DNA from: Corallococcus sp. EGB
Lineage (GTDB): Bacteria; Myxococcota; Myxococcia; Myxococcales; Myxococcaceae
NCBI RefSeq assembly: GCF_019968905.1
Contig: NZ_CP079946.1
Span: 5,921,356 to 5,985,355 of the forward strand
Direction: 5' to 3'
Length of the DNA: 64,000 nt
In this document: one piece after another, positions 1 through 64,000 of the stretch
How positions within the stretch are numbered: position 1 is the first letter of the stretch
Layout: each line of letters starts with the position of its first letter
Translations under genes and position numbers: made by a program
The notes under the pieces: model-generated
Databases searched by the model: none
Told to the model about the DNA's origin: nothing
What the model saw: only the letters and a program-made list of their open reading frames with translations

Positions 1-740
1 CCGTTCGCCACGCAGGCGCGAGCGGAGCGCAGGCAGTCCACGACGTAGCCGCCGCCCGTTCCCGGTGCCGGGTCGTCTGGACGGATGTGCGCCTCCAATT
101 CCTCACGCTGGGGAAAGCCTTCCACGTACAGGTCGCGGAAGGTGGCCACGGCTTCGGCCCAGGGATCCGCGGTGCCTTCCAGGATGCGGCGGGCCCAAAG
201 ACAGTACAGCGCGCAACACACCTGGGCGCGCATGTGGCCATGCGTGACGCGCGATTGAGCCATGGCATCCGAGACGAGCGCCGCGTCCTTGCCCTGGTGC
301 CACAGGGCCAATGGCAACACACGCATCAGTGAACCATTGCCATTGTCCATCGTGCCATTGGGGCCCGCGAGCATTGCCGGGGTGCCGTCGCGCAGCCGGC
401 GCAGGGCTGTGCTGGTCTGGATGCCCACGTCGAACACGTCGCCGTCGACGGCGAGGTAGCCCCAGTCCTGCCAGTTCACCAACCGCCGGCCCAGGTCCTC
501 GCAGTCGAGCCGCTTCTGATACGTCAGTGAATCCAGCAGGCACAGCGCATGGGCACCGTCATCCGACCACGTGCCCGGTGGGACACGGTGATGCGCGCGA
601 TCAAACCCAGGCGGCGGGTCGTATTCGATGGCCTCCGGAGGCGGAATCCTCTCCGGCCGGTGGAACTCATAGGGGACGCCCAACGCATCGCCAATGAGCA
701 ACCCATACAACCCTCCCGCAATGCGCTCCTCGCGGTTCAT
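1..740 (-). CDS. ADP-ribosylglycohydrolase family protein (DraG-like). C-terminus runs off the window start, so it is partial
   Basis: Reverse translation from the ATG at 740-738 gives MNREERIAGGLYGLLIGDALGVPYEFHRPERIP...SDDGAHALCLLDSL...NGSLMRVLPLALW, which is the characteristic ADP-ribosylglycohydrolase N-terminal motif and Mg-binding region. A GGAGGGGGAAGG RBS sits just upstream on the minus strand. The ORF track did not list it because it reaches the window edge. Confidence 0.8.
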   Translation of the reverse strand, partial: MNREERIAGGLYGLLIGDALGVPYEFHRPERIPPPEAIEYDPPPGFDRAHHRVPPGTWSDDGAHALCLLDSLTYQKRLDCEDLGRRLVNWQDWGYLAVDGDVFDVGIQTSTALRRLRDGTPAMLAGPNGTMDNGNGSLMRVLPLALWHQGKDAALVSDAMAQSRVTHGHMRAQVCCALYCLWARRILEGTADPWAEAVATFRDLYVEGFPQREELEAHIRPDDPAPGTGGGYVVDCLRSARACVAN

Positions 741-920
741 CCTTCCCCCTCCTCTCGGGTTCATGAAGCAACCATAGTGTACCGATGACACCATCGCTTT
801 GAAAGCGGGGCGCGGGGGCGGTGAGGGGTGCGAGGCCGCTCCGGGAGCGATGCGGTCCAAACCTGTCCGACAGTCGGACAGGTTCGTGCCGTGCGCCATC
901 GCCAGGGAGGTCCCTTGGAC

Positions 921-2468
921 TCAGGGAGGAGGCGGCGCGGGGATGGACCGGGCTGAGGTGGGCTCGCCCAGGATCAACAGCAGCTCCGCGCGGCGGTTCT
1001 CTCCCCGACCGGCCCGCGTTCCGTTAGAGCCCGCCGGCCGGCGCGCACCGAGTCCTCGCGCCTCCAGCCGCTCGGCGGGGACACCCTTTCGCACGAGGTA
1101 GTCACGCACCGCTTCCGCGCGGGCCAGGGACAGGCGCTGGTTGGAGGCGGACGAGCCCTCCACGTCGGTGTGCCCTTCAATGACGACGCGCGCCACTTCC
1201 GGATGCTCGAGCAGCACCCGCGCCACCTGATCCAGGACACGCGAGCGGCCCGGCAGGGTGGTCGCGCCGACCTCGAAGAAGACCTGACCATGGAGGACGA
1301 GCCGCTCGCGTGTCAGTGAGACGAGCGGGTCAGCGGACTCGGGGCAGCCACCATGCTCTCGGGTTCCCTGCTCGTGGATGCAGGCATCCAGTGTGTCCAC
1401 GACGCCGTCCCCATCCGTATCGGTCTCGCTCCAGGCCTCCTCCGCAGACGGCTCGGGCCTGGAGGGTTCGGAAGGTGTGGGCTCAGGTTCGAGCTGGGGT
1501 TCAACAGGGGCGCGTGGCAGCCCCTGGACCAGCTCGTAGACGATGTCCTCGGGGGGAGGAGGCGGCGGTTTGTCGAAGAGCAGCGCCAGTCCCGCGAGCA
1601 CCCGGAAGCGCGGCGTCCCCGGCTCCGAGCCCAGGCCCGCGCCGCCCATGGCGAAGAACTCCCAGGGCCGGACGGGTGCGTAGCGCAGGCCGCCCAGGAG
1701 CTCGCCACTGACGCGCTGCTGTCGCCAGGAATACGCGCCGAGCGCGGACACCTCCGCGCGGAAGGCATAGCCCACGGTCAATCCCGCACCCGCGCGAAGC
1801 TCGTTGCCCACGCCGTTGATGCGCTCCACGGAGGAGTCGGACACCGCGCGACGCAGGAGTACGCCCAGCTCCAGCGCCGGAGCCACCGCCCCCCAACGCT
1901 TGCCCATCATGATCCGCCCCTGGCCGCGGATACCCCGGTCGCGAGCGAGCGCGCCAGAACCACCGACGGGGAGCCGCGCGTCCAGGTCGAGCGCCAGATG
2001 GAAGGCTTCGGGAGCGGAGGTCCCGAGCAGACCCAGCCGGGCCGCGAGCCTCGGCGCGCCCAGTCCGCTGCGTGACGGCGAGGCAATGGACAGCGAGGTG
2101 CTCAGGTCCGCGCCACTCTGATGGATGACACCCGGAAGCTGGGCCTGAAGCTCCAGCCAGGGCAACACACCGACAGCCAACGACACCAGTCCTGTGGTCC
2201 GGGACAGGACCAGCGAGGGCTCCAGCAGTCCGTTCGGGATCCGCAGGGAGGAGTGCTGGTAGTGCGCCATCAAGGAGATGCGCAGGTCCCCGGGCGCCAG
2301 CAGCTCCCCGTTCCCCATCGTCAAGGGACCCAGGCCCGGGTTCGGGTCCAATCGCTCCAGCGAGAACGTGGGCAAGGGCGTGGCGTCCTGGGCACGCGCG
2401 GGGGTGGCAAGTAGCAGCAGCCCCAGCGCGGCTCCGCCCACTGCGCATCGGTGCAAGGCCGGACCCAT
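921..2468 (-). CDS. OmpA-family outer-membrane protein (N-terminal beta-barrel-like region, thrombospondin-type-3 Asp-rich motif, C-terminal OmpA peptidoglycan-binding domain)
   Basis: The 540-aa ORF has an internal start MGPALHRCAVGGAALGLLLLATPARA (signal peptide) with GGAAG 8 nt upstream. The C-terminus TDTDGDGVVDTLDAC...VFFEVGATTL...VVIEGHTDVEGSSASNQRLSLARAEAVRDYL is a classic OmpA_C domain. Confidence 0.85.
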   Translation of the reverse strand: MGPALHRCAVGGAALGLLLLATPARAQDATPLPTFSLERLDPNPGLGPLTMGNGELLAPGDLRISLMAHYQHSSLRIPNGLLEPSLVLSRTTGLVSLAVGVLPWLELQAQLPGVIHQSGADLSTSLSIASPSRSGLGAPRLAARLGLLGTSAPEAFHLALDLDARLPVGGSGALARDRGIRGQGRIMMGKRWGAVAPALELGVLLRRAVSDSSVERINGVGNELRAGAGLTVGYAFRAEVSALGAYSWRQQRVSGELLGGLRYAPVRPWEFFAMGGAGLGSEPGTPRFRVLAGLALLFDKPPPPPPEDIVYELVQGLPRAPVEPQLEPEPTPSEPSRPEPSAEEAWSETDTDGDGVVDTLDACIHEQGTREHGGCPESADPLVSLTRERLVLHGQVFFEVGATTLPGRSRVLDQVARVLLEHPEVARVVIEGHTDVEGSSASNQRLSLARAEAVRDYLVRKGVPAERLEARGLGARRPAGSNGTRAGRGENRRAELLLILGEPTSARSIPAPPPP

Positions 2469-2560
2469 GCGCGCATCTTCCGTCAGGTCCCGTCCGGGGC
2501 GAAGGGGAATGGCGGCTAGACTCGCTCCGCGACGCCCCTGCATCGCCTGGAGACACGCTC

Positions 2561-2875
2561 ATGCAAAAGCAGCTGTCAAAGAGGTCATGTTCCCTGATGG
2601 TTGGCGCGTTGCTGTTCACCGCCTGCGGTCCCGACGCCGCCCAGGAGGTATCGCCAACGGATCAGGCCTCGGCGTCGAGTCGCCCGGTGCGCGCCATGGC
2701 TCCGCCGAACAGCTGTGATGAAAGCGTGGATGTCGGCTGGTGTCGCGTCTACAGCGACCGTGTGCCCTGCAATAACGGCATCGAGATGTATGCCATCTGG
2801 ACGCCGGATGGCTGGTGCATCCAGCGCGACGTCTGCAAGTACAGCCAGGGCCCCGAACTCATCTGCCCTCAGTAA
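2561..2875 (+). CDS. small Cys-rich lipoprotein (paralog A, 104 aa)
   Basis: Signal peptide plus lipobox LLFTAC. The mature part has 6 Cys: ...AMAPPNSCDESVDVGWCRVYSDRVPCNNGIEMYAIWTPDGWCIQRDVCKYSQGPELICPQ. Confidence 0.65.
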   Translation: MQKQLSKRSCSLMVGALLFTACGPDAAQEVSPTDQASASSRPVRAMAPPNSCDESVDVGWCRVYSDRVPCNNGIEMYAIWTPDGWCIQRDVCKYSQGPELICPQ

Positions 2876-2937
2876 CCCCGACCCGGAATTCCAGGCTAGA
2901 CTGTACCCGCGGTCCCCATCCCGTCGCGGAGACAGCC

Positions 2938-3240
2938 ATGCAATGGAAGACATTAGCGAAGTCAGTGGGCCGGGCGTTCGGTTCCGCCCTGCTGCTTGTC
3001 GCTTGCGGACCTGAAGCAGCGCAGGAGACTCAGGCCTCGCAGTCAGACAGCCGGGTGCACGCCATGGCACCACCAACCAGCTGTGACCCGGACATCGACA
3101 TCGGTTGGTGCCGGGTTCCCACCGGAAGTGTCCGCTGCGCCGACGGCTTCAACATGTATGCCTATTCGACGCCAGACGGTTGGTGTATCCGCTACGACGC
3201 TTGCAAGAGTCACGGCGGCCCCTACGTCTGCGGTCTGTAA
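2938..3240 (+). CDS. small Cys-rich lipoprotein (paralog B, 100 aa)
   Basis: The ATG at 2938 has a GGAGA RBS. Lipobox LLLVAC. The sequence AMAPPTSCDPDIDIGWCRVPTGSVRCADGFNMYAYSTPDGWCIRYDACKSHGGPYVCGL aligns residue-by-residue with paralog A, including all 6 Cys. Confidence 0.65.
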   Translation: MQWKTLAKSVGRAFGSALLLVACGPEAAQETQASQSDSRVHAMAPPTSCDPDIDIGWCRVPTGSVRCADGFNMYAYSTPDGWCIRYDACKSHGGPYVCGL

Positions 3241-3479
3241 GCGAAGTTGCCTCACCGCCCTGCTTCGTATCGGCAGGGCGGTCCAACCATCCAAGTGCTC
3301 CCGCGAGCCGCCAGCTGACTGAAGACACCTCAGCACATTCGCGAGAGCCCCCTGCCAGGCTCGAAGGAAGCGCCCTCGTTCCACTCCGATCCGGCCTCGT
3401 CCCGTCTGGCAACCCGCAGCACCAACGACGCTCACCTGAGCAGGCCGGACTTCCTGGAAGCACGTCAAACACCCTCACC

Positions 3480-3956
3480 TCACTCCTTGGCCCCCAGGGA
3501 CTCGCGTAGGGAATGGATAAAGCTGGAGAAGTCAGGGGCAAGGATGAGGACGCTCCTGTCCTCGTCCACGTAGACGACACGCGGCTCACCGTGTGGGCCA
3601 CATTCGCTGTAGTCGAGCATCACGGTGTCGTGCCCTGCAGAAGGCGTGTGGCAGATCACCAGTCCAATGTCCGGGTATCCCCATTCCTGGACCATGTACG
3701 CACTGCCCAGTTCGCCATCGAGGCCATCCTCAAAGCCAATTCCCAGCAGGGTCGAGATCTCGATGTGATCGGGCGCCCAGGATGTCGGTGCGGTCGTACG
3801 AATGCAGCGTCGGACAGGAACGCCGCCATTGCGCTCACGCAGGATGGCCACGTACGCCGGAGGCAGGCGACGTTGAAGCGTTGCCTCCGCGCGAGCCACC
3901 ATCGCGTCGGTGAGTGGCGGTCCCGACCCAACTGGCTCGGCGATGAAGAAACCCAT
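3480..3956 (-). CDS. SMI1/KNR4 (SUKH-1) family protein, the immunity-protein-type fold of polymorphic toxin systems
   Basis: MGFFIAEPVGSGPPLTDAMVARAEATLQRRLPPAYVAILRERNGG... is the typical SMI1/KNR4 N-terminal signature. CCAGGAGGTG RBS 7 nt upstream of the ATG at 3956. An alternative upstream start at 3992 is possible. Confidence 0.7.
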   Translation of the reverse strand: MGFFIAEPVGSGPPLTDAMVARAEATLQRRLPPAYVAILRERNGGVPVRRCIRTTAPTSWAPDHIEISTLLGIGFEDGLDGELGSAYMVQEWGYPDIGLVICHTPSAGHDTVMLDYSECGPHGEPRVVYVDEDRSVLILAPDFSSFIHSLRESLGAKE

Positions 3957-4119
3957 GAGCACCTCCTGGATGAGAGCTGAAGGCACCCGCATAGCAGTCG
4001 CCTTCTACAATGAATTTGGATGCGACCGCGCATCCATCACGAATGACATTCGGGTGTCACATCCACGTGAGGCTCTATTCCTTGGCTCGCTGAAGCGCCA
4101 GGTGCTATCCGGCGCGCGC

Positions 4120-4446
4120 ATGCGAAGCCCCCTGCTCTGCATCTCAGCCCTCGCATTGCTTGGCCCCGCGTGCGCCACCACTTTTCCCACTGTCGAGCGC
4201 AATGGCTTCCAACTCGGAGCCTCCACCTGGGGAAGCGACGAGCGAGCCATCCGTTCGCAGGCCTCATTCACCACGAGCTGCCCCTCGGAGCAGCTTGAGC
4301 TCCAGGTCCTGTCCGTGGCGGGAAACCCGAAGTCTCCCAGCGACGCACGCGGTGTCGGCGTGACGGGCTGCGGCCGGAAGACGAGCTGGGTCCGGCTCGC
4401 GAACGGCGCCTGGGTCATCAACAGCGACGGAACCAGCGCACCATAG
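4120..4446 (+). CDS. small secreted hypothetical protein (108 aa, 4 Cys)
   Basis: MRSPLLCISALALLGPACATT has a signal-peptide-like N-terminus. No recognisable domain. The codon pattern is acceptable. Confidence 0.4.
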   Translation: MRSPLLCISALALLGPACATTFPTVERNGFQLGASTWGSDERAIRSQASFTTSCPSEQLELQVLSVAGNPKSPSDARGVGVTGCGRKTSWVRLANGAWVINSDGTSAP

Positions 4447-4564
4447 CAAGCGTGGTGGGCTCCGCATCCGTAAGCCCACCCCACCGATGGCAATGGACCG
4501 CGAGAGTTCTCGCGGTCTGCCGACGCTCCATCCCGGACGCCTGCATCCGGGGCTTGGACCGCGG

Positions 4565-5416
4565 TTACTTCCCCGCGCGCTGAGCCGCCTCCAGCGTGTT
4601 CTTCATCAGCATCGCAATCGTCATCGGGCCCACGCCACCCGGCACCGGCGTGATGAACGAAGCGCGCTCCGCCGCGGCGGCGAACTCCACATCGCCGACC
4701 AGCTTCCCATCGGCCTTGCGGTTCATGCCCACGTCGATCACCACCGCGCCGGGCTTGATCCACGCGCCCTTCACCAGCTCCGGAACGCCCACCGCCACCA
4801 CCAGGATGTCCGCCTGCGCCACCTCCGACGGCAGGTCGCTCTTGCGGTGGCACACCGTCACCGTCGCGTCCTTCTGCAAGAGCATCAGCGCCTGCGGCTT
4901 GCCCACGATGTTGCTGCGGCCCACCACCACCGCGCGCTTGCCCGCCGGATTGCACCCCACCTCTTCCAACAGCCGCATCACGCCGTAGGGCGTGCACGCC
5001 CGCGTCGCCGGGCGGCCCAACAGCAGGTTGCCCGCGTTCATCGGGTGGAAGCCGTCCGCGTCCTTCTCCGGCTTCACCGCCGCGATGATGGCGTCCGCGT
5101 CGATGTGCTTGGGCAACGGCAGCTGCACCAGGATGCCGTGCACCGCCGGGTCCTCGTTCAGCCGGTGCACCAGCGCCAACAGCTCCGCCTGGGTGATGTT
5201 CTCGTCCGGGTGGTGCTCCCAGGAGTTGAAGCCCACCTCCTCGGCGGCCTTCTTCTTCCCCGTCACATAGATCTTGGACGCCGGGTCCTCCCCTACGCGC
5301 ACCACGGCGAGCCCCGGGGTGATGCCGCGCTCCGCCTTCAGGCGCGCCACCTCCTCCTTGATCTCCGCCCGTACGCGCGCCGCCACTGCCTTGCCGTCAA
5401 TCAACTGAGCCGTCAT
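4565..5416 (-). CDS. folD: bifunctional methylenetetrahydrofolate dehydrogenase / methenyl-THF cyclohydrolase
   Basis: [23 protein letters not shown]...[10 protein letters not shown]...[12 protein letters not shown]...VTVCH...[10 protein letters not shown] is a canonical FolD sequence. The ATG at 5416-5414 was confirmed in sequence. Confidence 0.93.
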
Positions 5417-5467
5417 GAGCCCCACCTTATGCAAGACTGGCCCGGCACAAGGGAGTGAACCGAAGGC

Positions 5468-6304
5468 ATGGGCGCGGGAAAAGTTCTCGGGGCGATGTTG
5501 GGTCTCATGGCCGGCCTCCTCCTCGGCGGGCCCTGGGCCATCGTGCTCGGCCTCATCGTGGGCACGGCCCTGGGGCACTACTTCGACGAACAGCACGCCA
5601 CGCCTCCGGACTTCCCGGAGTTGTTCAGCGACTTCCCCGCCACCTTCGAGCCTCCGCCCAAGCAGGCCCCCCTCTCCCAGGGCCCCGGCGAGTTCCCCAT
5701 CGTCCAGGCCCCCGATGAAGACCCGCTCGACCGGGACATCACAGCCCTCTTCGTGGACGTGGCCCGCGCCGACGGAGAGATGCGCCGCGAGGAGGTCCGA
5801 GAGGTCCGCCACTTCTTCGAGCAGGTCCTCCACGCCGACACCCACACCGTCCAGGCCGTGCGCCGTCACCTCAAGGACTTCCTCTCCCACCCCACCACCC
5901 TGGACGCCCCCGCCGCCCTCGCCTCCTGCCGGGACTCCCTGCCTTCGGGCGAACGGCTCCGCCTGTTGGACTCGCTCTATGAGATGGCCCTCGCGGACGG
6001 TCCCCTCCAGCGCTCGGAACGCGAGGCCCTGAAGCGCATGGCCGTGGGCCTGGACGTCCCGGACGCCAAGGCCCAGGCCCTGGCCGAACAACACCTGGGC
6101 GACGCCACCGCCCACTACGAGACGCTGGGCCTGCCTCCGGAGGCCACCGACGCGGAGGTGAAGAGCGCCTACCGCAAGCTCGCGGCCCGGTACCACCCGG
6201 ACAAGGCCAGCCACCTGGGCCCCCGGGCCGCCGAGCAGGCCGCCCGTCAGTTCCAGGCCGTGCGTGACGCCTACGAGGAAATCCGCAGGCTGCGCGGCCT
6301 GTAG
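5468..6304 (+). CDS. djlA: DjlA-like co-chaperone (N-terminal TM, TerB-like middle, C-terminal J domain)
   Basis: N-terminal hydrophobic segment [28 protein letters not shown]-terminal J domain [31 protein letters not shown]. Confidence 0.75.
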
Positions 6305-6328
6305 CCCGCGTTAGAAGACAGGAATCCC

Positions 6329-7036
6329 ATGAGCCAGCGTCCCCCGAAGAAGAAGGAAGCGGAGTTCCAGAACAACCCGTTCAAGTCCGCCATCAAGACG
6401 CTTCAGGATCAGCAGAAGCAGGAGAAGGAGGCCGCTGCCGCCGCCGAGGCCGCGAAGAAGAAGGCCGCCGCCGCGCCGAAGCTCGCGAAGGCCCCCAAGG
6501 CCCGCCCGGAAGACGACGACGTGGGCCTCTTCTTCGCCGCCATGGACGGCGTGAAGCAGGTGACGAACCGCGGCCAGGCCCCGCAGGTCAACCCGCGCCT
6601 GCCGGAGATCATCGACGACAACGCGGAGGCGCTCGCGCAGCTGTCCGACCTGGTCGCCGTGGACGGCCCGCTGTCCTTCACCGGCTCCGACGAGTCCTTC
6701 GAGGGCGCCTCCCCCGGAGTGGATCCCAACCTGCTGCGTTCACTGCGCCGGGGCGACTTCTCCGTGCAGGACCGGTTGGACCTCCACGGCAAGACGCAGC
6801 GCGAGGCCCAGGCCGCCGTGGAGCGCTTCCTGTCCGACAGCCGCCGCGCCAAGCGCCGCTGCGTGCTCATCGTCCACGGGCGCGGTTTGAATTCCAAGGA
6901 TCAGATCCCGGTGCTCAAGGACGCGGTGAGGGATCTGCTGTCGCAGAAGCGGCTGGAGCGCATGGTGCTGGCGTTCTGCACTGCCCGTCCGCAGGACGGC
7001 GGAGCCGGCGCGGTCTACGTCCTGCTGCGCCGATAG
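6329..7036 (+). CDS. Smr-domain protein with a Lys/Ala-rich disordered N-terminus
   Basis: C-terminal DLHGKTQREAQAAVERFLSDSRRAKRRCVLIVHGRGLNS is the Smr domain. The N-terminus KKKEAEFQ...AAKKKAAAAPKLAKAPKARPEDDD is low complexity. Confidence 0.75.
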   Translation: MSQRPPKKKEAEFQNNPFKSAIKTLQDQQKQEKEAAAAAEAAKKKAAAAPKLAKAPKARPEDDDVGLFFAAMDGVKQVTNRGQAPQVNPRLPEIIDDNAEALAQLSDLVAVDGPLSFTGSDESFEGASPGVDPNLLRSLRRGDFSVQDRLDLHGKTQREAQAAVERFLSDSRRAKRRCVLIVHGRGLNSKDQIPVLKDAVRDLLSQKRLERMVLAFCTARPQDGGAGAVYVLLRR

Positions 7037-7072
7037 CTTTACGCGTGGCCGTGGCTGTGCATACATGCCGCC

Positions 7073-8065
7073 ATGGTTCGCGACCTCATTGACCTCCACA
7101 TCCACGTGGGTGGCGCGGTGGCCCCGCACATCCTGTGGTCCATCGCCCACCAGCAGGGCTTCAAGCTCCCCGTCAAGAACTACTTCGACTTCGTCGAGCT
7201 CATCACCTCCCGCCCGGGCAAGGTGGGCAGCCTCGACGACTACCTGAAGATCCTCCACACCTGGACGGAGAAGATCCAATCCTCTCCCAGCGCCATCGAG
7301 CGCTCCGTCTACGAGGTGATTGGCAAGGAGTACCGGGGCAGCCGCGTCACGCAGATCGAGCTGCGCTTCAACCCCATGAAGCGCAACCTCTCCAGCGAGC
7401 TGGACCTGGACCACATCATCCACGCGGCGCTGCGGGGCATGGACCGGGCGGTGCTGGAGTACGGCGTGAAGGTGGGCCTCATCTTCTGCCTGGCCCGCGA
7501 GTTCGACCACAAGCTCAACAGCATCATCGTGGAGAAGGCCATCAAGTACCGCTCGCGCGGCGTGTACGGCATCGACCTGGCCGGCACCGAGCGCGACGCG
7601 ATGGAGCACAAGCCTTCCCTCGCGGAGTATGAGGACCTCTACGCCCGCGCCCGCAAGGCGGGCCTCAAGTGCACCGTGCACACCGGCGAGACGGCCGGCA
7701 CGGGCGCCAACGGCCTGATGGCGGTGGTGGAGAAGCTCAAGCCGAACCGCATCGGCCACGGCATCCGCGCGGCGTACGACGAGTCCGCGATGAAGGTGCT
7801 GCGTGAGAACAACATCACGCTGGAGCTGTGCCCCACGTCCAACATCCACACCAAGGCCGTGGAGGACCTGCAGGAGCTCAAGCACATCATGCAGACCTTC
7901 TGGGACCGCAAGGTGAAGTTCACCATCAACACGGACGGCCCCTACCTGCTGGAGACGGACATGCGGCGGGAGATTGAAATCGTCGAGTCCAATGGCCTGC
8001 TCACGACGGAGCAGGTGGACCAGGCGCTCGCGTGGGCGCGCGAGGCGTCCTTCATCCCGGGCTGA
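7073..8065 (+). CDS. adenosine deaminase family protein
   Basis: LIDLHIHVGGAV...GIDLAGTE...CTVHTGE...ELCPTSN...INTDGP are the metal-binding and catalytic motifs of the adenosine/AMP deaminase family. Confidence 0.85.
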   Translation: MVRDLIDLHIHVGGAVAPHILWSIAHQQGFKLPVKNYFDFVELITSRPGKVGSLDDYLKILHTWTEKIQSSPSAIERSVYEVIGKEYRGSRVTQIELRFNPMKRNLSSELDLDHIIHAALRGMDRAVLEYGVKVGLIFCLAREFDHKLNSIIVEKAIKYRSRGVYGIDLAGTERDAMEHKPSLAEYEDLYARARKAGLKCTVHTGETAGTGANGLMAVVEKLKPNRIGHGIRAAYDESAMKVLRENNITLELCPTSNIHTKAVEDLQELKHIMQTFWDRKVKFTINTDGPYLLETDMRREIEIVESNGLLTTEQVDQALAWAREASFIPG

Positions 8066-8068
8066 GCC

Positions 8069-9145
8069 ATGTACGGCCTGACTCGCGCACTGCTCTTCAC
8101 GCTGCCCCCGGAGCCCGCGCACCGGCTGGGCATGACGGGGCTCGCGGCCCTGGGGACGTGGAACGCCCGCTGCCGCGCCATGCGCGAGCACACGCTGCGC
8201 CGCGCCCCCATGGACCTGTCCGTGGAGCTGGCGGGGCTGAAGTTCGCCCACCCGGTGGCGCTCGCCGCCGGGTTGGACAAGGACGCGGAGGCCGTGGACG
8301 GGCTGTTCGCCTGCGGCTTCTCCGCCGTGGAGATTGGCACCGTCACGCCCAAGCCCCAGCCGGGAAACCCGAAGCCACGCCTGTTCCGCCTGCCGGAGCA
8401 CCGCGCGGTCATCAACCGCATGGGCTTCAACAACCACGGCGCGGCCACCGCGGCGGAGCGCCTCAAGGCCCGCACGTGGAAGCCCGGCCCGCTGGGCGTG
8501 AACATCGGCAAGAACAAGGACACGCCGCTGGAGCGCGCGGTGGATGACTACGTGGCCTGCGTGGACGCGCTCGCGCCGCTGGGCGACTACGTCGTCGTCA
8601 ACGCGTCCTCGCCCAACACGCCGGGCCTGCGCAAGCTGCAGGAGCCGGAGCAGCTGTCCGCGCTGCTACTCGCGGTGCGCGAGCGGATGGAGGCGGTAGC
8701 CAAGGGTACGCCGCTGTTCCTGAAGATCGCCCCGGACCTCACGCCGGAGGCCGTGGACGAGGTGGTGGACGTGGCGATGGCGCGCGGGCTGTCCGGGCTC
8801 ATCGCCACCAACACCACGCTCACCCGCCCCGTGGAGCACGTGCACGCGAAGGAGGCCGGCGGCCTGTCCGGCGCTCCCGTGCGCGAGCTGTCCAACGCCG
8901 TCATCCGCCGCGCATATCAGCGCAGCCGGGGCGCCCTGCCCCTCATCGGCGTGGGCGGCGTGTTCACCGCGCAGGACGTCTACGAGAAGCTGCGCGCGGG
9001 CGCGACCGTGGTGCAGGTGTATACGGGCTTCATCTACGAGGGCCCGGGCATGGTGGACCGCATCCTCCCGGAGCTGGGCGCCCTGCTGACCCGCGACGGC
9101 TTCGCGTCCGTGCGCAACGTGATCGGCGTGGACGCGGCCGCGTAG
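8069..9145 (+). CDS. pyrD: dihydroorotate dehydrogenase (quinone), class 2
   Basis: 358 aa. Contains LLFTLPPEPAHRL...GFSAVEIGTVTP...NIGKNKDTP...VNASSPNTPGLR...GLIATNTT...GVGGVFTAQD. Confidence 0.93.
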   Translation: MYGLTRALLFTLPPEPAHRLGMTGLAALGTWNARCRAMREHTLRRAPMDLSVELAGLKFAHPVALAAGLDKDAEAVDGLFACGFSAVEIGTVTPKPQPGNPKPRLFRLPEHRAVINRMGFNNHGAATAAERLKARTWKPGPLGVNIGKNKDTPLERAVDDYVACVDALAPLGDYVVVNASSPNTPGLRKLQEPEQLSALLLAVRERMEAVAKGTPLFLKIAPDLTPEAVDEVVDVAMARGLSGLIATNTTLTRPVEHVHAKEAGGLSGAPVRELSNAVIRRAYQRSRGALPLIGVGGVFTAQDVYEKLRAGATVVQVYTGFIYEGPGMVDRILPELGALLTRDGFASVRNVIGVDAAA

Positions 9146-9216
9146 TCGCTCACGCACGAGCCCGTTTTGCGGGGCTTGCTTGCTCTTCCACCTGCTGTCC
9201 GTGCCAGACTGGCTGG

Positions 9217-11538
9217 ATGAACCGCGTCCTCCTGCTGGCCGGACTGTTGAGCCTCGTTGCGTGCAAGGGCAACATCGGGCCAAACACCCACAACGGCGGC
9301 CCCAACAACCCAGACGGTGGGTCCAGTGGGGACCTGGGCGCCGCGTGCGTGGTGCAGTCGGTGCTCGCCAATCGCTGCGCCAGCTGTCACGGCGCGCTGC
9401 CGACCCAGGGGGCGACGATGCCGCTGCGCACCCTGCACGACATGCGGGTGAGCTCGGCGATGGATGGGACGCTCAGCAACGCCCAGCGCGCGCTCATCCG
9501 GATGCGCGACGACGCGGCTCCGATGCCGCCGGCCCCGCATGAGCGCGCGAGCGCAGCCGAACGCGCCGCGCTCGAGACCTGGATCGGGGAGGGCATGCCC
9601 CTCTGCAGTGGCACGGATGGCCCGCCCGTGACCGCCGTGGCCGAGCCCAACCTGCTCGATCAGTCCGCGCTCTTCACCTGCACCGAGGGCGTGCGCTCGG
9701 ATGCGCCGACGCGCATCCGCCGCATGAACCGGCGCGAGTTCACCCGCAACGTCGGTGGCTCGGTCGAGCGCAGCTGGACCGGGTTCAGCTTCTACGACAA
9801 CCCGCTCGATCCCAGCGCCATCGAGCAGTACAGCTCCTGGGCCACGGACGAGACGTTGGACGAGGCCACGGTGGAGCTCTTCCTGCCGGTGGTCGGCGCG
9901 GCCGCATCGCCATGGACGATGAACTACCCGGACGGCAACCGGATGGAGCGTGTCTTCACCGACAGCCGCTTCCGCTGCATGTTCGAGGACGCCAACCCGA
10001 GCGACGCCTGCAAGCGCTTCCACCTCGGCCAGATGCTCGAGTTCGGCGTCTTCTTCCGCCCGCCCACCGAGGATGAGCTCACGCGCCTCACCGCCTTCGC
10101 GACCGCGGTCATCGCGCAGGAGCCGAGCTACTCCCCACAAATCCGCGCGGAGTCCATCACGCGGATCTCCAACGCCGCGTGGATGATGACGGGCGCCATG
10201 TTCCGCCGCGAGATGGGCGGCGAGCCGGCCGACGGCCGCGTGGAGCTGACCAGCCTCGAGCTGGGCTCGCAGCTGGCCTACGCGCTGGCAGGGCGCGCGC
10301 CCTCGGCCACGCCGAGCTTCGTGTGGCCGTACTACTCCGCGCCCCGCGAGGGGCATCTGGCGGACGTGGCCCTTGCCGCGAAGGATGGCTCGCTCACGCA
10401 GGATGCGACGACCGCCGCGCTGATCACGAAGTACCTGGGCGGCGTCGACGCCAACCAGAACGGGACCCCGCGCTTCGATCTGGTGCAGGACTACAACGAG
10501 GATCAGCGCTCCAAGCGCGGGCAGTACTGGCTGGGTGACGGCGTCGCGGGCTTCTTCCGCGAGTGGCTCGGCTACGGGCATGTGTCCGCGGTGTTCAAGG
10601 AGTCCCCGGCGGCGACCTCGCGCTTCGAGCTCGAGGGGCTCGGCTACATCAGCTCGGTCTCGTACGACAACCTGCTCACCAACTTCCATCCGCTGGAGCC
10701 GACCTTCATCCAGCAGTTCGACGATCTCATCGCGCGGGTGGTCGTCGAGGATCAGGACGTGCTGGCGAACCTGCTCACCACACGCACCTTCTACGTGCCC
10801 TCCATGCAGAACGCGGCGTACGACTCGCACAAGGGCCTCTCTCACCCCTACAACGTCAGCGAGATCCTCCCGGCGACCGTCGCGGGCCGCTGGAAGACGC
10901 TGCCCGCCACCGAGCGCGCGGGCGTGCTGACCCACCCGGTGTGGCTGGCGTCGCATGGCGGCAACTTCGAGGACGATCCGTCCATCGTCCACCGCGGCAA
11001 GTGGGTGCGCGAGAACCTCCTGTGCGGCTTCGTCCCGCCGCTCAGCAGCGTGCAGGTGGCGGCCCAGGTCGGCCCTCACGCCGCCGACAAGAACGCGCGC
11101 CGCCGCCTGCAGGAGGCGACCGCCGGAGCGCAGTGTCAGGGCTGTCACCGTCTGATGGAACCCCTCGGCCTGCCCTTCGAGATCTACAACCACGCGGGCT
11201 TCCTGCGCGCGCGGGATCACTCGCCCAGCGGGGGCTGGACCACGCCGGACGGAAGCTCGACACTCACGTCGATGCCAGACCCCGCGCTGGACGGTCCGGT
11301 GCGCGACGCGGTGGAGTTGAGCGAGCGCCTGGCGACCTCGCGGCACGTGAAACGCTGCTTCGTGCGACAGGCCTTCCGCTACTTCATGGGACGCCCGGAG
11401 AACCTGAGCGACGCCTGCACGCTGACGCGGATGGAGCAGGCCTATGATCAGAACAGGGGCTCGTTCTCCAAGATGCTGACCACGCTGATGACCAGCGACA
11501 CCTGGAAGACGCGGCGTGTGCCGCAGGCAGGAGAGTGA
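9217..11538 (+). CDS. large lipoprotein of the DUF1592/DUF1595/DUF1587/DUF1588/DUF1585 (planctomycete-cytochrome-like, PSD1-type) family with two CxxCH motifs
   Basis: 773 aa. Lipobox LLSLVAC. CASCHG near the N-terminus and AQCQGCHRLMEPLG near the C-terminus. Family assignment is from the overall architecture and motif placement, without alignment. Confidence 0.6.
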   Translation: MNRVLLLAGLLSLVACKGNIGPNTHNGGPNNPDGGSSGDLGAACVVQSVLANRCASCHGALPTQGATMPLRTLHDMRVSSAMDGTLSNAQRALIRMRDDAAPMPPAPHERASAAERAALETWIGEGMPLCSGTDGPPVTAVAEPNLLDQSALFTCTEGVRSDAPTRIRRMNRREFTRNVGGSVERSWTGFSFYDNPLDPSAIEQYSSWATDETLDEATVELFLPVVGAAASPWTMNYPDGNRMERVFTDSRFRCMFEDANPSDACKRFHLGQMLEFGVFFRPPTEDELTRLTAFATAVIAQEPSYSPQIRAESITRISNAAWMMTGAMFRREMGGEPADGRVELTSLELGSQLAYALAGRAPSATPSFVWPYYSAPREGHLADVALAAKDGSLTQDATTAALITKYLGGVDANQNGTPRFDLVQDYNEDQRSKRGQYWLGDGVAGFFREWLGYGHVSAVFKESPAATSRFELEGLGYISSVSYDNLLTNFHPLEPTFIQQFDDLIARVVVEDQDVLANLLTTRTFYVPSMQNAAYDSHKGLSHPYNVSEILPATVAGRWKTLPATERAGVLTHPVWLASHGGNFEDDPSIVHRGKWVRENLLCGFVPPLSSVQVAAQVGPHAADKNARRRLQEATAGAQCQGCHRLMEPLGLPFEIYNHAGFLRARDHSPSGGWTTPDGSSTLTSMPDPALDGPVRDAVELSERLATSRHVKRCFVRQAFRYFMGRPENLSDACTLTRMEQAYDQNRGSFSKMLTTLMTSDTWKTRRVPQAGE

Positions 11539-11543
11539 TTGCC

Positions 11544-12941
11544 ATGTTCTCGCGACGAACCGTCCTGAAGGGCATGGCCGCTGGCCTCTTCGCGCCCTAC
11601 TTCCACGACGTCTACGCCCAGTCGTCAGCGTTGCCGGCGCGCCTGGTGCTGGTCCTCGAGTGCAATGGCGTCTACCCCCGCGCGCTCCTGAGCACGGGCA
11701 CCCGCGCGGCGCTGGGTGGCCGCGCCAACACCTCCGACCGCATCTTCTGGGACGCGTACAAGGACACGCCGTTGGTGCGTGAGGGCGACAATCTCGCCAG
11801 CGCGATCAGTCTCGGGCCGCTGGCGGCGTCTTCCGGCAACATCGACCTGGTGAACCGCTCCGCCGTGCTGCTGGGGCTTTCGAACCTCATCGCGGGCGGC
11901 GGGCACTCCAGCGGGACGGGCGGGTTGAGCTGCGCGGTGAACGGCGCGGGCGCGACCTTCGACGCGGTGATCGCACCTCGCCTGCGCCGGGGCGCCCCGT
12001 TCGACGTGCTGCGCCTGGGCACCAGCTCCGCGCGCGTGTCGATCGTGTACGAAACCTGCGCGCTCGGCCCCCGCAAGCCCGCGGGCATCATCGTCAACCC
12101 GTCGCTCGCGTTCGACAGCACCTTCGGCTCGCTGCTCGGCGGTTCGACGAGTGGGCGCGATCGCAAGATGCTCTTCGACTTCGCGCTGGCCGACTCGCGC
12201 AAGGCGCTGGCGGCGTTCAGCGGCAACTCCAACGAGCGGCTGAAACTGGAGCGCTACGTCTCCTCGCTCGAGTCGCTGCGCACGCGGGAGGCTCAGCTCA
12301 CAGGCATGGCGGACCGCGTGCGGCCCTACCTGCCGCCGGTGCCGAAGGACAACCCGCTGATCACCGGAGCGGGCTCGCCGCCCGACTCGCTGAAGTGGTT
12401 CGAGGCGCAGTTCCAGATCGCCACGGCGTCCCTTCTGGGGGGGCTGACGAACACGGTCGTGCTGGCGACGGGCACTTCGGGCTTCGACGTGTCCTACGGC
12501 CCGGACGTGAGCGACACCCCGCGGCACAACTTGCAGCACGGCCTGGATGCGGGGCAGAACTGGGAGAAGGTCGCCGAGGTCACCCGCCGCCACGTGCAGT
12601 TGGTGGCGAACCTGGCGAGGACGCTGGCCGCCACGCCCGAGGTTGGCGCGAGCGGCACGATGCTGGATCACACGGCGATCGTCTTCATGTCCGACAACGG
12701 CGAGCAGCACCACTCCACCTCGCGCGAGTGGCCGAAGCTCGTGGTGGGCGGCAACGCGCTGGGCCTGAAGACCGACGGGCGCACGATCGTGTACCCGAAG
12801 TACGACGCGGCCCGGAACCGGCAGGTCTCCAACCTCTTCAACACGCTCGGCCACGCGTTCGGAGACGCGGCCTTCAACACCTTCGGGCAGGAGGGCAGCA
12901 CGCGCATCGCGCCGGGGCCGCTGAGCGAGCTGTTTGGCTGA
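11544..12941 (+). CDS. DUF1552-family protein with a Tat signal, the usual partner of DUF1592-family proteins
   Basis: MFSRRTVLKGMAAGLFAP is a twin-arginine signal. GGAGAG RBS 8 nt upstream of the ATG at 11544. Ends SDNGEQHHSTSREWPKLVVGG... The start overlaps/abuts the stop of the upstream gene, which implies an operon. Confidence 0.6.
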   Translation: MFSRRTVLKGMAAGLFAPYFHDVYAQSSALPARLVLVLECNGVYPRALLSTGTRAALGGRANTSDRIFWDAYKDTPLVREGDNLASAISLGPLAASSGNIDLVNRSAVLLGLSNLIAGGGHSSGTGGLSCAVNGAGATFDAVIAPRLRRGAPFDVLRLGTSSARVSIVYETCALGPRKPAGIIVNPSLAFDSTFGSLLGGSTSGRDRKMLFDFALADSRKALAAFSGNSNERLKLERYVSSLESLRTREAQLTGMADRVRPYLPPVPKDNPLITGAGSPPDSLKWFEAQFQIATASLLGGLTNTVVLATGTSGFDVSYGPDVSDTPRHNLQHGLDAGQNWEKVAEVTRRHVQLVANLARTLAATPEVGASGTMLDHTAIVFMSDNGEQHHSTSREWPKLVVGGNALGLKTDGRTIVYPKYDAARNRQVSNLFNTLGHAFGDAAFNTFGQEGSTRIAPGPLSELFG

Positions 12942-12961
12942 GCCGTGAGAGCGGGCCGCGG

Positions 12962-13190
12962 AACCTGTCGAGGTGAAGGAGGCCGGCTGCCTGTCCGGCG
13001 CGCTCATGCGCGAGCTGTCCAACACCGTCATCCGCCGCGCGTACCAGCGCAGCAAGGGCGCCCTGCCCTTCATCGGCGTGGGCGGCGTCTTCACGGCACA
13101 GGACGTCTCCGAGGCGCTGCGCGCGGGCGCCACAGTTGTGCACGGACTTCATCTACGAGGGCCAGGGCCTGGGAAGGAGCGAGACTTCAC
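12962..13190 (+). pseudogene. degraded fragment of a pyrD 3' end (duplicated copy of roughly residues 260-335 of PyrD), out of frame at its 3' end
   Basis: Nucleotides around 12968-13185 align to 8851-9060 of pyrD at roughly 85-90% identity by eye, with a 9-nt deletion. The translation KEAGCLSGALMRELSNTVIRRAYQRSKGALPFIGVGGVFTAQDVSEALRAGATVV tracks the PyrD C-terminus and then shifts frame. Confidence 0.7.
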
Positions 13191-13284
13191 ATGATTCCAC
13201 ACTTGGAGGGTGCGGGCGGCCGTGCGACGGGGGTTGCTCGCTCCAACGCGTGCGCGGGCACGGGTGCTTGGGTATAGCGCGACC

Positions 13285-14247
13285 ATGCCCACCCTCCTCC
13301 TCAGCGCCAAGGACCTGCGCGGCCTCTACACCGTCGAGCTCGGTCTGGAAGCCGTCGAGCGTGCATTCCTGGCCCATGGCCGTGGCGACGCGCTCATGCC
13401 CCCCAAGGTGTATCTGTCCCTGCCGAAGTACGACGGCGACTTCCGCGCCATGCCCGCGTTCCTCGACGGCGCGGCTGGCGTGAAGTGGGTCAACGCCCAT
13501 CCCCAGAACCCGCGTAAGCACGGCCTGCCCACGGTGCGCGCCGTGTACGTGCTCAGTGACCCCGACACCGCGTCCCCGCTGGCCATCCTGGACGGCACGC
13601 TGCTCACCGCGTGGCGCACCGGCGCCGCGGGCGGCATCGCGTCCAAGTACCTGGCGAAGAAGCAGCCCCGTACGCTGGGGCTCGTGGGCTGCGGCGTGCA
13701 GGCGCGCGTGCTTATCGACGCGCACCGCGCCCTCTTCGGTGACCTGCAGCTGCTCCTGGCGGACGTGTCCCCGCAGGCCGCGGAGGCCCTCCAGAAGGAG
13801 AAGGGCGGCCGCGTGGTCAGCCTCCAGGAGGCCTCCGGCGCGGACATCGTCTGCTCCGCCACGCCCGCGCGCGCCCCCGTGGTCCGCCGCGAGTGGGTCC
13901 AGGCCGGCGCCCACATCAACGCCATGGGCGCGGACGCCCCCGGCAAGCAGGAGCTGGATCCGCGGCTGCTCGTCGACGGGCGCGTCTTCATCGACGACGC
14001 GGATCAGGCGCTCCACTCCGGCGAGGTGAACGTCCCGCTGCACGACGGGCTCCTCAAGCCCGAGCAGATTGCCGGAACCCTGGGCGAGGTCGTCGCGGGC
14101 CGCAAGCCCGGCCGCACCGGCACCGAGGTCACCGTCTTCGACTCCACCGGCCTCGCCGTGCAGGACGTAGCCCTGGCCCGCGCGCTCTATGACGTCGCCC
14201 TGGCCAAGGGCGCGGGCCAGCGGTTCGACCTGGTCGACGAAGGCTGA
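13285..14247 (+). CDS. ornithine cyclodeaminase / mu-crystallin family protein (Ala-DH-like NAD enzyme)
   Basis: MPTLLLSAKDLRGL...VKWVNAHPQNP...LGLVGCGVQA...TVFDSTGLAVQD is typical of the OCD/mu-crystallin family. The upstream GTG at 13210 is an alternative start. Confidence 0.8.
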   Translation: MPTLLLSAKDLRGLYTVELGLEAVERAFLAHGRGDALMPPKVYLSLPKYDGDFRAMPAFLDGAAGVKWVNAHPQNPRKHGLPTVRAVYVLSDPDTASPLAILDGTLLTAWRTGAAGGIASKYLAKKQPRTLGLVGCGVQARVLIDAHRALFGDLQLLLADVSPQAAEALQKEKGGRVVSLQEASGADIVCSATPARAPVVRREWVQAGAHINAMGADAPGKQELDPRLLVDGRVFIDDADQALHSGEVNVPLHDGLLKPEQIAGTLGEVVAGRKPGRTGTEVTVFDSTGLAVQDVALARALYDVALAKGAGQRFDLVDEG

Positions 14248-14337
14248 AGCACGGTGCCGGGCCGCCCGGCCTGTCCCACCTGATGCGTCCTCCTCGCGGG
14301 AACAACCCCGGGGGCGCACGGGTGCGGCGCTGTGAGG

Positions 14338-14386
14338 GAAAAAAGAGAGCGCTCGCCGGCACCTTGGAGTTTTACCGGCGAGCGCC
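14338..14386 (-). terminator. Rho-independent terminator-like hairpin for minus-strand transcription
   Basis: The perfect 11-bp stem gcgctcgccgg at 14349-14359 pairs with ccggcgagcgc at 14376-14386, with a 16-nt loop. On the minus strand it is followed by CTCTCTTTTTTCCC. Confidence 0.5.
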
Positions 14387-14815
14387 CCGGGCCGCGTGCC
14401 GACTGGCAGGGCCTCGTAAAGTCGCGGCGGATGTGAAGCGGCCCGCAGGCTCACTCCACGCCACCTTCATGTTTTCCTACCGTCCGCCCCGCGTCCCGTG
14501 AGCTCCAGGCCCCGCGCTCAGCGTCCGTTTCCTTTTCAACCCCTGCGCACCAGCGGTGATTCCAGCACCCGCCTGATCCGACCCGGCCAGGGTGGGCACG
14601 ATCACCGGTTCCGGCAACGCCCGTGGCGCCATTACCACGAACTGTTAACCAATCTCCACGAAAATCGAGCTATTCCCATCTATAACCTGCGCACACGCAG
14701 GCCCTGCGGAAGGCGCGCCGCCTCCACCCTACGAACGCGCCCGCCCCCGATTTCTTGGGGACGGGCGTGGATTATCCGGATCGGTCTGACATTTCCCGGC
14801 CCCCTGGGGCGGGTT

Positions 14816-15970
14816 TCAGCCCGGGGGAAGTCCTGCCACCTGGCGGTACAGCGCGTCATGCCGGCGCACGAGCTTCTCCAGGGACAGCTCGCGGGCGACG
14901 AAGCTCCGGGCGGCCTCGCCCATCTTCCGGGCCTCCTGGGGCTGGGACAGCAGCCGGCGGAAGGCCTGGGCCAGCTGGGCGGGCCGCTCCGGCTCCACCA
15001 CCAGCCCCCGCTCGCCATCCGCGATGAGGTCCGGGTTGCCGCCCACCCGCGTCACCACCATGGGCAGCCCCGCCGCCATGCCCTCCATCACCGCGTTGGA
15101 CATGCCCTCCGCCTTGGAGCACAGCACGCCGAACGTGGCCTGCCCGTAGACGGCCGGAACGTCCGTGCGGTGCCGCAGGAAGTGCACCCCGTCCGCCACC
15201 CCCAGCTCGTGCGCCATCTTCTCCAGCGCCGGCCGGCGCGGCCCGTCTCCCACGAACCATGCGTTCAGCCGCGTCCCCTCATGACGCAGCATGGCAAGCG
15301 CGAGGAGCACATCCTCCTGCCGCTTCACGGGGTGATTCATGTTGGCCACGTGGATGACCGTGGGCGTGCCGCCGGTGTCCGGCAGCGCGTCCTTGAGTCC
15401 TTCCGCGGCGCGGGCATCGAAGCGCGGCAGGTCCAGGCCGTTGTGGATGACGGAGATGCGCGAGGCGGGCAGCCCCTCCTCGCGCATCAGCATCTGGCGG
15501 ATGGCCTCCGCGTTGGCGACGACGTGGTCCGCCATGCGGGTCATCTGCGCGTGCAGCAGGCGGCGCGCCTTGCCCTGCCAGTGGGACAGGTCCAGCCGTC
15601 CGACGATGACCTTCGCGCCCGCGAGCTTCGCGGCCGGCACCGCGACGATGCTGGAGTAGAAGTCGTGCACGTGCACCAGTTGCACGCGCTGGCGCTTGAG
15701 CCAGCGCGCCATCCGGTGGATCTGCAACAGCGTGTTGGGCTGCGCGAGCGACCCCTTGAGCGGGAACACCTCCGGAGCGTGGCCCAGCTTCCACACCGCG
15801 CCCATCAGGGGCCCGGCGTCCTCCAGCACCGACACCTGCAACTGGTAGCTGGAGGGCAGGCCTCGCAGCAGCTCCAGCACCTGGACCTCGGTGCCGCCAA
15901 TGTGGAACGACCGGGTGAACTGCACCAGGCGGAGGGGCTCCTGCCCCACCCGCGCATCCTCACGCCGCAT
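14816..15970 (-). CDS. glycosyltransferase family 4 (GT-B fold)
   Basis: 384 aa. The C-terminal half has the GT4 motif region ...FGVLCSKAEGMSNAVMEGMAAGLPMVVTRVGGNPDLI... Confidence 0.8.
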   Translation of the reverse strand: MRREDARVGQEPLRLVQFTRSFHIGGTEVQVLELLRGLPSSYQLQVSVLEDAGPLMGAVWKLGHAPEVFPLKGSLAQPNTLLQIHRMARWLKRQRVQLVHVHDFYSSIVAVPAAKLAGAKVIVGRLDLSHWQGKARRLLHAQMTRMADHVVANAEAIRQMLMREEGLPASRISVIHNGLDLPRFDARAAEGLKDALPDTGGTPTVIHVANMNHPVKRQEDVLLALAMLRHEGTRLNAWFVGDGPRRPALEKMAHELGVADGVHFLRHRTDVPAVYGQATFGVLCSKAEGMSNAVMEGMAAGLPMVVTRVGGNPDLIADGERGLVVEPERPAQLAQAFRRLLSQPQEARKMGEAARSFVARELSLEKLVRRHDALYRQVAGLPPG

Positions 15971-17282
15971 GCCCAGACCCCTCCCACGTGGCCACCGGCG
16001 CGGGTTTCATCGCCGGCTGCCTCCCCACCGTCAGGGCGCGCTCCCGTGCCTGCGCGATGCGGTGCGCGCTCGCGGCCAGGCCGAAGAGCACGTAGCAGTG
16101 CGCGGACAGGATGTACCCCGAGAACAAGTCACAGATGAGATAGCCCGCCACCGACGCCAACAGCGCCCGCGCCAGCCAGCCCATCTCCGTGTCCGCGGAC
16201 GCAGCCGCGGCTCCGCCCACGGCGCCCCCCGAGAACACCAGGAAGCACAGGAGGCCCACCCACCCGAGCTCCCCGATGACGTCGAGGAAGATGTTGTGCG
16301 CCACGTAGGCGCGGTGCGCCTCCGGCGGCGCGTACTGGAACCACGCGTAGCGGAAGCCGCCCGCGCCCACGCCCAGCAGCGGCCGGTCCAGGCTCATGCG
16401 GCTGGCCACCTGCCACGCGTAGACGCGGCCCATGGCGGACGCGTCCTCGTGGAACGCCGCCACCGTCTCATTGCGCTCCCAGAAGCTCTTGGGCGCGAAC
16501 ACCGCGAGGCCCGCGACGAACACCGTGCCCAGCACGATGGCCTGCATGCGGCGCTTCTCACGGATGGCCCACATGGCCATGGCCACCGAGAGGCCAATGA
16601 AGCCGCCGCGCGAGTGCGACAGCACGATGGCCACCACCGCCAGCACCGCGGACACCGCGCACAGCACGCGGAACACCCACGGGGTGCTCTTGCGCGCGAG
16701 GAACGCCACCGCGAGCGGCACCACCAGCACCATGTTCATGGCCATGTGGTTGGGGTCCGCGTACACGCCGACCCAGCGCGAACGGAAGCCCTCCACCATG
16801 TTCTCGCCAACGATGTACCAGTTGATGACGCCAATGGACGTCACGATGGCGCCCAGCACCATGGCGCCGCACACCACCGCCAGCCGCCTGGGCGTGGTGA
16901 GGACGTTGACGAGCGTCAGGTAGATGGCCGTGAGCTTGAGCAGCTCCACGCCCTGGACGCGTGTCACGTCCGGGTTCACGCTCCACGCCACCGAGCAGAA
17001 CGCCAGCGACGAGAACGCCAGGAGCGCGATGCCCCGCGCGCCATCGAAGTAGATGGGCTCGGCCTTGCCGATGCGGCGCATCACCATCAGGCCCGCGGCC
17101 AGCCCGGACGTCAGCAGCGCGAGCCGCAGCGGCTCCAGCGCGGGAATCCACTCACCCGGCACGGCGTACATCACCGCCGCGAACCCCGTGAGCATGAAGA
17201 AAGCCAGTACGTCGCGACGCTTCCCCTCCGCGCCCGCTCCCATGTACGCCACCCCTTTGCTGTCGGTCGCTCGTCCCGTCAC
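15960..17282 (-). CDS. O-antigen ligase / Wzy-type polymerase family integral membrane protein
   Basis: Multi-TM protein with the Wzy_C signature VLSHSRGGFIGL and a long periplasmic loop. The start is uncertain and may be 17243. It overlaps the GT4 gene by 11 nt. Confidence 0.7.
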   Translation of the reverse strand: MTGRATDSKGVAYMGAGAEGKRRDVLAFFMLTGFAAVMYAVPGEWIPALEPLRLALLTSGLAAGLMVMRRIGKAEPIYFDGARGIALLAFSSLAFCSVAWSVNPDVTRVQGVELLKLTAIYLTLVNVLTTPRRLAVVCGAMVLGAIVTSIGVINWYIVGENMVEGFRSRWVGVYADPNHMAMNMVLVVPLAVAFLARKSTPWVFRVLCAVSAVLAVVAIVLSHSRGGFIGLSVAMAMWAIREKRRMQAIVLGTVFVAGLAVFAPKSFWERNETVAAFHEDASAMGRVYAWQVASRMSLDRPLLGVGAGGFRYAWFQYAPPEAHRAYVAHNIFLDVIGELGWVGLLCFLVFSGGAVGGAAAASADTEMGWLARALLASVAGYLICDLFSGYILSAHCYVLFGLAASAHRIAQARERALTVGRQPAMKPAPVATWEGSGHAA

Positions 17283-17442
17283 GCGCGTGCCCCTGGCCCT
17301 CGTTGCGGTTTGCGAACTGCAAACAGCTAGCGGCCCAGGGGCAAAGCAGCGCGCGTGCCAGGAACCCGCGTCGGGGATCGCCCGTATCTTCGGGCGGTTG
17401 CGGGATCGCCCGGGACCGCCGGGCGGCGCAAGGCTGAAAAAG

Positions 17443-19104
17443 CTACGGGACCGGCGCGCTCTCCATCGGAAGCACCGCGGAGGCGATCACATCCAGGCGG
17501 CCTTCCCGCAGCCACGCCGGGCCCAGCTCCGACAGCAGCCCCGCCAGCGTGACGTTCACCACCCGACGCAGCTCCTCGCGCGCAGCTTCCGGCACCGCGG
17601 GCGACAGCGCCGCCACCGCGCGCTCCGCCGCGCTCGCGCGCAGGCGGGGAGCGTCCGGAGTGCCTTCGAACAGGCGCTGGCCCAGCTCCACCGTGCGCCC
17701 CAGCGGCACGGGCCGCACGTCCACGCGCTCCTCCAGCACGGCCATGGACACGACCGCCGCCCACAGCCGCTCCACGCCCAGCACGTCCAGCGACACGCCG
17801 AAGCGCGCCATCACGGTGTGCGCCGCGTCCTCGGAGCCTCCCAGCAGCGCGGCCAGCGCCGCCACCTGCGCTTCCGCCCGCGCGAGCAGCGCTTCCGAAC
17901 CTGCCACCTCCCGCAGCGAACGGAACGGCACGGCTTCCGCGCCGGGGACGCGCAGCGCGCGCCGGGGACGCTTGCGCCTCAGGGCCTCCAGCCCGGCGGC
18001 CTCCTCCGGGAGCACCAGCGGCACGTCATCCAGCTTCATGAAGGGCCGCTTGAAGAGGCGATCCGCGCGGTACTTGAGCTGGAGCGTCAGCGTGAAGCCC
18101 ACCTGGAAGACGCGGCGCAGCGGCGTGTCCCGCAGCACCTCCGGAGCCTTCGTCGGGTCCGCGCCCGTCAGGTGCTCCAGGCCCAGCGACAGGTAGTCGC
18201 GCACCCATTCGCCCACGCGGCGCACGGCGTCCAGGTCCCCCGGGTCGCCCAGCTCCGCGACGAGCACCGCGTTGGCCACCTCGCGCAGCTCGTCCTCCGC
18301 GTTCATCCGCTCCACGTCGGACAGGTCCCGGAAGGCCGCCTCCAGGTAGTCCACGTGGCCGCCCGAGGCGGTGAGCGCGGGCGTCCCCGCCCCCGTGGGG
18401 CGCGGCGGTACATCCACGCGGCTGAAGAGGGTCAGCGCGTCCTCCAGCGAGGGGAAGCCCAGGTCCGCCAGGCGCGCGCGGCGGAACTGGAACGCGGTCT
18501 CCTCCAGCTCGGAGGGGATCTCCCAGCGCACGGCCTCGAAGAGGCGCACGGCCTCGAAGGGGTTCTCTGCGATGAGGTCGTTGAGGAGCGCGCGCATGGC
18601 GGACATCTCAATGCCCTCCGCCTTCAGCTCCACCAGGTAGCGCCCCTCCGGGGTCTCCACCGTCACGCCCTGCGGATTGACGTCCGGGTTCTCCTCCAGG
18701 TCGTGGACGACGGTGAACTCCTTGAGGAGCGTCTCCACCACCTCCAGGTCCACCGCGTGCACCTTGCGGAGGAAGTCCTCCAGCTCGTCGCCGCGCGCGG
18801 CGCGCAGCCAGGTGAGCACCGCGTGCGGATCCAGCTTGTCCTTCGTCCAGCCGCCCAGGTCCACGAAGGTGCGGAACTGCGCGGGCGACGCCAGTTGCAC
18901 GAGCTCCGTCGAGTCCGCCAGCCCCACCTCCTGGATGGTGACGTAGAGGTCCTCCGCGGGCAGCGAGCGCACCAGCGCGGCCGTGTCCTCCGCGTCGAAG
19001 AGCGCCGTCACCCGCTGGCGCGGGGTCAGGCGCATCCACCGCTGACGCTCCTCGCGAGGCGCGAGGGGCGAACCACCACCATTCGTCTTGCCGTTCTGGG
19101 ACAC
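17443..19104 (-). CDS. conserved hypothetical protein (553 aa, acidic, soluble), function unknown
   Basis: Clean ORF with protein-like composition that sits in an operon-like run between engB and the O-antigen-ligase gene. No domain recognised by eye. Confidence 0.6.
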   Translation of the reverse strand: MSQNGKTNGGGSPLAPREERQRWMRLTPRQRVTALFDAEDTAALVRSLPAEDLYVTIQEVGLADSTELVQLASPAQFRTFVDLGGWTKDKLDPHAVLTWLRAARGDELEDFLRKVHAVDLEVVETLLKEFTVVHDLEENPDVNPQGVTVETPEGRYLVELKAEGIEMSAMRALLNDLIAENPFEAVRLFEAVRWEIPSELEETAFQFRRARLADLGFPSLEDALTLFSRVDVPPRPTGAGTPALTASGGHVDYLEAAFRDLSDVERMNAEDELREVANAVLVAELGDPGDLDAVRRVGEWVRDYLSLGLEHLTGADPTKAPEVLRDTPLRRVFQVGFTLTLQLKYRADRLFKRPFMKLDDVPLVLPEEAAGLEALRRKRPRRALRVPGAEAVPFRSLREVAGSEALLARAEAQVAALAALLGGSEDAAHTVMARFGVSLDVLGVERLWAAVVSMAVLEERVDVRPVPLGRTVELGQRLFEGTPDAPRLRASAAERAVAALSPAVPEAAREELRRVVNVTLAGLLSELGPAWLREGRLDVIASAVLPMESAPVP

Positions 19105-19143
19105 GCCGGGGGTGCTACCACAGCGCGCCCGGCCCCGGCAGCC

Positions 19144-19764
19144 TCAGACGCGGGTGGCCTTGCCGAAGGTGTCCAGCAGCGTGCCCCATACCTCCTCCAC
19201 GCCCAGCTTCTCCGTGGAGGAGAACGGGAGGACCGCCTCGCGGGGCAGCTCCAGCTGCTCGGCCAGCTTGTGCAGCCGGGGCTTGCGCTGCGCCTTCGTC
19301 AGCCGGTCCACCTTGGTGGCCACGACCAGGATGCGGCGGTTGTACTCCTGCAGGTAGTCCAGCGTCTGCAGGTCCTCCGGCGAGGGACCCACCTCCGCGT
19401 CGATGATGCTCACCACCACCTCCAGCCGGTGCCGGTTCTTGAGGTAGGTGGTGATCATCTCCTGCCACTGGGCCTTGTCCGCCTTGCTCGCCTTGGCGAA
19501 GCCGTAGCCGGGCAGGTCCGCCAGGCGCACCGTGTGGCGCACGCCGTCGCGGTCCAGGTCCACGTCGAAGAAGTTGAGCGTGCGGGTGCGCCCCGGCGTG
19601 TTGGACACGCGCACCAGCTTCCGCCGGTTCGTCAGGGCGTTGATCATGGACGACTTGCCGACGTTGGAGCGGCCGACGAAGGCCACCTCCGCGGCGTGGT
19701 CCGTGGGCAGCCCCTTGAGCTCCACGGCGGTGGTGACGAAGCGGGCGTCGAGGATCTTGATCAA
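19144..19764 (-). CDS. engB: ribosome biogenesis GTP-binding protein YihA/YsxC
   Basis: IKILDARFVTTAVELKGLPTDHAAEVAFVGRSNVGKSSMINALT...DLPGYGFA...VATKVDRL are the G1-G4 motifs of EngB. The most likely start is the TTG at 19764-19762, giving MIKILD. The exact start is uncertain. Confidence 0.85.
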   Translation of the reverse strand: MIKILDARFVTTAVELKGLPTDHAAEVAFVGRSNVGKSSMINALTNRRKLVRVSNTPGRTRTLNFFDVDLDRDGVRHTVRLADLPGYGFAKASKADKAQWQEMITTYLKNRHRLEVVVSIIDAEVGPSPEDLQTLDYLQEYNRRILVVATKVDRLTKAQRKPRLHKLAEQLELPREAVLPFSSTEKLGVEEVWGTLLDTFGKATRV

Positions 19765-19775
19765 GCGGGGGTCAC

Positions 19776-20288
19776 TTACTTCTTCGCCGTGGCGGGAGCC
19801 GGCGTGGAGGGGGCCGCGTCCGCGCGGGTCTGCTGCCTGCGGGCGCGCTCGGCGGACCAGTGGTCGATGGCCTTCAGCGCTTCCTTGAAGTCGAACGGGC
19901 GCAAGGACGGCGAGGACGCGTCGTGGCACGTGCGGCACTGCTTCTCCGACGGGTCCACCAGCCCCACCAGCCGCGCCAGCTCCGGGTCCTTCATCACGTA
20001 GGACGGCGAGTAGTACTGGCCGCCGCCGTGGCACGTCTCGCAGGTGACGGCCGACAGCTGCTGCTCCGCCTGGTCCGGCGCGTGGCAGGACAGGCAGCGC
20101 GCGTCCTTCTTCTGCGTGTCCGCCAGCGTCTCCGTGGCCCGGGCGTGCTTGGACTTCATCCACGCGTCGTACGCCTCCGGGTGACACCCCTTGCAGCTGT
20201 CGGGGCCCGTGAAGTCCGCGGCGCCGGCGAGGCCGCCGCAGAGGGCGAGCAGGAGGGCGGAAAAGACCCGGAAGGCACGAGAAGACAT
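19776..20288 (-). CDS. secreted tetraheme c-type cytochrome (small multiheme, cytochrome c3/c554-like)
   Basis: MSSRAFRVFSALLLALCGG is a signal peptide. There are four CxxCH motifs in about 150 mature residues: CKGCH, CLSCH, CETCH and CRTCH. It ends 12 nt before the engB start. Confidence 0.8.
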   Translation of the reverse strand: MSSRAFRVFSALLLALCGGLAGAADFTGPDSCKGCHPEAYDAWMKSKHARATETLADTQKKDARCLSCHAPDQAEQQLSAVTCETCHGGGQYYSPSYVMKDPELARLVGLVDPSEKQCRTCHDASSPSLRPFDFKEALKAIDHWSAERARRQQTRADAAPSTPAPATAKK

Positions 20289-20423
20289 GCCTTGAGCACG
20301 TAGCAGAGGCCCCTGGAGGGGGCAAGGCGTCTCGTTCGTGATTGAATACCGGGCGGACAGGTGCGTGGCTTGAGGTAACGGACCTTGAGGCGTGCCTGCC
20401 TGATCCGCTAGGGAGGAGTCGTG

Positions 20424-20906
20424 ATGCGGACCCCCGTGATTGCCGTCCTGTTCGCCGCCGCTGTCCTTGCCGTCTCCCTGCCTGCTTCCGCCAAGCCGTG
20501 GCAGGGCATCGAGCCCGGGTCCTCCAAGAAGGAGGACGTCCTCAAGAAGTTCGGGGAGCCGTCCCGGACCATGACCCAGGATGGCAAGGAGATCCTGGCC
20601 TACTTCCAGAAGGAGGCCATCAAGGGCACCACCCAGGCCCAGTTCAAGGTGGACCCGGACACCCAGCTGGTGGAGCGCATCGACGTCTTCCCCGGGCCGG
20701 TCATCGAGAAGGACACCATCGAGAACAGCTACGGCCCCGCGTGCCCGGGCGGCGCCATGCCCGCCACGCCCTGCTACCTGCGCAAGCTGACGGACGACTT
20801 CCGCACCTACTTCCTCTACGTGAAGCTGGGCGTGGCCATCTTCTTCAACGAGGACGGCAAGACGGTGCAGTCCTTCGTCTTCACCACGCCCAAGGCCGCG
20901 AAGTAG
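20424..20906 (+). CDS. secreted hypothetical protein (about 160 aa)
   Basis: MRTPVIAVLFAAAVLAVSLPASA is a signal peptide. GGGAGGAG RBS upstream. No known domain recognised. Confidence 0.55.
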   Translation: MRTPVIAVLFAAAVLAVSLPASAKPWQGIEPGSSKKEDVLKKFGEPSRTMTQDGKEILAYFQKEAIKGTTQAQFKVDPDTQLVERIDVFPGPVIEKDTIENSYGPACPGGAMPATPCYLRKLTDDFRTYFLYVKLGVAIFFNEDGKTVQSFVFTTPKAAK

Positions 20907-20909
20907 CCC

Positions 20910-21506
20910 GTGCGAGTCTTCGGCCTGACGGGCGGCATCGCCTCCGGCAAGAGCACGGTGAGCCGGATGCTGCGGGAGCTGGGCGCGCGCGTGCTGGACG
21001 CGGACGTGCTCGCCCGGGAGGTGGTGGAGCCCGGCACCCCCGGCCTGAAGCGCATCGATGAACGCTTCCCCGGCGTGGTGGGCCCCGACGGCCGCCTGGA
21101 CCGGGTGAAGCTGGGCGCGCACATCTTCGCGGACGCCTCGGAGCGGGCCGCCCTCAACGCCATCGTGCACCCGGAGGTGCGCGCCCTCTTCCTCCAGAAG
21201 CTCCAGGCACTGGAGGCGGAGGGCGTCACCCACGCCGTCTACGACGTGCCGCTGCTCATCGAGACGGGCCTGCACACGGCGATGGAGGGCGTGGCCGTGG
21301 TGTGGGTGCCCCGGGACGTGCAGAAGGCGCGGCTGATGGCGCGCGACGGCCTCACGGAAGCTCAGGCGGAGGCGCGGCTCGCAGCGCAAATGGCGCTGGA
21401 TGACAAGCGCGCGCACGCGACGTGGGTCATCGACAACAGTGGGACGCCGGAGGCCACCCGTCCCCAGGTGGAAGCGGTGTGGCGGGCGATGCTCGCACAC
21501 GGCTGA
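20910..21506 (+). CDS. coaE: dephospho-CoA kinase
   Basis: GTG start followed by RVFGLTGGIASGKSTVSRML (P-loop)...VHPEVR...YDVPLLIE. Confidence 0.9.
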   Translation: MRVFGLTGGIASGKSTVSRMLRELGARVLDADVLAREVVEPGTPGLKRIDERFPGVVGPDGRLDRVKLGAHIFADASERAALNAIVHPEVRALFLQKLQALEAEGVTHAVYDVPLLIETGLHTAMEGVAVVWVPRDVQKARLMARDGLTEAQAEARLAAQMALDDKRAHATWVIDNSGTPEATRPQVEAVWRAMLAHG

Positions 21507-21529
21507 CGGGCGGTTATGCTGCGCCGCGA

Positions 21530-22699
21530 ATGAGCGACACGGCGACGACGCGGCAGGGCCCTGGCACCTATTTCATCACCGGCTATCCGGGCTTCATCGG
21601 CAAGCGGCTGGTGGAGCACATCGCGCGGGAGGACCCGCGGGGGCACATCTACGCGCTCGTGCAGCCCAAGGCGTTCAAGGAGGCGCAGGCACTCGCGGCG
21701 AAGGTGAAGGGCGCGCGCGTGGAGTTGCTCACCGGCGACGCGGTGGACATGCACCTGGGCCTCTCCGGCGAGGAGTACCAGCGCCTGTGCGAGCGGGTGA
21801 CGGACATCTTCCACCTGGCCGCGGTGTCGCAGCTGGGCGTGCCCAAGGAGACCGCGTGGCGGGTGAACGTGGACGGCACGCGCAACATGCTGGAGCTGGC
21901 GCGCGACTGCGAGAACCTCTCCCGCTTCAACCACTTCTCCACCTGCTACGTATCCGGCGACCGAGTGGGCGTCATCGCAGAGGACGAGCTGGACCGGGGC
22001 CAGTCCTTCCGCAACGCCTACGAAGAGACGAAGTTCCAGGCGGAGCGGCTGGTGCAGCGCGCCAGCGCCACCCTGCCCGTCACCATCTTCCGTCCGTCCA
22101 GCGTGGTGGGTGACTCGCGCACGGGCGAGATCGATCGCTTCGAGGGCCCCTACTACCTGGGCATCCTGCTCGTCACGTCTCCGCTGGTGGTGCCGCTGCC
22201 GCTGCCGGGCAACGGCGTCGCGCCGCTCAACGTCGTCCCGGTGGACTTCGTGGTGGAGGCGGTGTGGCGGCTGTCGCGCGACGCACGCGCGAAGGGGCGC
22301 ACCTTCCATCTGGTGGACCCCAACCCCATGAGCGCGCGGCGTGTGTACGAGCTCATCGCGGAGAAGGCCCACAAGCGGCTGCCGCGCTTCAACCTCTCCG
22401 CGCGCGCCGCGGACGTGATGCTGCGGCTGCCCGTGCTGGAGAAGCTGGCCCGGCCTCAGCGGGCCGCCATCAGCTACGTGAACCACCTGGCCATCTATAA
22501 TTGTCACAACACGCTGGAGCTGCTCGACGGCACCGGCGTGCGCTGCCCGCCGCTGTCGTCGTATCTGGACCAGCTCGTCGCCTACGTGCGCGAGCAGTAC
22601 AAGCAGCGCAAGGAGGGCGCGGAGGTGGAGGATCCGCTCGACCACGGTCCGCTGCACTCGCGCGACGAGGACACCGCCGCGCCCCGCTCGCGTCGCTGA
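21530..22699 (+). CDS. NAD(P)-dependent SDR-family reductase/epimerase (thioester-reductase-like domain)
   Basis: YFITGYPGFIGKRLVEHI (Rossmann GxxGxxG)...FSTCYVSG...YEETKFQAERLV (YxxxK). Confidence 0.75.
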   Translation: MSDTATTRQGPGTYFITGYPGFIGKRLVEHIAREDPRGHIYALVQPKAFKEAQALAAKVKGARVELLTGDAVDMHLGLSGEEYQRLCERVTDIFHLAAVSQLGVPKETAWRVNVDGTRNMLELARDCENLSRFNHFSTCYVSGDRVGVIAEDELDRGQSFRNAYEETKFQAERLVQRASATLPVTIFRPSSVVGDSRTGEIDRFEGPYYLGILLVTSPLVVPLPLPGNGVAPLNVVPVDFVVEAVWRLSRDARAKGRTFHLVDPNPMSARRVYELIAEKAHKRLPRFNLSARAADVMLRLPVLEKLARPQRAAISYVNHLAIYNCHNTLELLDGTGVRCPPLSSYLDQLVAYVREQYKQRKEGAEVEDPLDHGPLHSRDEDTAAPRSRR

Positions 22700-23236
22700 A
22701 CAGGGTTTCCGTCCGGACGCAAGGTGCGGCGCGGCGCTTTCGACACGCACGCGCCCGCCTGGCCGCTACGGCTTATTCCAGACTGACAATTGTTACTGGG
22801 TTGCTAACGCAAAGTTGCTGTGGCCCCCCTCTTTTCAACGAAACAGTGACCTGGTTAGCATGCGCTCCCACTGAATCCGGCGCGGTGAACACCGCCGCGT
22901 TCGGCAGAGTGGGTTGGAGCGCAGCGCTTGCCGGAAACCGTTGACAGTCACGTCGCATGTGTCGCCCCGGGTTCGGGTGTGGCGCCCGGACTGTCTGGCC
23001 TGTCGAAGCGCGCTGCCCCTGCCCTGTTCGCCTCGCGCGTCACGCCTTTCGTCGCTGAGCTCCGCGCCGTCGTCCATGCGACCTCTGGCGTTGGGCAACG
23101 TTCCCTTTCGGGCTGTTGTCCACCCACGGTCCGCCATCCGTAAGGAGAGGCCCGCCCCCCGGCGGACCTCTCCTCGTGCAGTCGTCGTCCCGCAGTCCCC
23201 TCGTCCGGCAGTACATCACCCCCAAGAAGGAAGGCG

Positions 23237-26200
23237 CATGCGTCTCAGGGAAAAGCTGTTGACCAGCCTGCTGCTGGTGCCCCTCGCGGGTACCAGTGCG
23301 TGGGCCAAGGAGCGGTCGAATTACGACGCGTTCCTGGAGCAGCGGGACTCCCGCTCTCCGGCCGTGGATTCCAACACGGCCATGTCCCGCGGGCTTCGCA
23401 TCGAGCAGACCGAGCAGCGGCTCGGCGTTCCCACGTTCGCGTGGGCGACGCAGGACGGTGCGCAGTCCAAGTCCGTCATCCGCAACGGCATGACGCCGGA
23501 GAGCGCGGCGCGTGCGCACCTGCAGGCGGTGGCGGACAGCTACCGTCTGACGAGTGACGACGTCGCGGGCGCCAGCCTGCGCTCGGTGCACAACACCGGC
23601 AAGGGCGCCATCATCGCGACCTTCAACCAGTCGGTGGGTGGCATCCCCGTCTTCCGCAATGAGATCAAGGTCGTCATGGGCCAGGACCTGCGCCTGGTGG
23701 CCGTGAGCGGCTACCTGGCTCCGTCCGAGCTGGGGCTCGCAGCGCGCAGCAAGGCGCGCGCCGGCTTCAACCTGGCCGCCGCGGACGCGGTGTCCGGTGC
23801 GTTCAAGGACCTGACGGGCTCCGGCACGCAGGCCGCCTCGTTCATCAACGCGGGCACGAAGGGTGATTACACCTTCTTCGAGCTGGCGCCTTCCGCGAAG
23901 TCCGCGCTGCCGCAGGACCTGGCCACTCCGGCCCGCGCCCGGCAGGTGTTCTTCATGCTGGCCGGCAAGCTCGAGCCGGCCTGGTACGTGGAAGTGAACG
24001 CCGGTCCCAAGGCCGCGCGCTCCAGCGAGTACTACGCCTACGTGGTCTCCGCGGCCACCGGCCAGGTGCTCTTCCGCAACAACCTGACGGCGGACGTCGG
24101 CGCTGCGTTCACGTACCAGGTCTGGGCGAGCAACCAGTCCCCGTTCCTCCCGGACGACGGTCCCCAGGGCACCGACGCGACCCCGCACCCCACGGGCAAC
24201 CGCGACGGCTACCAGGCCCCGCTGAACCGCCCGCAGCAGCAGATCAGCCTGGCCAACAGCCCCTACAGCAAGAACGACCCCTGGCTGCCGGCCAACGCCA
24301 AGCAGACCACGGGTAACAACGTGGACGCGTACGCGGACCTGTCCGCGCCGGACGGCTTCCAGCCGAACAGCGCCGACATGCGCGCGGAGACGACGAGCGA
24401 CAACACCTTCGCGTACGTCTACGACACGACCAAGGCCCCGGGCTCCAGCCCGCAGCAGATCAAGGCCTCGGTGGTGAACCTGTTCTACGTGAACAACTTC
24501 CTGCACGACTGGTACTACGACTCCGGCTTCGACGAGGCCGCGGGCAACGCCCAGTCGTTCAACTTCGGCCGCGGCGGCGTGGAGGGCGACCCCATCCAGG
24601 CCCAGGCGCAGGACTACGGCGGCCGCAACAACGCGAACATGAGCACGCCGGCCGACGGTGCGTCGCCGCGCATGCAGATGTACGTGTTCGACGGCACGCC
24701 CGTGCTGTCCGTGACGGCGCCGCAGTCCCTGGCCGGGGTCTACGAGGCCACCTCCGCGAGCTTCGGTAAGCAGGCCTATGATACGACGGGAGACATCAAG
24801 AGTGCTCCCGCCGCCAACATCCTGGGCTGCAGCGCGTTCGACCCTGGTTACTTCACCGGGAAGATCGCCCTCATCGACCGCGGCACGTGCGACTTCAACG
24901 TCAAGGCGGACAACGCCCAGAAGGCGGGCGCGATCGCCACGGTCATCGTCAACAATACCTCGGGCAGCCCCCTCGCGATGGGCGGCACGAACGCGGCGGT
25001 CACCACCCCGGCCCTGATGATCACCCAGGACTCGGGCGCGGCGTGGAGGGCGGCGCTCGCCACCCAGACGCTGACCGTGAAGTTCCTGCGCGAGCCGAAC
25101 CAGGATCGCGACGGCACGCTCGACAACGGCATCATTGCGCACGAGTGGGGTCACTACATCAGCAACCGCCTCATCGGTAACTCCGCGGGCCTGACCAACA
25201 ACCAGGGCCGCTCGATGGGCGAGGGCTGGGGCGACTTCCACGCGATGCTGCTCCAGGTTCGCGCGGAGGACCAGGCCAAGCCGGGCAACGGCAACTGGCA
25301 GGGCGTCTACAGCACCGCGGGCTACGTCACCAGCGGTGGCAAGAACCAGGGCTACTACTACGGCATCCGTCGCTTCCCCTACACGACGGACATGAGCAAG
25401 AACGGCTACACGTTCAAGCACATCCAGAACTACACCGCCCTGCCGCTGGAGCTCGCCACGGCGAGCAACACCAACAACGCCGAGGTCCACAACAGCGGTG
25501 AGGTGTGGGCCACGACGCTGTGGGAGTGCTACGCCAACCTGCTGAACGCGCACCCGTTCTCCGAGGCGCAGGACCGCATGAAGCGGTACCTCATCGCGGC
25601 CTACAAGGCGACGCCGAACGCTCCTACCTACACGGAGGCGCGCGACGCGCTGCTGGCCGTCACGCTGGCTGCGGATCCCGCGGACTACCAGCGCTTCGTC
25701 GCGGCCTTCGCCAAGCGCGGCATGGGCTTTGGAGCCAAGTCGCCGGACCGCAACACGTTCGACCACATCGGCGTGACGGAGAGCTTCGCGGCGGGCGGCA
25801 ACCTGGAGGTCACCAGCATCGCGCTGACCGACACCCAGGGCGGCTGCGACCAGGACGGCATCCTGGACATCGGCGAGCAGGGTGAGCTGAAGATCACCGT
25901 GCGCAACGTGGGCGGCACCGGGCTGAGCGCCTTCACGGGCACTGTCAGCACCACCAGCACCACGGCCACCCTGCAGTTCCCCGCGGGGACCATCGTCTCC
26001 GTGCCGGCCCTGTCGCGCGGCGCCGAGGCCACCGTCACCCTGCCGGTCAACCTCACCGCGACGTCCAATGCGGTGGCGACCGCGGGCCTGAAGGTCGTCT
26101 TCGACTCCAACGAGATCCCCACGTCGGCGAAGACGGTGACGTTCGATCCTCGCGTCAACTACGACAACGTCCCGGTGGCCTCCAACACGGAGACCTTCGA

Positions 26201-28355
26201 AGCCGGCCTGTCGAGCTGGACCAATTCACGGGCGCTCTCGTCCTCGGGTGACTTCACGCTGGAGGGCACGACCGCCAACCGCTACGCGCACGCCAAGGAC
26301 CCGGGCACCGCGACGGCTCTCTCCCTCACCAGCCCCTGGATCAAGGTCGATCCGTCGACCAACTTCGTCTTCAGCTTTAGCGAACGTCACTCCTTCGAGT
26401 TCGACTCCAATCCCGCCTACTACGACGGCGCGGTGGTGGAGTTCACCGTCGACGGCGTGGAGTGGCTGGATCCCTACGAGTATTTCCGCCTGAACCCGGG
26501 CTACAGCGCCTTCCTCGAAGTGGGTGGTGCGAACCCGCTCGAGGACCGCGCCGCGCTGGCGGGGGTGAGCACGGGCTTCCCGGCCTTCCGCACGGTGACC
26601 GTAAACTTCGGCAAGATCTTCGCGGACAGCCAGATCTCGAACGTCCGTTTCCGCTTCGTCGTGGGCGCTGACGTGGGTGTCGGCGGCTACGGCATCGACA
26701 TCGACAACGTGAAGTTCCAGGGTGGCTCGCCCGTGTTCCAGGCCCAGGCGGAGCAGCCGGCCTCCACGGGCACATGCAACCTGCGCCCGGTGGCCAACCC
26801 GGGTCCGTCGATCACCGTCGCCGAAGGCAAGCTCGTCAACGGCATCCTCCAGCGTACGACCGTCACCCTCAACGGCACCGGCAGCTTCGATCCGGACGCC
26901 GCCCCCGGTGACACGCTCACCTACAACTGGACGCAGACGGGTGGTTACACGCCGGTGACGCTGACGGGCGCGAACACCGCGACGCCCAGCTTCGTCGCGA
27001 ACGTGGACTACGACGACGTCCTCGCCTTCCAGCTCGTCGTCACTGACGCGTCCGGCAAGGCGAGCCTCCCGAAGACGGTGGAGATCGGCATCGCCAACGT
27101 GAACCAGCCCCCGGTCGCTGACGCTTCGGCTCCGGAGACGGTGAACGAGGGCGCGACGGTGGTCCTCGACGCGTCGGCTTCCACGGATCCGGATCCGATC
27201 GACCAGGACGACCTGGAGTTCGCCTGGAAGCAGACGGGTGGCCCGGCCGTGGTGCTGACGGGCGCTGACTCCGCCACGGCCACGTTCACCGCTCCGGAAG
27301 TGGAGGCGAATACGCAGCTGACCTTCACGGTCACCGTGACCGACTACGACGGCGCCTCGAGTTCCAAGGCCGTCGCCGTGACGGTGAACAACGTGGACCG
27401 CGCTCCGGTGGCCAACGCTGGCGCGGACATCGAGGCGGATGCACGCTCCACGGTGACGCTGTCCGGCTCCGGCTCGGATCCGGATGGCACGCCCGTCACC
27501 TACGAGTGGGCGCAGACCTCCGGTCCGGCGGTGACGCTGTCCGGTGCGGACACGGCGACGGCGACCTTCACGGCGCCGGACGTCAACACCCCCACCGAGC
27601 TCACCTTCAAGCTCACCGTGTCCTCGGGCGGCCAGACGGCGTCCGACCTGGTCAACGTGACGGTGCGCAAGTCCAACCGCCACCCGGTGGGCCAGGCTCC
27701 GGCCTCCATCGACGCGAACGAGGGCACCAACGTGGTGCTGGACGCTTCCGGCATCACGGATCCGGACGGTGACGCGCTCACCTACGTCTGGGCCCAGGTC
27801 GGTGGCCCCACGGTGCAGACCACGGGCGCGGGCACGGCCCAGCTGGCCTTCACCGCGCCGCAGGTCCAGGCCGACACGGCCGTGGCCTTCAGCCTCACCG
27901 TGACGGACTCCGACGGCGCCACCTCCGGCCCGTTCGTCTACACGGTCAACGTGAAGCAGGTGAACCAGGGCCCTGTCGCCAAGGCCCGCGTCATCTCCGG
28001 CATCCGCGGCGGTGAGCTGGTGAAGCTCGACGCCTCCACGTCCACGGATCCGGACAACGAGCCGCTGACCTACACCTGGGCGCAGACGGGTGGCCCGTCC
28101 GTGACGCTGTCCGGCACCAACTCCGCCGAGGCCAGCTTCACCCCGCCGGCGAAGAAGACGCTGGAGACCTACGCCTTCACCGTCACGGTGAAGGACGCGG
28201 GCGGTCTCTCCAGCACCGCCGAGGTGAAGGTCTCCGTGCCGAAGGCCGACGACGACGGCGGCGGCTGCTCCTCCACGGGCGGCTCCGCTGGCGGCATGGC
28301 GCCGCTGATGGCGCTGTTCGCGGCGATGGCGCTCGCGCGCCGTCGCAAGGCGTAG
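23237..28355 (+). CDS. secreted M36 (fungalysin)-like zinc metalloprotease with an FTP propeptide, a PA domain, five PKD-like about 97-aa repeats and a MYXO-CTERM anchor
   Basis: The ATG at 23237 has an AAGGAAGG RBS and the signal peptide MRLREKLLTSLLLVPLAGTSAWA. AHEWGHYISNRLIG is the M36-type HExxH...SNRL motif. GKIALIDRGTCDFNVKADNAQKAGAIATVIVNN is the PA domain. Repeats of the pattern PVA.AG.D......TV.LDGS.S.DPD...LTY.W.QT.GP.V.L.G are PKD-like. The C-terminal DDGGGCSSTGGSAGGMAPLMALFAAMALARRRKA is the MYXO-CTERM motif. Confidence 0.85.
26780..28250 (+). repeat. five tandem repeats with a period of about 290-300 nt, encoding the PKD-like domains of the metalloprotease
   Basis: Recurrent nucleotide and protein motifs begin near 26791, 27109, 27400, 27690 and 27970. 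Confidence 0.8.
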
Positions 28356-28479
28356 GCCTGGACGCTTCGTCCTGAAGTCCTGAAGTGACGGGGGCGGTCC
28401 TCACGCAAGGTGGGGGCCGCCCCTTCTTCGTTTCCGGCGGGACGTCCAGGCCCGCGGATGCGGTAGGCTCGCGCGCCTC

Positions 28480-28875
28480 ATGGCACGCACGTTCCAGGTG
28501 GGAGACACCTTCACGCACGTCCGCCAGTGCGACCGGCTGCGGCCGGTCTATTACGCGGGCGCTTCCGGGGACTACAACCCCATCCACATCGACCCGGAGG
28601 TGGGCAGACTGGCCGGCTTCAACGGCGTCATCCTCCAGGGGCTCTGCACGCTGGGCTGGGCCGTGGAGGCCGTGGCCGCCTTCGTGGGGGACCCGGGGCT
28701 CGTGCGCCGTGTGAAGGTGCGCTTCTCCCGGCCCGTGCTGCCCGAGGACACCGTCACCTTCCAGGGCCGCGTCACCGCCATCGCGGACGGCCGGCTCACC
28801 ACGGAAGTCACCGCCACCAACCAGCGCGGCGAGCCCGTCCTCCGGGGCGCCGTCGTGGAAACCTCGCTCGGATAG
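28480..28875 (+). CDS. MaoC-like (R)-specific hydratase/dehydratase, the catalytic hotdog subunit
   Basis: YAGASGDYNPIHIDPEVGRLAGF is the hydratase-2 catalytic motif. Confidence 0.8.
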   Translation: MARTFQVGDTFTHVRQCDRLRPVYYAGASGDYNPIHIDPEVGRLAGFNGVILQGLCTLGWAVEAVAAFVGDPGLVRRVKVRFSRPVLPEDTVTFQGRVTAIADGRLTTEVTATNQRGEPVLRGAVVETSLG

Positions 28876-28877
28876 CC

Positions 28878-29360
28878 ATGGCCCTGGACCCCAAGTTCGT
28901 CGGCCGTGCCTACGGCCCCTTCACCTACGAAGTCGGCCTGGAGAAGCTGCGCGAGTTCTCCCTCATCCTCGGCGGCTCCGTGCCCTCCGCGGGCACCTTC
29001 GGTGAGCCTCCGGCGCACGTGAGCCCCCTGCTCTATTCGCGGGAGGCGGCCCAGGCGGGCCCGTATGGCGACGTCATCGCCTTCCCCAGCTTCGCGGTGG
29101 TCTTCGCCATCCGCCCCTTCAGCGCCGCCATCGCGGACCCGGAGCTGGGCGTGGACCGCGTGCGGCTGGTGCACGGTGAGCAGGAGCTGGAGTTCCTGGA
29201 CGTGATTCGCCCCGGGGATGTGCTCACCACCACGGGCTCCATCACGGAGCTCTATCGCAAGGCGGGCATGGACTTCCTCGTCGTCACCACGGAGACGCGC
29301 AACGCGAAGGGAGAGCCCGTGGTGCGCGGCGTGTGGACGGCCGTCATCCGCCCCGCGTGA
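28878..29360 (+). CDS. MaoC-N-like hotdog protein, the non-catalytic partner of the adjacent dehydratase (HadA/HadB-like pair)
   Basis: 160 aa. It starts 3 nt after the previous stop. Hotdog-like composition without the catalytic D..H motif. Confidence 0.65.
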   Translation: MALDPKFVGRAYGPFTYEVGLEKLREFSLILGGSVPSAGTFGEPPAHVSPLLYSREAAQAGPYGDVIAFPSFAVVFAIRPFSAAIADPELGVDRVRLVHGEQELEFLDVIRPGDVLTTTGSITELYRKAGMDFLVVTTETRNAKGEPVVRGVWTAVIRPA

Positions 29361-29381
29361 CGCCCAGGGCAGCGTCGCGGC

Positions 29382-30167
29382 CTACTCGCCGGGGGCGATG
29401 ATGCCCTCGTCGAGCAGCTGCGCGAGGATGCGCGCAGTGTCCAGCCGCGACATGCCGGACAGCGCGAACAGGTCGTCGAAGCTCACCGCGCCGTCAATCT
29501 GGGCCAGCACGAAGCCCGCGCGGTGGTCCAGGTTGAGCCAGATGATGTCGTCCGGCTGAAGCCGGACGCGCGGCATGCGGTTCAGGTCCCCCAGCCGGGC
29601 CTCCAGCATGGACATCAGGATGCGCTCGCTGCGGTCGCGCAGCGCCTCCACGCGCGGGTTCTCCGGCGCCAGGGACTGGGCCCGGCGCAAGAGCTCCACC
29701 GCGCCGGAGTGGTCATCCAGCGCCAGCAGGTCCTCCGCGCCGCGCAGCAGGCGCTCCACCTCCGAGCCCTCCGGCAGTCCGCCCACCGGAGCGAAGGTGT
29801 CCGGCAGGCCGAACTCCTGCGTGCGGTGCGCCTCCGCGAGCAGGTCCAACGCGTCGCCGCGCATCCCCGTGCCTTCCGGCAGGCTCACGGATTCACGCAG
29901 GGGCTCTTCCACCGGGCCCGGCGTGGAGGGGCCAGCCCAGGCGCCCCAGTCCACTTCCTGCTCCGGGTTCGCCAGGTTCCACCCGGTGTCCCCTCCCGCG
30001 GCCCCCGGCTCCGGCGAACCGTCCCGCCCCAGCAGCCGGCGGGCGCGGACGTTGTCCGGATCCAGCTCCAGGGCCCGGGCGAACAGCCTCTCCGCGCCGG
30101 CCGTGTCGCCACTCAGTCGCAAGAGCAGCCCGGCTTCAACGAGCGCCTTGGCCCGGAGCGCGTTCAT
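29382..30167 (-). CDS. TPR-like hypothetical protein with a C-terminal domain related to the N-terminus of the J-protein two genes upstream
   Basis: The N-terminus ALVEAGLLLRLSGDTAGAERLFARALELDPDNVRARRLL is TPR-like. The C-terminal GFVLAQIDGAVSFDDLFALSGMSRLDTARILAQLLDEGII resembles SVLALVGRVERIDAVLSRSSLGEARTIAVLLSLRAKGAI of the 32037-33356 gene. Confidence 0.6.
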   Translation of the reverse strand: MNALRAKALVEAGLLLRLSGDTAGAERLFARALELDPDNVRARRLLGRDGSPEPGAAGGDTGWNLANPEQEVDWGAWAGPSTPGPVEEPLRESVSLPEGTGMRGDALDLLAEAHRTQEFGLPDTFAPVGGLPEGSEVERLLRGAEDLLALDDHSGAVELLRRAQSLAPENPRVEALRDRSERILMSMLEARLGDLNRMPRVRLQPDDIIWLNLDHRAGFVLAQIDGAVSFDDLFALSGMSRLDTARILAQLLDEGIIAPGE

Positions 30168-30170
30168 GGG

Positions 30171-32018
30171 CTACCTCCCCGGCGTCCCGCGCCCGCCCGC
30201 CGAGCGCAACAGCGGCAGGCTCTGGGCCAGGGACTCGCAGGCGCGGGTGAGCGCGCCCACGTCCTCGCCGCCGCGCGCCTGGCGCGCATGGTCCAGCGCG
30301 GCCTCCGCGCGGGCGACGACGTCGGGTGACAGGCCGCCGGCGCCGGGCATGAGCCGCACGCGGGACAGCGCGTCCACCACGTCGCGGGCGAGGATGTCCA
30401 GCTCCATGCGCTTGGACTTCAGCTCCTCCGTGTTGCGCGCGGCCACCAGCCAGTCGCGCTGCTCGTCCATGATGCGGCGCAGCTCGTCCTCGGTGAGGCC
30501 GCTGGAGGCGGTGACGGTGATGGACTGGCGCAGGCCCGTGTCGCGGTCTCGCGCGGACACCGACACGATGCCCTCCGCGTTGATGTCGAACGTCACCTCG
30601 ATTTCGACCTGTCCTCGCGGCGCCTCGCGCAGGCCGGTGAGGAGGAACTCGCCCAGCAGCTCGTTGTGGTGCGCGAGCTCGTGCTCGCCCTGGAGCACCA
30701 TGATCTTCACCGTGCGCTGGAAGTCCTTGGAGGTGGCGAACACGTCCGTGGCGGACGTGGGCACGGTGGTGTTGCGAGGGATCAGCCGCCTCACGTAGCC
30801 GCCCGCGATGGCCACGCCCATGCTCTGGGGCGTGACGTCCAGGAGGAGCAGCTCGCTCTGCTGGCCCACCAGCGCGTGTGCCTGGATGGCGGCGCCCAGG
30901 GCCACCACCTCCTCCGCGTGCACGCCCTTGCAGGGCTCGCGGCGGAAGTACTGGCGCACCTGCTCCACGATGCGGGGCATGCGCGACATGCCCCCCACCA
31001 GGATGACCTCCTTCAGGTCCGAGGGGCGCACCTTCGCCTCGCCCAGCACCTCCGACGTGATGCCCACCAGGCGCTCACCCAGGTCGTTGGTGAGCTCCTC
31101 CAGCTTCTCGCGGGTGAGCGTGGACTGCAGGTGCAGCGCGGCGCCTCCGCCCGGCGGCGTGCAGATGAAGGGCAGGTGCACCTGCGTCTCCTTCACCGAC
31201 GACAGCTCCACCTTCGCCTTCTCCGCGGCGTCCTTCAGCCGCTGCAGCGCCATGCGGTCCTTGCGCAGGTCGATGCCGTGCTCCTTGGCGAAGCCGAACA
31301 CCATCCACTCGATGATGCGCTGGTCCCAATCCTCGCCGCCGAGGAAGGTGTCACCGCCGGTGGCCACCACGTCGAAGACGCCGTTGTTGATCTCCAGCAC
31401 CGACACGTCGAAGGTGCCGCCGCCCAGGTCCAGCACGGCGATCTTCCCGTTCACCGTGCGGCCGAAGCCGTAGGCCAGCGCCGCCGCGGTGGGCTCGTTG
31501 ATGATGCGCAGGACGTCCAGCCCCGCGATGCGGCCCGCGTCCTTGGTGGCCTGGCGCTGGCCGTCGTTGAAGTAGGCCGGAACTGTGATGACGGCCTGGG
31601 TGACGGGCCGGCCGAAGTGCGCCTCCGCGTCCGCCTTCAGCTCCGCCAAGATCATGGCGCTGACCTCCGGCACGGCGAGGTCGCGGCCCGCCAGCCGGAT
31701 GCGCACGTCGTCGTGCTGGCCGCCCACCACCTGGTACGTGAGCGCGCGCAGCGCGTCCTGCACCGGGTGCGAGGAGAACTTACGGCCGATGAGGCGCTTG
31801 GCCGCGGACACCGTCTCCTGCGGGTTGGTGATGGCCTGCCGCTTGGCGATGCTCCCCACCAGCCGCTTGCCGTTCTTCGACACGGCCACCACGGACGGGG
31901 TGAGGGCCTGGCCGGTGCGGTTCTTGATGATGATGGGCTGACCGTCCTGCACCGTGGCGACGAGGCTGTTCGTCGTCCCCAGGTCGATGCCGATCAGCGG
32001 TTCGGGCTCAGCAGCCAT
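30171..32018 (-). CDS. Hsp70-family chaperone (DnaK paralog)
   Basis: IGIDLGTTNSLVA...VPAYFNDGQRQATKDAGRIAGLDV...DLGGGTFDVS are the Hsp70 signature motifs. It is full length, including a substrate-binding domain. Confidence 0.9.
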   Translation of the reverse strand: MAAEPEPLIGIDLGTTNSLVATVQDGQPIIIKNRTGQALTPSVVAVSKNGKRLVGSIAKRQAITNPQETVSAAKRLIGRKFSSHPVQDALRALTYQVVGGQHDDVRIRLAGRDLAVPEVSAMILAELKADAEAHFGRPVTQAVITVPAYFNDGQRQATKDAGRIAGLDVLRIINEPTAAALAYGFGRTVNGKIAVLDLGGGTFDVSVLEINNGVFDVVATGGDTFLGGEDWDQRIIEWMVFGFAKEHGIDLRKDRMALQRLKDAAEKAKVELSSVKETQVHLPFICTPPGGGAALHLQSTLTREKLEELTNDLGERLVGITSEVLGEAKVRPSDLKEVILVGGMSRMPRIVEQVRQYFRREPCKGVHAEEVVALGAAIQAHALVGQQSELLLLDVTPQSMGVAIAGGYVRRLIPRNTTVPTSATDVFATSKDFQRTVKIMVLQGEHELAHHNELLGEFLLTGLREAPRGQVEIEVTFDINAEGIVSVSARDRDTGLRQSITVTASSGLTEDELRRIMDEQRDWLVAARNTEELKSKRMELDILARDVVDALSRVRLMPGAGGLSPDVVARAEAALDHARQARGGEDVGALTRACESLAQSLPLLRSAGGRGTPGR

Positions 32019-32036
32019 GGGGACGCATGCACCTCA

Positions 32037-33356
32037 TCACGTGAACGTCCAGCGCAGCTTCTTGAGGGCGGCGCGAGCGTCTGCGTTGTCCGGGTCCAGG
32101 CGCACGACCTCTTCGAAGTGGTGCTTGGCCTGCTTCTTCTGACCTGCCACCAGGAGCAGCTGGGCCAGGAGCAACTGGTAGTCCGCCCGCCCCGGCTTGA
32201 GCTCCACCGCGCGCTGCGCGAGCTTCAGCACCTCCTGCGCGTCCTGCGTCAGCTCCCGTCCGACGCGCGCCGCCTGGAAGGCCGCCTCCGGGTTGTCCGG
32301 GTTGAGCGACACGGCCAGCTTGTAGGCCGCCTGCGCTCCGGCGAAGTCCCCGCTCATCTCCAATTGCTGGCCGCGCTCCACCTCCGCCTGCGCGCGCGAC
32401 AGGTCGTGCTTGCGGCGCGCCTCCATCAGCAGCTGCGTGACCTCGCGGTTCTTCGGGTCCAGGCCCAGCACGTGGTTGAAGTCCTGGTAGGCCCGCTCGA
32501 AGTCGCCGCGCGCGGTGGCCGCCTTGCCCCGGGCGATGAGCTCCGTGAGCTTGTGGCTGCGCGCCATGTACGGGTGGCGCGCGAGGCGGGCCTGCCGCTC
32601 GGCGCGGCGGGCCTCGGACTCCGGATCCTCCGGGGGCGCGACGGGGGGCGGCGCCGGAGCGGCCGGGGGCGTCACCGCCGCGAAGCCACTGCCGGACACC
32701 GTGCGAGCCGGGGCCGTCACCGCCGCGAAGCCGCTGCCGGACACCGTGCGCCCGGCCGGGGGCGGCGTGGGCGGGCGCGCGGCCGGAGGCGGCGGCGTGG
32801 GAGGGCGCGGTGGCTCCTGACGGCTGAGGGCGTTGTGGGCGTCCGTGAGGCGCTTGAAGATGCGCTCCAGCCGGGCGCGGAAGCTGCCCAGGTTCTTGCC
32901 GAAGTAGCGGTCCGGGTGGAAGCGGCGGGACGCGTTGTAATACGCCTGCTTCACCTCCTGCGGGGACGCGCCTCGAGCCACGCCCAGCACCGCGTGGTGG
33001 TCCATCCCGTCCAGCGAGCGCTCCATCTCGATGATGTCGCGCTTCTGCTCGGGATCCAGGTCCACCTCCTCCGCCATGGCGGCGTCCACCACGGGAGCGG
33101 CGGGCGGGGCGCGCTGCACCACCCGGGCGGGCACGATGGCCCCCTTGGCGCGCAGCGACAGCAGCACGGCGATGGTACGCGCCTCGCCCAGCGAGGAGCG
33201 GGAAAGCACGGCGTCGATGCGTTCGACACGGCCCACCAGCGCCAGCACCGAGCCCTCCTCCGGGCTGAGCTGGAGACGGGCCGGGTCCAGGTGGGGCACC
33301 GTGGCGATGTGGTCGGTCCTGCCCCCCAGGCCGACGATGGGGTTGGGCGCGCTCAA
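32037..33356 (-). CDS. J-domain (DnaJ-like) protein with an N-terminal DUF4388-like domain, a Pro-rich tandem repeat and C-terminal TPR repeats
   Basis: The J domain is HHAVLGVARGASPQEVKQAYYNASRRFHPDRY. The TPR region is ...GDFERAYQDFNHVLGLDPKN...AYKLAVSLNPDNPEA...VVRLDPDNADA. Confidence 0.8.
   Translation of the reverse strand: MSAPNPIVGLGGRTDHIATVPHLDPARLQLSPEEGSVLALVGRVERIDAVLSRSSLGEARTIAVLLSLRAKGAIVPARVVQRAPPAAPVVDAAMAEEVDLDPEQKRDIIEMERSLDGMDHHAVLGVARGASPQEVKQAYYNASRRFHPDRYFGKNLGSFRARLERIFKRLTDAHNALSRQEPPRPPTPPPPAARPPTPPPAGRTVSGSGFAAVTAPARTVSGSGFAAVTPPAAPAPPPVAPPEDPESEARRAERQARLARHPYMARSHKLTELIARGKAATARGDFERAYQDFNHVLGLDPKNREVTQLLMEARRKHDLSRAQAEVERGQQLEMSGDFAGAQAAYKLAVSLNPDNPEAAFQAARVGRELTQDAQEVLKLAQRAVELKPGRADYQLLLAQLLLVAGQKKQAKHHFEEVVRLDPDNADARAALKKLRWTFT
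32671..32760 (-). repeat. 2 x 45-nt near-perfect tandem repeat inside the J-protein gene (encodes RTVSGSGFAAVT(A/P)PA twice)
   Basis: gtcaccgccgcgaagcc(a/g)ctgccggacaccgtgcg... occurs twice in direct tandem. Confidence 0.8.
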
Positions 33357-33448
33357 GGTGTCAGTTTCCCAGGCTGGCGAATCCCCAAGTGTAGGTGCCC
33401 GGGAAGCAAGGCGTCAAACGTTCCCGGGTCCCCGAAACCCCTCATCTG

Positions 33449-34672
33449 CTACAGCGCGGAGAGGACGTGCTGGAGGATTCCCAGCGCTTCGTCGAGTTCC
33501 TGTTTCGTGATGATGAGCGGCGGCGCGAACCGCAGGGTGACCTCTCCCGCGGAGTTCACCAGCAATCCGGCTTCACGCAGCTTCGCGATGACGGGGGCGA
33601 CGTCCCGATCCAGCTCCACGCCCAGGAGCAGCCCCTGTCCGCGCACGGCCTTGATGCGCCCTTCCGGCAGCGAGGCCTGGAGCGCGCGCGCGCCGGCGAG
33701 GAAGTGCTCGCCCTTGGCCTGGACGTCGGAGAGGAAGCCGGGCGCGCCCATGATCCGCAGCACCACGTTGCCCGCGGCGGCGGACACCAGGTTGCCGCCG
33801 AACGTGGAGCCGTGGGTGCCCGGGGAGAGGCTGACCGCCAGCTCCTCGCGGCACAGCATGGCGCCCATGGGCAGCCCGTTGCCGAGCGCCTTCGCGACGC
33901 TGATCGCGTCCGGTCGGATGCCGTGGTGCATGAAGCCGAAGGGCTGGCCGGTGCGGCCCATGCCCGTCTGGACCTCGTCCACGAGCAGCAGGAGGCCCGT
34001 CTCGTCACAGAGGGCGCGCAGGCCCTTGAGGAACTCCGGGGGCGCCATGCGCACGCCGCCCTCACCCTGGATGGGCTCCACGAGGATGGCGGCGGTGGAC
34101 GGCCCCACGGCGCGGCGCACCGCCTCCAGGTCACCGAAGGGCAGGTGCCGGAAGCCCTGGGGCAGCGGCTCGAAGCCGGCGTGGTACTTCGGCTGGCCCG
34201 TGGCGGTGACGGTGGCCAGCGTGCGGCCGTGGAAGCTCTTCTCGAAGGAGAGGATCTCGAAGCGCTCGGGCGTGCCCCGGTCCTTCATCACCTTGCGGGT
34301 GAGCTTGATGAGGGCCTCGTTGGCCTCCGCGCCGGAGTTGCAGAAGAACGCGCGCGGCAGGCCGGCCCATTCAGTCAGGCGCGTGGCCAGGTCGATCTGC
34401 GGCTGCGAGTAGAAGACGTTGGAGACGTGCCACAGCGTGTCCAGCTGCGCCTTCGCCGCCGCGACGACCTCCGGGTGGCAGTGGCCCAGGGCGCACACCG
34501 CGATGCCGCCAATGCAGTCCAGGTACGCCTTGCCATCCGCGTCCCACACCCGGGTCCCCTGCCCACGCACCAGGGCAATGGGCTGCTGCTTGTAGTTCTG
34601 CACCAGGTGCTGCTTCGCCTGCTGGATGAGGGCTTCGTTGCCAGGGGCGGCTGCGGGGGACGGCGTTTGCAA
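33449..34672 (-). CDS. argD: acetylornithine/succinylornithine aminotransferase (class III PLP)
   Basis: ...LVRGQGTRVWDADGKAYLDCIGGIAVCALGHCHP...FFCNSGAEANE...LLLVDEVQTGMGRTG...SVAKALGNGLP. The start is a probable TTG at 34672-34670 (MQTPSP...) with GGAAGAGAGAGG upstream. The start is uncertain. Confidence 0.85.
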   Translation of the reverse strand: MQTPSPAAAPGNEALIQQAKQHLVQNYKQQPIALVRGQGTRVWDADGKAYLDCIGGIAVCALGHCHPEVVAAAKAQLDTLWHVSNVFYSQPQIDLATRLTEWAGLPRAFFCNSGAEANEALIKLTRKVMKDRGTPERFEILSFEKSFHGRTLATVTATGQPKYHAGFEPLPQGFRHLPFGDLEAVRRAVGPSTAAILVEPIQGEGGVRMAPPEFLKGLRALCDETGLLLLVDEVQTGMGRTGQPFGFMHHGIRPDAISVAKALGNGLPMGAMLCREELAVSLSPGTHGSTFGGNLVSAAAGNVVLRIMGAPGFLSDVQAKGEHFLAGARALQASLPEGRIKAVRGQGLLLGVELDRDVAPVIAKLREAGLLVNSAGEVTLRFAPPLIITKQELDEALGILQHVLSAL

Positions 34673-34733
34673 GGTGGTGTACCTCTCTCTTCCTGATGGC
34701 GCGGTGGGACGACGCGGCGGGGACCCTAGCGCG

Positions 34734-36131
<1,398 letters not shown>

Positions 36132-36143
36132 GGGGCGGTCCTC

Positions 36144-36671
36144 TCAGAGCTCTTCGTAGGAGACGTTGGCGTTGGTGTAGACGCAGATGTCCGCCGCGAT
36201 GGCCATGGCCTGCGTGCAGATCTCACGGGCGGACAGCTGCGAGTGCGCCTGGAGGGCGCGCGCGGCGGCGAGCGCGTAGTGGCCCCCGCTGCCCACGGCG
36301 GCGATGCCGTGGTCCGGTTCGATGACGTCGCCGGCCCCGGAGAGGATGAAGGTCTTCTCCTTGTCCGCGACGATGAGCAGCGCCTCCAGGCGGCGGAGGA
36401 AGCGGTCGGTGCGCCAGTCCTTGCCCAGCTCCACGCAGGCGCGGGCCAGGTTCTTCTGGTGCTCCTTGAGCTTGGCCTCGAAGCGCTCGAAGAGCGTGAA
36501 GGCGTCCGCGGTGCTGCCCGCGAAGCCGGCGAGCACCTGCCCCTCGCCCAGCTTGCGCACCTTGCGCGCGGTGTTCTTCATGATGGTCTTGTCGAGGCTG
36601 ACCTGGCCGTCGCCCGCGATGACGACCTTCCCGTCGCGGCGAACGCAGAGGATGGTGGTGCCGTGGAACAT
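36144..36671 (-). CDS. hslV: ATP-dependent protease subunit HslV
   Basis: [25 protein letters not shown]... has the N-terminal Thr active site after Met removal. It sits immediately upstream of hslU. Confidence 0.93.
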
Positions 36672-36750
36672 GACCGGGGGTTTAACAAGCCGGACCGCCT
36701 CCGACTCGGAAAAACCGCCTGCTTGTCCGCTCTCGCACCCTGGAGGGCGC

Positions 36751-37146
36751 TCAGGTCGCGGTCGCCGTCATCCAGCGGCGCACCAGCTTCACCAGGGCAG
36801 CCTTCTTCGCCTTGACCGTCTTCGCGTCCGGCAGCGTGACGACGCCCCGGTCCGGCGCCAGCCACTCCACCAGGCCGGAGTCATCCTCGAAGGCAAAGTC
36901 CTTCGTGCCCTTCACCTTCGCGCCCCGGTGGAGGATGACCTGGAAGATGCCCTTGGGGGCCAGGCGGAACGTGACGCGGTCGTCACCGGAGTGCACGAAG
37001 CTGGGGGCCTTCCACTTGATGCGCTCGGTGATGGCGGAGTCGGACGCCAGGATGGCCTGGCGCACGGCTTCGATCTCCGCCTTCAACGGGTGCTCGAGTT
37101 CCGCCATGAACTGTTCGACTTCGTCGCTGCGGTTCGCCATTGGCAT
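36751..37146 (-). CDS. DUF1801 (YdhG/YdeI-like) domain protein
   Basis: 131 aa. ...[31 protein letters not shown]... has a DUF1801-like pattern. The call has moderate support. Confidence 0.5.
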
Positions 37147-37160
37147 CCACTCTGCTCAGC

Positions 37161-38063
37161 TCACGCGCGCGGGTGCGCGGCGTCGTAGACCTCTTGCAAC
37201 TGCTCGAAGGTCACGTGGGTGTACTTCTGCGTGGTGGACAGGCTCGCGTGCCCCAGCAGCTCCTGGATGCTGCGGATGTCCGCGCCTCCGCCCAACAGGT
37301 GCGTCGCGAACGAGTGGCGCATCGCGTGCGGGCTCACCTTGCGCGCCAGGGCCAGCTTCAGCACGTACGCGTCCAGGTGCCTCGCGATGCTCCGGGGCGT
37401 GAGCCTGCCGCCGCGGAAGTTCAGGAACAGCGCGTCCGGATCCTGCCCGTCGTGCACCGTCGCCAGCAGCTCCCCGCGCCGCTGGAGATAGGCCTCCAGG
37501 CACTGGATGGCCTTCGCGTTGAGCGGCACGAGCCGCTCCTTGCTGCCCTTGCCCATCACCCGGACGATGCGGCTGCTCCGGTCCACGCCCAAGAGGTCCA
37601 GTCCGCACAGCTCGCTGATACGCAGGCCGCCGCCGTAGAGCATCTCCAGGATGGCCTTGTCGCGCAGCCCCAGCACCGTCTTCACGTCCGGCATGTCGAG
37701 GATCGCGAACACCTCCTCCACCGGCAGCACCTTGGGCAGCGACTTCGGCAGCTTGGGGCTCTTCACCAGCTTGGCCGGACTGGCGGACAACAGCTTCTGC
37801 CGCACCAGGTACTTGTAGAAGGACTTGATGCTCGCCAGCCGCCGCGCGCGGCTCGAGGGCGCGTGGTCCACCGCCAACGTGCCCAGGTACCCACGGATGG
37901 CTGCGTGCGTGCCCGCGAGCAGCGACAGCTTCATCCGCTCCACGAGGTAGCGCTCATAGTCCACCAGGTCGATGAGGTAGTTGCGCACCGTGTGCGGTGA
38001 CGCGCTCCTCTCGTTCTCGAGGTGGACCTTGAACTGCTCCAGCAGCGGGGACAGGGTCGACAT
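37161..38063 (-). CDS. xerC: tyrosine recombinase XerC
   Basis: N-terminal SAM-like core binding (SPHTVRNYLIDL), C-terminal ...HAMRHSFATHLL...GHASLSTTQKYTHV with catalytic Tyr. The xerC-hslV-hslU order is conserved. Confidence 0.88.
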   Translation of the reverse strand: MSTLSPLLEQFKVHLENERSASPHTVRNYLIDLVDYERYLVERMKLSLLAGTHAAIRGYLGTLAVDHAPSSRARRLASIKSFYKYLVRQKLLSASPAKLVKSPKLPKSLPKVLPVEEVFAILDMPDVKTVLGLRDKAILEMLYGGGLRISELCGLDLLGVDRSSRIVRVMGKGSKERLVPLNAKAIQCLEAYLQRRGELLATVHDGQDPDALFLNFRGGRLTPRSIARHLDAYVLKLALARKVSPHAMRHSFATHLLGGGADIRSIQELLGHASLSTTQKYTHVTFEQLQEVYDAAHPRA

Positions 38064-38127
38064 GGTCGGGGAAGCCTAGGGGCCTCCCCGAGCCTCGCAA
38101 GATTCGCGTCGCGCCGCGAGCCCGCTG

Positions 38128-40401
38128 CTACTTCGCGGGCGCCGGAGCGGGCGCAGCGGCCGGAGCCGCCCCCGAGGGAGCAGGCGCGCCCGGCAGCTCG
38201 GACGGCACCAGCTTGGGGAGCAACATGCGGCAGGCGTCCTCGGACAGCCAGTGGTACGTGCACAGCCACTCCGTGACGGGCACGCGCACCTGCCAGCCCA
38301 GGATGAAGAGGATGAGCAGCGTGAGCCCGAGCCGGGCCCCGAACGACATGCGCTCGCCCTCGTCGTCCTCCTCCGTGTGGCGCAGCGCACCGCGCACCAG
38401 GTCCACGTGGTCCACGCGCGCGCCCTGGGGCAGCTTCGGCTTGCGGGTGATGAGCGTCGCCACGCCGCGCGTCAGCATCAGCCGGTCGTTGAGCGCCCAG
38501 CCGGAGCCCTCCAAGAGCAGCGCGAGGTTGCGCTGACGCAGCTTCAGCCAGCCCAGCAGGCCCGCGGGCGCCATCACCACGATGGCCAGGATGGTGGCCG
38601 CGGTGATGACGTCCACCAGCGTGAGTGACTTCACCTGCGTGAGGATGAACGCCAGCGAAGAACCGAGCGCCGCGAACGCGATGCCGCCCGCCGCGAGCAC
38701 GCCCGCGATGCCGCCTCCCGCCGCGGGCGCCGCACCCGCCGCGGCCGGAGCCGCCGGGGGTGGAGGCGCGGACACCGTCTGCTTGTAGCCGGACTCCAGC
38801 GACGCATCGAATTCCTTCTCACCCGACGCGGCCAGCCCCTCCACCTTGCTGGTGATGAACTTGCCGATGCGCATGAACGGCATGGTCATCGACTCCCAGA
38901 GCGACACGGGCTGGCGGACGACCTGCGTGACGATGGCGTCGCTCTCCTTGCCGTCCACGTCGTAGAACACGCCGCGCTTGCCCATGACGAGCTCCGTGCT
39001 GCGGCCCGCGGTGACGGGCACCGCCACCTCGTAGCTGTCCGCCGCCGCGTCCCGGGGCATCACCTTCACGTAGAGGATGCAGGTGGTCCCCTGCCCCGTC
39101 AGCGCCGCGTGCGCCGCGCGGTCCGTCACCAGCACGGACAGCGTGTACTTGCGCCCGCCCAGGATGAGCGTGCCCTTCTCCATCAGCGCCCGCCGCTTGG
39201 GCAGGTACAGGTTGGGCATGCTGATGAAGTTGTTGGCGAACAAGAGCAGCCAGCGCTGGTACAGCACCAGCCGCTCCAGCTCCGCGATGACGTCCAGCGT
39301 GGGCTTGAGCGCCAGGTCCTCGCGGCTCACCGCCTCCAGCGCGTCCAGGTCCTCCTCCGACACAGTCCCCAGCGTGTCCGCCACCGCGTGCAGGGGGCTC
39401 GCGTCGCGCTTCGCCTGCCAGCCGAGGATGGCCTCCGCCTTCGCGGACAGCTCGCGCCAGGCCGTGTCCGTCAGCTTCGTGCCGTCGCCCAACAGCGGCG
39501 TCGCCACCTCCTGGTGGAAGGCCTCCAGCTTCTCATAGGCGGCGCCGCGGTACAGCCGCGCCCACACCAGCACGCCGGCCGGATCCGGCGCCGCGATGGG
39601 CAGCTCGTTCGCGGCCTTCCCCATGGCGCCCAGGTCACCCAGCGCGCCCTCCACGCGGTCCGCGCGCAGGCGCAGGCTGGCGGCGGCCTCCGGCTGCGCG
39701 GCCACCAGGCGGCACTGCATGAAGTAGCCCTCCAAGAGCGGCGCCACGTCATGCACGCGCTTCGCCTGCTCCAGACTCGCCGTGCCCCAGGTGAAGACGG
39801 CATCCCGTCCACCGAGGTGCGCGAGCAGCGCCGTGCGCTCCTCGCGGAAGCGCTTCACCAGGCCCACATCCACGCCCGCCAGGCCCGCGCGGTTCGTCAC
39901 CTGCGGGAAGGCCGCGATGATGGACTGGGCCAGGGGCCGCAGCCGCTCCGGCAGCGTCACCGGCGCGATGATGCCGTCGCCATTCTTCCCCGCGTCGCGC
40001 AGCGCCTTGTCACTGGTGCGCAGCTGCTCCAGCGACAGGCGTGTCGTGTCCGGCGCGTTCAGCGTGCGCAGCACCAGCTCCGCCGCGCCCCTCAGGTTGG
40101 CCGCCGTGTCGGAGAGCGCCGACAGCTCCAGCACGTCGCTGCTCGCGTCCGCGCCCTTGCGGTCCTTCAACCGCGCCGCCGTCCAGTCCACCGCGGCGCG
40201 AAGCTCCTCCACGCGGATGCGGCGGTTGCCGTCCGCGTCCATCAGCGTGAGGAAGCGCGGATCACACGCGATGCCCTCCATGGGGCACGCGAGCGCCATC
40301 CACTGCGTCGCGGGGATCCTCACCGCCTCGGTGAGGGTGTTGAAGTCAGGGATGTCGACCTGGAGCGAGCCGCCGTAGCGGCGATAGACGAGCTGTGCCA
40401 T
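38128..40401 (-). CDS. large hypothetical membrane-associated protein (about 757 aa), with a soluble N-terminal about 560 aa and C-terminal TM helices and Ala/Pro-rich linkers
   Basis: Long clean ORF. The preferred start is MAQLVYRRYGG at 40401. C-terminal hydrophobic segments are GIAGVLAAGGIAFAALGSSLAFIL and LGLTLLILFILGW. No domain recognised. Confidence 0.6.
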   Translation of the reverse strand: MAQLVYRRYGGSLQVDIPDFNTLTEAVRIPATQWMALACPMEGIACDPRFLTLMDADGNRRIRVEELRAAVDWTAARLKDRKGADASSDVLELSALSDTAANLRGAAELVLRTLNAPDTTRLSLEQLRTSDKALRDAGKNGDGIIAPVTLPERLRPLAQSIIAAFPQVTNRAGLAGVDVGLVKRFREERTALLAHLGGRDAVFTWGTASLEQAKRVHDVAPLLEGYFMQCRLVAAQPEAAASLRLRADRVEGALGDLGAMGKAANELPIAAPDPAGVLVWARLYRGAAYEKLEAFHQEVATPLLGDGTKLTDTAWRELSAKAEAILGWQAKRDASPLHAVADTLGTVSEEDLDALEAVSREDLALKPTLDVIAELERLVLYQRWLLLFANNFISMPNLYLPKRRALMEKGTLILGGRKYTLSVLVTDRAAHAALTGQGTTCILYVKVMPRDAAADSYEVAVPVTAGRSTELVMGKRGVFYDVDGKESDAIVTQVVRQPVSLWESMTMPFMRIGKFITSKVEGLAASGEKEFDASLESGYKQTVSAPPPPAAPAAAGAAPAAGGGIAGVLAAGGIAFAALGSSLAFILTQVKSLTLVDVITAATILAIVVMAPAGLLGWLKLRQRNLALLLEGSGWALNDRLMLTRGVATLITRKPKLPQGARVDHVDLVRGALRHTEEDDEGERMSFGARLGLTLLILFILGWQVRVPVTEWLCTYHWLSEDACRMLLPKLVPSELPGAPAPSGAAPAAAPAPAPAK

Positions 40402-40575
40402 GCGGCTGGCGAAGACAGCACACCCCGTCCGACTGTGCACGCCTCAACATCCGCTACCCCCTGAGAAGCCGGCGGCCGCTGGATTGTGTGAGGCGGATGC
40501 CTGCACTAGGTTCGAGGGGCACATCCCGCGTGTTCGCGGCCGGTCTCGCCAGCCGGTCCCAACTCGGCGTTCGAA

Positions 40576-42168
40576 TTGTCCCTGCAGCCCCGTCTGGTGT
40601 GGTCCTCGCGCGAGAGCATCGCCGCGCAGTTGGTTGCCCTCCTGAAGGAAGCGCCCCAAGAGTCCGTCGACTTGAGGTTTCGCGGCCTCTCGTTGCTCGA
40701 CATCTTCGGGGGCGAGGAGCAGCTCCCCTTCCTCCGGGAGTTGATCTTCGCTCCGCTGGAGCCCTACCGCATCCGCGTCAACGCGCTGCGTGTGGCGGCG
40801 AGGTTCGGCCTGACGCTCTCCGGGCAGCAGTTCGTCCAGCTTTACGAAGGGCCCGTCCGTGAGGAGGCGCTGGCTCCGAGCCTGGACGAACTCTTCGACT
40901 ACGCGAGGCTCGAATCCTTCGATGACGTCATGAAGGAGGCACTGCTCCGCCTGTCTCCCAGGGAGCGGAGTCGCCTCCTGTGTTCCCCTCGTCGTGTCCC
41001 ACAGCCCCCAGCGCTGGACGCGTGGTTCTTCGAACACTGGTACCAGTCCGACCGTCACCTGCTGCTCGAGGAGTGCAACGTCACCGTGGCGTTCATCCAG
41101 CGTGGGCGCCCCGAGGCCTGGCGGCTGCTCTGTGAATGGAGCGAGGGGCTGAGCGATGCCCGGATGGAGCATCTGCTGGTGCGCCTGAAGGGCCGGAATC
41201 GCGAGGAGGTGGCACGGCTCGCGAACGGCTCCAAGTCCTTCCATGATTTTGCCGCGAGGCGACTCCTGCTCTCCCTCAATGCGCTTCTGGCACATTGGGG
41301 GGAGGAGGAGTTGCTGCGTCGTCTGGACCGTGTCGTGCAGGCGGAGAATGTCGCATGCACCGTGCCGCATCAGCTCGTGGCGCACCCCACGTTCTTCGCT
41401 CGTGCCGTGGAGCTGCTGGGAGAATGGGAGGTTGCCCGGCGCCGCGTGTTGTACCGGCGCATCTGTGACTTCGACATGGCGGCGGGCGTCCGGCTCCATT
41501 TGTACGAGCAGCTTCGAGAGAAAGATCCCGCCGCCGCCGCGCGTTGGGGGCTCGCCGCGTGGCGCCACCCCGGCAATGCGGACCTCCTGCGTCAAATCCT
41601 CGAGGGCGTCATCGCCCGCGCTCCAGTGACCGAGGACCGTCCCGTGCTCCTGGCGGCGCTCCGCGAGCCGGATGAGGCGGTGCAGCTTCCGGCGCTGTCC
41701 GCGCTGCTCTCGCTCGGCGAAAGCGGACCCGGATGGATGGATCGACTCCATTCCCTGTCGCACGCCGAGAGTCCCCGTGTCCGCGTCCTCGCGCTCGCAG
41801 GGCTCGTTCAGCAAGGTCAACGGGAAGGGCTGGAGTCACTTCGGCGGATGGCCATTGCCGAGCCCGATAAGCGTGTTCGGAGTGCGGCCCTTGGGTGGCT
41901 CGGCGTGTTGGATTCCGAGGACAGCCGACCCTTGTTCGTGAACGCGCTCGCCCAGGCCGACCGTGACGCGTTCAATGCGCTCTCCCGGAGAGGAGAGGAC
42001 GAAGACCTCTCCCTCTTGCTGGAGGTGCGCCTGAATGGAAGCTTCTCCCAGGGCGTCGACAACCACTTCCGGCACCATCTGGCCCGTAGGGAAGGCAGGC
42101 CCGTGGCCGATGGGCCTCCGCGCGACACCTCCGATGGCTGGTGCGAGGCGTGCCTGATGTACGAGTAG
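40576..42168 (+). CDS. HEAT-repeat (PBS-lyase-like) protein, function unknown
   Basis: Repeated ...LAALREPDEAVQLPALSALLSLGE...SPRVRVLALAGLVQ...DKRVRSAALGWLG... are HEAT/PBS-lyase repeats. The start is uncertain (TTG at 40576 or downstream). Third-codon positions are noticeably less GC-rich than in neighbouring genes. Confidence 0.6.
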   Translation: MSLQPRLVWSSRESIAAQLVALLKEAPQESVDLRFRGLSLLDIFGGEEQLPFLRELIFAPLEPYRIRVNALRVAARFGLTLSGQQFVQLYEGPVREEALAPSLDELFDYARLESFDDVMKEALLRLSPRERSRLLCSPRRVPQPPALDAWFFEHWYQSDRHLLLEECNVTVAFIQRGRPEAWRLLCEWSEGLSDARMEHLLVRLKGRNREEVARLANGSKSFHDFAARRLLLSLNALLAHWGEEELLRRLDRVVQAENVACTVPHQLVAHPTFFARAVELLGEWEVARRRVLYRRICDFDMAAGVRLHLYEQLREKDPAAAARWGLAAWRHPGNADLLRQILEGVIARAPVTEDRPVLLAALREPDEAVQLPALSALLSLGESGPGWMDRLHSLSHAESPRVRVLALAGLVQQGQREGLESLRRMAIAEPDKRVRSAALGWLGVLDSEDSRPLFVNALAQADRDAFNALSRRGEDEDLSLLLEVRLNGSFSQGVDNHFRHHLARREGRPVADGPPRDTSDGWCEACLMYE

Positions 42169-42211
42169 GAGGGAGGAGGGCTTCAAGGCCCTCCCTCCCC
42201 TGGCTCACCCG

Positions 42212-43831
42212 CTACTGCGGAGTGGCGACGGCGCTGTAGACGCCGGGGTTCTGCCCCTGGCCGATGATGTAGACGGCCCGCCCGTCATCCGGGCCCGCGA
42301 AGAGCACGGGCACCTGCACGCCCTGGTCGAGCGTCTTCCGAGCCCCCGACTTCACGTCGTACACGGCCACGTCGTAGGTGTCCGAGTCCATGCGCGCGTA
42401 CGTCGCGAGCATTCGCGAGCCATCCTCGGAGAACTTGTAGCTGAAGATGCCCTGCAGCCACGTCTTCGCCTCGGCCTGCTTCTCGTTCAGCTCCACGGCC
42501 TTGAAGTCGCACGCGCGGCCGTTGCGGATGCAGTTGGTGCGGAACACCACCGCGCTGTTGTTCGGCGTGAAGCCGTAGCCGAACACCCCCGGCTGCACCT
42601 TCTCCGCCTTCTCCTGGCCCAGCGCGTACAGCATCAGGTCCACGGAGAACACCGGCTTCAGGAAGCGCGACAGGAACGCCACGTAGCGGCTGTCCGAGCC
42701 CCAGACGAAGTTGGGCACCCGGTCCCCCACCCGCTTCGGCGCGCCGTCCGGCAGCGACGCGACGCCCATCGAGCCCGCGCGCGACGGCTGATCATACTTC
42801 TCCAGGAAGCCCACCGCCTTGGAGTCCGGCGCGAACGCCAGCTCCTCCACCGCCTCGCCCAGCTTGCGCCCCGCGCCGCCGGACGCCGGGCCCACGTACA
42901 GGTCGCCCAGTTGCTCGGGCTTGCCGTTCTCCGTGCGCGCCAGCCACTGCCCGTCCGGCGAGAAGGCGAACGTCTTCGTGCCCGTGGCCAGCTTCTGGCC
43001 CTTCAGCGCGGGCACCTCCGCGAGGTACAGGTCATACATCCCGCGCACGGCCTCGCTGCGCACCTGGTAGGCCACGTGCTTGCCGTCCGAGGACACCTGG
43101 TAGTCGCCCACCTGATCCGCCAGCTTGCGCGGCGGCTCGTGGGCGCCCACCGTCACCGCCGCCAGCCCGCCCGCGGCCGACAGCTTGCGCTTGAAGAGGA
43201 GCGTCTTGCCGTCCGGGGTGAACTGCGCGGTGCTCACCTCACCCGCCACGTCCCGGAACGGCCCTTGCGGCAGCGGGCCCAGCTTCAGCGTGCCCGCGTC
43301 CACGAAGGCCACGTTCACGCCGTCCGGAGACGGCAGGAAGTAGCTCACCGCCGTGCCCAGCTTCACCGGCTCCGCGGCCGCGTCCGCGAGGGCCAGCACG
43401 TTCAGCTCGCCGGACTGCGAGGCCGGGTTGTAGCCCGTCACGTACAGCAGGTGCTTCGAGTCATGGGAGAACAGCAGGCTGCCCGGCACGTTCGTCACGC
43501 CGTCGCCCAGCGCGCGCGCCTTCCCGCCCGCCACCGGGACGATGTTCAGCGAGCCCACCAGCATCTGCGGCGGGATGCCGTCCAGCCGGGGCTTCTGCCC
43601 GTTGAGCAGGAACGTGGCGAACTGCCCGTCCGGCGACAGGCGCAGATCCGCCGCGCGCCCCTGCGCGAGCAATTGCCCCTGCCCGCCCACCACCGCGGTG
43701 CCCTTCGCCGCGCTGCGGACCGTGTCTCCCTGCGCGGCGCTGCGCTGCGAGGGCGCGCCGGCCTCATCGCCCTTCTTGCACCCCGACACCGCCAGCAGGG
43801 CCACCAGGCCCACCATCCCGGTTCGCTTCAT
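42212..43831 (-). CDS. lipoprotein with a TolB/WD40-like beta-propeller domain
   Basis: Lipobox in [20 protein letters not shown]. The repetitive SPDG/TPDG...V.F motifs ([48 protein letters not shown]) are characteristic of TolB-like propellers. Confidence 0.7.
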
Positions 43832-45192
43832 GCGCTCGTCTGTCCTTCCGTGTGGGCGACAACGCCCGCGAGTGGCAGCCAGGCCGCCAGATCCTGCTTC
43901 GCCCGCGCCGAGTAGGCCGCGCGCTTGTCCGCCTTCTTCATCCGCCCGCTCAAGGGCGGGAACAGGCCATAGATGACGTTGGTGGGCTGGTGCGGATGAT
44001 CCGGCGGGTGCGCTTCCCCGGTCAGGTGCCGGTACAGCGAGCCCAGGGCCGTCGTCGCGGGAGGCGGCACGAACGGCGTGCCCGTCAGCCGCGCATGCAC
44101 CGCCAGCGCCACCATGTAGCCGCACGCCGCGCTCTCCACGTAGCCCTCCACGCCCGTCACCTGCCCCGCGAAGAACACCCGCCGCTCCGACTTCAACGAC
44201 AGGTCCTCCGCCAGCAGGCGGGGCGAGTCGATGAACGTGTTGCGGTGGATCTGCCCCATCCGCAGGAACTCCGCATTCTGGAGACCCGGGATGCACGTGC
44301 TGAAGATGCGCTTCTGTTCACCCCACGTCAGACGCGTCTGGAAGCCCACCATGTTCCACGCCGTGCCCGCCCGGTCCTCCATGCGCAGCTGCACCACCGC
44401 GTACGGGTCCGTCCCCGTGCGTGGGTCCTTCAACCCCACGGGCTTCATGGGCCCGTAGGCCAGCGTGTCGTCTCCGCGCTCGGCCATCACTTCGATGGGC
44501 AGACACCCTTCGAAGTACTTCGGTTCCTCGAAGCTGTGCGGCACCACCTTCTGGCCCGCCTTCACCTCGTGGATGAAGCGGTAGTACTCGTCCTTCGACA
44601 TGGGCAGGTTGAGGTAGTCGTCCCCGCCGCCCTTGCCGTAGCGGCTCTGGCGGAAGGCGATGTCCATGTCGATGGAGTCCCCGGACAGGATGGGCGCGAT
44701 GGAGTCGTAGAAGTAGAGCTTCGTGCCCACGTGGCGCTCCAGGTCCGCCGTGAGCGCCTCCGACGTCAGCGGCCCCGTGGCCACCACCACCACTCCGTCC
44801 TCCGGCAGCTTCTCCACCTCGCCGCCCACCACCTCCACGCCCACGCCGGACACCAGCCGGGTGGTGATTGCGCGCGAGAAGCCCTCGCGCTCCACCGCCA
44901 GCGCGTCGCCCGCGGGCACGCGGTGCTGATCCGCGCTCGCGAGCACCAGCGACCCCAGCGCGCGCAGCTCCGCGTGCAGGAGCCCGATGGCGCTCTCCGG
45001 GTTGTCGGAGCGCAGCGAGTTGCTGCACACCAGCTCCGCGAGCGAGTCCGACTTGTGCGCGGGAGAGCGCTTGTGCGGCTTCATCTCCCGCAGCACCACC
45101 GGCACGCCGCGCCGCGCCAACTGATACGCGCACTCCGTCCCCGCCAGGCCGCCGCCAATCACCGTCACCCGCTGCTGCTTCACGTCCGACAT
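43828..45192 (-). CDS. trmFO: methylenetetrahydrofolate--tRNA-(uracil54-C5)-methyltransferase TrmFO
   Basis: [29 protein letters not shown] (FAD Rossmann)...[16 protein letters not shown]... It shares an ATGA overlap with the downstream lipoprotein gene. Confidence 0.88.
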
Positions 45193-45422
45193 GCATGCCT
45201 CCGGGCACCCCGCACCGGGCGCCCCAAAGGGCCCTGTAGCAGAGAGGCCCCGTCCTTTCACGTCCGCCCGGCTGCCCTACGTCCCACCATGCGTGCGGAA
45301 TGGGAGGCGAGGTTTCCCCACCTGGGATCCAACCCTAGGTTTCTCGCGGTCTTCGCTCGGAACGGGAAGCGTCCGAGCGAGCGCCCTTCAACCGCGATTC
45401 TGGGATGGGAGTGACGGAAGCC

Positions 45423-45815
45423 ATGAGCCGAGCCGACGAATTGCTGAAGATCCGCGACCTGCTGCAGGAGCGTCGCAGGAACACCGAGGCCGCCCAGGCG
45501 GGCGCCCGGCGCGAGCTGGCCGCCCTGAAGGATCAGGAGCGGGATCCCGAGTACGAAGAGCAGGCGCAGGCGGAGCTGGCGGACTACACGCTGTCCACGC
45601 TGATCGAAGCACAGCGCCGGGAGATCATGCTCATCGACGCCGCACTCAGCCGCATGGACAACGACGTGTTCGGAGAGTGCGTGGACTGCGGCAATGAAAT
45701 CTCCCTGGACCGGCTGGAGGCCATGCCCTTCGCCATCCGCTGCGAGGAGGACGCCGCCATCCACGAGCAGGAGACGCGGGAGGCCGCGCGCCACGCGGGC
45801 AGCCTGTCCCTCTAG
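45423..45815 (+). CDS. DksA/TraR-family C4 zinc-finger regulator
   Basis: ...GECVDCGNEISLDRLEAMPFAIRCEEDA is the C4 zinc finger, preceded by a coiled-coil region. Confidence 0.75.
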   Translation: MSRADELLKIRDLLQERRRNTEAAQAGARRELAALKDQERDPEYEEQAQAELADYTLSTLIEAQRREIMLIDAALSRMDNDVFGECVDCGNEISLDRLEAMPFAIRCEEDAAIHEQETREAARHAGSLSL

Positions 45816-45877
45816 CGAAGGCGTCCTGGCGCTCCCCCGTGCGTCCATCCCGCGCGGGGGAGTCGTGCATCCGGCCG

Positions 45878-46453
45878 CTACTCCGAGTCGCGCTGGAGCA
45901 CGATGAAGCGGTAGTTCTGAAGCTCGTTCTCGCCCGCCGTGTAGAGCACCGTGAGCAGCAGGTCGTACGGGACCATCTTGTCCGCGATGACCGACAGCTC
46001 GTGGGTGAACGGCGCCGCCGGGTTGCGCTCCGCGATGTACTTGAGCTTCGTCACTTCCTTCCGCAGCTGATCATTCAGCCCCAGCACCAGGCGGCCCTGG
46101 AGCTGGTTCTCCGGGATGCGCCCGTCCTTCAGCCGCACCACCTCTCTGTCCCCCACCAGGATGTTCTTGGGGGTGATGGTGATGGCCACCGTGTCCTTGG
46201 GCGTGGCGCGCGTGGACGACACCGGCGGCCGGACGTCCTCCGACGCGGTGATGACCGCGGAGGACGACGCGAAGGACTTCAGGAGGAACACCAGGATGAT
46301 GGTCATCATGTCCATCATCGCGGTGATGTTGAGCTCCTTCACCTCGCTGGCGGCCTCGCGCTCCTTGCGCTTCTTGCGCGCCAGCGCCCGGCGGTAGCGC
46401 ATGCGCGCGAGCTGCTCGGCTTCTTCGGCGGACAGGGGCGCGGGTTCGGACAT
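45878..46453 (-). CDS. ExbD/TolR-family biopolymer transport protein (second copy)
   Basis: ELNITAMMDMMTIILVFLL has a TM segment containing the conserved Asp. 191 aa. Confidence 0.8.
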   Translation of the reverse strand: MSEPAPLSAEEAEQLARMRYRRALARKKRKEREAASEVKELNITAMMDMMTIILVFLLKSFASSSAVITASEDVRPPVSSTRATPKDTVAITITPKNILVGDREVVRLKDGRIPENQLQGRLVLGLNDQLRKEVTKLKYIAERNPAAPFTHELSVIADKMVPYDLLLTVLYTAGENELQNYRFIVLQRDSE

Positions 46454-46455
46454 GG

Positions 46456-46980
46456 CTAGAGGACGCCCAGGGTGACGTCGGGGAAGAGCAGCTTGCGCTC
46501 GGCGGCGGTGCCCGGCGTCTCACGCAGGGCGTCCATCGTCTGGATCAGCGCCTCGTAGGGGATGTCCGGATCCGCCGCGACGATGACCTTCGTCTCCTGC
46601 GGGAAGGCCGCCTTGAGCTTCACCATCTGCGCGTTCAGCGCGGCGAAGTCCTGCGTGCCATCCGCGCGCAGGGGCACCGTGGGCGCCCCACCCTCCGTGG
46701 CCGGAATCTCCGGGCTGTCGCCCCGGACGATGAGCCCCTGGTGGGAGATCAGCACGGACAGGTTCAGCTTGGGCCCCTCCGCGTCCCCGCCCGCGCCCGC
46801 CGTGGCGCCGTAGCTGGGCGCGTTCACGTTGAGCGCGCCAAAGGCGGTGAGGCCGGTGATGGACAGCAGCATGAAGATGATGAGGTTCATGAGGATGTCG
46901 AGGTACGGGACGATGTTCAGCTCGCCCGCCTCCTCCTCTTCCCTCGGCTTCAGCTTCCGGCGCGAGTAGTGGAACGCCAT
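46456..46980 (-). CDS. ExbD/TolR-family biopolymer transport protein (first copy)
   Basis: ELNIVPYLDILMNLIIFML has the conserved TM Asp. 174 aa. Confidence 0.8.
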   Translation of the reverse strand: MAFHYSRRKLKPREEEEAGELNIVPYLDILMNLIIFMLLSITGLTAFGALNVNAPSYGATAGAGGDAEGPKLNLSVLISHQGLIVRGDSPEIPATEGGAPTVPLRADGTQDFAALNAQMVKLKAAFPQETKVIVAADPDIPYEALIQTMDALRETPGTAAERKLLFPDVTLGVL

Positions 46981-46990
46981 GGCGGGGCCA

Positions 46991-47746
46991 CTACGACGCG
47001 GCGCGGACGTCCGAGTCCGCGGGGACGACTTCCAGCGAGCCCCGGCGCGACAGCAGGTTCTCCAGCTTCAGCGCGTTGAGCTCCACCAGCTCCACCATGT
47101 TCTTGGCGTAGTTGCTGAAGAACAGGTGCGACACGATGCAGAGCACCGCGATGGAGAGGCCGAAGCCCGTGTTGTACATGGCCTCCGAGATGCCGTTGGA
47201 GAGCAGCGCCTGCTTCTGCTCCGCCGGCACGTTGCCCAGCGCGCGGAAGGTGCCGATGAGGCCCACGATGGTGCCGACCAGGCCCACCAGCGTCGCGATG
47301 TTCGCGAGCGACCACAGCCACTGCACCCGGCGAGAGACGTGCGGCGTGTACTCCGCCAGCGCCTCCTCCACCGCCTTGGCGACCTCCAGCTCACCGCGGT
47401 TCGCGTTGATGAGCCCCGCGCGGATGACGCGGGCCAGCGGCGAGCGCGGCGCCATGCCGCAGAACTTCACCGCGCGGTCCAGGTTGCCGCTGCGCACCAT
47501 CTTGTGGACCTGCTCGATGAACGCCGTCGCGTTGAGGCGGTAGCGGTAGAGCAGCGTCACCGCGCGCTCGCCAATGACCGTGAGCGACGCGGCCAGCCAG
47601 AACAGGTTCACGTACATGAACGGGCCGCCGGCCTTGAACGCGCCGACGATGAAGTCCCCCAGGCCTCCCGAGGAGGCATGGCCCGCCGCCGCGGGGGCGG
47701 CCTCGGCCACCACCACGCGCAGCAACTCACTGACAGAGGGAATCAT
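46991..47746 (-). CDS. MotA/TolQ/ExbB proton-channel protein
   Basis: ...IATLVGLVGTIVGLIGTFRALG...ISEAMYNTGFGLSIAV is the MotA_ExbB signature. The start MIPSVSELL is at 47746. Confidence 0.85.
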   Translation of the reverse strand: MIPSVSELLRVVVAEAAPAAAGHASSGGLGDFIVGAFKAGGPFMYVNLFWLAASLTVIGERAVTLLYRYRLNATAFIEQVHKMVRSGNLDRAVKFCGMAPRSPLARVIRAGLINANRGELEVAKAVEEALAEYTPHVSRRVQWLWSLANIATLVGLVGTIVGLIGTFRALGNVPAEQKQALLSNGISEAMYNTGFGLSIAVLCIVSHLFFSNYAKNMVELVELNALKLENLLSRRGSLEVVPADSDVRAAS

Positions 47747-47907
47747 CGCGGATCGCGTCCTTTCGCTGCCCCCGCACGCACCCCGGCCGCGAAACGGACT
47801 GGAGGCATGCGGAGGGCCGGGAGCAATCCGGACTTCTAGGACTTCGCCCGCGAAGGTGTCAAGCCAGGGGGCGCGGCCTACCCCCCTGGAATGACTGGGC
47901 TTTCCGC

Positions 47908-50502
47908 TCAGGTCCCGGCGGCGGGCGTGGGGGCCGGGGCGGCCTCCACGTTGGCCCCCGGAACGGCGGGCTCCACCACCTCGCGGCGGTAGTCGCATTC
48001 CTTGTTGGGGCAGGCGATGTAGGCGCCATCCCGCTTGGAGAACTTCTGCAGCAGGTAGGGCGAGGCGCACTGCGGGCAGGCTTCCGCGAGCGGCCGGTCC
48101 CACGCGGCGAACTTGCACTCCGGATACCGGTTGCAGCCGAAGAAGATCTTCCCGCGGCCGCTGCGGCGCTCGGTGAGGTAGCCCACCTTGCACTCGGGGC
48201 AGTTGACGCCGATGGAGATGGGCTTGGACGTCTTGCAGTCCGGGTAGCCCGAGCACGCCATGAAGCGCCCGAAGCGGCCGCGCTTGATCACCATGGGCTT
48301 GCCGCACTTCTCGCACTTCTCGTCCGTGGTCTCCTCCTCCACGATGACGATCTTCCCTTCCGCGTCCCGCTTGAAGTCCTTGGTGTTCTTGCAGTCGGGG
48401 TAGTTGGAGCAGGCGAGGAAGTGGCCCATCTTCCCGAACTTGATGACGAACGGGTTGCCGCACTTCTCGCACGCGATGTCGGTCTTGATCTCCTCGCGCT
48501 TGACGTCGCGCATCTCCGCTTCGGCCTTCTCCAGCGTCTCCTTGAAGGGGCCGTAGAAGTCGTGCAGCACCGTCTTCCAGGACGCGCCGCCGTCGGAGAT
48601 CTGATCCAGCTTCTCCTCCATGCTGGCCGTGAACGTGATGTCCATCTCATGGGGGAAGTGCTTGACCAGCATCTCGTTGGTCATCTGCCCCAGGTCGGTG
48701 GGACGGAAGCGGCTCTCCAGCTTCTCCACGTACTTCTTGTCCTGGATGTTGGAGAGGATGGCCGCGTACGTGGACGGACGCCCGATGCCGCGCTCCTCCA
48801 GCTCCTTCACCAGCGTCGCTTCGCTGAAGCGCGGGGGCGGCTGGGTGAAGTGCTGTTCGTTGAGCAGCTTGTCCAGCGTGAGGACTTCGCCCTCGTTGAG
48901 GGGCGGCAGTTCGCCCACCGCGTCCTCGGCGCCCTCTTCACCCGCGGCCTTGGCCTTCTCCGCCGCGGCCTCTTCTTCCGGCGTGAGGCCGGCGCCGTAG
49001 ACGCCCAGGTAGCCGGGGAACTTCAGCGTGCTGCCGGACGCGCGGAAGGTGGCGCGGCCCGCGGTGATGTCCGCGCTCGTCTGATCATAGACGGCGGCCT
49101 TCATCTGGCACGCGACGAAGCGGTTCCAGATGAGCTCGTAGAGCCGGAACATGTCCAGCTCGTCCATGGCCTCGAAGAAGGCCTTCACGCGCTCGGGCGG
49201 GTACTCCAGGGACGTGGGCCGGATGGCCTCGTGCGCGTCCTGGGCGCCCTTGCGGCTCTTGTAGACCATGGGCTCCGGCGGCAGGTAGTCCGCGCCGAAC
49301 TTCTTGCCGATGAAGTCGCGCACCTGCGTCACGGCGTCGTCGGACAGGCGCGTGGAGTCCGTGCGCATGTACGTGATGAGCGCCGTCTGGCCCTCCTCCC
49401 CCAGCGGCACGCCTTCGTACAGCTTCTGCGCCAGCGTCATCGTCTTCTTGGCGGTGAAGTGCAGCCGGTTCGCCGCCTCCTGCTGGAGCTTGGAGGTGAT
49501 GAACGGCGCGGGCGCGTTGCGGCGGCGCTCCTTGCGGTCCACCTTCGTCACGGTGAAGGGGGAGTCCTTCAGCTCCGCCACGAGCGCGTCCGTGGTGGCG
49601 CGGTCCTTGAGCTCCACCTTCTTGCCGTCCACGCGGGACAGCTTCGCCTTGAAGGGCGGCGGCCCCTGCGGGCCCTGCACCAGCGCGTCCAGCGTCCAGT
49701 ACTCCTCGGGCTGGAAGGCCTTGATCTCCGCCTCGCGCTCCACGATCAGGCGCACCGCCACGGACTGCACGCGGCCGGCGGACAGGCCGCGGCGGATCTT
49801 CTTCCAGAGCAGCGGCGAGATTTGATAGCCGACGAGCCGGTCCAGGATGCGGCGGGTCTGCTGCGAGTCGTAGTTGTCCTGGTTGAGCTGGCGCGGCTGC
49901 GCGATGGCGTCCTGCACGGCGCGCTTGGTGATCTCGTTGAAGGTCACCCGCAGGGAGTCCGGGTGACCCAGCTCCTCCTTGATGTGCCAGGCAATGGCCT
50001 CGCCCTCGCGGTCGGGGTCCGTCGCCAGGAAGACGCGGTCCACCGTCTTGGCCATCTTCTTCAGCTCGTTGAGGACCTTCTCCTTGCCCTTGATGACCGT
50101 GTACTCGGGCTTGAAGTCGTCCTCCACGTCCACGCCCATCTTGCTCTTGGGCAGGTCCTTCACATGGCCCACGGACGCCTTCACCGTGTAGCCGGAGCCC
50201 AGGTACTTCTTGATGGTCTTCGCCTTGGCGGGAGACTCCACCACCACCAGGTAGTGGGGGCCCTTGCCACGGCGCTCGGGCACTTCCTCTTCGGCGTCCG
50301 CGTCCGCGTCCACGGTGGGCAGCTCGTCCCCGTCCGCGCCACGGCGGCGGGCCGCCGTCTTCTTCTTGGCGGTCGTCTTCTTCGCGGCCGTCTTCTTCTT
50401 GGCGGACTTCTTGGCCGCCGGCTTCTTGGAGGCCGCCTTCTTGGGCGTCTCCTCCGCAGCCGTCTCGGTCTCTGCCGCCTGTGTCTTCTTCCGCGTGGCC
50501 AT
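47908..50502 (-). CDS. topA: DNA topoisomerase I with a Lys/Ala-rich N-terminal tail and C-terminal zinc ribbons
   Basis: Toprim domain HYLVVVESPAKAKTIKKYLG...DPDREGEAIAWH. Active-site region ...ITYMRTDSTRLS. C-terminal CEKCGNP...CSNYPDC, CEKCGKP...CSGYPDC, CPECK...CNRYPEC. Confidence 0.93.
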   Translation of the reverse strand: MATRKKTQAAETETAAEETPKKAASKKPAAKKSAKKKTAAKKTTAKKKTAARRRGADGDELPTVDADADAEEEVPERRGKGPHYLVVVESPAKAKTIKKYLGSGYTVKASVGHVKDLPKSKMGVDVEDDFKPEYTVIKGKEKVLNELKKMAKTVDRVFLATDPDREGEAIAWHIKEELGHPDSLRVTFNEITKRAVQDAIAQPRQLNQDNYDSQQTRRILDRLVGYQISPLLWKKIRRGLSAGRVQSVAVRLIVEREAEIKAFQPEEYWTLDALVQGPQGPPPFKAKLSRVDGKKVELKDRATTDALVAELKDSPFTVTKVDRKERRRNAPAPFITSKLQQEAANRLHFTAKKTMTLAQKLYEGVPLGEEGQTALITYMRTDSTRLSDDAVTQVRDFIGKKFGADYLPPEPMVYKSRKGAQDAHEAIRPTSLEYPPERVKAFFEAMDELDMFRLYELIWNRFVACQMKAAVYDQTSADITAGRATFRASGSTLKFPGYLGVYGAGLTPEEEAAAEKAKAAGEEGAEDAVGELPPLNEGEVLTLDKLLNEQHFTQPPPRFSEATLVKELEERGIGRPSTYAAILSNIQDKKYVEKLESRFRPTDLGQMTNEMLVKHFPHEMDITFTASMEEKLDQISDGGASWKTVLHDFYGPFKETLEKAEAEMRDVKREEIKTDIACEKCGNPFVIKFGKMGHFLACSNYPDCKNTKDFKRDAEGKIVIVEEETTDEKCEKCGKPMVIKRGRFGRFMACSGYPDCKTSKPISIGVNCPECKVGYLTERRSGRGKIFFGCNRYPECKFAAWDRPLAEACPQCASPYLLQKFSKRDGAYIACPNKECDYRREVVEPAVPGANVEAAPAPTPAAGT

Positions 50503-50525
50503 GGCTCTCCTACCTCGAACTGCCT

Positions 50526-51656
50526 TTAGACCTTCTCGTACCGTTTACCCGGGTGCTGGACCACCAGCCCCGACAATTCCAATTCCACCAGGGCGCTCAT
50601 GAGCGCCGCGGGTGACAGCGGACTCGCGGCGAGCACCTCGTCGAACGAGCGGGGAACCCGATCCAACAGCCCATAGGCCCCGCGCGCTTCCGCCGACAGC
50701 GCCTCCCACCACCCCGCGTCCCGCCCCGCCGGCACCGCACGAACCGGGTCAACGCCCACCACCGCACAGATTGCTTCCGGGGACGTGCATGCGCGGGCCC
50801 GCCCGTCCGCCAGCAGGGCGTTGCAGCCCGCCGCGGCCGGCTGCCAGACGTCCCCCGGCAGCGCGAACACCGGCCGGCCCTGCAGCTGGGCCGCGTCCGC
50901 CGTGTACAGGGCTCCGGAGCCCGCTCCCGCCCGCATCACCAGCACCGCATCCGACGCGCCAGCGATGAGTCGGTTGCGCCGGGGGAAGGTGGTCGTGCTC
51001 GCCCGGACCCCGGGCGGCAGCTCGCTGAAGTACACCCCTCCCCGCTCCAGGAAGTGGGGCAGCAGCCGGGCCTGGGCGGGGTCCAACGCGTCCAGCGCGG
51101 AGCCCAGGAAGGCCCACGTCTCCGCGCCCACGTCCAGGGCGCCCCAGTGGCACGCCCGGTCCACGCCCTCCGCCGCGCCCGACACCACCCCGACCCCGGC
51201 CTCCGCCACCTTCCGGGCGAACGTGCGCGCGAACGGAAGGAAGCCCTGGTCCGGATGGCGGCTGCCCACCATGGCCAGGCGCCGCCGGGGAGGCCCCGGA
51301 AGGCCCAGGTAGAACAGCAGCGGGGGCGCGTCCTCCAGGCCCACCAGCCGGGCGGGATAGGCGGGCGTGCCCGCGAAGGCCACCTGGAGGCCCGCTCGGG
51401 CACAGGCCTCCTCCGTGCGGGACGCCAGGGCGTCCAGGGATGCGACGGCGGCCAGGCGCTGGCGGACGGCCGCGGGCACCGGCACGTCCGACAGCCAGTC
51501 CTTCACGGGCACGGACGCGAGACGGGAAAGCGCTCCCCCGGCGAACGCGCGCACCGCGTCCAACGTCCGGGGCCCCAGGCCGGCAATGGCCCAGAGCGCC
51601 AGGGTGGCGCGCTGCTCGTCCCAGTGTAGGTGTGTGTCCGTGCTCGTGTCCGCCAT
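50526..51656 (-). CDS. dprA: DNA-processing protein DprA (Smf)
   Basis: ...LAMVGSRHPDQGFLPFARTFARKVAEAGVGVVSGAAEGVDRACH... is the DprA Rossmann-like domain. The dprA-topA arrangement is common. Confidence 0.85.
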   Translation of the reverse strand: MADTSTDTHLHWDEQRATLALWAIAGLGPRTLDAVRAFAGGALSRLASVPVKDWLSDVPVPAAVRQRLAAVASLDALASRTEEACARAGLQVAFAGTPAYPARLVGLEDAPPLLFYLGLPGPPRRRLAMVGSRHPDQGFLPFARTFARKVAEAGVGVVSGAAEGVDRACHWGALDVGAETWAFLGSALDALDPAQARLLPHFLERGGVYFSELPPGVRASTTTFPRRNRLIAGASDAVLVMRAGAGSGALYTADAAQLQGRPVFALPGDVWQPAAAGCNALLADGRARACTSPEAICAVVGVDPVRAVPAGRDAGWWEALSAEARGAYGLLDRVPRSFDEVLAASPLSPAALMSALVELELSGLVVQHPGKRYEKV

Positions 51657-51802
51657 ACCGTCCCCCGCCTGTTTCCCACCTATATAGAGGTGGTCTCGGG
51701 AGGGGCGTGACACATAACACCGGCTCTTCGGGGGTCAAGCGACCCGCCCTTCCCGGGCGGGCCGGAATGCAGCATTCCTGCCGTTCCTGAGCGCCGCCAA
51801 CC

Positions 51803-53035
51803 TCAGCGGCTGGCGGTGGGCGTCCCGTCCTTGCGCATGGTGGCGCGGTCGCCGGCGGAGATCTCCACCAGGGAGCGGGTCACCAGGCAGTTGGAGGTGC
51901 GCTCACGCACTTCGGTGACCATGCACTGGGCCACGGCCTCCCAGGGGTAGGTCTTCTGGCCCTTGCCCGCGTCGCCCATCTTGTAGTCGGTGCGGCCGAG
52001 CACATCCAGGCTGGGGTCGCCACGGCGCTCGATGGTGAAGGTGTTGCCCACCTGCACGCCGTCCGCGGTGCCGCGGTCCACGACGATGAAGTGGTGCTCG
52101 CCCAGCAGCGTCTGGCCCGGCGTCATCGGCGTGAGCACGTAGCCGGGGATCTCCTTGCTGTTGGGCTTGGGGGCGATGCGCTCCACCAGCTTCTCGCTGG
52201 AGGGGCCGACCAGGTCGCCACGGGAGATGGGGTCCCACGTCTCCGTGATGCGTGCGGTCACCACGTCGTTGTTGATGGCGACGACCTGCACCGTGCCCAG
52301 CAGCTCCGTGAGGTAGCCCGTGCGCGCGTGGGTCACCGGGTGCTTCACCTCTTCCACGGTATGGAAGATGACGTAGCGGTCACCGATCTTGGCGCTGCCG
52401 CGCTTCTTGAAGCGCAGATAGACCTTGTCCGGCGCGGAGAGCATCAGCGCCTCGGAGGCCGAGCCCTCGATCTTGCCCGCCTCGTCCAGCTCGCGCGCCG
52501 TCACGAAGCCCTTGGTCACGACCGGGCGCGCGCTGGCGGGGTCGTAGCCGATCTTCCCGACCACCGACACCAGGCTGCCGCCGCTCACGTCCGTGGGCGC
52601 CGCCACGTCCTCCGAGGGCAGCTCCGTGGACTCCACGCGCGACGGCACCTCCTCGCCGCCCGGGTAGAACTTCACGTTGTTGCCCGGGTAGATCCAGTGC
52701 GGGTTGGCGATCTGCGGGTTGTAGGACCAGACCTTGGGCCAGTACCAGGGGCTGCCCAGGTAGCGCTGGGACAGGTCCCACAGCGTGTCGCCCGTCTCGA
52801 CGGTGTGCACCTGGCCGGGCGCGCTCTCACGGCCCTGCGGGGCGCCGGGCGGGAGCGTGACGGACGTGGGGCGCTGCTCCACGTCGTCGGAGATGTCCTG
52901 CCCTTCCGTCTCGGAGGAGGGCTGGGATTCGTCCTCCTGCGCGTCCTGGGCGAAAGCCGTCCATGCCGGCGCGACGGTGAGGGGCACGAGCAGGGAGGCG
53001 AGGATCCGGGAGCGCATCGGACGACGTCCTTTCAC
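51803..53035 (-). CDS. secreted LysM-domain protein
   Basis: Signal peptide RSRILASLLVPLTVAPAWTAFAQD. LysM domain HTVETGDTLWDLSQRYLGSPWYWPKVWSYNP... Confidence 0.75.
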   Translation of the reverse strand: MKGRRPMRSRILASLLVPLTVAPAWTAFAQDAQEDESQPSSETEGQDISDDVEQRPTSVTLPPGAPQGRESAPGQVHTVETGDTLWDLSQRYLGSPWYWPKVWSYNPQIANPHWIYPGNNVKFYPGGEEVPSRVESTELPSEDVAAPTDVSGGSLVSVVGKIGYDPASARPVVTKGFVTARELDEAGKIEGSASEALMLSAPDKVYLRFKKRGSAKIGDRYVIFHTVEEVKHPVTHARTGYLTELLGTVQVVAINNDVVTARITETWDPISRGDLVGPSSEKLVERIAPKPNSKEIPGYVLTPMTPGQTLLGEHHFIVVDRGTADGVQVGNTFTIERRGDPSLDVLGRTDYKMGDAGKGQKTYPWEAVAQCMVTEVRERTSNCLVTRSLVEISAGDRATMRKDGTPTASR

Positions 53036-53044
53036 GAAAAGGGC

Positions 53045-53905
53045 TTACGGCGAGAGCGCGGCGAGCCGCTGCTCCGCTTGCGTGGCGGCGGCCGTCCCCG
53101 GGAACTGGGTGACGACGCGGGTATAGAGGGCTCGGGCATCCACGGCCTGGTTCAGCCGCACCCGGCACTCCGCGAGCCGGAGCATGCCGTCCTGGACGGC
53201 GTCCCCGGCGGGATAGGTCTTGATGAGCCGTTCGAACGTCTTCGCCGCGCCCGTGGGGTCCTTGAGGCCCATCTGGCCCAGGCCGGCGAAGTACAGGGCG
53301 TTGTCGGCGCGGGGGTGGCGCGGGTTCTCCGCGGCGAAGCGCGTGAGCTGCTCCACGCCGCCCTCCACGTTGCCGGTGCGCAGCATGGCCACCGCGCGCT
53401 CGTATTCGGCGTCGAGGATGTCCGGATCCTTCTCCGGCGGCTCCATGCGGGCCGGCGTGACGGAGCCCGTCCCAGACGAGCCCTCCACCGGGGAGATGAA
53501 CATCTCCATCTGATCCGCGTCCGGCTCCACCACCGCCACCGCCGTGTTGATGCGCGGCGCCGGTTCCTTCTTCGGCTTGAGCCGCACCACCGTCAGCTCC
53601 GCGGGCGCCAGGCTCAGCGCGTCGCCCCCTTCGGACGAAGCGGCCTCCGGCTTCACGCTCGCGGTGGCCGCCGGGGTCGAAGCCGAGGCGGGAGCCGGGG
53701 TGACGCTCCGCGCGCGGGAGACGGCGTCGCGGTTCTCCAGCCGCTCCAGGCGCTCCAGCAGCGAGGCCTGGGAGGCGCGCAGCGTGCGCACCTCCGCCTC
53801 CAGCCGGCCCACTTCCGTCTGCGACGCAGCGGTGGTGGCGCAGGCGGTCGGCGCGGACAGCGCGACGGCGGCAAACAGGCGGAAGAGGAAGGGACGCACC
53901 GGCAC
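53045..53905 (-). CDS. CpoB/YbgF-like periplasmic protein (coiled coil plus TPR)
   Basis: Signal peptide, coiled-coil region RLEAEVRTLRASQASLLERLERLEN, and a C-terminal TPR region AMLRTGNVEGGVEQLTRFAAENPRHPRADNALYFAGLG... Confidence 0.6.
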   Translation of the reverse strand: MPVRPFLFRLFAAVALSAPTACATTAASQTEVGRLEAEVRTLRASQASLLERLERLENRDAVSRARSVTPAPASASTPAATASVKPEAASSEGGDALSLAPAELTVVRLKPKKEPAPRINTAVAVVEPDADQMEMFISPVEGSSGTGSVTPARMEPPEKDPDILDAEYERAVAMLRTGNVEGGVEQLTRFAAENPRHPRADNALYFAGLGQMGLKDPTGAAKTFERLIKTYPAGDAVQDGMLRLAECRVRLNQAVDARALYTRVVTQFPGTAAATQAEQRLAALSP

Positions 53906-53988
53906 GAGCCTGGACGGAGGGAAATCCGAGTCGAGGATAGGAAGGCCGGTCGGAGACCGTCAAGAAAACGACCCTGGCGCGGCCCCCG

Positions 53989-54747
53989 CTAGAAGCGGTG
54001 CACCACGAAGTTGAGGTGCCGCCCGGTGCGCCCCGCGTCCCGGCGGTGGGAGAAGAACCGCTCCGGATCACACGCCGTACAGGCCTGTAGCACGTCCACC
54101 CGGTCCACCCGCATGCCCGCCTTCACCAACGACGCCTTCACTGCCCGTGGAAGGTCCAGGTGGGGTCTGGCACCTCCACGGACGACCTCCGCGCCGAAGC
54201 GCGCGCGGAAGCGGTCGCCCAGCTCCGGCGACACCTCATAGCAGCACGCCTGGATGCAGGGGCCCACCGCCGCCAGCAGGTCCTCCGGCCGGCTGCCTCG
54301 CGCCGCCAGTGTCTCCACCGCGCGGGCGCTGATCTCCAGGTCCGTGCCCCGCCAGCCCGAGTGCACCGCCGCCACGCGGCGGCCTCGCGGATCCACCAGC
54401 AGCACCGGCACGCAATCCGCGGTCCCCACCGCCACCCAGCTCCCCTCCCCTTGCGTCCACAGCGCGTCGGCTTCCCCCAGCGTCGGGCGCAGCACCTCGT
54501 CCGCTTCACCGCGCGCCTCCAGCACCGTGTCGCCGTGCACCTGCGACACCCGGCAGAGCGAGCCCAGCTGCGCGCCCGCGGCCCGGGCCAGCCGGCGGTG
54601 GTTCTCCTCGACGCGAGGGCGCTCGTCGCCCACGGAGAAGCCCAGGTTCAGCGACGCGTAGGGCCCTTCGGACACCCCACCCGCGCGCGTGGCGAAGCCG
54701 TGCGGCACCGGCAGCAGCGCGGACGTGAGGAACACGGGCGTGGACAT
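53989..54747 (-). CDS. pgeF: YfiH/PgeF-family (DUF152) purine nucleoside phosphorylase / peptidoglycan editing factor
   Basis: ...LNLGFSVGDERPRVEENHRRL...VSQVHGDTV...TADCVPVLLVD...AVHSGWRG...GPCIQACCYEV are the conserved H/C/H residues of the YfiH family. Confidence 0.8.
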   Translation of the reverse strand: MSTPVFLTSALLPVPHGFATRAGGVSEGPYASLNLGFSVGDERPRVEENHRRLARAAGAQLGSLCRVSQVHGDTVLEARGEADEVLRPTLGEADALWTQGEGSWVAVGTADCVPVLLVDPRGRRVAAVHSGWRGTDLEISARAVETLAARGSRPEDLLAAVGPCIQACCYEVSPELGDRFRARFGAEVVRGGARPHLDLPRAVKASLVKAGMRVDRVDVLQACTACDPERFFSHRRDAGRTGRHLNFVVHRF

Positions 54748-54968
54748 GGACGGCTCTCCTGACCGGGCAACAGCGACCTTCTTCAAGGGTGCGTCCACCG
54801 TGCCATGGGCACAGCCCTTGAAAACAAGAACATGCTGGAGAACAACACCCTCGTTTCAATATTTCGACGCCAGTACGTTTGACAGGGCGTGTCACGCCCC
54901 TGACAATTTTCAACACTCCGTCACTCGCGGACAGAACGCGAGCGCGCGGAGCACACTGCGCCCCGCAC

Positions 54969-56894
54969 ATGGCCCTCGGTTCCGAGACGATTGGCAGGAA
55001 GCTCTTGTGGAGCATCGCGCTGCCCGGGTTGGTGGTGGCGCTCCTGGGCGTGGGCCACTTCTCCCGCGAGGCGCGACAGGCGGTGCGGGAGGGCACGCAC
55101 CTGGAGGCGCTCTCGCTGGCGGAGGCGGTCGCCTCCACCTTCATGCTTCCGCAGACTCCGGGGGCGGCGCCGCACAGCGCGGTGGCGGAGGTGCTGTCGT
55201 CGGACACGCGGCTGTTCCGCTCCGTGGAGGACCTGCGGGTGCTGACGCCGGACGGGCGCATCCGCTGGAGCCGCAAGCCCGCCGAGCAGGGCCACCCGCA
55301 TCCGGAGGCCGCGCGGCTGTCCGCGACGGGGCCGGAGACGGCGCGCTCCAGCGACCACGGCACGGAGGTGGTGCGGCCCCTGGGCGGCCCGGAGTGCTCC
55401 GGCTGTCACACCGGCGAGGCCGCGCAGCGCATGGGCGTGCTCCAGGTGCGCCTGGGCGAGCCCGCGCTGCACCGCCAGCTCCAGACGGTGTTCCAGGACG
55501 CGCTGGGCGCGATGGTGCTCTTCGTGGGCATCCTGGGGCTCGTGACGTGGCTGTCCCTGCGCTTCGTGCTCACCGCGCCGCTCAAGCGGCTGAGCGAGGC
55601 CATGGGGCGCGCGGCGGACGGCGACCTGCTGGTGCGCGCGGAGGCCCGGGGCACGGATGAGATCTCCCGGCTGGGCGCGGCCTTCAACCAGATGCTCGCG
55701 CGGCTCACCTCCATGAAGGTGGAGGAGATCGACACGCACCGCGACCTGCAGCTGGTGAAGGAGAAGCTGGCGCTGAAGGACGAGTTGGAGGAGCGCCTGC
55801 GGGAGCTGTCGCTGCTGTTCGACGTGGCGCGCTCGCTCAACACCACGCTGGAGCTGGACGAGCTGTTGTCGCGCATCACCCGCATGGTGGTGGAGCGGCT
55901 GCACATCCAGGACTTCTCCATCATGCTCCTCAACGAGGAGGGCATGCTGGAGGTGAAGCACGCGTGGCCGCAGGGCCAGGGCCTGGAGGGCCACACCTTC
56001 GCCATGGGCGAGGGCGCGTGCGGCCGGGCCGCGCAGACGCGCAAGGCGGTGTACCTGCCGGACCTCACGGACAGCACCAGCATCTTCGCGCGGCGCGGCC
56101 TGCGCGGCGGCACCGAGCAGGGCTCGCTCCTGGCGGTGCCCATGGTGCACGCGGAGACGCTGTTGGGCGTCATCAACTTCCAGCGCCCGGAGACGGCGAG
56201 CTTCTCCAAGGAGGAGATCGAGCTCTTCACCGCGGTGGCGGATCAGGCCGCGACGGCGGTGACGAACGCACGCCTGCACGCGGAGACGGTGAAGCTCACG
56301 CTGACGGACGCGCTCACGGGCGTGCCCAACCGCCGTCACCTCTTCCAGCGGTTGGACCTGGAGCTGGCGCGGGCCCAGCGCTTCGGCGTGCCGCTGGCGC
56401 TGCTGATGGTGGACGTGGACCACTTCAAGCGGCTCAACGACCTGGCCGGCCACCGCGCTGGCGACGAGACGCTGCGCCGGGTCTCCGACGTGCTGCGAAC
56501 CCGCGCGCGCAAGGTGGACACGCTGGGACGCTACGGCGGCGAGGAGTTCGTGCTGCTGCTGCCGCAGGTGTCCAAGGCCACGGCGGTGGAGGTCGCGGAG
56601 ACGCTGCGCCGCGCGGTGGCGGACGCCGTCACGCTCAGCCGTCCGGGGCTGCCTGGAGGCCACGTCACGGTGTCCATCGGCGTCGCGCACTACCCCACGG
56701 ACGCGACGGCGCAGGACGCGCTGGTGGACTCCGCGGACGCGGCGCTCTACTGCAGCAAGCGCACCGGGCGCAACCGGGTGACGGCGTTCGAGCCCGGCAT
56801 GGAGGTGCACCCCGGCCGCGAGCGCAGCATCAATGCGCCGCCCGCGGACGCGCCCTCCACGCCCGCTTCGCCCACGGGCATCGCGAAGGCCTGA
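54969..56894 (+). CDS. membrane-anchored sensor diguanylate cyclase with a periplasmic domain carrying a CxxCH motif, then HAMP, GAF and GGDEF domains
   Basis: TM1 LLWSIALPGLVVALLGVG and TM2 LGAMVLFVGILGLVTWLSL. The periplasmic GGPECSGCHTGEAAQRMG is at nt 55395-55409. GAF is ...LLSRITRMVVERLHIQDFSIMLL. The active site is RYGGEEF. Confidence 0.85.
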   Translation: MALGSETIGRKLLWSIALPGLVVALLGVGHFSREARQAVREGTHLEALSLAEAVASTFMLPQTPGAAPHSAVAEVLSSDTRLFRSVEDLRVLTPDGRIRWSRKPAEQGHPHPEAARLSATGPETARSSDHGTEVVRPLGGPECSGCHTGEAAQRMGVLQVRLGEPALHRQLQTVFQDALGAMVLFVGILGLVTWLSLRFVLTAPLKRLSEAMGRAADGDLLVRAEARGTDEISRLGAAFNQMLARLTSMKVEEIDTHRDLQLVKEKLALKDELEERLRELSLLFDVARSLNTTLELDELLSRITRMVVERLHIQDFSIMLLNEEGMLEVKHAWPQGQGLEGHTFAMGEGACGRAAQTRKAVYLPDLTDSTSIFARRGLRGGTEQGSLLAVPMVHAETLLGVINFQRPETASFSKEEIELFTAVADQAATAVTNARLHAETVKLTLTDALTGVPNRRHLFQRLDLELARAQRFGVPLALLMVDVDHFKRLNDLAGHRAGDETLRRVSDVLRTRARKVDTLGRYGGEEFVLLLPQVSKATAVEVAETLRRAVADAVTLSRPGLPGGHVTVSIGVAHYPTDATAQDALVDSADAALYCSKRTGRNRVTAFEPGMEVHPGRERSINAPPADAPSTPASPTGIAKA

Positions 56895-56912
56895 GCGGGA
56901 AGGCGCCCTCCC

Positions 56913-57506
56913 CTACCGCCGCACGAGCGTCCGGACCACGGGGAGCATCAGGTCCGCCCACTCCTCGTAGCCCGCCGCGGACGGGTGGAAGCCATCCGAG
57001 CAGAAGAAGTCCGGACGCCGGGGGATCATCTCCCGGCTGGCGGTGTAGAGGTCCACCAGGTGCAGCCCGTGCGCGCGGGCCACCGAGGCGATGGCGTCGT
57101 TGAACAGCTCGATGCGCCCTTCATACAGCGCGCTGGGCACCATCTTCGCCACCGGCGCGAGCGCCATGTCCGCGATGTTCACCACCACCATGGACGCGCC
57201 GGTCTGCTTCAGCCTCCGGGCGATGCGGTCCAGGTCGTCCTGGAACTCCGCCATCTCGGTGCCGCGCCAGATGTCGTTGGTGCCCACGCCCAGGGTGATC
57301 AGCGTGGGCTGCAGCGCGATGACGCGCTTGAGGGCGTTGTTGACGACGTCGCGCACGCGCGCGCCGCTCTGACCCAGGTTGATGTGGCCCACGGGGAGGC
57401 CGTCCTTCCGGAGGCGGGAGGCGAGCCGGTCAGGGTAGCCCCCGCCCTGCGACACCCCCACCCCCACCGCCGTGCTGTCACCCAACGAGACGTAGTTGAC
57501 GCTCAT
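56913..57506 (-). CDS. SGNH/GDSL-family hydrolase
   Basis: YVSLGDSTAVG (GDS block I)...GVGTNDI (block III)...SDGFHPS (block V DxxH). Confidence 0.8.
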   Translation of the reverse strand: MSVNYVSLGDSTAVGVGVSQGGGYPDRLASRLRKDGLPVGHINLGQSGARVRDVVNNALKRVIALQPTLITLGVGTNDIWRGTEMAEFQDDLDRIARRLKQTGASMVVVNIADMALAPVAKMVPSALYEGRIELFNDAIASVARAHGLHLVDLYTASREMIPRRPDFFCSDGFHPSAAGYEEWADLMLPVVRTLVRR

Positions 57507-57569
57507 CGACGTTCATCCACCCTCGAGTGCGAGCCGCGGCCGTGCCCCCCCAACCCCTGCCGTCCGGCG

Positions 57570-59081
57570 TCAGGGCACCGTCAGCGCGCGCAGCATGCGC
57601 CCGCCACCGGGGCCAGCCACGCGCAACAGCATCGTGCTGCCCTTGGGCGCGGAGCGGATGGCCGCGGCCAGATCCTTGGCGCTCGCGATGGGCTTCTTGT
57701 TCGCCTCCACCACCAGCATGCCCGGCAGCAGCTGCGCGCGGTCCGCGGGCGAGCCCGGGACGATGTCGGTGATCAGCGCGCCGGAGCGCTCGTTGAAGCC
57801 CGCCTGGGACGCCGTGCGGGCATCCAGGTCCTGCAGGGACAGGCCCACGCGGCGCGAGCCGTCCTGCTCGTCGGTGACCTCCGGCTTCTTCTTGGACAGG
57901 CCCTCCAGGTCCGGGCGCGTGCCCATGGTCACCTTGACGTCCTGCTTCTTGCCGTCGCGGTAGAGGGTCAGCGTGGAGACGGAGTTGGGCTTCTTGAGCG
58001 CCACGGTGCGGGTGAGCTCGCTGTCGGAGCGCACGGTCTTGCCGTCCACGGCCACCACCACGTCGTCCGGCTTGAGGCCGGCCTTGGACGCGGGGGAGTC
58101 AGGGGTGATCTGCGTGAGGATGGCGCCCTCGCTCACCGGCACCTTCAGCGCCTGGCTCAGCTCGCGCGTCAACGGCTGGATGCCCACGCCCAGCCAGCCG
58201 CGCGTGACGGAGCCCTCCTTCTCCAGCTGCGGCAGCAGCGCCTTGATGAGGTTGCTGGGCACGGAGAAGCCGATGCCCGTGCCGCCGCCGACGATGGCGG
58301 TGTTGATGCCCACCACCTCGCCCTTCATGTTGAAGAGCGGGCCGCCGGAGTTGCCGGGGTTGATGGCCGCGTCCGTCTGCAGGAAGTCGTCGTACACGCT
58401 GGCGCCGATTTCACGGGCGCGCGCGGAGAGGATGCCCACGCTCACGCTGGAGGCCAGGCCGAACGGGTTGCCGATGGCCAACACCCAGTCACCCACGCGC
58501 ACGGCGTCGGAGTCGCCCAGCTTCACCGTGGGGAGCTGATCCACCTTCTCCTTGATCTTCACCACGGCCACGTCGGTGAGCGGGTCACGCCCCACCACCT
58601 CGCCCGTGAACGAGCGCCCGTCGTCCAGGCGGATGGTGATGGTGACCGCGTCCTCGACGACGTGGTTGTTGGTCAGCACGACGCCCTTGGGGTCGATGAT
58701 GAAGCCCGACCCGGCGCCCTGGCGGATCTGCTCACGCTCGCTGCGGCCGCGGCTGCGGCCCCCGCCCTTGCCGCCGAAGAAGCGGTCGAAGAGCGGGTTG
58801 TCCTCCATGCCCTCCGGCACCTCCGGCTTCGCCTGCACGTCCACGTTCACCACGGCGGACTTCACCGAATCCACCAGCGGCGCCAGCGAGGCGAGCGATT
58901 GCGCCTCGCTCGTGGCGGGCTGGAGGTTGCTGGCCTGACCGGAGACCGCCCGCTGCGTCTGGGGCGCCGGCGGCGCCGCGGGTTTGGCTGCAGGGGCCTG
59001 CGCGAGGGCGAGCGTGGGCGACGCCAACACCAGCACGGCGGCCACGAGCTTGCGACGGAACGGAGGGAGCGTGTGGGTCAT
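57570..59081 (-). CDS. htrA: periplasmic serine endoprotease DegP/HtrA family (trypsin domain plus two PDZ domains)
   Basis: Signal peptide. ...GSGFIIDPKGVVLTNNHVV...DVAVVKI...GNSGGPLF is the catalytic triad context. Two PDZ-like regions follow. Confidence 0.9.
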   Translation of the reverse strand: MTHTLPPFRRKLVAAVLVLASPTLALAQAPAAKPAAPPAPQTQRAVSGQASNLQPATSEAQSLASLAPLVDSVKSAVVNVDVQAKPEVPEGMEDNPLFDRFFGGKGGGRSRGRSEREQIRQGAGSGFIIDPKGVVLTNNHVVEDAVTITIRLDDGRSFTGEVVGRDPLTDVAVVKIKEKVDQLPTVKLGDSDAVRVGDWVLAIGNPFGLASSVSVGILSARAREIGASVYDDFLQTDAAINPGNSGGPLFNMKGEVVGINTAIVGGGTGIGFSVPSNLIKALLPQLEKEGSVTRGWLGVGIQPLTRELSQALKVPVSEGAILTQITPDSPASKAGLKPDDVVVAVDGKTVRSDSELTRTVALKKPNSVSTLTLYRDGKKQDVKVTMGTRPDLEGLSKKKPEVTDEQDGSRRVGLSLQDLDARTASQAGFNERSGALITDIVPGSPADRAQLLPGMLVVEANKKPIASAKDLAAAIRSAPKGSTMLLRVAGPGGGRMLRALTVP

Positions 59082-59184
59082 GGATTTCCTTCAAGCTAAA
59101 GCGGAAACGAAGCCCCGCAACCGGAACGACCTCATCCGGTGACAGGAGGTGAACCCCCGGGCCGGCCGCCTGTTCCCGGACCGC

Positions 59185-60774
59185 TCAACCGGGCCGGTAG
59201 ACGCGGTAGTCCAGCTCGGGGAACAGGTTGTCTCGGGCCTCCGCGTGGGACAGCCAGGACTCGTCAACGGTGCCGGCGCGCACCTGTTCATGCAGGCGCA
59301 GGAAGCGTTCCAGGTGCTCCTTCGTGCGGCGCACGGCGTAGTCCACCATGGTGCCGGTCTTCATGATGAAGGCCCAGTCGGAGGACTGCGCGAGCAGCAG
59401 CTCCCGCGCGGCCTGGTTCAGGGCCCGGCGCGTGCGCGACGGCGCGTCCGGGAAGTCCCGGGCCAGCTCCACCATCTGCCGCGCGGCGTGGCTGAGGTGG
59501 CGGTAGACCCAGTCGTTCGTCCCGTCGAGCCACATGTTCGCGTACCCGCCCGCGCCCCAGGAAGACATGGGCGGCGTGGCCACCTGGTTCTCCGGGTGCT
59601 CGCGCAGGTCATCCAGCGGGCTGATCAGCTGGAGTCGGCTGGGGTTGCGCGCGGCCTGGCGGATGAGCGCGTCGATGAAGTGGGGGCCCTCGAACCACCA
59701 GTGGCCGAAGAGCTCGGCGTCGTAGGGCGCGACGACCACGGGCTTGCGGCCGCCCATGCGCGAGGCGAGGTATTCGAACTGGCGCTCGCGGTTGAAGAGG
59801 AAGTTGCCCGCATGGGCCCACGCGCGCTCGCGGGCGGCTGCGGGGTCGTAGGGCTGCTTGTCGTTCGTCTTGCCGGTGATGCGGAAGTACTTGAAGCCGG
59901 TGTTCTTGCGGTCGCCGGTGGGCTGGATGAACGGGCGGATGTAGTCCAGGTCCAGGTCCCAGCCGATGTCCCGGTAGAACTCGCGGTAGACGGGGTCGCC
60001 GGGGTAGCCGTGCTCGGTGCTCCAGACCTGCTGGCTGCTCTCCGGGTCGCGTGCGAACGCGGCCACGCCGGGCTCCGTGAAGATGGGCGCGTAGGGGCCG
60101 TGCAGCGGGCGGGGCGTGGCGTCGGTGAGCGCGTGCGTGTCGACGAAGAAGTAGCGGATGCGCTCGGCGGAGAGGATGCGCTCCAGGCCCGGGTAGTAGC
60201 CGCACTCGGCCAGCCAGATGCCGGCGGGGTCGCGGCCGAAGTTCTGGCGGTAGTGGTTCGCCGCGACCGTCACCTGGGCGCGCACGGCCTCCGGCGTCTG
60301 CTGCATGAGCGGCAGGAAGCCGTGGGTCGCGTTGCAGGTGAGGATGTCCAGGTGGCCCGAGTCCTGGAGCCTGCGGAACGCGGCCACCAGGTCGCGCCGG
60401 TAGTGGTTGTGGTACGCGAGGCGCAGCGATTCGAAGTGGTCGCGGTGGAAGACGGCCAGCGGGTGGAAGGTCGGGTCCGCCCGGGTGCGGTGCACCTCGC
60501 GGGCCCCCAGCTCGCAGAGCAGGTCCAGGCGCCGGGCGTAGCGCTCGCGCAGCAGGTCATCGTTGAGCATCGACACGAGCGTGGGCGAGAGCGTCATCGT
60601 CACCCGGAAGGGGACGCGGTCCTCGACCAGCCTGTCGAACACGCGCAGCAGCGGCAGGTACGTCTCGGAGATGGCCTCGTAGAGCCAGTCCTCCTCGAGG
60701 AAGTCTTCGTATTCAGGGTGGCGGACGAACGGCAGGTGCGCGTGAAGGACCAGCGCGAGGGAGCCCAGGCTCAT
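59185..60774 (-). CDS. glycoside hydrolase family 57 protein (1,4-alpha-glucan branching-enzyme-like, DUF1957 C-terminal part)
   Basis: LGSLALVLHAHLPFVRHPEYEDFLEEDWLYEAISETYLPLL is the GH57 N-terminal signature. ...ELFGHWWFEGP... is the catalytic-region motif. Confidence 0.85.
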   Translation of the reverse strand: MSLGSLALVLHAHLPFVRHPEYEDFLEEDWLYEAISETYLPLLRVFDRLVEDRVPFRVTMTLSPTLVSMLNDDLLRERYARRLDLLCELGAREVHRTRADPTFHPLAVFHRDHFESLRLAYHNHYRRDLVAAFRRLQDSGHLDILTCNATHGFLPLMQQTPEAVRAQVTVAANHYRQNFGRDPAGIWLAECGYYPGLERILSAERIRYFFVDTHALTDATPRPLHGPYAPIFTEPGVAAFARDPESSQQVWSTEHGYPGDPVYREFYRDIGWDLDLDYIRPFIQPTGDRKNTGFKYFRITGKTNDKQPYDPAAARERAWAHAGNFLFNRERQFEYLASRMGGRKPVVVAPYDAELFGHWWFEGPHFIDALIRQAARNPSRLQLISPLDDLREHPENQVATPPMSSWGAGGYANMWLDGTNDWVYRHLSHAARQMVELARDFPDAPSRTRRALNQAARELLLAQSSDWAFIMKTGTMVDYAVRRTKEHLERFLRLHEQVRAGTVDESWLSHAEARDNLFPELDYRVYRPG

Positions 60775-60800
60775 AGGTCGGTTCAAGAGGCCGTGCGGGT

Positions 60801-63284
60801 TCACTTCCGTCCACGGCGCGAAGACCGGGACTTGGAGGAGGACTTGGAGCCCGGGGACTTGGGCTCGGCGGGTTTCGGGGGCGCCTTCGGAGCGTCCGCC
60901 TTGGACACGGCGGGGCTCGAAGTGGCCTGGGCTTCAGCCTGAAGAGGAGGAGCCGCCGGAGGCTCGACCTTCGCGGGCGCGGTGGCGGGTGCGGACTTTC
61001 CTGCCACCTCGGCGGCCTCGCGGGCCTTGTCGAGGGCACGCTGTTCGGACGCGGTGGGACCGCGCGCCACGCTCATGGCCCACGGGTTCTGGGGAGGCTC
61101 GGGCTCCGCAGGCCGCCACGAGTCAGGGGAAACGGCGTGAGCCGGTGGACGGTCGGCCGGACGCGAAGGCGGCAGGTCCCGCGCTTCGAGCACATCCCCT
61201 CGCGGCGGGGCTCCAGGCGCCTGCGGGCGCAGGGCCTCCGGGGACCCGGCGTCGAAAGGCGCGGACGAGCCACCGAGGCGCGGCTGATCCGAACCACTCA
61301 GCGCGCGCTCCACGGACAGGTATCGTTGATCCGAAGCGCCCGCCGCACGCTCCACGGACAGGTACCGCTGGTCCGAAGCCCCAGACGCACGTTCCACAGC
61401 CCAATAGCGCTGCTCAGAAGCGCCAGCCGCACGCTCCACGGACAGGTAGCGCTGGTCCGAAGCTCCCGCCGCGCGAGGCACGCTCAAGTACCGCTGGTCC
61501 GAAGCGCCCGCGGTCCGGGACACCGTCAGATACTGACGGTCCGAGGCCCCCGGCCCCCCTGGCGCCCCCTGCCCTCCCGCGCCCGCCCCGTAACGTTGAT
61601 CCGAAGCGCCCGGTGCACGCGGCACCTCTAGATAGCGATACTCCGAGACACCGCCCGGAAGCAGCGTCTGCCCGTAGCGCTGTTCCGAAGCCCCCGGCGC
61701 GCGCGGCACCTCCAGGTACGGGGAACCCGCCACGGGCCCACTCTGCCCGTAGCGCTGATCCGAAGCCCCCGGCGCACGCTCCACCGACAGGTAGCGCGCT
61801 TCCGACGAACTCGTCGCACGCGACGGAGCCAGCACCGCGCCCTCGCCCAACGTCGCCTCGCCCACGCGCGCATGGCGCTGATCCGAAGCGCCCGGCGCAC
61901 GCGGCGCACTCTCGAAGTAGACCTCTTCCGCGTAACGGAGGTCCGAAGCGCCCGGCATCCTCGGCGCACTCTCGAAATAGGCCTCCTCATAGGCCTCTTC
62001 CGCATAGCGCTGATCCGAAGCGCCCGGCGCGCGCGGCTCGCTCCGCAGGTACGCCTCCTCCGCGTAGCGCAGGTCCGAAGCCCCCGGGACTCGCGGCGCA
62101 TCGGGATAGGTCTCGGTGCGTTCGCGGTGGACCTCCGGCACGTCCACCACTCCGGCGCTCCCCGGCAACTGCACCCGGCGCCAGGTGACGTACTCGCGCT
62201 CCTCCACCTGGGGAACGCGCGCGGTCGCCGACGCGGAAGCCGCTGCCGCGCGCAGCCGGTCCACGACCGGCGGAGGCGGCATGCGCAGGAACCGGATGGA
62301 CGTGTCCGCCGACGGTCCCGCGGGCGGCAACGTGGCCCGGTTGGACGAATGTCCAATGCGGCGCGACCGGCCATCCGCGCCGACGAAGTACGCCTCCACC
62401 CGGTACGTGCGCCCGGGCTCCATGCCTTGCAGGTAGTAGCTGCGCGACTCCAACGCGAAGTCCACTTCGCGCGACACGCCCTCGCCGTCGAACACCTTCA
62501 GCACCGCGCGCGGCGACGGAAGGTCGTCCAACGCCCGGCTCCGGCTCGCGTCGCTGAAGTCCCAGAAGACGAAGAGCGTGTGCGGGTCCCTCGCGAGCAG
62601 CACCAGCGCGTCGTCCTGGTAGTCCAGGGGCAGCATGCCCAGGTGCTCGTTCCGCTCGGGCGATGCGTCCGCCGGAGGAAGGCGCGGTGACTGCTCCTCC
62701 AGAAGATGGTGGCGGCGCGCCTCGTTCTCTCCCGCCATCTTCGTCACGAAGAACCCCTCCACCAGGGGCTCGGCGGCATGCGGCGGCTCGGGCGTGGCGG
62801 GTGGCTCATCGCCCTCGGGCGAGCTCGACGGGCGCGGCGTCCGCGCTAGCGACACCGTGTCCTCATCCTCTGGCTCCGGCTCGCGGCGTGACCTCTCGCG
62901 CGGGGGGAACGTCACCACCTGCGCGGGCCGCGTCTTGGGGCCCCCCGGCTCCGTGATGGGCTCCTCGGAAAGTTCTCGTGCCTGCGGCGCGGCGGTGCTC
63001 TCACGCGGAGGCAAGGGTACGGATTCGGACGCAGGGCCCGGGGCGGGGCGGGACTCCGCCCGGCCGGAGTCCAGCTTCCGCTCCTCGCCGCCCACGCCAC
63101 CAGAGCCGCGCCGGGACGTCGCCAGCCCGGCCATGCGCGCGAGCCGCCCCAGGGCGGGAATGCGCTCGGCAAGGGAGGAGACCAACTCCCGTCCGCGGGA
63201 CGCGCCAGCTCCTTCCCGGAGATATTTCCGGGCCAGCTGCCGCAGGTAGCTCACGGTGACGCCCTTCCGCTCATCCATGGACAC
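60801..63284 (-). CDS. DUF4912-domain protein with about 15 tandem degenerate 14-15-aa repeats (RAPGASDQRYLSVE-like) and a Lys/Ser/Pro-rich basic C-terminus
   Basis: LVLLARDPHTLFVFWDFS...YYLQGMEPGRTYRVEAYFVGADGRSRRIG is the DUF4912-like core. The repeats run between about aa 395 and 640. The C-terminus is ...KAPPKPAEPKSPGSKSSSKSRSSRRGRK. Confidence 0.7.
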   Translation of the reverse strand: MSMDERKGVTVSYLRQLARKYLREGAGASRGRELVSSLAERIPALGRLARMAGLATSRRGSGGVGGEERKLDSGRAESRPAPGPASESVPLPPRESTAAPQARELSEEPITEPGGPKTRPAQVVTFPPRERSRREPEPEDEDTVSLARTPRPSSSPEGDEPPATPEPPHAAEPLVEGFFVTKMAGENEARRHHLLEEQSPRLPPADASPERNEHLGMLPLDYQDDALVLLARDPHTLFVFWDFSDASRSRALDDLPSPRAVLKVFDGEGVSREVDFALESRSYYLQGMEPGRTYRVEAYFVGADGRSRRIGHSSNRATLPPAGPSADTSIRFLRMPPPPVVDRLRAAAASASATARVPQVEEREYVTWRRVQLPGSAGVVDVPEVHRERTETYPDAPRVPGASDLRYAEEAYLRSEPRAPGASDQRYAEEAYEEAYFESAPRMPGASDLRYAEEVYFESAPRAPGASDQRHARVGEATLGEGAVLAPSRATSSSEARYLSVERAPGASDQRYGQSGPVAGSPYLEVPRAPGASEQRYGQTLLPGGVSEYRYLEVPRAPGASDQRYGAGAGGQGAPGGPGASDRQYLTVSRTAGASDQRYLSVPRAAGASDQRYLSVERAAGASEQRYWAVERASGASDQRYLSVERAAGASDQRYLSVERALSGSDQPRLGGSSAPFDAGSPEALRPQAPGAPPRGDVLEARDLPPSRPADRPPAHAVSPDSWRPAEPEPPQNPWAMSVARGPTASEQRALDKAREAAEVAGKSAPATAPAKVEPPAAPPLQAEAQATSSPAVSKADAPKAPPKPAEPKSPGSKSSSKSRSSRRGRK
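61360..62110 (-). repeat. tandem array of about 42-45-nt degenerate repeats encoding the (A/V)PGASDQRY(L/A)xVE motif
   Basis: Recurrent ctgatccgaagc(g/c)cccggcgcacg... units are visible on the plus strand throughout 61300-62100. Confidence 0.75.
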
Positions 63285-63415
63285 CTCGCCTCGTTATGAC
63301 GCGGCATACAGGGGGTCAACGCATCCGTCACGGGATGTGTTGTTCCGCCGACCCCCTTCTTCTCCGTCAGGCCCGATGACACCTCACGCCTGTCCAAGTA
63401 TCCTGCGACCGCTTG

Positions 63416-64000
63416 AGTGACCTGCCCAGACTTCTCCTGTGCAGCTTCGATGTCATCCCCGGCCCGTCTGGCTCCTCACGCCGACTGACCGAGTATCTGA
63501 AGGCATTGCCTGATCGCTTCTCCGTGGTGGTGCTGTCGGCGAAGACGCCCGACCACTCCCATATCGAGAAGTACCAGGGCGCCCGGCTGCTCCGCGTCCC
63601 GGTAGGCTCCGGGGACCTGGCCTCGCGCATCCAATCCTTCGAACGGGCCGTGCGCCGGCAGTTGGAGAGCGAGGACTACGCGCTCGCCCACTTCACGGAC
63701 CCCTTCGGCGGCTACGCGCTCTGCGAGCTGAAGGCGGACTACGGCTACCGCCTCATCTACGAGGCGCAGACATTCCCTTCACAGGAGCTGCGCTACACCC
63801 ATCCGCAGACGGACGGGGACCGCCGCTTCCTGTCGAAGGTCCGCCGCCAGGAGCTGTTCTGCCTGATGAACGCGGACCTCGTCGTCACCGGCTCACAGAC
63901 GACGCGCGCGTTCATCCAGGGGCTGGGCGCGGCCGAGGACCAGCTGCGCACGATTCGCGCGCCCGTGGACCTGAAGCCCTACGATCCGGAGGTGCTCGGC
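63416..64000 (+). CDS. glycosyltransferase family 4 (N-terminal domain), truncated by the window end
   Basis: GTG at 63416 directly after an in-frame TGA. (M)DLPRLLLCSFDVIPGPSGSSRRLTEYLKALPDRFSVVVLSAKTPDHSHIEKYQGARLLRVPVG... is the GT4 N-terminal Rossmann half. It runs to the window edge. Confidence 0.65.

What the first reader, a model, noticed from the sequence alone, without database searches (positions are those of the whole stretch)
2561..3240. Tandem pair of paralogous small 6-Cys lipoproteins, an unrecognised family
Two adjacent about 100-aa lipoproteins share a colinear Cys framework after the lipobox Cys: SCD....GWCRV....C.....PDGWCI..D.CK......(I/V)C. That pattern implies three disulfides in a compact secreted fold. 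I do not recognise it as a known domain. Small disulfide-rich duplicated lipoproteins in myxobacteria are candidates for toxins or bacteriocin-like factors, receptor-binding decoys, or immunity proteins. They sit in a lower-GC patch between ompA-like and folD together with an SUKH gene
Basis: seen in the sequence. Interest (0 to 1): 0.6.

Follow-up and report, generated by a model that had tools for sequence, protein, structure and literature searches.

The report
Uncharacterised small disulfide-rich myxobacterial lipoproteins
Two neighbouring genes encode real, related 100-residue outer-membrane lipoproteins whose tiny disulfide-locked domain belongs to an undescribed protein family found only in Myxococcus-like bacteria; their function is unknown and nothing yet links them to toxins or immunity.

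Summary
Window 2561-2875 (A, 104 aa) and 2938-3240 (B, 100 aa) are paralogues (52% identity, E 4e-33). Each has a lipoprotein signal peptide, an acidic low-complexity tether of about 27 residues and a 53-residue domain with six conserved Cys.

Both are genuine genes. GC3 peaks in their frame, and dN/dS against orthologues is 0.19-0.37.

There are 4-, 6- and 8-Cys subtypes. In all nine 4-Cys members C1 and C4 are replaced together by aromatic residues, which supports a C1-C4 disulfide.

The gene sits next to folD in Corallococcus and a second Myxococcaceae lineage. Copy number varies from one to three, with decayed relics. No partner gene is conserved, and the SUKH gene is a strain-specific orphan insertion.

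Best reading: a non-enzymatic binding module tethered to the outer membrane in the periplasm, possibly a protective inhibitor or decoy. Biogenesis and topology are well supported; function is a guess. This is an ordinary lineage-specific unknown-function family with tidy anatomy, of modest interest.

The parts
2561..2875 (+). Gene A, 104-aa lipoprotein precursor (WP_223633932.1, Corallococcus sp. EGB, 'hypothetical protein')
   Evidence: ORF. 100% match to P0001. GC3 is 0.78 in frame against 0.57 and 0.53 out of frame. dN/dS is 0.26-0.28 against orthologues.
2561..2626 (+). A: type II signal peptide ending in lipobox L-F-T-A-C22
   Evidence: Sequence. PROSITE-style lipobox regex. The lipobox Cys and the following Gly are at least 90% conserved.
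2627..2710 (+). A: acidic Pro/Ala/Gln/Glu/Ser-rich tether (residues 23-50). It has no Lys at +2 and no Ala at +7.
   Evidence: AF2 pLDDT is below 50 for residues 1-43. Family linkers are 18-40 residues. The sorting rule is as quoted in PMC5562445.
2711..2872 (+). A: 54-residue six-Cys all-beta domain (C52, C61, C70, C86, C92, C102)
   Evidence: Invariant Cys. AF2 block-mean pLDDT is about 81-86 over residues 51-90 in the full-length model and 76 overall in the domain model, with five short strands. Cys pattern table.
2938..3240 (+). Gene B, 100-aa paralogous lipoprotein precursor. Lipobox L-V-A-C23. Domain residues 48-100, with C49, C58, C67, C83, C89, C98.
   Evidence: GC3 is 0.70 in frame. 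dN/dS is 0.19-0.37 against orthologues.
2514..2522 (+). GGCTAGACT, a possible -10-like promoter element 44 nt upstream of the A start codon (inferred)
   Evidence: The 9-mer occurs only twice in the 64-kb window on either strand, and both copies lie upstream of A or B. TAGACT or TACACT stands at the same distance upstream of leading copies in L001, L002, L003 and L004. The sigma-70 consensus scan does not pick it up.
2894..2902 (+). Second GGCTAGACT, 41 nt upstream of the B start codon (inferred own promoter)
   Evidence: No stable hairpin lies between A and B (z = -0.6).
3254..3282 (+). GC-rich hairpin with an 11-bp stem, 14 nt after the B stop. Probably a terminator shared with the convergent SUKH gene.
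   Evidence: RNA fold -24.1 kcal/mol, z = -2.5. It has no U-tract, so the simple terminator scan missed it.

Best explanation
A and B are precursors of small outer-membrane lipoproteins.

Shown from sequence: each has a type II signal peptide with a lipobox, then a disordered acidic tether of about 27 residues, then an acidic all-beta domain of about 53 residues with six invariant Cys.

Inferred from established lipoprotein biology:
- Sec export and lipidation at Cys22 (A) or Cys23 (B).
- Oxidation in the periplasm to three disulfides. The C1-C4 pair is supported by covariation; the other two pairings are unassigned.

Shown by comparison: the genes belong to an undescribed family whose named members are all Myxococcaceae. 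Its ancestral position is beside folD. It evolves by tandem duplication, divergence into orthogroups (A-, B- and C-type in Corallococcus) and frequent decay. Selection is purifying but not strong.

Functional commitment (inference only): the domain is too small and too featureless to be an enzyme, and it has no fixed partner gene. It most likely acts as a tethered protein-binding module in the periplasm. My preferred reading is a protective inhibitor or decoy against envelope-attacking hydrolases or toxins, either the predator's own or those of competitors. As an outer-membrane lipoprotein it would by default be shared among kin through TraAB outer-membrane exchange.
For: - Paralogy.
- Lipobox, linker, absence of Lys at +2 in every member, and acidic pI. 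The sorting rule and the transfer of outer-membrane lipoproteins by exchange are quoted from PMC5562445.
- Disordered tether and a moderately confident beta domain.
- Cys patterns among 57 distinct domain sequences: 37 six-Cys, 6 eight-Cys, 9 four-Cys, 5 broken or truncated. In all nine 4-Cys sequences C1 becomes Tyr and C4 becomes Tyr or Phe.
- Coding and constrained.
- Distribution. An exhaustive HMM scan of 1.84 billion representatives gave only 28 hits, and the six long (777-2512 aa) multi-stretch hits look spurious; the one read, P0015, is a repetitive protein.
- No known family or fold.
- folD adjacency conserved, with a single copy in JPH2 and M34.
- Copy-number variation and relics.
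- Three Corallococcus orthogroups.
- No conserved neighbour across independent contexts.
- Turnover, low GC3 and a variable neighbourhood fit a conflict-related accessory role.
Against: - Nothing tests the binding or inhibitor function directly. No target is identified, and no toxin or hydrolase gene is consistently adjacent. The only neighbouring hydrolase-like gene is one divergent gene in Pyxidicoccus with an HExxH motif and sub-threshold metallopeptidase matches.
- Vertical retention beside folD would fit a housekeeping envelope role equally well.
- The 4-Cys and 8-Cys clades are each monophyletic, so the Cys covariation reflects very few evolutionary events.
- AFDB fold libraries were unavailable, so 'no known fold' rests on PDB alone.
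Confidence: 0.4

Rival explanations
1. Housekeeping envelope lipoprotein. The domain would be a structural or regulatory adaptor, for example contacting peptidoglycan, the neighbouring OmpA-like protein or an inner-membrane enzyme through its long tether (LpoB-like logic). The tandem copies would be simple dosage or subfunction duplicates.
For: - The position beside folD is kept across Corallococcus and the JPH2/M34 lineage, which implies long vertical inheritance.
- Selection is purifying.
- A is divergently transcribed from an OmpA-family gene in five Corallococcus loci (window, L001, L002, L003, L005).
- The tether-plus-small-domain architecture fits.
Against: - The OmpA-like gene is absent from the C. 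terminator, C. praedator, JPH2 and M34 loci and from the Pyxidicoccus and Myxococcus contexts.
- The only copy at this locus in C. praedator is decayed.
- Named members come from only a few Myxococcaceae genera, and no hit was named Myxococcus xanthus.
- GC3 is well below that of core genes: 0.70-0.78 against 0.91-0.94.
Confidence: 0.25
2. Small lipoprotein toxin, bacteriocin-like factor or antifungal effector, delivered by outer-membrane exchange or on vesicles.
For: - Predicted outer-membrane lipoproteins are default cargo for outer-membrane exchange (PMC5562445).
- Duplication, divergence and decay resemble polymorphic effector loci.
- Corallococcus sp. EGB is a studied predator of fungi.
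- One metagenomic copy lies near an RHS toxin gene.
Against: - No immunity gene lies in an operon with any copy.
- No conserved neighbour at all.
- No toxin domain.
- The domains are acidic, unlike cationic membrane-active peptides.
- The proteins are about 100 aa, whereas SitA toxins carry an escort domain of about 375 aa plus a nuclease (PMC8546572).
- No hit on plasmids or phages.
Confidence: 0.1
3. Cognate immunity proteins of a local polymorphic toxin system that includes the SUKH gene.
For: A SUKH (SMI1/KNR4) gene lies 240 bp downstream. SitI1 is a SUKH protein. The patch has low GC.
Against: - SUKH is convergent, not co-oriented, and is separated from B by a strong hairpin.
- SUKH is absent from all 11 related loci checked for it.
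- No toxin ORF lies between ompA and folD.
- Family members occur in unrelated contexts without toxins.
Confidence: 0.04
4. Cys-rich metal- or redox-binding lipoprotein, with thiolate ligands rather than disulfides.
For: Six invariant Cys in 53 residues.
Against: - The location is periplasmic and oxidising.
- There are no CxxC or CxC motifs.
- C1 and C4 are replaced together by aromatic residues, and extra Cys are gained in pairs. That is the behaviour of disulfides, not of a metal site.
Confidence: 0.04
5. Spurious ORFs in a GC-rich genome.
For: High-GC DNA gives many long ORFs in all frames.
Against: E 4e-33 paralogy, dozens of homologues with conserved Cys, GC3 highest in the annotated frame and dN/dS below 0.4.
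Confidence: 0.01

Closest known systems
SitA lipoprotein toxins of myxobacteria (outer-membrane-exchange cargo)
   Same: Both are Myxococcaceae lipoproteins with a lipobox lacking the inner-membrane retention signal and a disordered stretch right after it. Both lie in variable, duplicated loci, and a SUKH gene is nearby in this window.
   Different: SitA proteins carry an escort domain of about 375 aa and a C-terminal nuclease, and are always in an operon with sitI (PMC8546572). A and B are 100-104 aa with no toxin domain and no co-oriented immunity gene, and the SUKH gene is not conserved.
Small lipoprotein or periplasmic inhibitors of lytic enzymes (MliC/PliC, PliI, PliG, Ivy) and lipoprotein immunity proteins to periplasm-acting effectors
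   Same: Similar size (about 100 aa), envelope location, non-enzymatic binder logic, and tandem or orphan arrays. The resemblance is recalled from my own knowledge and was not tested.
   Different: No sequence match to any such Pfam, NCBIfam or PADLOC model and no fold match in PDB. No target is known.
LpoB-type outer-membrane lipoproteins (long disordered tether plus a small globular domain that reaches a partner across the periplasm)
   Same: The architecture is the same: lipobox, low-complexity linker of 18-40 residues, small folded domain. The comparison rests on my own knowledge.
   Different: There is no homology. The domain is half the size and disulfide-locked. The family is lineage-restricted and dispensable in some species.
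Small disulfide-rich five-strand beta proteins such as the fungal antifungal proteins PAF and AFP
   Same: About 50-55 residues, three or four disulfides, five short beta strands. The PAF/AFP properties are from my own knowledge.

Membership tests
Bacterial lipoproteins (type II signal peptide, PROSITE PS51257 logic) | Positively charged n-region, hydrophobic h-region and a lipobox [LVI..][ASTV..][GAS]-C within the first ~35 residues | tested here: met
   A has K3, K7, R8, then SLMVGALLFTA-C22. B has K4, K8, R12, then AFGSALLLVA-C23. The regex matches 56 of 67 family sequences, and most of the rest are truncated or decayed. The lipobox Cys is at least 90% conserved.
Bacterial lipoproteins | Actual lipidation and LspA cleavage | not testable with these tools
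   Needs globomycin or palmitate labelling, or mass spectrometry.
Outer-membrane (not inner-membrane or matrix) lipoproteins of Myxococcus | No Lys at +2 and no Ala at +7 relative to the lipid-modified Cys | tested here: met
   In A and B, positions +2 to +7 read G-P-D/E-A-A-Q. No family member has Lys at +2. The rule is as stated in PMC5562445, citing Bhat 2011.
SitA outer-membrane-exchange toxins | Family-defining N-terminal escort domain of about 375 aa | tested here: not met
   The whole proteins are 100-104 aa. The escort-domain size is from PMC8546572.
SitA outer-membrane-exchange toxins | C-terminal polymorphic nuclease or toxin domain | tested here: not met
   No Pfam, NCBIfam or PADLOC domain at E up to 1.
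SitA outer-membrane-exchange toxins | Cognate sitI immunity gene immediately downstream in the same operon | tested here: not met
   The next gene (SUKH) is on the opposite strand beyond a hairpin. It is missing from the 11 related loci checked.
SUKH / SMI1-KNR4 immunity proteins | Match to the SUKH profile models | tested here: not met
   A and B have no Pfam hit. Only the separate gene at 3480-3992 matches PF09346.
Myxococcus cysteine-rich repeat and other described Cys-rich domains in Pfam or NCBIfam | Profile match above or near threshold | tested here: not met
   None of the 26 members scanned had a Cys-rich family hit at E up to 1. NCBIfam gave only sub-threshold noise.
Lysozyme or protease inhibitor lipoproteins (MliC/PliC and similar) | Sequence or fold similarity to a solved inhibitor | tested here: not met
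Lysozyme or protease inhibitor lipoproteins | Inhibitory activity against a target enzyme | not testable with these tools
   Needs biochemistry.
Disulfide-stabilised secreted mini-domain (generic class) | Cys lost or gained in pairs across homologues | tested here: met
   All nine sequences lacking C1 also lack C4. All six sequences with an extra N-terminal Cys also have an extra Cys three residues before C4. C2, C3, C5 and C6 are invariant in intact members. Caveat: each variant clade is monophyletic.

The most novel reading that the evidence does not exclude
The family is a new class of conflict factor specific to Myxococcaceae. It would be a disulfide-knotted mini-domain with a previously unseen fold, anchored in the outer membrane and passed between kin by outer-membrane exchange. 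There it would serve as shareable ('public-good') immunity, or as an inhibitor of envelope-targeting weapons used in predation or kin discrimination. Tandem paralogues would track different enemy variants.
Probability: 0.12. Interest if true: 0.65.

Novelty: new variant of a known kind. Interest (0 to 1): 0.3.

Why it matters
If the protective-binder reading were right, it would add a transferable, lipid-anchored immunity or inhibitor layer to myxobacterial predation and kin-discrimination biology. In that field only cytoplasmic SitI-type immunity, which is not transferred, is established. It would also supply a compact 53-residue disulfide scaffold of unknown fold.

As the evidence stands, the value is more modest:
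- A clean definition of an unannotated protein family, with its motif, 4/6/8-Cys subtypes, one supported disulfide, taxonomic range and locus history. It could be deposited as a domain of unknown function.
- Corrections to annotations. The A-type copy is called as a 59-aa fragment in two Corallococcus assemblies, and gene B carries no accession or name in the protein collection.

Tried and rejected
- **Library searches.** Pfam, NCBIfam, PADLOC and PHROGs scans of A, B and 26 relatives found nothing.
- **PDB by sequence profile.** Only signal-peptide noise.
- **Conserved partner gene.** An all-against-all comparison of ORFs around family members in five independent contexts found none. Ideas based on single neighbours were dropped because none recurs: the OmpA-like gene, the SUKH gene, a Pyxidicoccus gene with an HExxH motif, and an RHS toxin.
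- **Mobile-element origin.** No plasmid or phage hits.
- **RNA element.** No Rfam match in 2000-5000.
- **Sigma-70 promoter and terminator scan.** Nothing relevant.
- **Large multi-stretch hits in the exhaustive search** (P0015 and five other 1596-2512-aa proteins). I treated them as spurious because the one sequence read, P0015, is a low-complexity repeat protein.
- **Genome scan with the diverse alignment.** It failed for lack of a conserved stretch. The narrower alignment found only four more Corallococcus loci.
- **Carboxypeptidase-inhibitor-like idea.** The conserved short hydrophobic C-terminus after the last Cys-Pro suggested it. I could not test it, so I do not claim it.

Full report
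**1. The observation**

Window 2561-2875 (+) encodes a 104-aa protein, A. The ATG at 2938 opens a 100-aa protein, B, ending at 3240. BLASTP of A against B gives 52% identity over 98 residues, E 4e-33.

Both proteins begin with a Lys/Arg-bearing n-region, a hydrophobic core and a lipobox (A: LFTA-C22; B: LLVA-C23). A Pro/Ala/Gln/Glu/Ser-rich stretch follows, and then a C-terminal segment with six colinear Cys. GGAGA lies 8-12 nt before each ATG.

The GC dip is real. GC is 0.60-0.65 between about 2550 and 4350, against 0.68-0.73 outside.

The neighbours are as described:
- An OmpA-family gene on the minus strand (PF00691, 2.4e-20). Its likely true start is the Met at 2468, which begins a signal peptide.
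- A SUKH/SMI1-KNR4 gene at 3480-3992 on the minus strand (PF09346, 4e-16).
- folD at 4565-5416 on the minus strand.

Its suggested regex has one wrong spacing: C1 to C2 is C-x7-W-C.

**2. Are these real genes?**

Yes.
- GC3 is highest in the annotated frame: A 0.78 against 0.57 and 0.53; B 0.70 against 0.59 and 0.58.
- Pairwise dN/dS against orthologues in other Corallococcus genomes is 0.19-0.37. Between the two paralogues it is 0.48.
- A is identical to WP_223633932.1, a 'hypothetical protein' of Corallococcus sp. EGB, so the window comes from that strain. B is in the collection from the same 9.43-Mb contig but carries no accession or name.

**3. The family**

Word-indexed searches with A and B found only 12 clusters. 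All are from Corallococcus or unnamed read-assembly or metagenome sequences.

A profile search that read all 1.84 billion representative proteins found 28 hits at E up to 1e-3. Six of these are long proteins (777-2512 aa) matched in 4-10 short stretches. The one I read, P0015, is a low-complexity repeat protein, so I treat all six as spurious. The rest are proteins of about 60-150 aa (one 268-aa fused ORF call) with the same architecture.

A second profile search attached names. Named hits are from Pyxidicoccus caerfyrddinensis, P. xibeiensis, P. parkwayensis, Myxococcus sp. K15C18031901, 'Myxococcaceae bacterium JPH2' and Corallococcus sp. M34. All are annotated 'hypothetical protein' or 'Lipoprotein'. 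Genome and metagenome DNA scans added four Corallococcus species and five soil-metagenome loci. There are no hits on plasmids or phages.

The family is therefore small, and every named member is from Myxococcaceae.

**4. Anatomy of the family**

- 56 of 67 sequences pass a PROSITE-style lipobox rule. Most of the others are N-terminally truncated or decayed.
- Position +2 is never Lys.
- The linker is 18-40 residues long (typically 23-29) and acidic.
- The mature domain is about 50-53 residues with pI 4.1-5.7 in almost all members.

Aligned to a domain HMM, 57 distinct domain sequences fall into these classes:

| Class | Count | Feature |
|---|---|---|
| 6-Cys | 37 | the pattern seen in A and B |
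| 8-Cys | 6 | an extra Cys about 8 residues before C1 and another three residues before C4 (PD-C-RW-C) |
| 4-Cys | 9 | C1 replaced by Tyr and C4 by Tyr or Phe, always together |
| Broken or truncated | 5 | likely pseudogenes or fragments |

C2, C3, C5 and C6 are invariant in intact members, as is a Gly after C3.

Paired loss and paired gain is how disulfides behave. It supports a C1-C4 bond (A: C52-C86; B: C49-C83). There is a caveat: the 4-Cys and 8-Cys groups are each monophyletic in a rough NJ tree, so this reflects few independent events. The remaining two pairings are unassigned.

The family-wide motif is roughly C-[DN]-x(4-8)-C-x-[VIL]-x5-[VIL]-x-C-x2-G-x2-[MV]-x-[AS]-[YWF]-x(5-6)-[WY]-C-I-x2-[DN]-[VA]-C-x(5-9)-C-[PG]-x(0-3). 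The 'GW' before C2 occurs only in the Corallococcus clade.

**5. Comparison with known families and folds**

No match at E up to 1 to a described family in Pfam or NCBIfam, and none in PADLOC or PHROGs, for A, B or 26 relatives. A profile search of PDB sequences hit only signal-peptide-like regions.

AlphaFold2 gives a disordered N-terminal 43 residues and a five-strand all-beta domain. Block-mean pLDDT is about 81-86 over residues 51-90 in the full-length model. The domain-only model with a 26-sequence alignment has pLDDT 76 and pTM 0.57.

**6. Genomic context and history**

The HMM finds only these two copies in the 64-kb window.

| Locus | Organism | Arrangement |
|---|---|---|
| L001, L002 | Corallococcus (L002 is C. 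exiguus) | three tandem copies (A-, C- and B-type); L001 also has a fourth, decayed copy with four of six Cys lost |
| L003 | C. carmarthensis | C-type then A-type |
| L004 | C. terminator | two copies directly against folD, no ompA gene nearby |
| L005 | C. aberystwythensis | two copies 3 kb apart with duplicated folD fragments between; the second copy has lost its lipobox Cys |
| L006 | C. praedator | one decayed copy beside folD, amid integrase and transposase debris |

In JPH2 and M34 a single copy lies between a DUF2378 gene and folD, in the otherwise housekeeping run MTHFR, 140-aa gene, DUF2378 gene, family copy, folD, TerB/DnaJ gene, Smr gene. The site convergent with folD is therefore old, and the Corallococcus arrays are later tandem expansions at a rearrangement-prone spot.

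In Pyxidicoccus and Myxococcus sp. the genes lie elsewhere. Myxococcus sp. has three tandem 4-Cys copies.

An all-against-all comparison of ORFs across the independent contexts shows that the only shared gene is the family member itself. The SUKH gene occurs only in this window. It is convergent with B and separated from it by an 11-bp GC hairpin of -24 kcal/mol.

The NJ tree puts A and B in different orthogroups that predate the divergence of several Corallococcus species. Strain EGB lacks the C-type copy.

**7. Expression signals (inferred)**

GGCTAGACT occurs exactly twice in the 64 kb, at 2514 and 2894. These positions are 44 and 41 nt upstream of the A and B start codons. TAGACT or TACACT stands at the same distance from leading copies in L001, L002, L003 and L004. 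Copies that follow another copy by only a few bases lack it.

This looks like a -10-type element, giving each of A and B its own promoter. It is not confirmed: the sigma-70 consensus scan found nothing. There is no stable hairpin between A and B and no Rfam match.

**8. How it most likely works**

Shown: a lipoprotein signal, a tether, and a Cys-locked beta domain.

Inferred from established biology:
- Lipidation and Lol sorting to the outer membrane. In Myxococcus, Lys at +2 retains lipoproteins in the inner membrane and Ala at +7 marks matrix lipoproteins. Both are absent here (PMC5562445).
- Periplasmic oxidation of the Cys to disulfides.
- Outer-membrane lipoproteins are efficiently transferred by TraAB outer-membrane exchange, so these proteins would be default cargo.

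On function: a 53-residue acidic domain with no catalytic motif and no fixed partner gene is best read as a binding module held on a flexible leash. The duplication, divergence and decay dynamics, the sub-core GC3 and the rearranging neighbourhood lean towards a role in conflict. I therefore favour a protective inhibitor or decoy against envelope-attacking enzymes or toxins, but this is a guess. I put about 0.4 on the non-enzymatic tethered-binder picture as a whole, and less on the protective-inhibitor version specifically.

A housekeeping envelope adaptor is the main rival (0.25). Long vertical retention favours it. Weighing against it are decay in some species, the narrow set of genera among named members and the lack of a conserved OmpA partner.

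A toxin role (0.1) is weakened by the absence of any immunity gene, the acidity of the domain and its small size. SitA toxins, by contrast, have an escort domain of about 375 aa plus a nuclease and are always in an operon with sitI (PMC8546572).

A SUKH-linked immunity role (0.04) is contradicted by synteny. A metal-binding role (0.04) is contradicted by the paired Cys changes. Spurious ORFs are excluded.

**9. Novelty and verdict**

This is an undescribed, lineage-restricted protein family: a 'domain of unknown function' carried on an ordinary lipoprotein chassis. The anatomy is tidy, and the 4/6/8-Cys series is a nice internal control for disulfides. Nothing here would strongly surprise a specialist or open a long-standing question.

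Interest is 0.3. Novelty is a new variant of a known kind, namely small disulfide-rich bacterial lipoproteins.

The most novel reading still open is a shareable, exchange-transferred immunity or inhibitor factor with a new fold. I give it about 0.12 probability and 0.65 interest if true.

Noticed in passing
window 3480-3992 (-): The SUKH/SMI1-KNR4 gene (PF09346, 4e-16) has no adjacent toxin gene. It is absent from all 11 related loci checked, so it looks like a strain-specific orphan immunity gene inserted between B and the next gene.
   Followed up: partly
window 4117-4446 (+): A small secreted 4-Cys protein of about 109 aa, with signal peptide MRSPLLCISALALLGPACA, has no Pfam, PADLOC or PHROG match. 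It is conserved at 83% identity next to folD in L001 (8775-9092).
   Followed up: partly
L001 9157-9255; L005 3519-3805: Duplicated fragments of folD lie inside the variable region: the 3' end (residues 251-283) in L001 and residues 16-110 in L005. They look like scars of insertions or segmental duplications at this site.
   Followed up: no
L001 8388-8672; L006 5986-6243; L005 5354-5668: Decaying family copies. One has lost four of six Cys. One lacks a signal peptide and has C5 changed to Arg. One has its lipobox Cys changed to Gly. P0014, P0016 and P0017 are similar broken versions.
   Followed up: partly
L007 6411-6638; L008 8378-8650; L013 3617-4777; N-terminal half of P0028: Other, unrelated Cys-rich lipoproteins lie right beside family members in several genomes; three are small (75-90 aa or part of a fused ORF) and one is 386 aa. 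This hints that Myxococcaceae carry clusters of different disulfide-rich lipoproteins.
   Followed up: no
L007 4301-5848 (-): In Pyxidicoccus xibeiensis the family gene is divergent from a 515-aa protein with a hydrophobic N-terminal segment, an HELGH motif and bacterial TSP3 repeats. The metallopeptidase matches are all below Pfam thresholds. This is the only case of a hydrolase-like neighbour.
   Followed up: partly
L001 5532-5846 and L002 5242-5556: The public annotation calls the A-type copy as a 59-aa C-terminal fragment, because the divergent OmpA ORF was extended upstream over it. The full 104-aa lipoprotein ORF is intact.
   Followed up: yes
window 2938-3240 (+): Gene B (P0006) has no accession or name in the protein collection, whereas A is WP_223633932.1. 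B may be missing from the RefSeq annotation of strain EGB.
   Followed up: no
window 921-2543 (-): The OmpA-like ORF as listed starts 17 nt from gene A. The probable true start is the Met at 2468, which begins a signal peptide (MGPALHRCAVGGAALGLLLLATPARA). That leaves a divergent intergenic region of about 92 bp. The protein also has a weak TSP3-type calcium-binding repeat hit.
   Followed up: no
L006 1700-5700: In C. praedator the region upstream of the decayed copy holds integrase-like and transposase-like fragments and an EGF/FG-GAP repeat protein. Mobile-element activity appears to have remodelled the folD-proximal site.
   Followed up: no

Follow-up and report, generated by a model that had tools for sequence, protein, structure and literature searches.

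The 64,000-nt stretch of Corallococcus sp. EGB DNA analysed here (the window, to whose positions all coordinates refer) carries a two-gene cassette on the forward strand, downstream of an intact pyrD gene in the same orientation. The pyrD gene (8069–9145) encodes quinone-dependent dihydroorotate dehydrogenase and matches the Pfam DHO_dh family with 291 bits. Its homology to the pyrD genes of relatives ends at 9135 (blastn alignments stop at 9135/9136), and its last codons (..GVDA-AA*) are derived from the junction, where a 22-nt filler, GGCCGCGTAGTCGCTCACGCAC (9136–9157, forward strand), provides pyrD with a new tail and stop codon. A conserved 59-nt leader (9158–9216) is followed by the gene for a 773-aa lipoprotein, a predicted two-haem c-type cytochrome (9217–11538; assigned from Pfam, motif conservation and hhalign), and by the gene for a 465-aa, predicted Tat-exported DUF1552 (HXXSHH) protein (11544–12941; Pfam and AF2). 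The cassette closes with a 3′ tail (12942–12981) delimited by comparison with other cassette copies. Between these boundaries lie two genes only.

A second copy of the pyrD 3′ end, also on the forward strand, occupies positions 12975–13172 and corresponds to pyrD codons about 259–328. This relic is 86% identical to 8848–9053 and contains an 8-bp deletion. Its 54 encoded residues match PyrD 259–312 at 81% identity (E 3e-27); a frameshift and a stop codon come next, and the copy is non-functional. An earlier note on this DNA had described the gene pair as wedged between an intact pyrD and a decayed pyrD 3′ copy, and both flanks are as described there. About 42 nt that align to nothing (13173–13214) then stand in place of pyrD codons 329–358 and the start of the spacer. 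The remnant of the ancestral pyrD–ocd spacer (13215–13284, forward strand), recognized by alignment with C. llansteffanensis and C. sicarius, includes TTGGGTATAGCG right before the start of ocd. The ocd gene (13285–14247, forward strand), which belongs to the ornithine cyclodeaminase/mu-crystallin family by Pfam match and synteny, is the native downstream neighbour of pyrD in the EGB lineage and lies outside the cassette.

The cytochrome lipoprotein and its DUF1552 partner

The product of the first gene, identical to WP_223633945.1 of Corallococcus sp. EGB, begins with MNRVLLLAGLLSLVAC-K and contains the lipobox LVAC (nt 9253–9264) with Cys16. The two CxxCH motifs that the earlier note had read in this 773-aa lipoprotein are present as C54ASCH58 (nt 9376–9390) and C640QGCH644 (nt 11134–11148), and both are kept among homologues together with the lipobox cysteine. 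The N-terminal motif occurs in all full-length homologues and is followed by a conserved PMPP, and C640, C643 and H644 are conserved in at least 90%. One predicted haem-attachment motif is located in an N-terminal class-I-like cytochrome c domain and the other in the PSCyt3 domain. No solved structure is related to the large helical body that separates them. A tRNA called by ARAGORN within this gene found no support from Rfam. The +2 residue of the lipoprotein is Lys, a residue linked in Myxococcus xanthus to lipoproteins of the inner membrane (PMC3222651). This Lys is confined to the clade of the EGB cassette and most homologues have Thr, so that membrane location may vary among homologues.

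Which family does the cytochrome belong to? Pfam detects Cytochrom_C (24.3 bits, cut-off 21.3), PSCyt3/DUF1588 (PF07627; residues 567–666, 79.3 bits, cut-off 27) and PSD2/DUF1585 (PF07624; residues 695–762, 56.4 bits, cut-off 25.8). PSD4/DUF1592 stays below threshold (12.2 bits versus 23.3, E 0.27), and PSD5/DUF1595 and PSD3/DUF1587 have no Pfam match in the protein. Among 37 cytochrome family members, PSD4 is weakly matched in 13, PSD5 in four and DUF1800 in four (best E 0.0024), and DUF1549, DUF1553 and DUF1501 give no match here even at E ≤ 10. When the family profile is aligned by hhalign with canonical PSCyt1/PSD5/PSD4/PSCyt3/PSD2 proteins, the probability is 100% (E 9.2e-98) over 637 columns and query residues 40–770. 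A phmmer search of 1.84 billion representatives returns 10,205 relatives at E ≤ 1e-3. Judged by these profiles, the 773-aa protein belongs, as a divergent member, to the PSCyt1-PSD5-PSD4-PSCyt3-PSD2 architecture. The earlier assignment to the DUF1592 family thus stands for DUF1588 and DUF1585, as it does for DUF1552 in the partner, whereas the DUF1592 architecture escapes Pfam, as do DUF1595 and DUF1587, and is seen only by profile–profile alignment. The name “PSD1-type” given to the pair has to be abandoned, because PSD1 pairs with PSCyt2 and a different partner family and the EGB pair is of the PSCyt3 type.

The second gene encodes an HXXSHH/DUF1552 protein (PF07586; 85.2 bits, cut-off 30), and the same model is matched by all 46 aligned homologues. 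Its N-terminus consists of MFSRRTVLKG, a hydrophobic stretch and VYA-Q. R4 and R5 of the Tat motif SRRTVLK (nt 11550–11570) are invariant in the 46 homologues, which upholds the earlier description of a Tat-signal DUF1552 partner, although the Pfam TAT_signal model remains below threshold (14.2 versus 22.7). The two genes had also been described as sharing an overlapping stop and start. The tight linkage is confirmed, but the overlap is doubtful: the GTG at 11535 that overlaps the cytochrome stop is separated by a single nucleotide from the GGAG at 11530–11533, whereas the ATG at 11544 has a 10-nt spacing from it, and in 465-aa homologues the gene starts 5 nt past the cytochrome stop, as it would with this ATG. 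The GGAG spacing and the homologue starts thus suggest tightly linked yet probably non-overlapping genes; ATG 11544, with a 5-nt gap to the cytochrome gene, is most likely the start, and GTG 11535 is unlikely.

The AF2 model of the DUF1552 protein (pLDDT 87.3) gives weak Foldseek matches, every one of them within the alkaline-phosphatase superfamily, with sulfatases, PafA and phosphoethanolamine transferases as the closest structural neighbours. The core alpha/beta fold of that superfamily is present in the model, which shows that the DUF1552 core, as predicted, has the alkaline-phosphatase/sulfatase-superfamily fold. Invariant residues of the homologues are E39, N41, H121, D140, C172, H328, H332, D384, H389 and H390. 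E39 and N41 come after strand 1, H121 lies in a GGGHS loop, and D384-N385..H389-H390 follow the strand 377–383; in addition, IVFMSDNGEQHH aligns weakly and locally with the sulfatase metal motif IVFMSDNG (E ~0.7). From their position and this weak alignment, the invariant Glu/Asn, His and Asp-Asn..His-His appear to occupy the metal-binding sequence positions of the superfamily. The formylglycine motif C/S-x-P-x-R is absent from the DUF1552 sequence, the sole invariant cysteine of the family lies within C-A-(L/F)-G-P, and the Pfam Sulfatase model is not significant (3 of 46 members, best E 0.14).

In the window and at all 12 other loci examined, the DUF1552 gene directly follows a PSCyt3-type gene, and no third gene is conserved beside the pair in these contexts. 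The cytochrome and the DUF1552 protein are shown by this arrangement to form a self-contained two-gene envelope module. A gene family without known function is the usual neighbour of PSCyt3-encoding genes, and no function has been established for these genes (He et al. 2017, PMC5615132). The pair occurs in Planctomycetes and Verrucomicrobia, and the earlier note was right to regard it as a known one of unknown function.

A putative haem-coupled metalloenzyme

For the periplasmic redox or binding module that the earlier note suggested, the only new functional evidence is the alkaline-phosphatase-superfamily fold predicted for DUF1552. We infer that the pair is a periplasmic haem-coupled metalloenzyme and not a plain hydrolase. 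The cytochrome lipoprotein would be held at the periplasmic face of the inner membrane. The DUF1552 enzyme would take up its metal in the cytoplasm, leave in a folded state via the Tat pathway and act together with the cytochrome, whose haems may pass electrons to or from the DUF1552 metal centre or the substrate.

The pair may instead serve hydrolytic nutrient scavenging, with DUF1552 hydrolysing phospho- or sulfo-esters in the manner of other Tat-exported phosphatases and the large protein as an anchor, substrate-binding partner or sensor; its haems would then have a structural or regulatory part and would not carry electrons. This reading agrees with the best structural neighbours, hydrolases and transferases from the alkaline-phosphatase superfamily, with the SDNG-type metal motif kept in DUF1552 and with the weak DUF1800 matches in the cytochrome family. 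However, both CxxCH motifs persist throughout the family, distant canonical members included, a conservation that is difficult to account for if there is no redox role, and the missing formylglycine motif and the non-significant Sulfatase match also count against scavenging. We therefore regard scavenging as possible but not likely, and favour the haem-coupled metalloenzyme.

Mobility of the cassette and its arrival at pyrD

The 3.8-kb cassette (9158 to about 12981) is found in at least six genomic contexts with 93–96% identity. Its left end lies at the identical nucleotide in every context examined, and its 3′ tail is shared to +40 with the copy of Corallococcus sp. AB004 (L081); other copies share it as far as about +15 (L082-type) or +19 (L090). 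When EGB is compared with Myxococcus, dS is 0.15–0.21 for the cassette and 0.40–0.49 for pyrD and ada, a contrast that includes one within-genome-pair comparison (L085 and L029). Because the cassette diverges far less between genera than housekeeping genes do, it moves horizontally. The cassette contains no recombinase gene and no terminal repeats, is not flanked by repeats in the other contexts examined and has no match in phage or plasmid collections. By these sequence comparisons, the pair moves among Myxococcaceae chromosomes as a discrete 3.8-kb unit.

A variable gap separates two conserved, convergently transcribed blocks, smr-ada-pyrD and a minus-strand glycosyltransferase gene, and the pyrD tail falls within it. 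An insertion beside pyrD, as proposed earlier, is borne out by the relatives: none of 80 pyrD loci from species-representative genomes, all other genera included, carries the cassette, and ocd directly follows pyrD in C. sicarius and C. llansteffanensis, which represent the empty site. The relic, the ancestral spacer and ocd are collinear, and the relic occupies the place expected for the ancestral pyrD end and spacer. It differs from pyrD at 23 positions, 16 of them changed on the relic's own branch (10 of the 16 from GC to AT). The insertion is not private to EGB, since a C. interemptor genome has the same pyrD–cassette left junction, including the 22-nt filler, with a different right junction and different downstream genes. 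Most 300-nt windows place the EGB cassette nearer to the AB004 copy than to that of C. interemptor, a pattern not expected under simple vertical descent. Likewise, the pyrD duplication is real but not an isolated event. In C. exiguus, a SitA6 toxin-immunity pair is inserted 4 nt from the EGB cassette site and flanked by a 444-bp pyrD duplication with 98% identity, which identifies the pyrD tail as a recurrent capture site. The duplicated piece of EGB begins at codon about 259 and that of C. exiguus at about 210, and two genes account for all of each insert (3.8 and 1.6 kb, respectively), with no integrase.

The best joint explanation is a haem-coupled metalloenzyme pair that moved horizontally and was inserted at pyrD by homology-anchored recombination, to which we give a probability somewhat better than even (roughly 0.55). 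The arrival at pyrD is shown in part by the junctions, and we infer the rest; the order of events is a reconstruction. In a Corallococcus ancestor, the unit would have landed in the non-conserved pyrD tail. In the EGB lineage, the pyrD-linked cassette would then have been installed in a pyrD–ocd background through recombination anchored in pyrD homology, possibly by single-crossover integration of a circularised fragment or by homology-facilitated illegitimate recombination. The right end, where the cassette tail ends in the microhomology GTGAA(G/C)GAG with pyrD codons 259–261, would have been joined at codon 259. This joining would have duplicated the 3′ part of pyrD, with the upstream copy staying functional and the downstream copy decaying.

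A one-step replicative insertion with duplication would leave the same end product. Fork collapse or a break in the pyrD tail would be followed by repair synthesis that switches template to foreign DNA and then returns to codon 259, as in microhomology-mediated replicative repair, with neither a circular intermediate nor pyrD-anchored transfer. The microhomology at the right joint and the absence of recombinase genes agree with such an origin, and two independent cargos no more than 4 nt apart, both with pyrD duplications, would fit a fragile site. However, EGB and C. interemptor share the left junction and filler and differ in the right junction and downstream genes, which means that the left junction was inherited or transferred as such and the right one made separately. 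A single step is thus unlikely.

The cargos could also be remnants of integrase-mediated islands that target the pyrD 3′ end and bring a replacement for it, with the duplicated pieces as attL and attR. Such islands are classically recognized by an intact gene at one end and a 3′ fragment at the other, and two different cargos, one of them the SitA6 pair, lie 4 nt apart. Against this, both inserts are fully explained by two genes each with no integrase, and the repeats are long and differ in the pyrD codon at which they begin, which argues against a fixed attachment core. The lack of matches in phage and plasmid collections and of Rfam support for the tRNA call also makes an island quite improbable. 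Finally, an ancestral pyrD–cassette–ocd order, lost by the relatives, is very improbable: the junction common to C. interemptor and a relic whose decay (about 8% on its own branch) exceeds the per-branch synonymous divergence of EGB and its nearest relatives (about 0.065) indicate that the arrangement is not very recent, but a pseudogene can outrun dS where a GC3 of 96% constrains synonymous sites, and the cassette occurs at 93–96% identity in at least five other unrelated contexts, is missing from the 80 pyrD loci, has an inter-genus dS far below that of housekeeping genes and adjoins a pyrD piece that is itself an insertion scar.

A bolder claim beyond homology-anchored insertion, which we consider a long shot, is that the pair represents a new periplasmic enzyme class that spreads as a recombinase-free 3.8-kb unit through capture anchored in conserved genes such as pyrD. 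If so, a metal centre of the alkaline-phosphatase superfamily would be wired to c-type haems, its chemistry on ester-type or other substrates would be redox-driven rather than purely hydrolytic, and the capture mechanism would spread a unit with a nucleotide-exact left end among myxobacterial chromosomes.

Comparison with known systems

Campbell-type single-crossover integration and homology-facilitated illegitimate recombination in naturally transformable bacteria are known routes of DNA capture. Like the EGB locus, they combine a homology anchor on one side with short microhomology on the other and duplicate the homologous segment around foreign DNA; at the EGB locus, such a route is proposed from the end products.

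The PSCyt3-type/DUF1552 pairs of Planctomycetes and Verrucomicrobia are homologous over the full length with the same domain order, and they likewise have an N-terminal cytochrome c domain, the PSCyt3 CxxCH motif and a DUF1552 gene directly downstream. The myxobacterial clade differs in having a lipoprotein cytochrome whose middle region scores under the Pfam cut-offs for DUF1592, DUF1595 and DUF1587, and in that the pair behaves as a discrete unit exchanged between genera. The PSCyt1-PSCyt2-PSD1 (DUF1549/DUF1553) pairs, whose partner we take to be a Tat-exported DUF1501 protein, also place a large cytochrome-motif protein beside a conserved gene family of unknown function, but they belong to different Pfam families. 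The DUF1800 and DUF1501 pair consists of a haem-free helical protein and a Tat-exported sulfatase-like protein. The EGB partner similarly combines a Tat signal with an alkaline-phosphatase-superfamily fold; however, the DUF1800 likeness of the cytochrome family is limited to the weak matches in 4 of 37 members, and DUF1800 proteins carry, to our knowledge, no CxxCH motifs.

S1 sulfatases, PafA/NPP phosphatases and the phosphoethanolamine transferases MCR-1/EptA are 8–15% identical to DUF1552. Unlike these enzymes, DUF1552 lacks the formylglycine motif and a significant sequence-level match, and it has the invariant H121, H328, H332, H389 and H390 and an obligatory cytochrome partner gene. For the cytochrome, Cbp2D of Cellvibrio japonicus is a DUF1587-containing multidomain protein with c-type cytochrome domains, one of which, CjX183, donates electrons in vitro to an LPMO, a partner redox enzyme (PMC8981238). 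Cbp2D differs from the EGB cytochrome in its CBM2, YceI-like and FN3 domains, with no PSCyt3 or PSD2 reported and no DUF1552 partner known. Both proteins are extracytoplasmic and multidomain with single-CxxCH cytochrome domains, and Cbp2D thus offers, as a lead only, a precedent for an electron donor.

The cytochrome lipoprotein and its DUF1552 partner

The two-gene pair reported in the earlier note is real and lies where it was placed, and the interpretation given there was largely right. The first gene (9217-11538, plus strand) encodes a 773-residue protein identical to WP_223633945.1 of Corallococcus sp. EGB, and the second, a DUF1552 gene on the same strand, ends at 12941. The 773-residue protein begins with a lipoprotein signal (MNRVLLLAGLLSLVAC-K, lipobox LVAC) and carries two CxxCH motifs, C54ASCH and C640QGCH. 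An ARAGORN call of tRNA-Gly(GCC) on the minus strand inside this gene (9895-9969) is most likely a false positive, as Rfam finds nothing there at E<=1.

To which family does the cytochrome belong? Pfam assigns PSCyt3/DUF1588 (79.3 bits), PSD2/DUF1585 (56.4 bits) and Cytochrom_C (24.3 bits, with a cut-off of 21.3). The profile matches anticipated in the earlier note were obtained for DUF1588 and DUF1585 and, in the partner, for DUF1552, but DUF1592 reached only 12.2 bits, under its cut-off of 23.3, and DUF1595 and DUF1587 gave no Pfam match in the 773-residue protein. NCBIfam holds no family for either protein of the pair, and PDB sequence searches with both family profiles returned nothing significant. 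Among 1.84 billion representative sequences, 10,205 are related to the cytochrome at E<=1e-3, of which 302 pass E<=1e-30. Its close family is mostly myxobacterial among the named matches, is 38-66% identical to it save for the two closest members (78% and 93%), and keeps the lipobox Cys, an N-terminal CxxCH followed by PMPP, and the motif C-Q-G-C-H-x-L-M-N-P-L-G-x-P-F-E-x-Y-N-H-A-G. Nine of the more distant matches, each with multiple Pfam domains, contain PSCyt1, PSD5/DUF1595, PSD4/DUF1592, PSCyt3 and PSD2 in order, and a profile of these canonical proteins aligns with that of the window family over residues 40-770 (probability 100%, E 9e-98). By this profile-profile comparison, the cytochrome is a divergent member with the full-length DUF1592-type architecture, although its middle part falls under the Pfam thresholds. 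The label "PSD1-type" is a misnomer, given that the protein is of the PSCyt3 type and that PSCyt2- and PSCyt3-encoding genes are distinct, each standing beside its own family of unknown genes, on whose function nothing is known (He et al. 2017, PMC5615132). The module is thus a member of a known but uncharacterised family pair.

The DUF1552 protein matches the DUF1552/HXXSHH Pfam family with 85.2 bits and has a Tat signal that consists of SRRTVLK, a hydrophobic stretch and VYA-Q. Its GTG at 11535 does overlap the TGA of the cytochrome gene, as the earlier note observed, but this is probably not the start codon. Only 1 nt separates the GGAG at 11530-11533 from that GTG, as against 10 nt for ATG 11544, and the DUF1552 homologues are 465 residues long, with genes that begin 5 nt past the cytochrome stop. 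We therefore take ATG 11544, likewise 5 nt past the stop, as the start. In 46 homologues, E39 and N41 (at the end of strand 1), G119-G120-H121, D140, R157, C172, H328, H332, D384, H389-H390 and N425-R426-Q427 are invariant, and these conserved residues include candidate metal ligands. The modelled fold is that of a metal-dependent enzyme of the alkaline phosphatase superfamily that belongs to no characterised branch. The segment IVFMSDNGEQHH gives a local alignment to the sulfatase metal motif IVFMSDNG that is not significant alone, and the C/S-x-P-x-R motif is absent from the DUF1552 sequence.

A two-gene unit in unlike genomic settings

The pair occupies a 3.8-kb segment (9158 to approximately 12981) that is 93-96% identical across six settings: the window, Corallococcus sp. 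AB004, a second Corallococcus genome (CP114039), C. carmarthensis, several Myxococcus genomes (loci L082-L085) and C. interemptor (locus L091). Five of the six settings are entirely unlike one another, and that of C. interemptor shares the upstream (pyrD) side of the window and differs only downstream. The left end falls at the identical nucleotide in all six, (CT)GAGCCC, 59 nt before the ATG (9158 in the window), and the right end is ragged, lying 2 to 40 nt past the stop. Between EGB and Myxococcus, the cassette has a dS of 0.15-0.21 and a dN of 0.03-0.04, lower than those of the housekeeping genes pyrD and ada (adenosine deaminase; dS 0.40-0.49, dN 0.08-0.16); in M. llanfair...gogogochensis AM401, both sets of values come from one genome (loci L085 and L029). 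The lower dS of the cassette indicates that the unit crossed genus boundaries after the genera split. These comparisons are evidence that the cytochrome-DUF1552 pair behaves as a discrete unit that moves horizontally.

The unit contains no recombinase gene, inverted repeats or terminal repeats, except for a 7-nt CTGAGCC that stands at the left end and recurs over the stop codon of DUF1552; in EGB and C. interemptor, the left-end version lacks the leading CT. Flanking repeats are absent from the other contexts, the plasmid and phage collections hold no match to the cassette, and the exact 23- and 26-mers that span both EGB junctions do not occur in JGI metagenomes. The cassette shows no compositional break in a region of approximately 70% G+C.

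Other candidate features of the unit or its surroundings were rejected. A hairpin at 9157-9178 that resembles a terminator does not outscore shuffled sequence (z -0.48), and the other contexts do not conserve it. A sigma-54 promoter seen by eye in the leader of other copies (TGGCAG..TTGCT) has the wrong spacing and is absent from EGB. DUF1993 genes near two cassette copies are only 26% identical and do not constitute a common context.

The pyrD tail as a capture site

In the window, a Smr-domain gene (6329-7036), ada (7073-8065) and pyrD (8069-9145; WP_223633943.1, Corallococcus sp. EGB) precede the cassette on the plus strand, and ocd, an ornithine-cyclodeaminase-family gene on the same strand, follows it (ATG 13285 to 14247). 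Farther on, a GT4 glycosyltransferase gene (14816-15970) and a Wzy_C/O-antigen-ligase-like gene (15960-17282), both on the minus strand with a GC3 of 0.94, converge on pyrD and frame a variable region. The 546-residue plus-strand ORF after ocd is a shadow ORF of the glycosyltransferase gene (GC3 0.72 versus 0.94 on the opposite strand), and the long plus-strand ORFs of 14498-17330 (546 and 479 residues) are likewise shadow ORFs with a GC3 of 0.67-0.72. Because the real genes there lie on the minus strand, pyrD and the glycosyltransferase gene are convergent, and the interval between them varies among relatives. At 13270-13287, a conserved TTGGGTATAGCG, also kept in C. sicarius and C. llansteffanensis, stops 4 nt short of the ocd ATG with no Shine-Dalgarno sequence between; it may be a -10-like element, in which case the ocd mRNA may be leaderless. 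Elsewhere in the window (22914-28355, plus strand), a secreted-type protein of 1813 residues combines an M36 fungalysin metallopeptidase domain, a PA domain, five K319L-like PKD domains and an Sde0182_C cellulose-binding-protein C-terminal domain, which is noteworthy given the fungus-preying myxobacterial host.

In EGB, pyrD is followed by a 22-nt filler (9136-9157) and by the cassette with a tail of 40 nt past its stop. Next come pyrD codons 259-328, then 42 nt that could not be aligned, and finally what is left of the ancestral pyrD-ocd spacer, which leads into ocd. The decayed pyrD 3' copy claimed in the earlier note is borne out: this relic (12975-13172) is 86% identical to 8848-9053 with an 8-bp deletion, and its product matches PyrD residues 259-312 with 81% identity (E 3e-27) until a frameshift and a stop. 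Relic and ocd are collinear with pyrD-ocd of C. sicarius. The relic and the EGB pyrD differ at 23 positions, 16 of which are assigned to the relic branch (10 of them GC to AT) and 3 to the branch of the functional gene, a distribution that fits a neutral, fairly old copy. The approximately 42 nt after the relic (13173-13214), lower in G+C, align with none of the sequences compared and may have been left by a further event.

The cassette is variably present at this site, a point that the earlier note had raised as a check. None of 80 pyrD loci from species-representative genomes has it within 10 kb, and C. interemptor L091 carries it. Downstream of pyrD, Corallococcus genomes have three configurations: pyrD-ocd (C. 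sicarius, C. llansteffanensis, C. coralloides with a 660-bp gap, and EGB), pyrD followed by ELWxxDGT-repeat proteins (C. aberystwythensis, C. praedator, C. terminator and C. interemptor), and pyrD followed by a SitA6 pair and a second pyrD 3' copy (C. exiguus). Interspecies pyrD homology ends at 9135, after ..GVDA, and the PyrD tails beyond it differ (AAA*, R*, REGTPT*, HTGTPAVPV*). The spacer between pyrD and ocd measures approximately 40-140 bp in C. sicarius and C. llansteffanensis versus approximately 660 unassigned bp in C. coralloides KYC2213 (L001:11090-11710), which may be another scar at the pyrD site.

The C. interemptor locus is collinear with window 4566-12943 at 94.6% identity, and its filler and pyrD tail are those of EGB. 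Past the DUF1552 stop, L091 (8001-13004, GCA_050270115.1) continues with a pyrD-tail remnant, a spacer and an ELWxxDGT-repeat gene, an order that resembles the empty site of C. aberystwythensis; relic and ocd are both absent there. With the left junction common to both genomes and the right one differing, the left junction would predate these lineages or have been transferred between them, and the right junctions would have been made separately. Housekeeping identities over 4566-9135 (EGB/C. interemptor 95.0%, EGB/C. coralloides 94.8%, C. exiguus/C. coralloides 96.6%) indicate that EGB and C. interemptor are not obviously sister lineages. The EGB cassette is nearer to the AB004 copy (L081), and the +40 tail is common to these two alone.

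In C. exiguus (L092, L093), PyrD ends in GVDAR*, and the junction is 4 nt from that of EGB. There (L092:9074-11107; L093:3246-5279), pyrD is followed by a minus-strand DUF2380 and double-CXXCG gene pair, which corresponds to SitA6, a lipoprotein toxin, and the matching immunity protein (PMC12077181). After the pair, the final 444 bp of pyrD recur in frame, in a copy that is 98% identical to the resident gene and retains the ancestral tail REGMPA*. Two different cargos thus sit within 4 nt of each other, each with an intact pyrD upstream and a 5'-truncated copy downstream. DNA in which a pyrD 3' segment is joined to cargo could enter by a single crossover in pyrD; alternatively, it could enter through a homologous anchor in pyrD plus an illegitimate joint, and the illegitimate joint in EGB has the microhomology GTGAA(G/C)GAG. 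An intact upstream gene with a truncated downstream copy is the product expected of such pyrD-anchored integration. These sequence comparisons mark the pyrD tail as a recurrent capture site in Corallococcus with a characteristic pyrD duplication.

Significance and proposed function of the pair

Beyond the fold assignment of DUF1552 and the full-length homology to the canonical architecture, the present analysis adds evidence for the pair as a discrete, horizontally moving unit and identifies the pyrD tail as a recurrent capture site. Both the cytochrome pair and the SitA6 toxin pair, which serves kin discrimination, have been captured there, and in each case the end of pyrD was duplicated. This is relevant to the question of how accessory genes of myxobacteria can move when no mobile-element machinery is obvious. 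PSCyt3/DUF1552 is among the more abundant function-unknown protein pairs of soil and aquatic bacteria, with approximately 10,000 cluster representatives for the cytochrome. Myxococcus and Corallococcus are genetically tractable, and their version of the pair, which is compact and lacks any conserved partner beyond the two genes, makes them a practical place to learn the function of the pair.

The cytochrome and DUF1552 genes are adjacent and in the same order in the window and 12 other loci, where the neighbours are wholly different from locus to locus and no third gene is conserved. All residues invariant in the homologue alignments are present in both EGB proteins, and dN/dS against close copies is 0.17-0.35; the EGB genes therefore look functional.

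What might the module do? Its sequence provides a lipoprotein signal, two conserved haem-attachment motifs, a Tat signal and strict gene pairing. In M. xanthus, inner-membrane lipoproteins are marked by a Lys at +2 (PMC3222651); the EGB cytochrome has Lys there, but most homologues have Thr. The EGB cytochrome would accordingly be held on the periplasmic face of the inner membrane. The DUF1552 protein would be loaded with metal in the cytoplasm and exported in the folded state, and the two would act jointly, with the haems passing electrons into or out of the metal site or the substrate. As the chief alternative, DUF1552 would be a plain hydrolase with a non-redox partner protein. The predicted fold narrows the hypotheses to a metal-dependent alkaline-phosphatase-superfamily enzyme that works with a dihaem partner. 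For the proposed electron-transfer mechanism, the sole experimental precedent that we found is a loose one, the DUF1587-containing Cbp2D of Cellvibrio, whose cytochrome domain reduces LPMOs in vitro (PMC8981238).

Follow-up and report, generated by a model that had tools for sequence, protein, structure and literature searches.

In E. coli, two systems consist of a second Hsp70 beside its own class C J-protein, HscC with DjlC/DjlB and HscA with HscB; neither has an adjacent GrpE, belongs to the heat-shock housekeeping machinery or is able to replace DnaK. Bacteria with multiple Hsp70 paralogs are poorly understood, and the partners and clients of most of these paralogs are unknown. In M. xanthus, the described paralogs include the 540-aa StkA, after which come the SCP2-like StkB and StkC, a small PhaE-like protein, and SglK, a PRK00290-type DnaK that is needed for S-motility and adjoins the GrpE homologue MXAN_6672.

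A further Hsp70 paralog of this organism group was analysed here in a 64,000-nt window from Corallococcus sp. EGB (NZ_CP079946.1:5921356-5985355), where a J-domain/TPR gene, an Hsp70 gene and a gene for a TPR-containing protein (hereafter T) follow one another on the minus strand. The trio represents a known kind of specialised Hsp70 module, to which a so far undescribed third partner is joined. The HscC and HscA systems differ in being without a third TPR/winged-helix partner, and their J-proteins carry other client-binding domains. The gain in knowledge is incremental, since the general logic of a class C J-protein dedicated to a specialised Hsp70 is established and the mild phenotypes of the ortholog are already published.

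Layout of the locus

The features of the locus, in window coordinates, are as follows.

29382..30167 (-), T protein gene, 261 aa
29391..29573 (-), T-C, the C-terminal winged helix of T, aa 199-259; acidic and nearly invariant, topology from a model
29592..29771 (-), aa 133-192 of T, a TPR-like hairpin of helices capped by a long helix
30024..30152 (-), TPR motif at the T N-terminus, aa 6-48 (TPR_2, 34 bits); nearly invariant in the family
30171..32018 (-), Hsp70 gene, 615 aa
32037..33356 (-), J-domain/TPR gene, 439 aa, TTG start
32055..32549 (-), TPR domain at the J-protein C-terminus, aa 270-434; TPR_2, TPR_19, TPR_14 and TPR_1 all above cut-offs
32662..32808 (-), Pro-rich linker of the J protein, containing a 30-nt repeat as well as 45 nt duplicated in tandem and in frame
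32814..33002 (-), J domain, aa 119-181 (PF00226, 45.2 bits against a cut-off of 27.8), reading ...RRFHPDRYFG...
33117..33338 (-), J-N, the winged helix at the J-protein N-terminus, aa 7-80
33388..33417 (-), TTGACG-18-TACACT, a promoter-like site within the 92 nt that separate argD from J; a consensus match of putative function
33449..36671 (-), hslV-hslU-argD, conserved upstream neighbours by gene identification and shared order
33449-34696 (-), argD
34734-36131 (-), hslU
36144-36671 (-), hslV

The ORF calls place 18 nt between the J and Hsp70 genes and 3 nt between Hsp70 and T, in exact agreement with the gene order, lengths and gaps given in the first-pass annotation. The promoter-like site just upstream of the J gene was the only one seen in 9 kb, against 0.2 expected. 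Downstream of the trio lie a HadB/HadA-like pair and an M36 peptidase. The flanking 7 kb or so in both directions contained no grpE, in keeping with the first-pass remark that none is nearby. Anti-phage defence was ruled out by the lack of a PADLOC match for any of the three proteins.

The Hsp70, the J protein and their M. xanthus orthologs

The Hsp70 is a full-length member of its family (PF00012, 672 bits, residues 9-600) that aligned to residues 4-594 of E. coli DnaK with the NBD, linker, SBD-beta and lid all present, including the conserved motifs GIDLGTTNS, DLGGGTFD and, in the linker, LLLLDVTP. Its best scores were to DnaK models and not to HscA: NF001413 gave 726.6 against a cut-off of 648, and TIGR02350 (prok_dnaK) 704.7 against 822.55. 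The ortholog is assigned in CDD to cl35085 and not to PRK00290. The tails of these Hsp70s end in ...GTPGR or ...SLFK, are unconserved and are not EEVD-like.

The J protein matches, at 100% identity, the entry annotated as "J domain-containing protein" in Corallococcus sp. EGB. Pfam placed a DnaJ domain with HPD at residues 119-181 and TPRs at 270-434, and the remaining matches were to TPR families only, with neither a Gly/Phe region nor a zinc finger, in line with class C, in which its M. xanthus ortholog MXAN_3015 (Q1D7Z9) has been catalogued (PMC11019930). The eukaryotic TPR J-proteins DNAJC3/P58IPK and DNAJC7 have the reverse domain order, as here the J domain precedes the TPRs.

The three proteins are direct orthologs of MXAN_3015, MXAN_3016 (Hsp70) and MXAN_3017 (T), with 58-82% identity. 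The M. xanthus DK1622 trio is alike in order, in its hslV-hslU-argD and HadAB-like flanks and in domain layout; Corallococcus sp. EGB belongs to another genus, and its J linker carries the 45-nt duplication. The published MXAN_3016 knock-out primer mapped exactly onto the ortholog borders in one of the collected loci (L001), its upstream half corresponding to the 15 nt that precede the Hsp70 ORF and its downstream half to the opening 15 nt of the T ortholog.

MXAN_3016 can be deleted, shows low expression without heat induction, and failed to rescue E. coli delta-dnaK (PMC8265645). Together with the class C J neighbour and the missing grpE, these ortholog data rule out a housekeeping dnaK-dnaJ-grpE locus and uphold the earlier proposal of a specialised, non-housekeeping Hsp70. 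The known myxobacterial loci were ruled out as well, stk because a 615-aa Hsp70 is followed here by a TPR/winged-helix protein, and sglK by its adjoining GrpE homologue. Deletion of MXAN_3016 lowered sporulation and raised H2O2 sensitivity, with S-motility, swarming and predation normal (PMC8265645), so that the suggested link to motility or EPS is unsupported and the paralog differs from SglK in this respect. These phenotypes are mild and common to three unrelated Hsp70 paralogs (PMC8265645), and a sharply dedicated function of the Hsp70 is therefore unsupported. A pull-down recovered MXAN_3015 together with DnaK1, the housekeeping Hsp70, and split luciferase confirmed the interaction (PMC11019930), indicating that the J-protein is not exclusive to the neighbouring Hsp70. 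In the same study MXAN_3016 never served as bait and MXAN_3017 was missing from the interactome tables (PMC11019930).

A literature search on MXAN_3017 and on the trio under its newer locus tags yielded nothing beyond two papers from the Li lab. The literature searched contained no treatment of the three genes as a module, no MXAN_3017 and no description of the winged-helix domains. The first-pass view of the machine as possibly uncharacterised thus holds for T, which is undescribed, and fails for the Hsp70 and the J protein, which already figure in two studies of M. xanthus (PMC8265645, PMC11019930). Only T and the small domain are new.

The T protein and the two small winged-helix domains

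The T protein consists of a TPR, a disordered Pro-rich linker of very variable length, a TPR-like hairpin with a long helix, and a winged helix. Pfam recognised only the one TPR at residues 6-48, and a PDB search by sequence returned matches to this N-terminal TPR alone. The folds, limited to TPR and winged helix, argue that T is a binding protein rather than an enzyme. A TPR co-chaperone of the EEVD-clamp type (Hop/CHIP) was ruled out, since T has one TPR and one TPR-like hairpin and the Hsp70 tail is not EEVD-like; two isolated TPR-like units are too few for a carboxylate clamp and set T apart from Hop/Sti1, CHIP, PP5 and SGT.

J-N and T-C are, according to their models, divergent winged-helix domains (a three-helix bundle plus a beta wing), and they are probably distant relatives of each other. 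The motif reported earlier at the two termini proved to be real, above chance but weak. BLASTP of the two segments gave 15/54 identical residues (28%) with a pairwise E of 0.004, and the Smith-Waterman score of 49 compared with 26.2 +/- 4.7 for shuffled sequences, 1/2000 shuffles reaching 49. With family profiles, hhalign returned P = 1.9e-4, and broadening the diversity of the J alignment brought this to 6.6e-5 (probability 64%); the aligned stretch was 46-48 columns without gaps, the probability 47-64% overall, and 0/200 column-shuffled profiles reached the real score. The alignment is gapless over about 62 residues, including an extra N-terminal strand and spacer, with a single offset (+53) fitting all secondary-structure elements common to two independent models, and both models retrieved the PDB neighbours Npr2/NPRL2, 3k9t and 8hkr. 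In the window, the J-N HMM matched T-C at E = 0.0068 and, at E = 0.038, a DprA winged helix encoded by an unrelated gene, while the T-C HMM gave no match to the J protein. When the J-N profile was run against the 13,257 six-frame ORFs of 81 loci, all its weak matches were C-terminal ends of T, and all shared one register. The database-wide search with this profile (45 matches) retrieved J orthologs, one DprA winged helix and artefacts, with no T protein and no new architectures.

The DUF4388 label proposed at first has to be dropped, as Pfam gave no such match at E <= 1 for the whole proteins or at E <= 10 for the domains taken singly and for five of their distant variants; a DUF4388/PATAN identity was ruled out in favour of a winged helix. 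Scores to the DprA C-terminal winged helix (PF17782), to IclR/TrmB/MarR types and to RiPP recognition elements stayed below the curated Pfam cut-offs, and T-C matched HTH_Crp_2 and HTH_IclR at sub-threshold level. Unlike DprA or RiPP recognition elements, J-N and T-C occur outside a DNA-processing or RiPP context. The net charge is about -4 for T-C and about +2 for J-N, and the acidity of T-C argues against DNA binding.

Conservation and candidate roles of the module

T-C is encoded at 169 genome loci, and in all 59 with enough flanking DNA to be informative the order J-Hsp70-T was retained, which bears out the first-pass notion of the triad as a unit. The J-Hsp70 gap is typically 10-27 nt across loci and the Hsp70-T gap -4 to 16 nt. 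Nearly all 59 loci have hslV-hslU-argD upstream in the same order. Three distant J orthologs, on contigs where the neighbours differ, still had an Hsp70 directly after them, and in one of these (L083) the following gene begins with a TPR and a Pro-rich stretch; one distant triad adjoins a HigB/HigA pair. Because most sampled loci come from two related families, the synteny may partly reflect shared ancestry and not selection. The trio is a conserved myxobacterial three-gene chaperone module of the Myxococcaceae/Archangiaceae lineage. In at least 59 genomes one Hsp70 paralog is tied to the same two specific neighbours, which would explain the failure of MXAN_3016 alone to replace DnaK. The unannotated neighbour T carries a domain more conserved than the chaperone itself, T-C being 75% identical between two lineage groups compared with 69% for the Hsp70, and offers a concrete bait for finding the targets of a non-housekeeping bacterial Hsp70.

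J-N is absent from the J protein in 28/59 lineages, where J proteins of about 315 aa begin right after argD and so leave no space for it, and a profile search of these loci revealed no relocated copy. The same near-invariant T-C core is present in lineages with and without J-N; docking between J-N and T-C therefore cannot account for the conservation of T-C, and the constraint must come from elsewhere. This weakens the idea that J-N and T-C form the core contact of the module, docking on each other to close a J-Hsp70-T complex or on a common target. The weak but specific similarity, the exclusive ORF matches to T C-termini and the opposite charges speak for such docking, yet no T protein was retrieved at database scale and J-N is so often missing that we regard it as distinctly unlikely. 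Somewhat doubtful, though not negligible, is the opposite reading, in which the resemblance reflects the shared winged-helix superfamily without functional meaning and the module is a J/Hsp70 pair with an unrelated neighbour. It is consistent with the modest hhalign probability, with a J-N match to T-C only slightly better than that to DprA, and with the DprA winged helix as the sole non-J, non-artefact database match. However, the long gapless alignment at one offset and the shared PDB neighbours speak against it, and a gene that follows Hsp70 in 59/59 informative loci is no casual neighbour.

Two further readings concern what the chaperone pair acts upon. T could be a dedicated client or regulated output, the J/Hsp70 pair controlling the availability or conformation of a winged-helix/TPR factor, comparable to DnaK/sigma-32 and HscC/sigma-70. 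The tight gene coupling to Hsp70, the long and potentially Hsp70-bindable linker and a fold common to many regulators fit this role; the acidic T-C, sub-threshold matches only to DNA-binding HTH families and no evident target genes or binding sites make it rather unlikely. Partnership with the adjacent HslUV protease, with substrates passed on for degradation in a unit of hslV-hslU-argD-J-Hsp70-T, draws on the upstream order found in nearly all 59 loci and in M. xanthus. It is highly improbable, as the biosynthetic argD and a promoter-like site intervene, the distant triad beside HigB/HigA dispenses with these neighbours, and synteny alone among related genomes is weak evidence.

We favour, with modest confidence, the reading that the three genes are one conserved expression unit encoding a dedicated, non-housekeeping Hsp70 system. 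Anatomy, conservation, orthology and domain folds are established by the present analysis; that the genes form an operon, that J pairs with Hsp70 and that T is an adaptor are inferred. The class C J-protein, through its HPD J domain, would trigger ATP hydrolysis in the adjacent Hsp70, while its C-terminal TPR array, and in Myxococcaceae also J-N, would select or position the substrate. Given the canonical NBD, interdomain linker, SBD and lid, the Hsp70 presumably runs an ordinary clamp cycle, with nucleotide exchange coming in trans. T would be made in step with Hsp70 because of the short stop-to-start gap (-4 to +16 nt), and would present two conserved protein-binding ends, the N-terminal TPR and the C-terminal TPR-like/winged-helix unit, joined by the disordered Pro-rich tether. 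Most likely it is a fixed chaperone partner, an adaptor or co-chaperone whose acidic winged helix anchors Hsp70 and J at a conserved target, and the module would function without a J-N copy. A bolder and fairly unlikely extension is that the MXAN_3017-like family forms a new class of bacterial Hsp70 co-chaperones, in which T-C would bind Hsp70, for example to promote nucleotide exchange or modulate the cycle as a lineage-specific substitute for GrpE on this paralog, the TPR end and the variable Pro-rich tether would extend to a client or a site in the cell, and J-N would be a later duplicate adding a second contact. Judging from the M. xanthus ortholog, the physiological role is probably auxiliary, serving efficient sporulation and peroxide tolerance and not viability, heat shock or motility.

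Composition and conservation of the trio

The J-domain/TPR protein (J protein), a non-housekeeping DnaK paralog (Hsp70) and a third protein (T) are encoded one after another, and the open reading frames agree with the gene order, lengths and gaps that the first-pass annotation had read for this minus-strand trio, with 18 nt between the J and Hsp70 genes and 3 nt between the Hsp70 and T genes.

Open reading frames of the trio
32037..33356, minus strand, J protein, 439 aa, TTG start
30171..32018, minus strand, Hsp70, 615 aa
29382..30167, minus strand, T, 261 aa

Pfam placed the J domain of the J protein at residues 119-181 with the HPD motif present (...FHPDRY...), its TPR repeats across residues 270-434, a full-length HSP70 domain in Hsp70 (672 bits) and one TPR only in T (residues 6-48). 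No Pfam or NCBIfam model matched the ~110 N-terminal residues of the J protein or the ~70 C-terminal residues of T, which hold the small winged-helix domains J-N and T-C, respectively. A Corallococcus sp. EGB protein matches the J protein at 100% identity, and T shares 92% identity with a C. aberystwythensis protein. A single promoter-like site, at 33388-33417, precedes the J gene. The Pro-rich linker of the J protein (32662-32808, minus strand) carries an in-frame 45-nt tandem duplication (2.0 copies, 95% match) that codes for RTVSGSGFAAVT two times and is adjoined by a 30-nt repeat; since the close J relatives are 424-438 aa long, this duplication looks strain-specific.

The proposal that the triad is conserved as a unit was borne out by all 59 informative loci and by three distant J-Hsp70 contigs. 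Scanning one genome per species yielded 169 T-C-encoding loci, the best 80 of which all belonged to Myxococcaceae/Archangiaceae or to unclassified Myxococcota MAGs. J, Hsp70 and T were consecutive on one strand in 59/59 loci with enough upstream DNA, typically with 10-27 nt between J and Hsp70 and -4 to +16 nt between Hsp70 and T, and hslV-hslU-argD lay directly upstream in nearly all 59. Three distant orthologs of J, from short contigs of metagenomes, lie beside other genes (a HigB/HigA pair, an OTCase fragment), with Hsp70 still next, and in one of the three the following gene opens with a TPR-like segment and a run rich in Pro. The T-C winged helix occurs in at least 817 protein clusters and has no family model.

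Several neighbouring genes were recorded as well. In the window, argD, an arginine biosynthesis gene, is wedged between protease and chaperone module (hslV-hslU-argD, 33449-36671, minus strand), and the OTCase fragment preceding one distant J ortholog also belongs to the arginine pathway. On contig L083, a pair made up of a HigB-like toxin and an HTH antitoxin (236-833) is directly upstream of a distant J-Hsp70-T-like trio. Two small dehydratases of the MaoC type, similar to HadB and HadA of mycobacteria (28480-29360, plus strand), converge on the T gene. The plus strand at 23238-28355 encodes a very large secreted metallopeptidase of the M36 family (NF038112, 2549 bits), which is myxosortase-dependent and has PKD-like repeats and, at its C-terminus, a sorting tail.

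Similarity and fold of the two small domains

The two terminal segments that had been suggested to share a motif do align, without gaps, in both pairwise and profile comparisons. BLASTP of J-N against T-C gave 15/54 identities (pairwise E = 0.004), and the local alignment score of 49 was reached by 1 of 2000 shuffles (26.2 +/- 4.7). In hhalign, the profile of 118 T homologs aligned with that of 106 J homologs at P = 1.9e-4, and the use of 50%-identity-representative J-N sequences gave P = 6.6e-5 with a probability of 64% over 48 gapless columns. The real score of 27.1 was reached by 0/200 column-shuffled J profiles (mean 11.3, maximum 22.5), and the reversed J profile scored 13.2. With the J-N HMM, the best non-self match among all six-frame window ORFs was T residues 208-261 (E = 0.0068), and all 24 weak matches among 13,257 ORFs of 81 related loci were T C-termini in the same register. 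The T-C HMM, built on a profile of low diversity (Neff 1.6), did not recover the J protein among the window ORFs, and the J-N profile retrieved no T protein from 1.84 billion representatives. The DprA_WH domain at the C-terminus of an unrelated dprA gene (50526-51713, minus strand), the next-best match in the window, scored nearly equal to T-C with the J-N profile (E = 0.038), which calibrates how generic the winged-helix signal is. The J-N/T-C similarity is real, weak and specific enough to recur. Database proteins retrieved with the J-N profile included an ABC ATPase with a J-N fragment at residues 165-208 (P0302) and two long repetitive proteins (P0306 and P0307), which are probably chimeric assembly and low-complexity artefacts.

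In AlphaFold2 models computed from family alignments, T residues 131-261 (mean pLDDT 89.6) form a TPR-like hairpin followed by a long helix and a strand-helix-helix-helix-strand unit, and J residues 1-118 (core pLDDT > 90) have the order strand, helix, short strand, helix, helix, strand. One offset, +53, superposes the shared J elements on those of the T segment, in the register of the sequence alignment; H25-28 and E44-46, both short, are present in the J model only.

Paired elements at offset +53 (J/T segment)
E16-19/E69-71
H32-41/H86-93
H47-53/H100-106
H58-71/H111-123
E74-77/E127-129

Foldseek with the T model returned non-significant matches only; the best were to winged-helix portions of Npr2/NPRL2, RPC39, 3k9t and 8hkr, and J-N shared several of these matches. 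Isolated T-C gave sub-threshold HTH_Crp_2 (0.03) and HTH_IclR (0.12) matches, and distant J-N variants matched HTH_IclR (3e-4, 5.5e-3), TrmB (1.9e-3) and DprA_WH (0.035). The DUF4388 label first suggested for the shared domain was abandoned, as neither isolated T-C nor the distant J-N variants matched DUF4388. Because the net charge of T-C is about -4 across 59 sequences, it is unlikely to bind DNA; that of J-N is about +2.

Constraint on T-C and the proposed chaperone module

In 28/59 loci (L034 3914-4885 and 27 similar), the J protein is of an Archangium type of ~315 aa that lacks the N-terminal winged helix because its start lies 1-40 nt past the argD stop, and the J-N profile found no displaced J-N copy for these 28 among the ORFs of 81 loci. 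The T-C core IIWLNLDHRAGFVLAQIDG.V.F.DLF..SGM.R.DTARILAQL..EG.I. is common to both J groups, and identity between the groups with and without J-N is 75% for T-C and 69% for Hsp70. Outside T-C, the length of T is variable (250 to ~800 aa) via a Pro-rich linker; in the Archangium-type loci, T reaches 440-800 aa owing to long Pro-rich linkers. Since T-C is much the same with or without J-N, the strong constraint on it comes from a partner present everywhere rather than from J-N, which is accessory.

The best-supported reading of the trio is a dedicated Hsp70 module, presumably transcribed as an operon, in which the J protein would pair with the Hsp70 of the trio. Its HPD J domain would activate this adjacent Hsp70 of canonical architecture, the TPR and winged-helix units would supply specificity, and GrpE would act in trans. 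T would be made together with Hsp70 and be an adaptor and a two-ended tether, with the conserved TPR at one end and the TPR-like/acidic winged-helix unit at the other. Alternatively, T may be a regulated client, or T-C may modulate the Hsp70 cycle directly; synteny alone hints at a link of the module to HslUV. The proposed module follows the same logic as the specialised bacterial Hsp70 pairs HscC-DjlC and HscA-HscB and echoes eukaryotic J-plus-TPR proteins; the general principle is already established. Undescribed in the literature searched are the obligate third gene T, its near-invariant winged helix and the weak kinship of T-C with the J protein N-terminus; the finding is both concrete and testable.

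Orthologs in M. xanthus

In M. xanthus, the genes stand in the order seen in the window: hslV-hslU-argD-J(453 aa)-Hsp70(613 aa)-T(294 aa), and then a MaoC pair in convergent orientation, again HadB/HadA-like. The published primer MXAN_3016-KO-DF is made up of the 15 nt just upstream of the Hsp70 ORF and the 15 nt with which the T gene begins; therefore, Hsp70 is MXAN_3016, J is MXAN_3015 (Q1D7Z9) and T is MXAN_3017. The stk locus, with StkA of 540 aa followed by the SCP2-like StkB and by StkC, was ruled out, as was sglK, which encodes a PRK00290-type DnaK and adjoins the GrpE homologue MXAN_6672.

MXAN_3016 was deletable, weakly expressed and not induced by heat, and at 37 C it failed to rescue E. 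coli delta-dnaK; fruiting bodies, swarming and predation of the mutant were normal, with lower sporulation and poorer H2O2 recovery (Pan et al. 2021, PMC8265645). These phenotypes are mild and non-specific. MXAN_3015 is a class C J-protein with which the essential DnaK1 (MXAN_3192), not SglK, co-purifies, as was confirmed by split luciferase (Pan et al. 2024, PMC11019930), and M. xanthus has two GrpE homologs away from the trio (PMC11019930). MXAN_3017 is mentioned neither in PMC8265645 and PMC11019930 nor in the other literature searched. Elsewhere in M. xanthus (MXAN_2745 / MXAN_2747), another class C J-protein, of 271 aa, is encoded two genes away from a further non-canonical Hsp70; this J-protein co-purified with DnaK1 only (PMC11019930), and the arrangement may represent a second dedicated module.

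Follow-up and report, generated by a model that had tools for sequence, protein, structure and literature searches.

AmyC of Thermotoga maritima (TM1438; 2B5D), described as a GH57 'glycogen-branching enzyme with high hydrolytic activity', is the closest solved relative of the enzyme considered here; in the published AmyC papers that we searched, a gene cluster, an operon or an upstream gene is nowhere mentioned. The canonical GH57 branching enzymes, for which TTHA1902 of Thermus thermophilus (1UFA/3P0B), TK1436 of Thermococcus kodakarensis (3N8T) and the enzyme of Pyrococcus horikoshii (5WU7) served as references, carry two extra beta-strands and, as a lid over the cleft, a flexible loop of 13-50 aa that is usually tipped by a Tyr (PMC9291813). 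Enzymes devoid of this loop display very low branching or high hydrolysis when assayed alone (PMC9291813, PMC6616209), and their role 'remains unclear' (PMC6629080, PMC9291813). GH57 genes are also found next to GT4 glycosyltransferase genes in an actinobacterial cluster of the Rv3030-Rv3032 type, which likewise concerns cytoplasmic alpha-glucan chemistry and has been linked to methylglucose lipopolysaccharide (PMC6629080).

The GH57 enzyme and its locus

The window, by which we mean the whole 64,000-nucleotide stretch of Corallococcus sp. EGB DNA that was analysed, contains a GH57 gene, a gene encoding a DUF4912 protein and the beginning of a GT4 gene. All three lie where the original prediction had placed them, as confirmed by domain HMMs and coordinates:

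59185-60804 (-): GH57 gene, 539 aa counted from a GTG start
60774 (-): alternative ATG start of the GH57 gene, giving 529 aa, the length annotated in M. xanthus
60801-63284 (-): DUF4912 gene, 827 aa with a GTG start or 825 aa if the ATG at 63278 is used
63285-63412: intergenic region separating the divergent DUF4912 and GT4 genes
63413-64000 (+): 5' part of the GT4 gene, 196 codons, cut at the window end
59101-59127 (-): terminator-like hairpins, about 60 nt 3' of the GH57 stop

The DUF4912 stop and the GTG start of the GH57 gene overlap by 4 nt; if the ATG is taken as start, the stop lies 26 nt ahead of it. The NCBI annotation of the DUF4912 product is the 825-aa form (P0001, Corallococcus sp. 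EGB; 100% identity). The GT4 gene occupies the opposite strand, 128-134 nt from the DUF4912 start, in agreement with the divergent arrangement and the spacing of about 130 nt originally proposed. A sigma-70-like site is found between the two genes at 63376-63404 (+), with one such site observed and 0.3 expected. The terminator-like hairpins are a consensus match only (2 observed and 1.5 expected from shuffles) and likely mark the end of a GH57/DUF4912 operon. Codon-position GC confirmed the GH57 and GT4 genes as coding (GC3 of 0.94 and 0.88, respectively); for the DUF4912 gene it is 0.82 over the whole length, rising to 0.94 in the domain and falling to 0.72-0.80 across the repeats. The genes lying 3' of the pair in the window encode HtrA, a GDSL lipase and a GGDEF protein, all unrelated to the pair, and no other glycogen gene was detected among the window ORFs scanned.

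The GH57 product matches Pfam families PF03065 (111.5 bits; cutoff 21.2) and BE_C PF09210 (141.3 bits; cutoff 25). It scores 568 bits against T. maritima AmyC, with which it aligns over residues 14-536 at about 50% identity, and 254-273 bits against the canonical branching enzymes. The features by which GH57 branching enzymes are recognized, namely a Glu nucleophile in CSR3, an Asp acid/base in CSR4, HxHLP, ELFGHW and a Cys following the nucleophile (PMC9291813), are all present, and the corresponding fingerprints of the window protein (HAHLP, WLAECGY and DAELFGHWW) align with those of AmyC and of the canonical enzymes, as expected of the GH57 glycogen branching enzyme group. The canonical enzymes thus have family, domain order, catalytic Glu and Asp and branching fingerprints in common with the window protein; what they alone possess are the flexible loop and the beta-strands inserted behind the nucleophile motif, whereas a segment of about 19 aa present in the window enzyme and AmyC is missing from them. 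Alignments with 5WU7, 3N8T and 3P0B accordingly leave the window protein gapped at the lid loop and at the two beta-strands, the traits of the efficient enzymes. AmyC shares with the window enzyme the lack of both, the GH57 and BE_C architecture, the HxHLP, E-C-G-Y and ELFGHW motifs and a compact spacing of 46 aa between the nucleophile motif and FARD. The NCBIfam equivalogs for the Thermus (NF041566; 320.6 bits, cutoff 920) and Thermococcales (NF041133; 318.2 bits, cutoff 1000) enzymes scored far below their cutoffs. On the strength of these alignments, the window enzyme is an AmyC-type alpha-glucan branching/hydrolysing enzyme, here in a mesophilic myxobacterium, unlike AmyC itself. Its orthologue in M. 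xanthus, MXAN_2994, has been detected at the protein level (PMC12802240).

Architecture of the DUF4912 protein

The Pfam DUF4912 profile (PF16258) matches the protein encoded upstream at aa 222-327 with 70.5 bits (cutoff 29.4), and 2295 cluster representatives of this family are recovered by its profile at E<=1e-3. The protein was flagged at the outset as expanded at 827 aa, which is borne out by a usual size of 250-450 aa; a strain-specific fusion is ruled out as its cause, given that orthologues sharing the motif and measuring 700-940 aa are found throughout Corallococcus and Myxococcus. The following elements were delineated:

63132-63254 (-): predicted N-terminal three-helix module, possibly Rho_N/HeH-like
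62304-62621 (-): DUF4912 core, an FN3-like seven-strand beta-sandwich
62109-62210 (-): conserved beta-hairpin after the DUF4912 core (EREYVTWRRVQLPGS...EVHRER)
61278-62111 (-): array, predicted to be disordered, of 16 short linear motifs of the type Y-L-x-V-P-R-A-P-G-A-S-D-Q-R-Y
60996-61052 (-): predicted C-terminal helix, then a Lys/Ser/Arg-rich C-terminus

In the AF2 model, the N-terminal helices span residues 9-20, 29-39 and 41-49 (pLDDT 55-74). Rho_N (PF07498) gives no Pfam match in the window protein; elsewhere in the family it was matched in four of 14 diverse members, scoring 33.2 bits in P0248 and 19.2 bits in the M. xanthus orthologue, the latter under the cutoff of 24.9. The linker of the window protein is acidic and Pro-rich rather than basic; that of the M. 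xanthus orthologue is Lys/Ala/Pro-rich and histone-H1-like, and some orthologues are annotated as 'AlgP'. A fold of the FN3 type, such as that of the core, is typical of protein-binding modules. The possibility that DUF4912 is a starch- or glycogen-directed carbohydrate-binding module was rejected on account of this resemblance and of the lack of a fold match to any known CBM family. The hairpin that follows (strands 357-370 and 377-390; pLDDT 80-87 in AF2) has eight invariant columns in 30 orthologues (R361, E362, Y363, W366, R368, P372, G373 and S374) and is kept in the short DUF4912 forms as well. The C-terminal helix was placed by AF2 at residues 743-761, with a pLDDT of about 77.

Between hairpin and C-terminal helix lie the repeats, 16 units at aa 401-669 by a loose motif pattern, the last six of which form a 14-aa (42-nt) tandem that is visible at the DNA level. 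A strict pattern, G[AV]S[DE]x[RQ][YH], finds 14 matches in all six frames of the 64-kb window, every one of them in the DUF4912 ORF. The pLDDT of the region is 32-47 in AF2, so that the disorder originally suggested holds as a prediction and a folded solenoid of 14-aa repeats was rejected. Across 268 units from 30 orthologues, the Ser is found in 100%, the Gly in 95%, the Ala in 92% and the Tyr in 92%, while copy number ranges from 0 to 17 (RAPGASDQRY is repeated 9-17 times in Corallococcus and Myxococcus). A near-invariant core, predicted disorder and variable copy number are together the hallmark of a short linear motif that has a function. A domain-only search returned only 12 short proteins, all from Myxococcota, which show a single copy of the motif in the tail of the ancestral short form; judging from these relatives, the 16-unit array arose by amplification, within this lineage, of a tail motif centred on Ser. 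Tail motifs differ from phylum to phylum (GASDQRY, GSSEQW, PSSPxxPSSPFG, PSSITSF), and this variety leaves one conserved binding mode unproven.

Distribution of the gene pair and of the GT4 gene

The recurrence of GH57 and DUF4912 genes as a pair, proposed on the basis of the window alone, was borne out well beyond the genus. In 78 of the 80 Myxococcota loci, the GH57 gene is directly preceded by a DUF4912 gene in the same orientation, both exceptions being truncated contigs. The median gap is 9 nt, and it measures about -20 to +60 nt in 76 of 81 loci. The same pair was present in all five loci analysed from other phyla (Thermotogota and Omnitrophota), where the genes overlap by 4-8 nt (Kosmotoga pacifica, Thermotoga caldifontis) or are separated by 4 nt (Petrotoga olearia and a contig encoding a 99%-identical AmyC) or 140 nt (an Omnitrophota MAG). 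AmyC thus resembles the window enzyme in having a DUF4912 gene directly upstream on that contig; the partners differ in that those of Thermotogota are about 220-260 aa long with short tails, as opposed to 825 aa with a 16-copy array. Among 75 full-length DUF4912-linked GH57 sequences, both landmarks were recognisable in 66, and all of these show the compact spacing of AmyC, none the longer canonical one. The genes surrounding the pair, identified in the high-GC loci from Pfam scans of selected ORFs, are unrelated between contexts at all five non-Myxococcota loci and also in Anaeromyxobacter. Linkage in such distant phyla amid unrelated neighbours marks DUF4912 and GH57, as far as gene order can tell, as an ancient two-gene unit. 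No fusion of DUF4912 to GH57 or to a glycosyltransferase was seen among nine long family members checked, and DUF4912 frames that run over the GH57 gene in three to four loci were dismissed as fusions, being out-of-frame or shadow ORFs. The pair had been called functionally unexplained, and we found no discussion of it in the literature searched.

The GT4 gene is distributed differently. Of 81 Myxococcota loci, 21 have it beside the pair (Myxococcus, Corallococcus, Citreicoccus, Archangium, Cystobacter and several MAGs), which confines it to Myxococcaceae, Archangiaceae and a small number of MAGs; the other 60 lack it at this position, as do all five loci of other phyla, so that the triad as a conserved unit did not hold up. 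In all GT4-bearing loci with enough sequence, it lies immediately upstream of, and co-oriented with, an aglZ-type receiver/coiled-coil gene. The latter directly adjoins the DUF4912 gene in GT4-less loci (L018, L071, L074, L077 and L078), and the adjacency of GT4 can therefore be plain synteny, in the order aglZ-(GT4)-DUF4912-GH57-htrA. The M. xanthus counterparts of the first three are MXAN_2991 (aglZ), MXAN_2992 (GT4) and MXAN_2993 (DUF4912).

Nor did any search support the description of the GT4 product as glycogen-synthase-like in its N-terminal half. The fragment in the window matches the generic Pfam families Glyco_transf_4 (47.3 bits) and Glyco_trans_4_4, and both halves, including a C-terminal Glycos_transf_1, are recognised in the full-length orthologue from M. 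xanthus. No GT5 or GT3 glycogen synthase and no GlgM were among the PDB matches at E<=5, the nearest solved relatives being sucrose-phosphate synthase (55 bits), PimB' and MshA, and the NCBIfam matches, all of EPS/MshA type, fell far under their cutoffs. An identity as glycogen synthase, GlgM or Rv3032-type enzyme was rejected for want of specific similarity. In complete Corallococcus genomes, the orthologues are 909-953 aa long with a long disordered tail, which in Corallococcus and Myxococcus contains APTP[IV]VRRP repeated four to nine times. The actinobacterial cluster, represented by a Tsukamurella locus (L088) and the sole cluster recovered from a search of a plasmid collection (as methyltransferase-GH57-GT4), is like the window locus in that GH57 adjoins GT4. 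It differs in having no DUF4912 gene, in the co-directional arrangement of its genes and in including methyltransferase and acyltransferase genes that are absent from the window locus. Its GH57 is only 31% identical to that of the window, and its Rv3032-type GT4 aligns with the window-type GT4 at 29 bits and 25% identity in the C-terminal half, a likeness at the generic family level. In all likelihood, the GT4 stands outside the core of the GH57-DUF4912 unit.

Candidate roles of the DUF4912 partner

The explanation that we prefer, and to which we give about an even chance, is that of a two-gene operon in which a cytoplasmic AmyC-type GH57 and a dedicated non-catalytic DUF4912 partner act jointly on intracellular alpha-glucan. 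The GH57 enzyme would cut alpha-1,4 links and move the chain to a 6-OH, resulting in branching, or to water, resulting in hydrolysis. Its partner may dock on the enzyme itself, on some other client or on glucan particles and, once docked, would control where or how the GH57 works; with its amplified motif array, it would act as a multivalent adaptor. The DUF4912 protein most likely serves the loop-less GH57 as an accessory or adaptor subunit, and we infer that the two proteins may bind one another and that glycogen may be their substrate. Multivalent disordered scaffold proteins are known from bacterial inclusions, CsoS2 in carboxysomes and PhaM on PHB granules being examples. The DUF4912 protein resembles them in combining predicted disorder, many copies of a short motif and a small folded module, and in being encoded next to the enzyme it presumably organises. 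Neither sequence nor fold relates it to them.

The original prediction was of a GT4 making alpha-1,4-glucan, a GH57 branching it and a DUF4912 repeat protein scaffolding both, in a non-canonical, glycogen-like synthesis. Of this alpha-glucan module, the pair, the repeats and their predicted disorder have stood, and the GT4 as third conserved member has not. The divergent GT4 neighbour in 21 loci, the long disordered tails with repeated motifs that the GT4 and DUF4912 proteins both display in Corallococcus and Myxococcus, the confinement of motif expansion to GT4-bearing lineages, the GH57-GT4 precedent of Tsukamurella in the Actinomycetota and the speculation in reviews that some GH57-adjacent GT4 genes encode glycogen synthases (PMC11046441) would all agree with it. 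We nonetheless consider this triad weakly supported and unlikely, given that most loci lack the GT4, that synteny accounts for its position, that it has no GT5, GT3 or GlgM similarity in the PDB and just 29 bits against the Rv3032 type, and that DUF4912 tails are short in six of the loci that do carry it. A distinctly unlikely proposal is that DUF4912 serves as an efficiency or specificity subunit, a lid in trans, possibly provided by the Ser/aromatic tail motif, that turns a loop-less GH57 from hydrolysis to efficient branching. Linkage to the loop-less type wherever the spacing was readable, the weakness of such enzymes when assayed alone and the importance of the aromatic-tipped loop for branching in the canonical ones (PMC9291813) are consistent with it, as are the Ser and the aromatic residue (Y, W or F) kept in DUF4912 tails and the close or overlapping genes, which would favour co-production of both proteins. 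The idea is nevertheless purely inferential: the motif varies in sequence among phyla, 16 copies would be superfluous for a 1:1 lid and in T. kodakarensis the tyrosine at the loop tip is reported not to be decisive in itself (PMC9291813).

The protein could be read in two other ways. Given the invariant Ser and nearly invariant Tyr of the motif in 268 units, its predicted disordered, accessible location and the glycosyltransferase gene that adjoins the pair where the motif is expanded, DUF4912 might be a glycogenin-like primer or anchor, glucosylated on the motif Ser or Tyr such that each copy seeds a chain for GH57 (and GT4). This is barely credible, as most pair-bearing lineages have no neighbouring glycosyltransferase and the Tyr is missing from many tails outside Myxococcaceae; in addition, we know of no requirement for a protein primer in bacterial glycogen synthesis and of no precedent for a GT4 priming itself on a separate protein. 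Alternatively, the protein might act like PhaM as a tether between nucleoid and granule, its N-terminus and basic linkers binding nucleic acid and its FN3 domain or tail binding the GH57 or the granule, thereby positioning glucan particles. The Rho_N-like N-terminus of relatives, with matching AF2 helices in the window protein, and the histone-H1-like linker of the M. xanthus orthologue along with the 'AlgP' annotations point in this direction. The subthreshold Rho_N score in M. xanthus, the lack of any match in the window protein and the acidic, Pro-rich character of its linker make such a tether very improbable.

The role of adaptor that we favour for DUF4912 would bear on enzymes that are widespread and that biochemists have so far examined in isolation, obtaining puzzling results. 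In Myxococcota, Thermotogota and Omnitrophota, the genes for AmyC-type GH57 enzymes turn out to be paired with one for a dedicated DUF4912 partner, which provides a first functional context for a domain with more than 2000 cluster representatives. A bolder reading, in our view speculative and rather doubtful, holds DUF4912 to be the missing non-catalytic subunit of all AmyC-type GH57 enzymes and the Ser/Tyr array of Myxococcaceae to be a multivalent scaffold for nucleating or organising particles of alpha-glucan. If true, it would explain why AmyC-type enzymes seem to be poor branching enzymes when assayed alone, and would reveal an unprecedented organiser of glycogen granules in bacteria, with which the motif-rich GT4 tail might cooperate. 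Glycogen turnover in myxobacteria is tied to sporulation and, considered alongside the 16-copy array, this suggests that a spatial or regulatory layer of glycogen metabolism that has yet to be described may operate in these bacteria.

The DUF4912-GH57 pair in the window

The original prediction of three adjacent genes at the right end of the window (GC content approximately 70%) is borne out by coordinates, Pfam matches and codon-position GC, the last of which supports the coding status of all three:

59185-60804, - strand: GH57 gene, 539 aa, Pfam Glyco_hydro_57 and BE_C
60801-63284, - strand: DUF4912 gene, 827 aa, DUF4912 domain at aa 222-327
from a TTG at 63413 to the window end, opposite (+) strand: GT4 glycosyltransferase, first 196 codons, the gene being cut by the window end

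The Corallococcus sp. EGB protein is 100% identical to the window DUF4912 protein, for which NCBI places the start at the ATG at 63278 (825 aa). Its stop overlaps by 4 nt with a GTG in the GH57 frame, the first ATG of which lies 26 nt downstream of that stop. A terminator-like hairpin is found 3' of the GH57 stop, and the genes 3' of the pair, for HtrA/DegP, a GDSL lipase and, in convergent orientation, a GGDEF protein, bear no relation to it. No further glycogen genes were found among the larger window ORFs scanned.

Other genes of the window include the following:

15960-19143, - strand: Wzy_C/O-antigen-ligase-like membrane protein beside a DUF6178 protein (438 bits), which may be a surface-polysaccharide-related pair
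22875-28355, + strand: M36 fungalysin-type metallopeptidase, very large at 1826 aa, in which a PA domain and five K319L-like PKD domains are joined by a C-terminal cellulose-binding-protein domain, Sde0182_C
30171-33413, - strand: specialised chaperone pair of an Hsp70 gene and, adjoining it, one for a DnaJ-domain protein that has multiple TPR repeats
38128-40443, - strand: 771-aa ORF, strongly coding by its GC3 of 0.95, to which Pfam has no match at E<=1e-5

By sequence, the window GH57 is much nearer Thermotoga maritima AmyC (PDB 2B5D; 568 bits over a full-length alignment, ~50% identity) than the canonical GH57 branching enzymes of Pyrococcus, Thermococcus and Thermus (254-273 bits). It has both the catalytic Glu and Asp and all of the fingerprints HxHLP, E-C and ELFGHW listed for branching enzymes by Xiang et al. 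(PMC9291813), scores far under the NCBIfam equivalog cutoffs and, in the alignment, resembles AmyC in lacking the flexible lid loop and two beta-strands. AmyC has been described as a strongly hydrolytic branching enzyme (PMC6616209); branching by loop-less enzymes, the Kosmotoga pacifica one for example, was reported at ~9 mU/mg versus 480-550 for those of Thermus and Thermococcus (PMC9291813), and the role of a GH57 of this type alongside a GH13 branching enzyme in one organism "remains unclear" (PMC6629080).

Conservation of the linkage across phyla

With each species represented by one genome, the scan for DUF4912 relatives gave 80 loci, every one in Myxococcota. A GH57 gene directly follows on the same strand in 78 of these (median distance from DUF4912 stop to GH57 start position, 9 nt), the two exceptions being contigs that end within or just past the DUF4912 gene. 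Beyond Myxococcota, a search with the AmyC sequence was followed by inspection of the contigs of five matches in other phyla: Kosmotoga pacifica, Thermotoga caldifontis, Petrotoga olearia, a contig encoding a protein 99% identical to AmyC (the 99%-AmyC contig) and an Omnitrophota MAG. DUF4912 lies immediately upstream of GH57 on the same strand in all five, the genes overlapping by 4-8 nt in Kosmotoga and T. caldifontis and being separated by 4 nt in Petrotoga and the 99%-AmyC contig and by 140 nt in the Omnitrophota MAG. Surroundings differ at each locus (tRNA synthetases, DnaJ, pyruvate-ferredoxin oxidoreductase, isoprenoid genes), and the genes flanking the Anaeromyxobacter pair are unrelated too. 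Among 75 full-length DUF4912-linked GH57 proteins, both spacing landmarks could be located in 66; all 66 have the compact AmyC-type spacing and none the longer canonical one. Linkage across phyla amid differing neighbours, together with this compact spacing, provides strong comparative evidence that DUF4912 and GH57 form a self-contained, ancient two-gene unit. Judged by title and abstract, none of the DUF4912 papers in the literature searched has glucan metabolism as its subject, and the GH57 literature searched makes no mention of the gene upstream of GH57.

The original prediction would have been countered by an unexpressed, strain-specific DUF4912 fusion. The DUF4912 gene proved not to be a strain-specific fusion, and protein is documented for the GH57 orthologue of M. 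xanthus: proximity labelling with EpsW, an EPS response regulator, enriched eight unexplained proteins that included MXAN_2994 (PMC12802240), and this orthologue is thus expressed. The same enrichment hints that it may be linked to exopolysaccharide regulation. At four Myxococcota MAG loci (L022, L072, L079, L064), the DUF4912 frame stays open up to and through GH57, giving apparent ORFs of ~550-1100 aa; the two genes are out of frame with each other in L022, and these stop-less frames are probably shadow-ORF or assembly effects, not fusions.

Anatomy of the DUF4912 protein

The DUF4912 family profile retrieved 2295 cluster representatives. Members are usually 250-450 aa long and combine the DUF4912 core with a putative Rho_N/HeH-like N-terminus, a linker of low complexity and a short tail bearing a Ser-centred motif. 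In the full-length model of the window protein, three N-terminal helices, one C-terminal helix and a conserved beta-hairpin (aa 357-390) are predicted, and the repeat region is predicted to be disordered (pLDDT 32-47). This region holds 16 units of consensus Y-L-x-V-P-R-A-P-G-A-S-D-Q-R-Y; all 14 strict matches in a six-frame translation of the window fall within the DUF4912 ORF. Across 268 units from 30 orthologues, which carry 0 to 17 copies each, the motif Ser never varies, and conservation of G, A, D/E, R and Y is 83-98%. Short Myxococcota forms have one related unit (YLEAPPRSEGSSEQ...), the tails of Archangium and Cystobacter have GPAGSSEQWVW-type units and that of Anaeromyxobacter contains PSSPxxPSSPFG. 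An invariant core that varies in number and spacing and sits in a disordered context is the pattern expected of a functional short linear motif, here one that Corallococcus and Myxococcus have amplified. The GC3 of the array (61278-62111, - strand) is 0.72-0.80 versus 0.94 for the DUF4912 core. The 42-nt units share ~78% DNA identity and yet encode a nearly invariant peptide core, which points to selection on the repeat peptide, rather than recent duplication alone.

The Omnitrophota DUF4912 protein (locus L084, 4799-5860, + strand) has ~90 additional residues C-terminal to the Ser-motif tail (FWLVVNTELIVYGATEPDATVTVQDRPIKLNRDGTFSLRFALPDGEQ...), beta-rich as judged by eye, which the Thermotogota and Myxococcota forms lack.

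The GT4 neighbour and possible roles of the pair

The original prediction had joined GT4 to the pair in an alpha-glucan module. M. xanthus DK1622 has the order aglZ (MXAN_2991), GT4 (MXAN_2992), divergent DUF4912 (MXAN_2993), GH57 (MXAN_2994), htrA and a GDSL gene, the first two lying at the M. xanthus locus L001 as follows:

L001 2377-6564, - strand: gliding-motility protein AglZ, the gene next after GT4, with a receiver domain and a 1200-aa coiled coil; its Corallococcus counterpart sits just past the window's right end
L001 6664-9831, - strand: GT4, with orthologues also in the compared loci L002 and L005

Full-length GT4 orthologues (909-1471 aa) comprise a 375-aa catalytic part, a disordered tail of 530-1100 aa with repeats (APTP[IV]VRRP, four to nine copies; DKPPIRGG, three) and a conserved C-terminal segment, LNPWFAQLAHGYCPPEG-RF-RHTPPT-FPGRD. 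GT4 and DUF4912 both bear motif-rich tails in the same lineages, and the three-gene module is a possible hypothesis for Myxococcaceae, if the weaker one. Of the Myxococcota loci, 21/81 have GT4 beside the pair; the five from other phyla all lack it there. In all GT4-bearing loci with sufficient sequence, GT4 is oriented toward an aglZ-type receiver/coiled-coil gene, with which it may be co-transcribed (the co-oriented genes abut in locus L016 and are separated by 100 nt in M. xanthus), and since such a gene directly adjoins DUF4912 in five GT4-less loci, adjacency of GT4 to the pair is confounded by conserved synteny. GT4 does not group with alpha-glucan synthases and is generic by sequence, pointing to no particular pathway: NCBIfam matches are all of EPS or MshA type and far under cutoff, and the closest solved proteins are a cyanobacterial sucrose-phosphate synthase (55 bits), PimB' and MshA, with glycogen synthase and GlgM absent among solved relatives at E<=5. 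The Rv3032-type GT4 of Tsukamurella scores 29 bits against it; the methyltransferase-GH57-GT4 cluster of that organism has a GH57 only 31% identical to that of the window and, unlike the window, lacks DUF4912. The earlier interpretation is supported in part, more for the DUF4912-GH57 pair than for the triad.

The linkage, fold, predicted disorder and motif conservation are established here. The best-supported interpretation makes DUF4912 a non-catalytic protein dedicated to partnering loop-less GH57 enzymes. It would bind GH57 physically and act as an adaptor or scaffold, glycogen being the putative substrate of the enzyme; the window version would be a myxobacterial one whose partner protein has gained a multivalent array by multiplication of its tail motif. 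Rival roles for DUF4912 are those of an activating lid supplied in trans to GH57, a protein primer, or a nucleoid or granule tether. DUF4912 as a partner protein would account, in a way that can be tested at once, for the puzzling in vitro behaviour of AmyC-type GH57 enzymes, and its pairing with GH57 provides a first functional context for the DUF4912 family.
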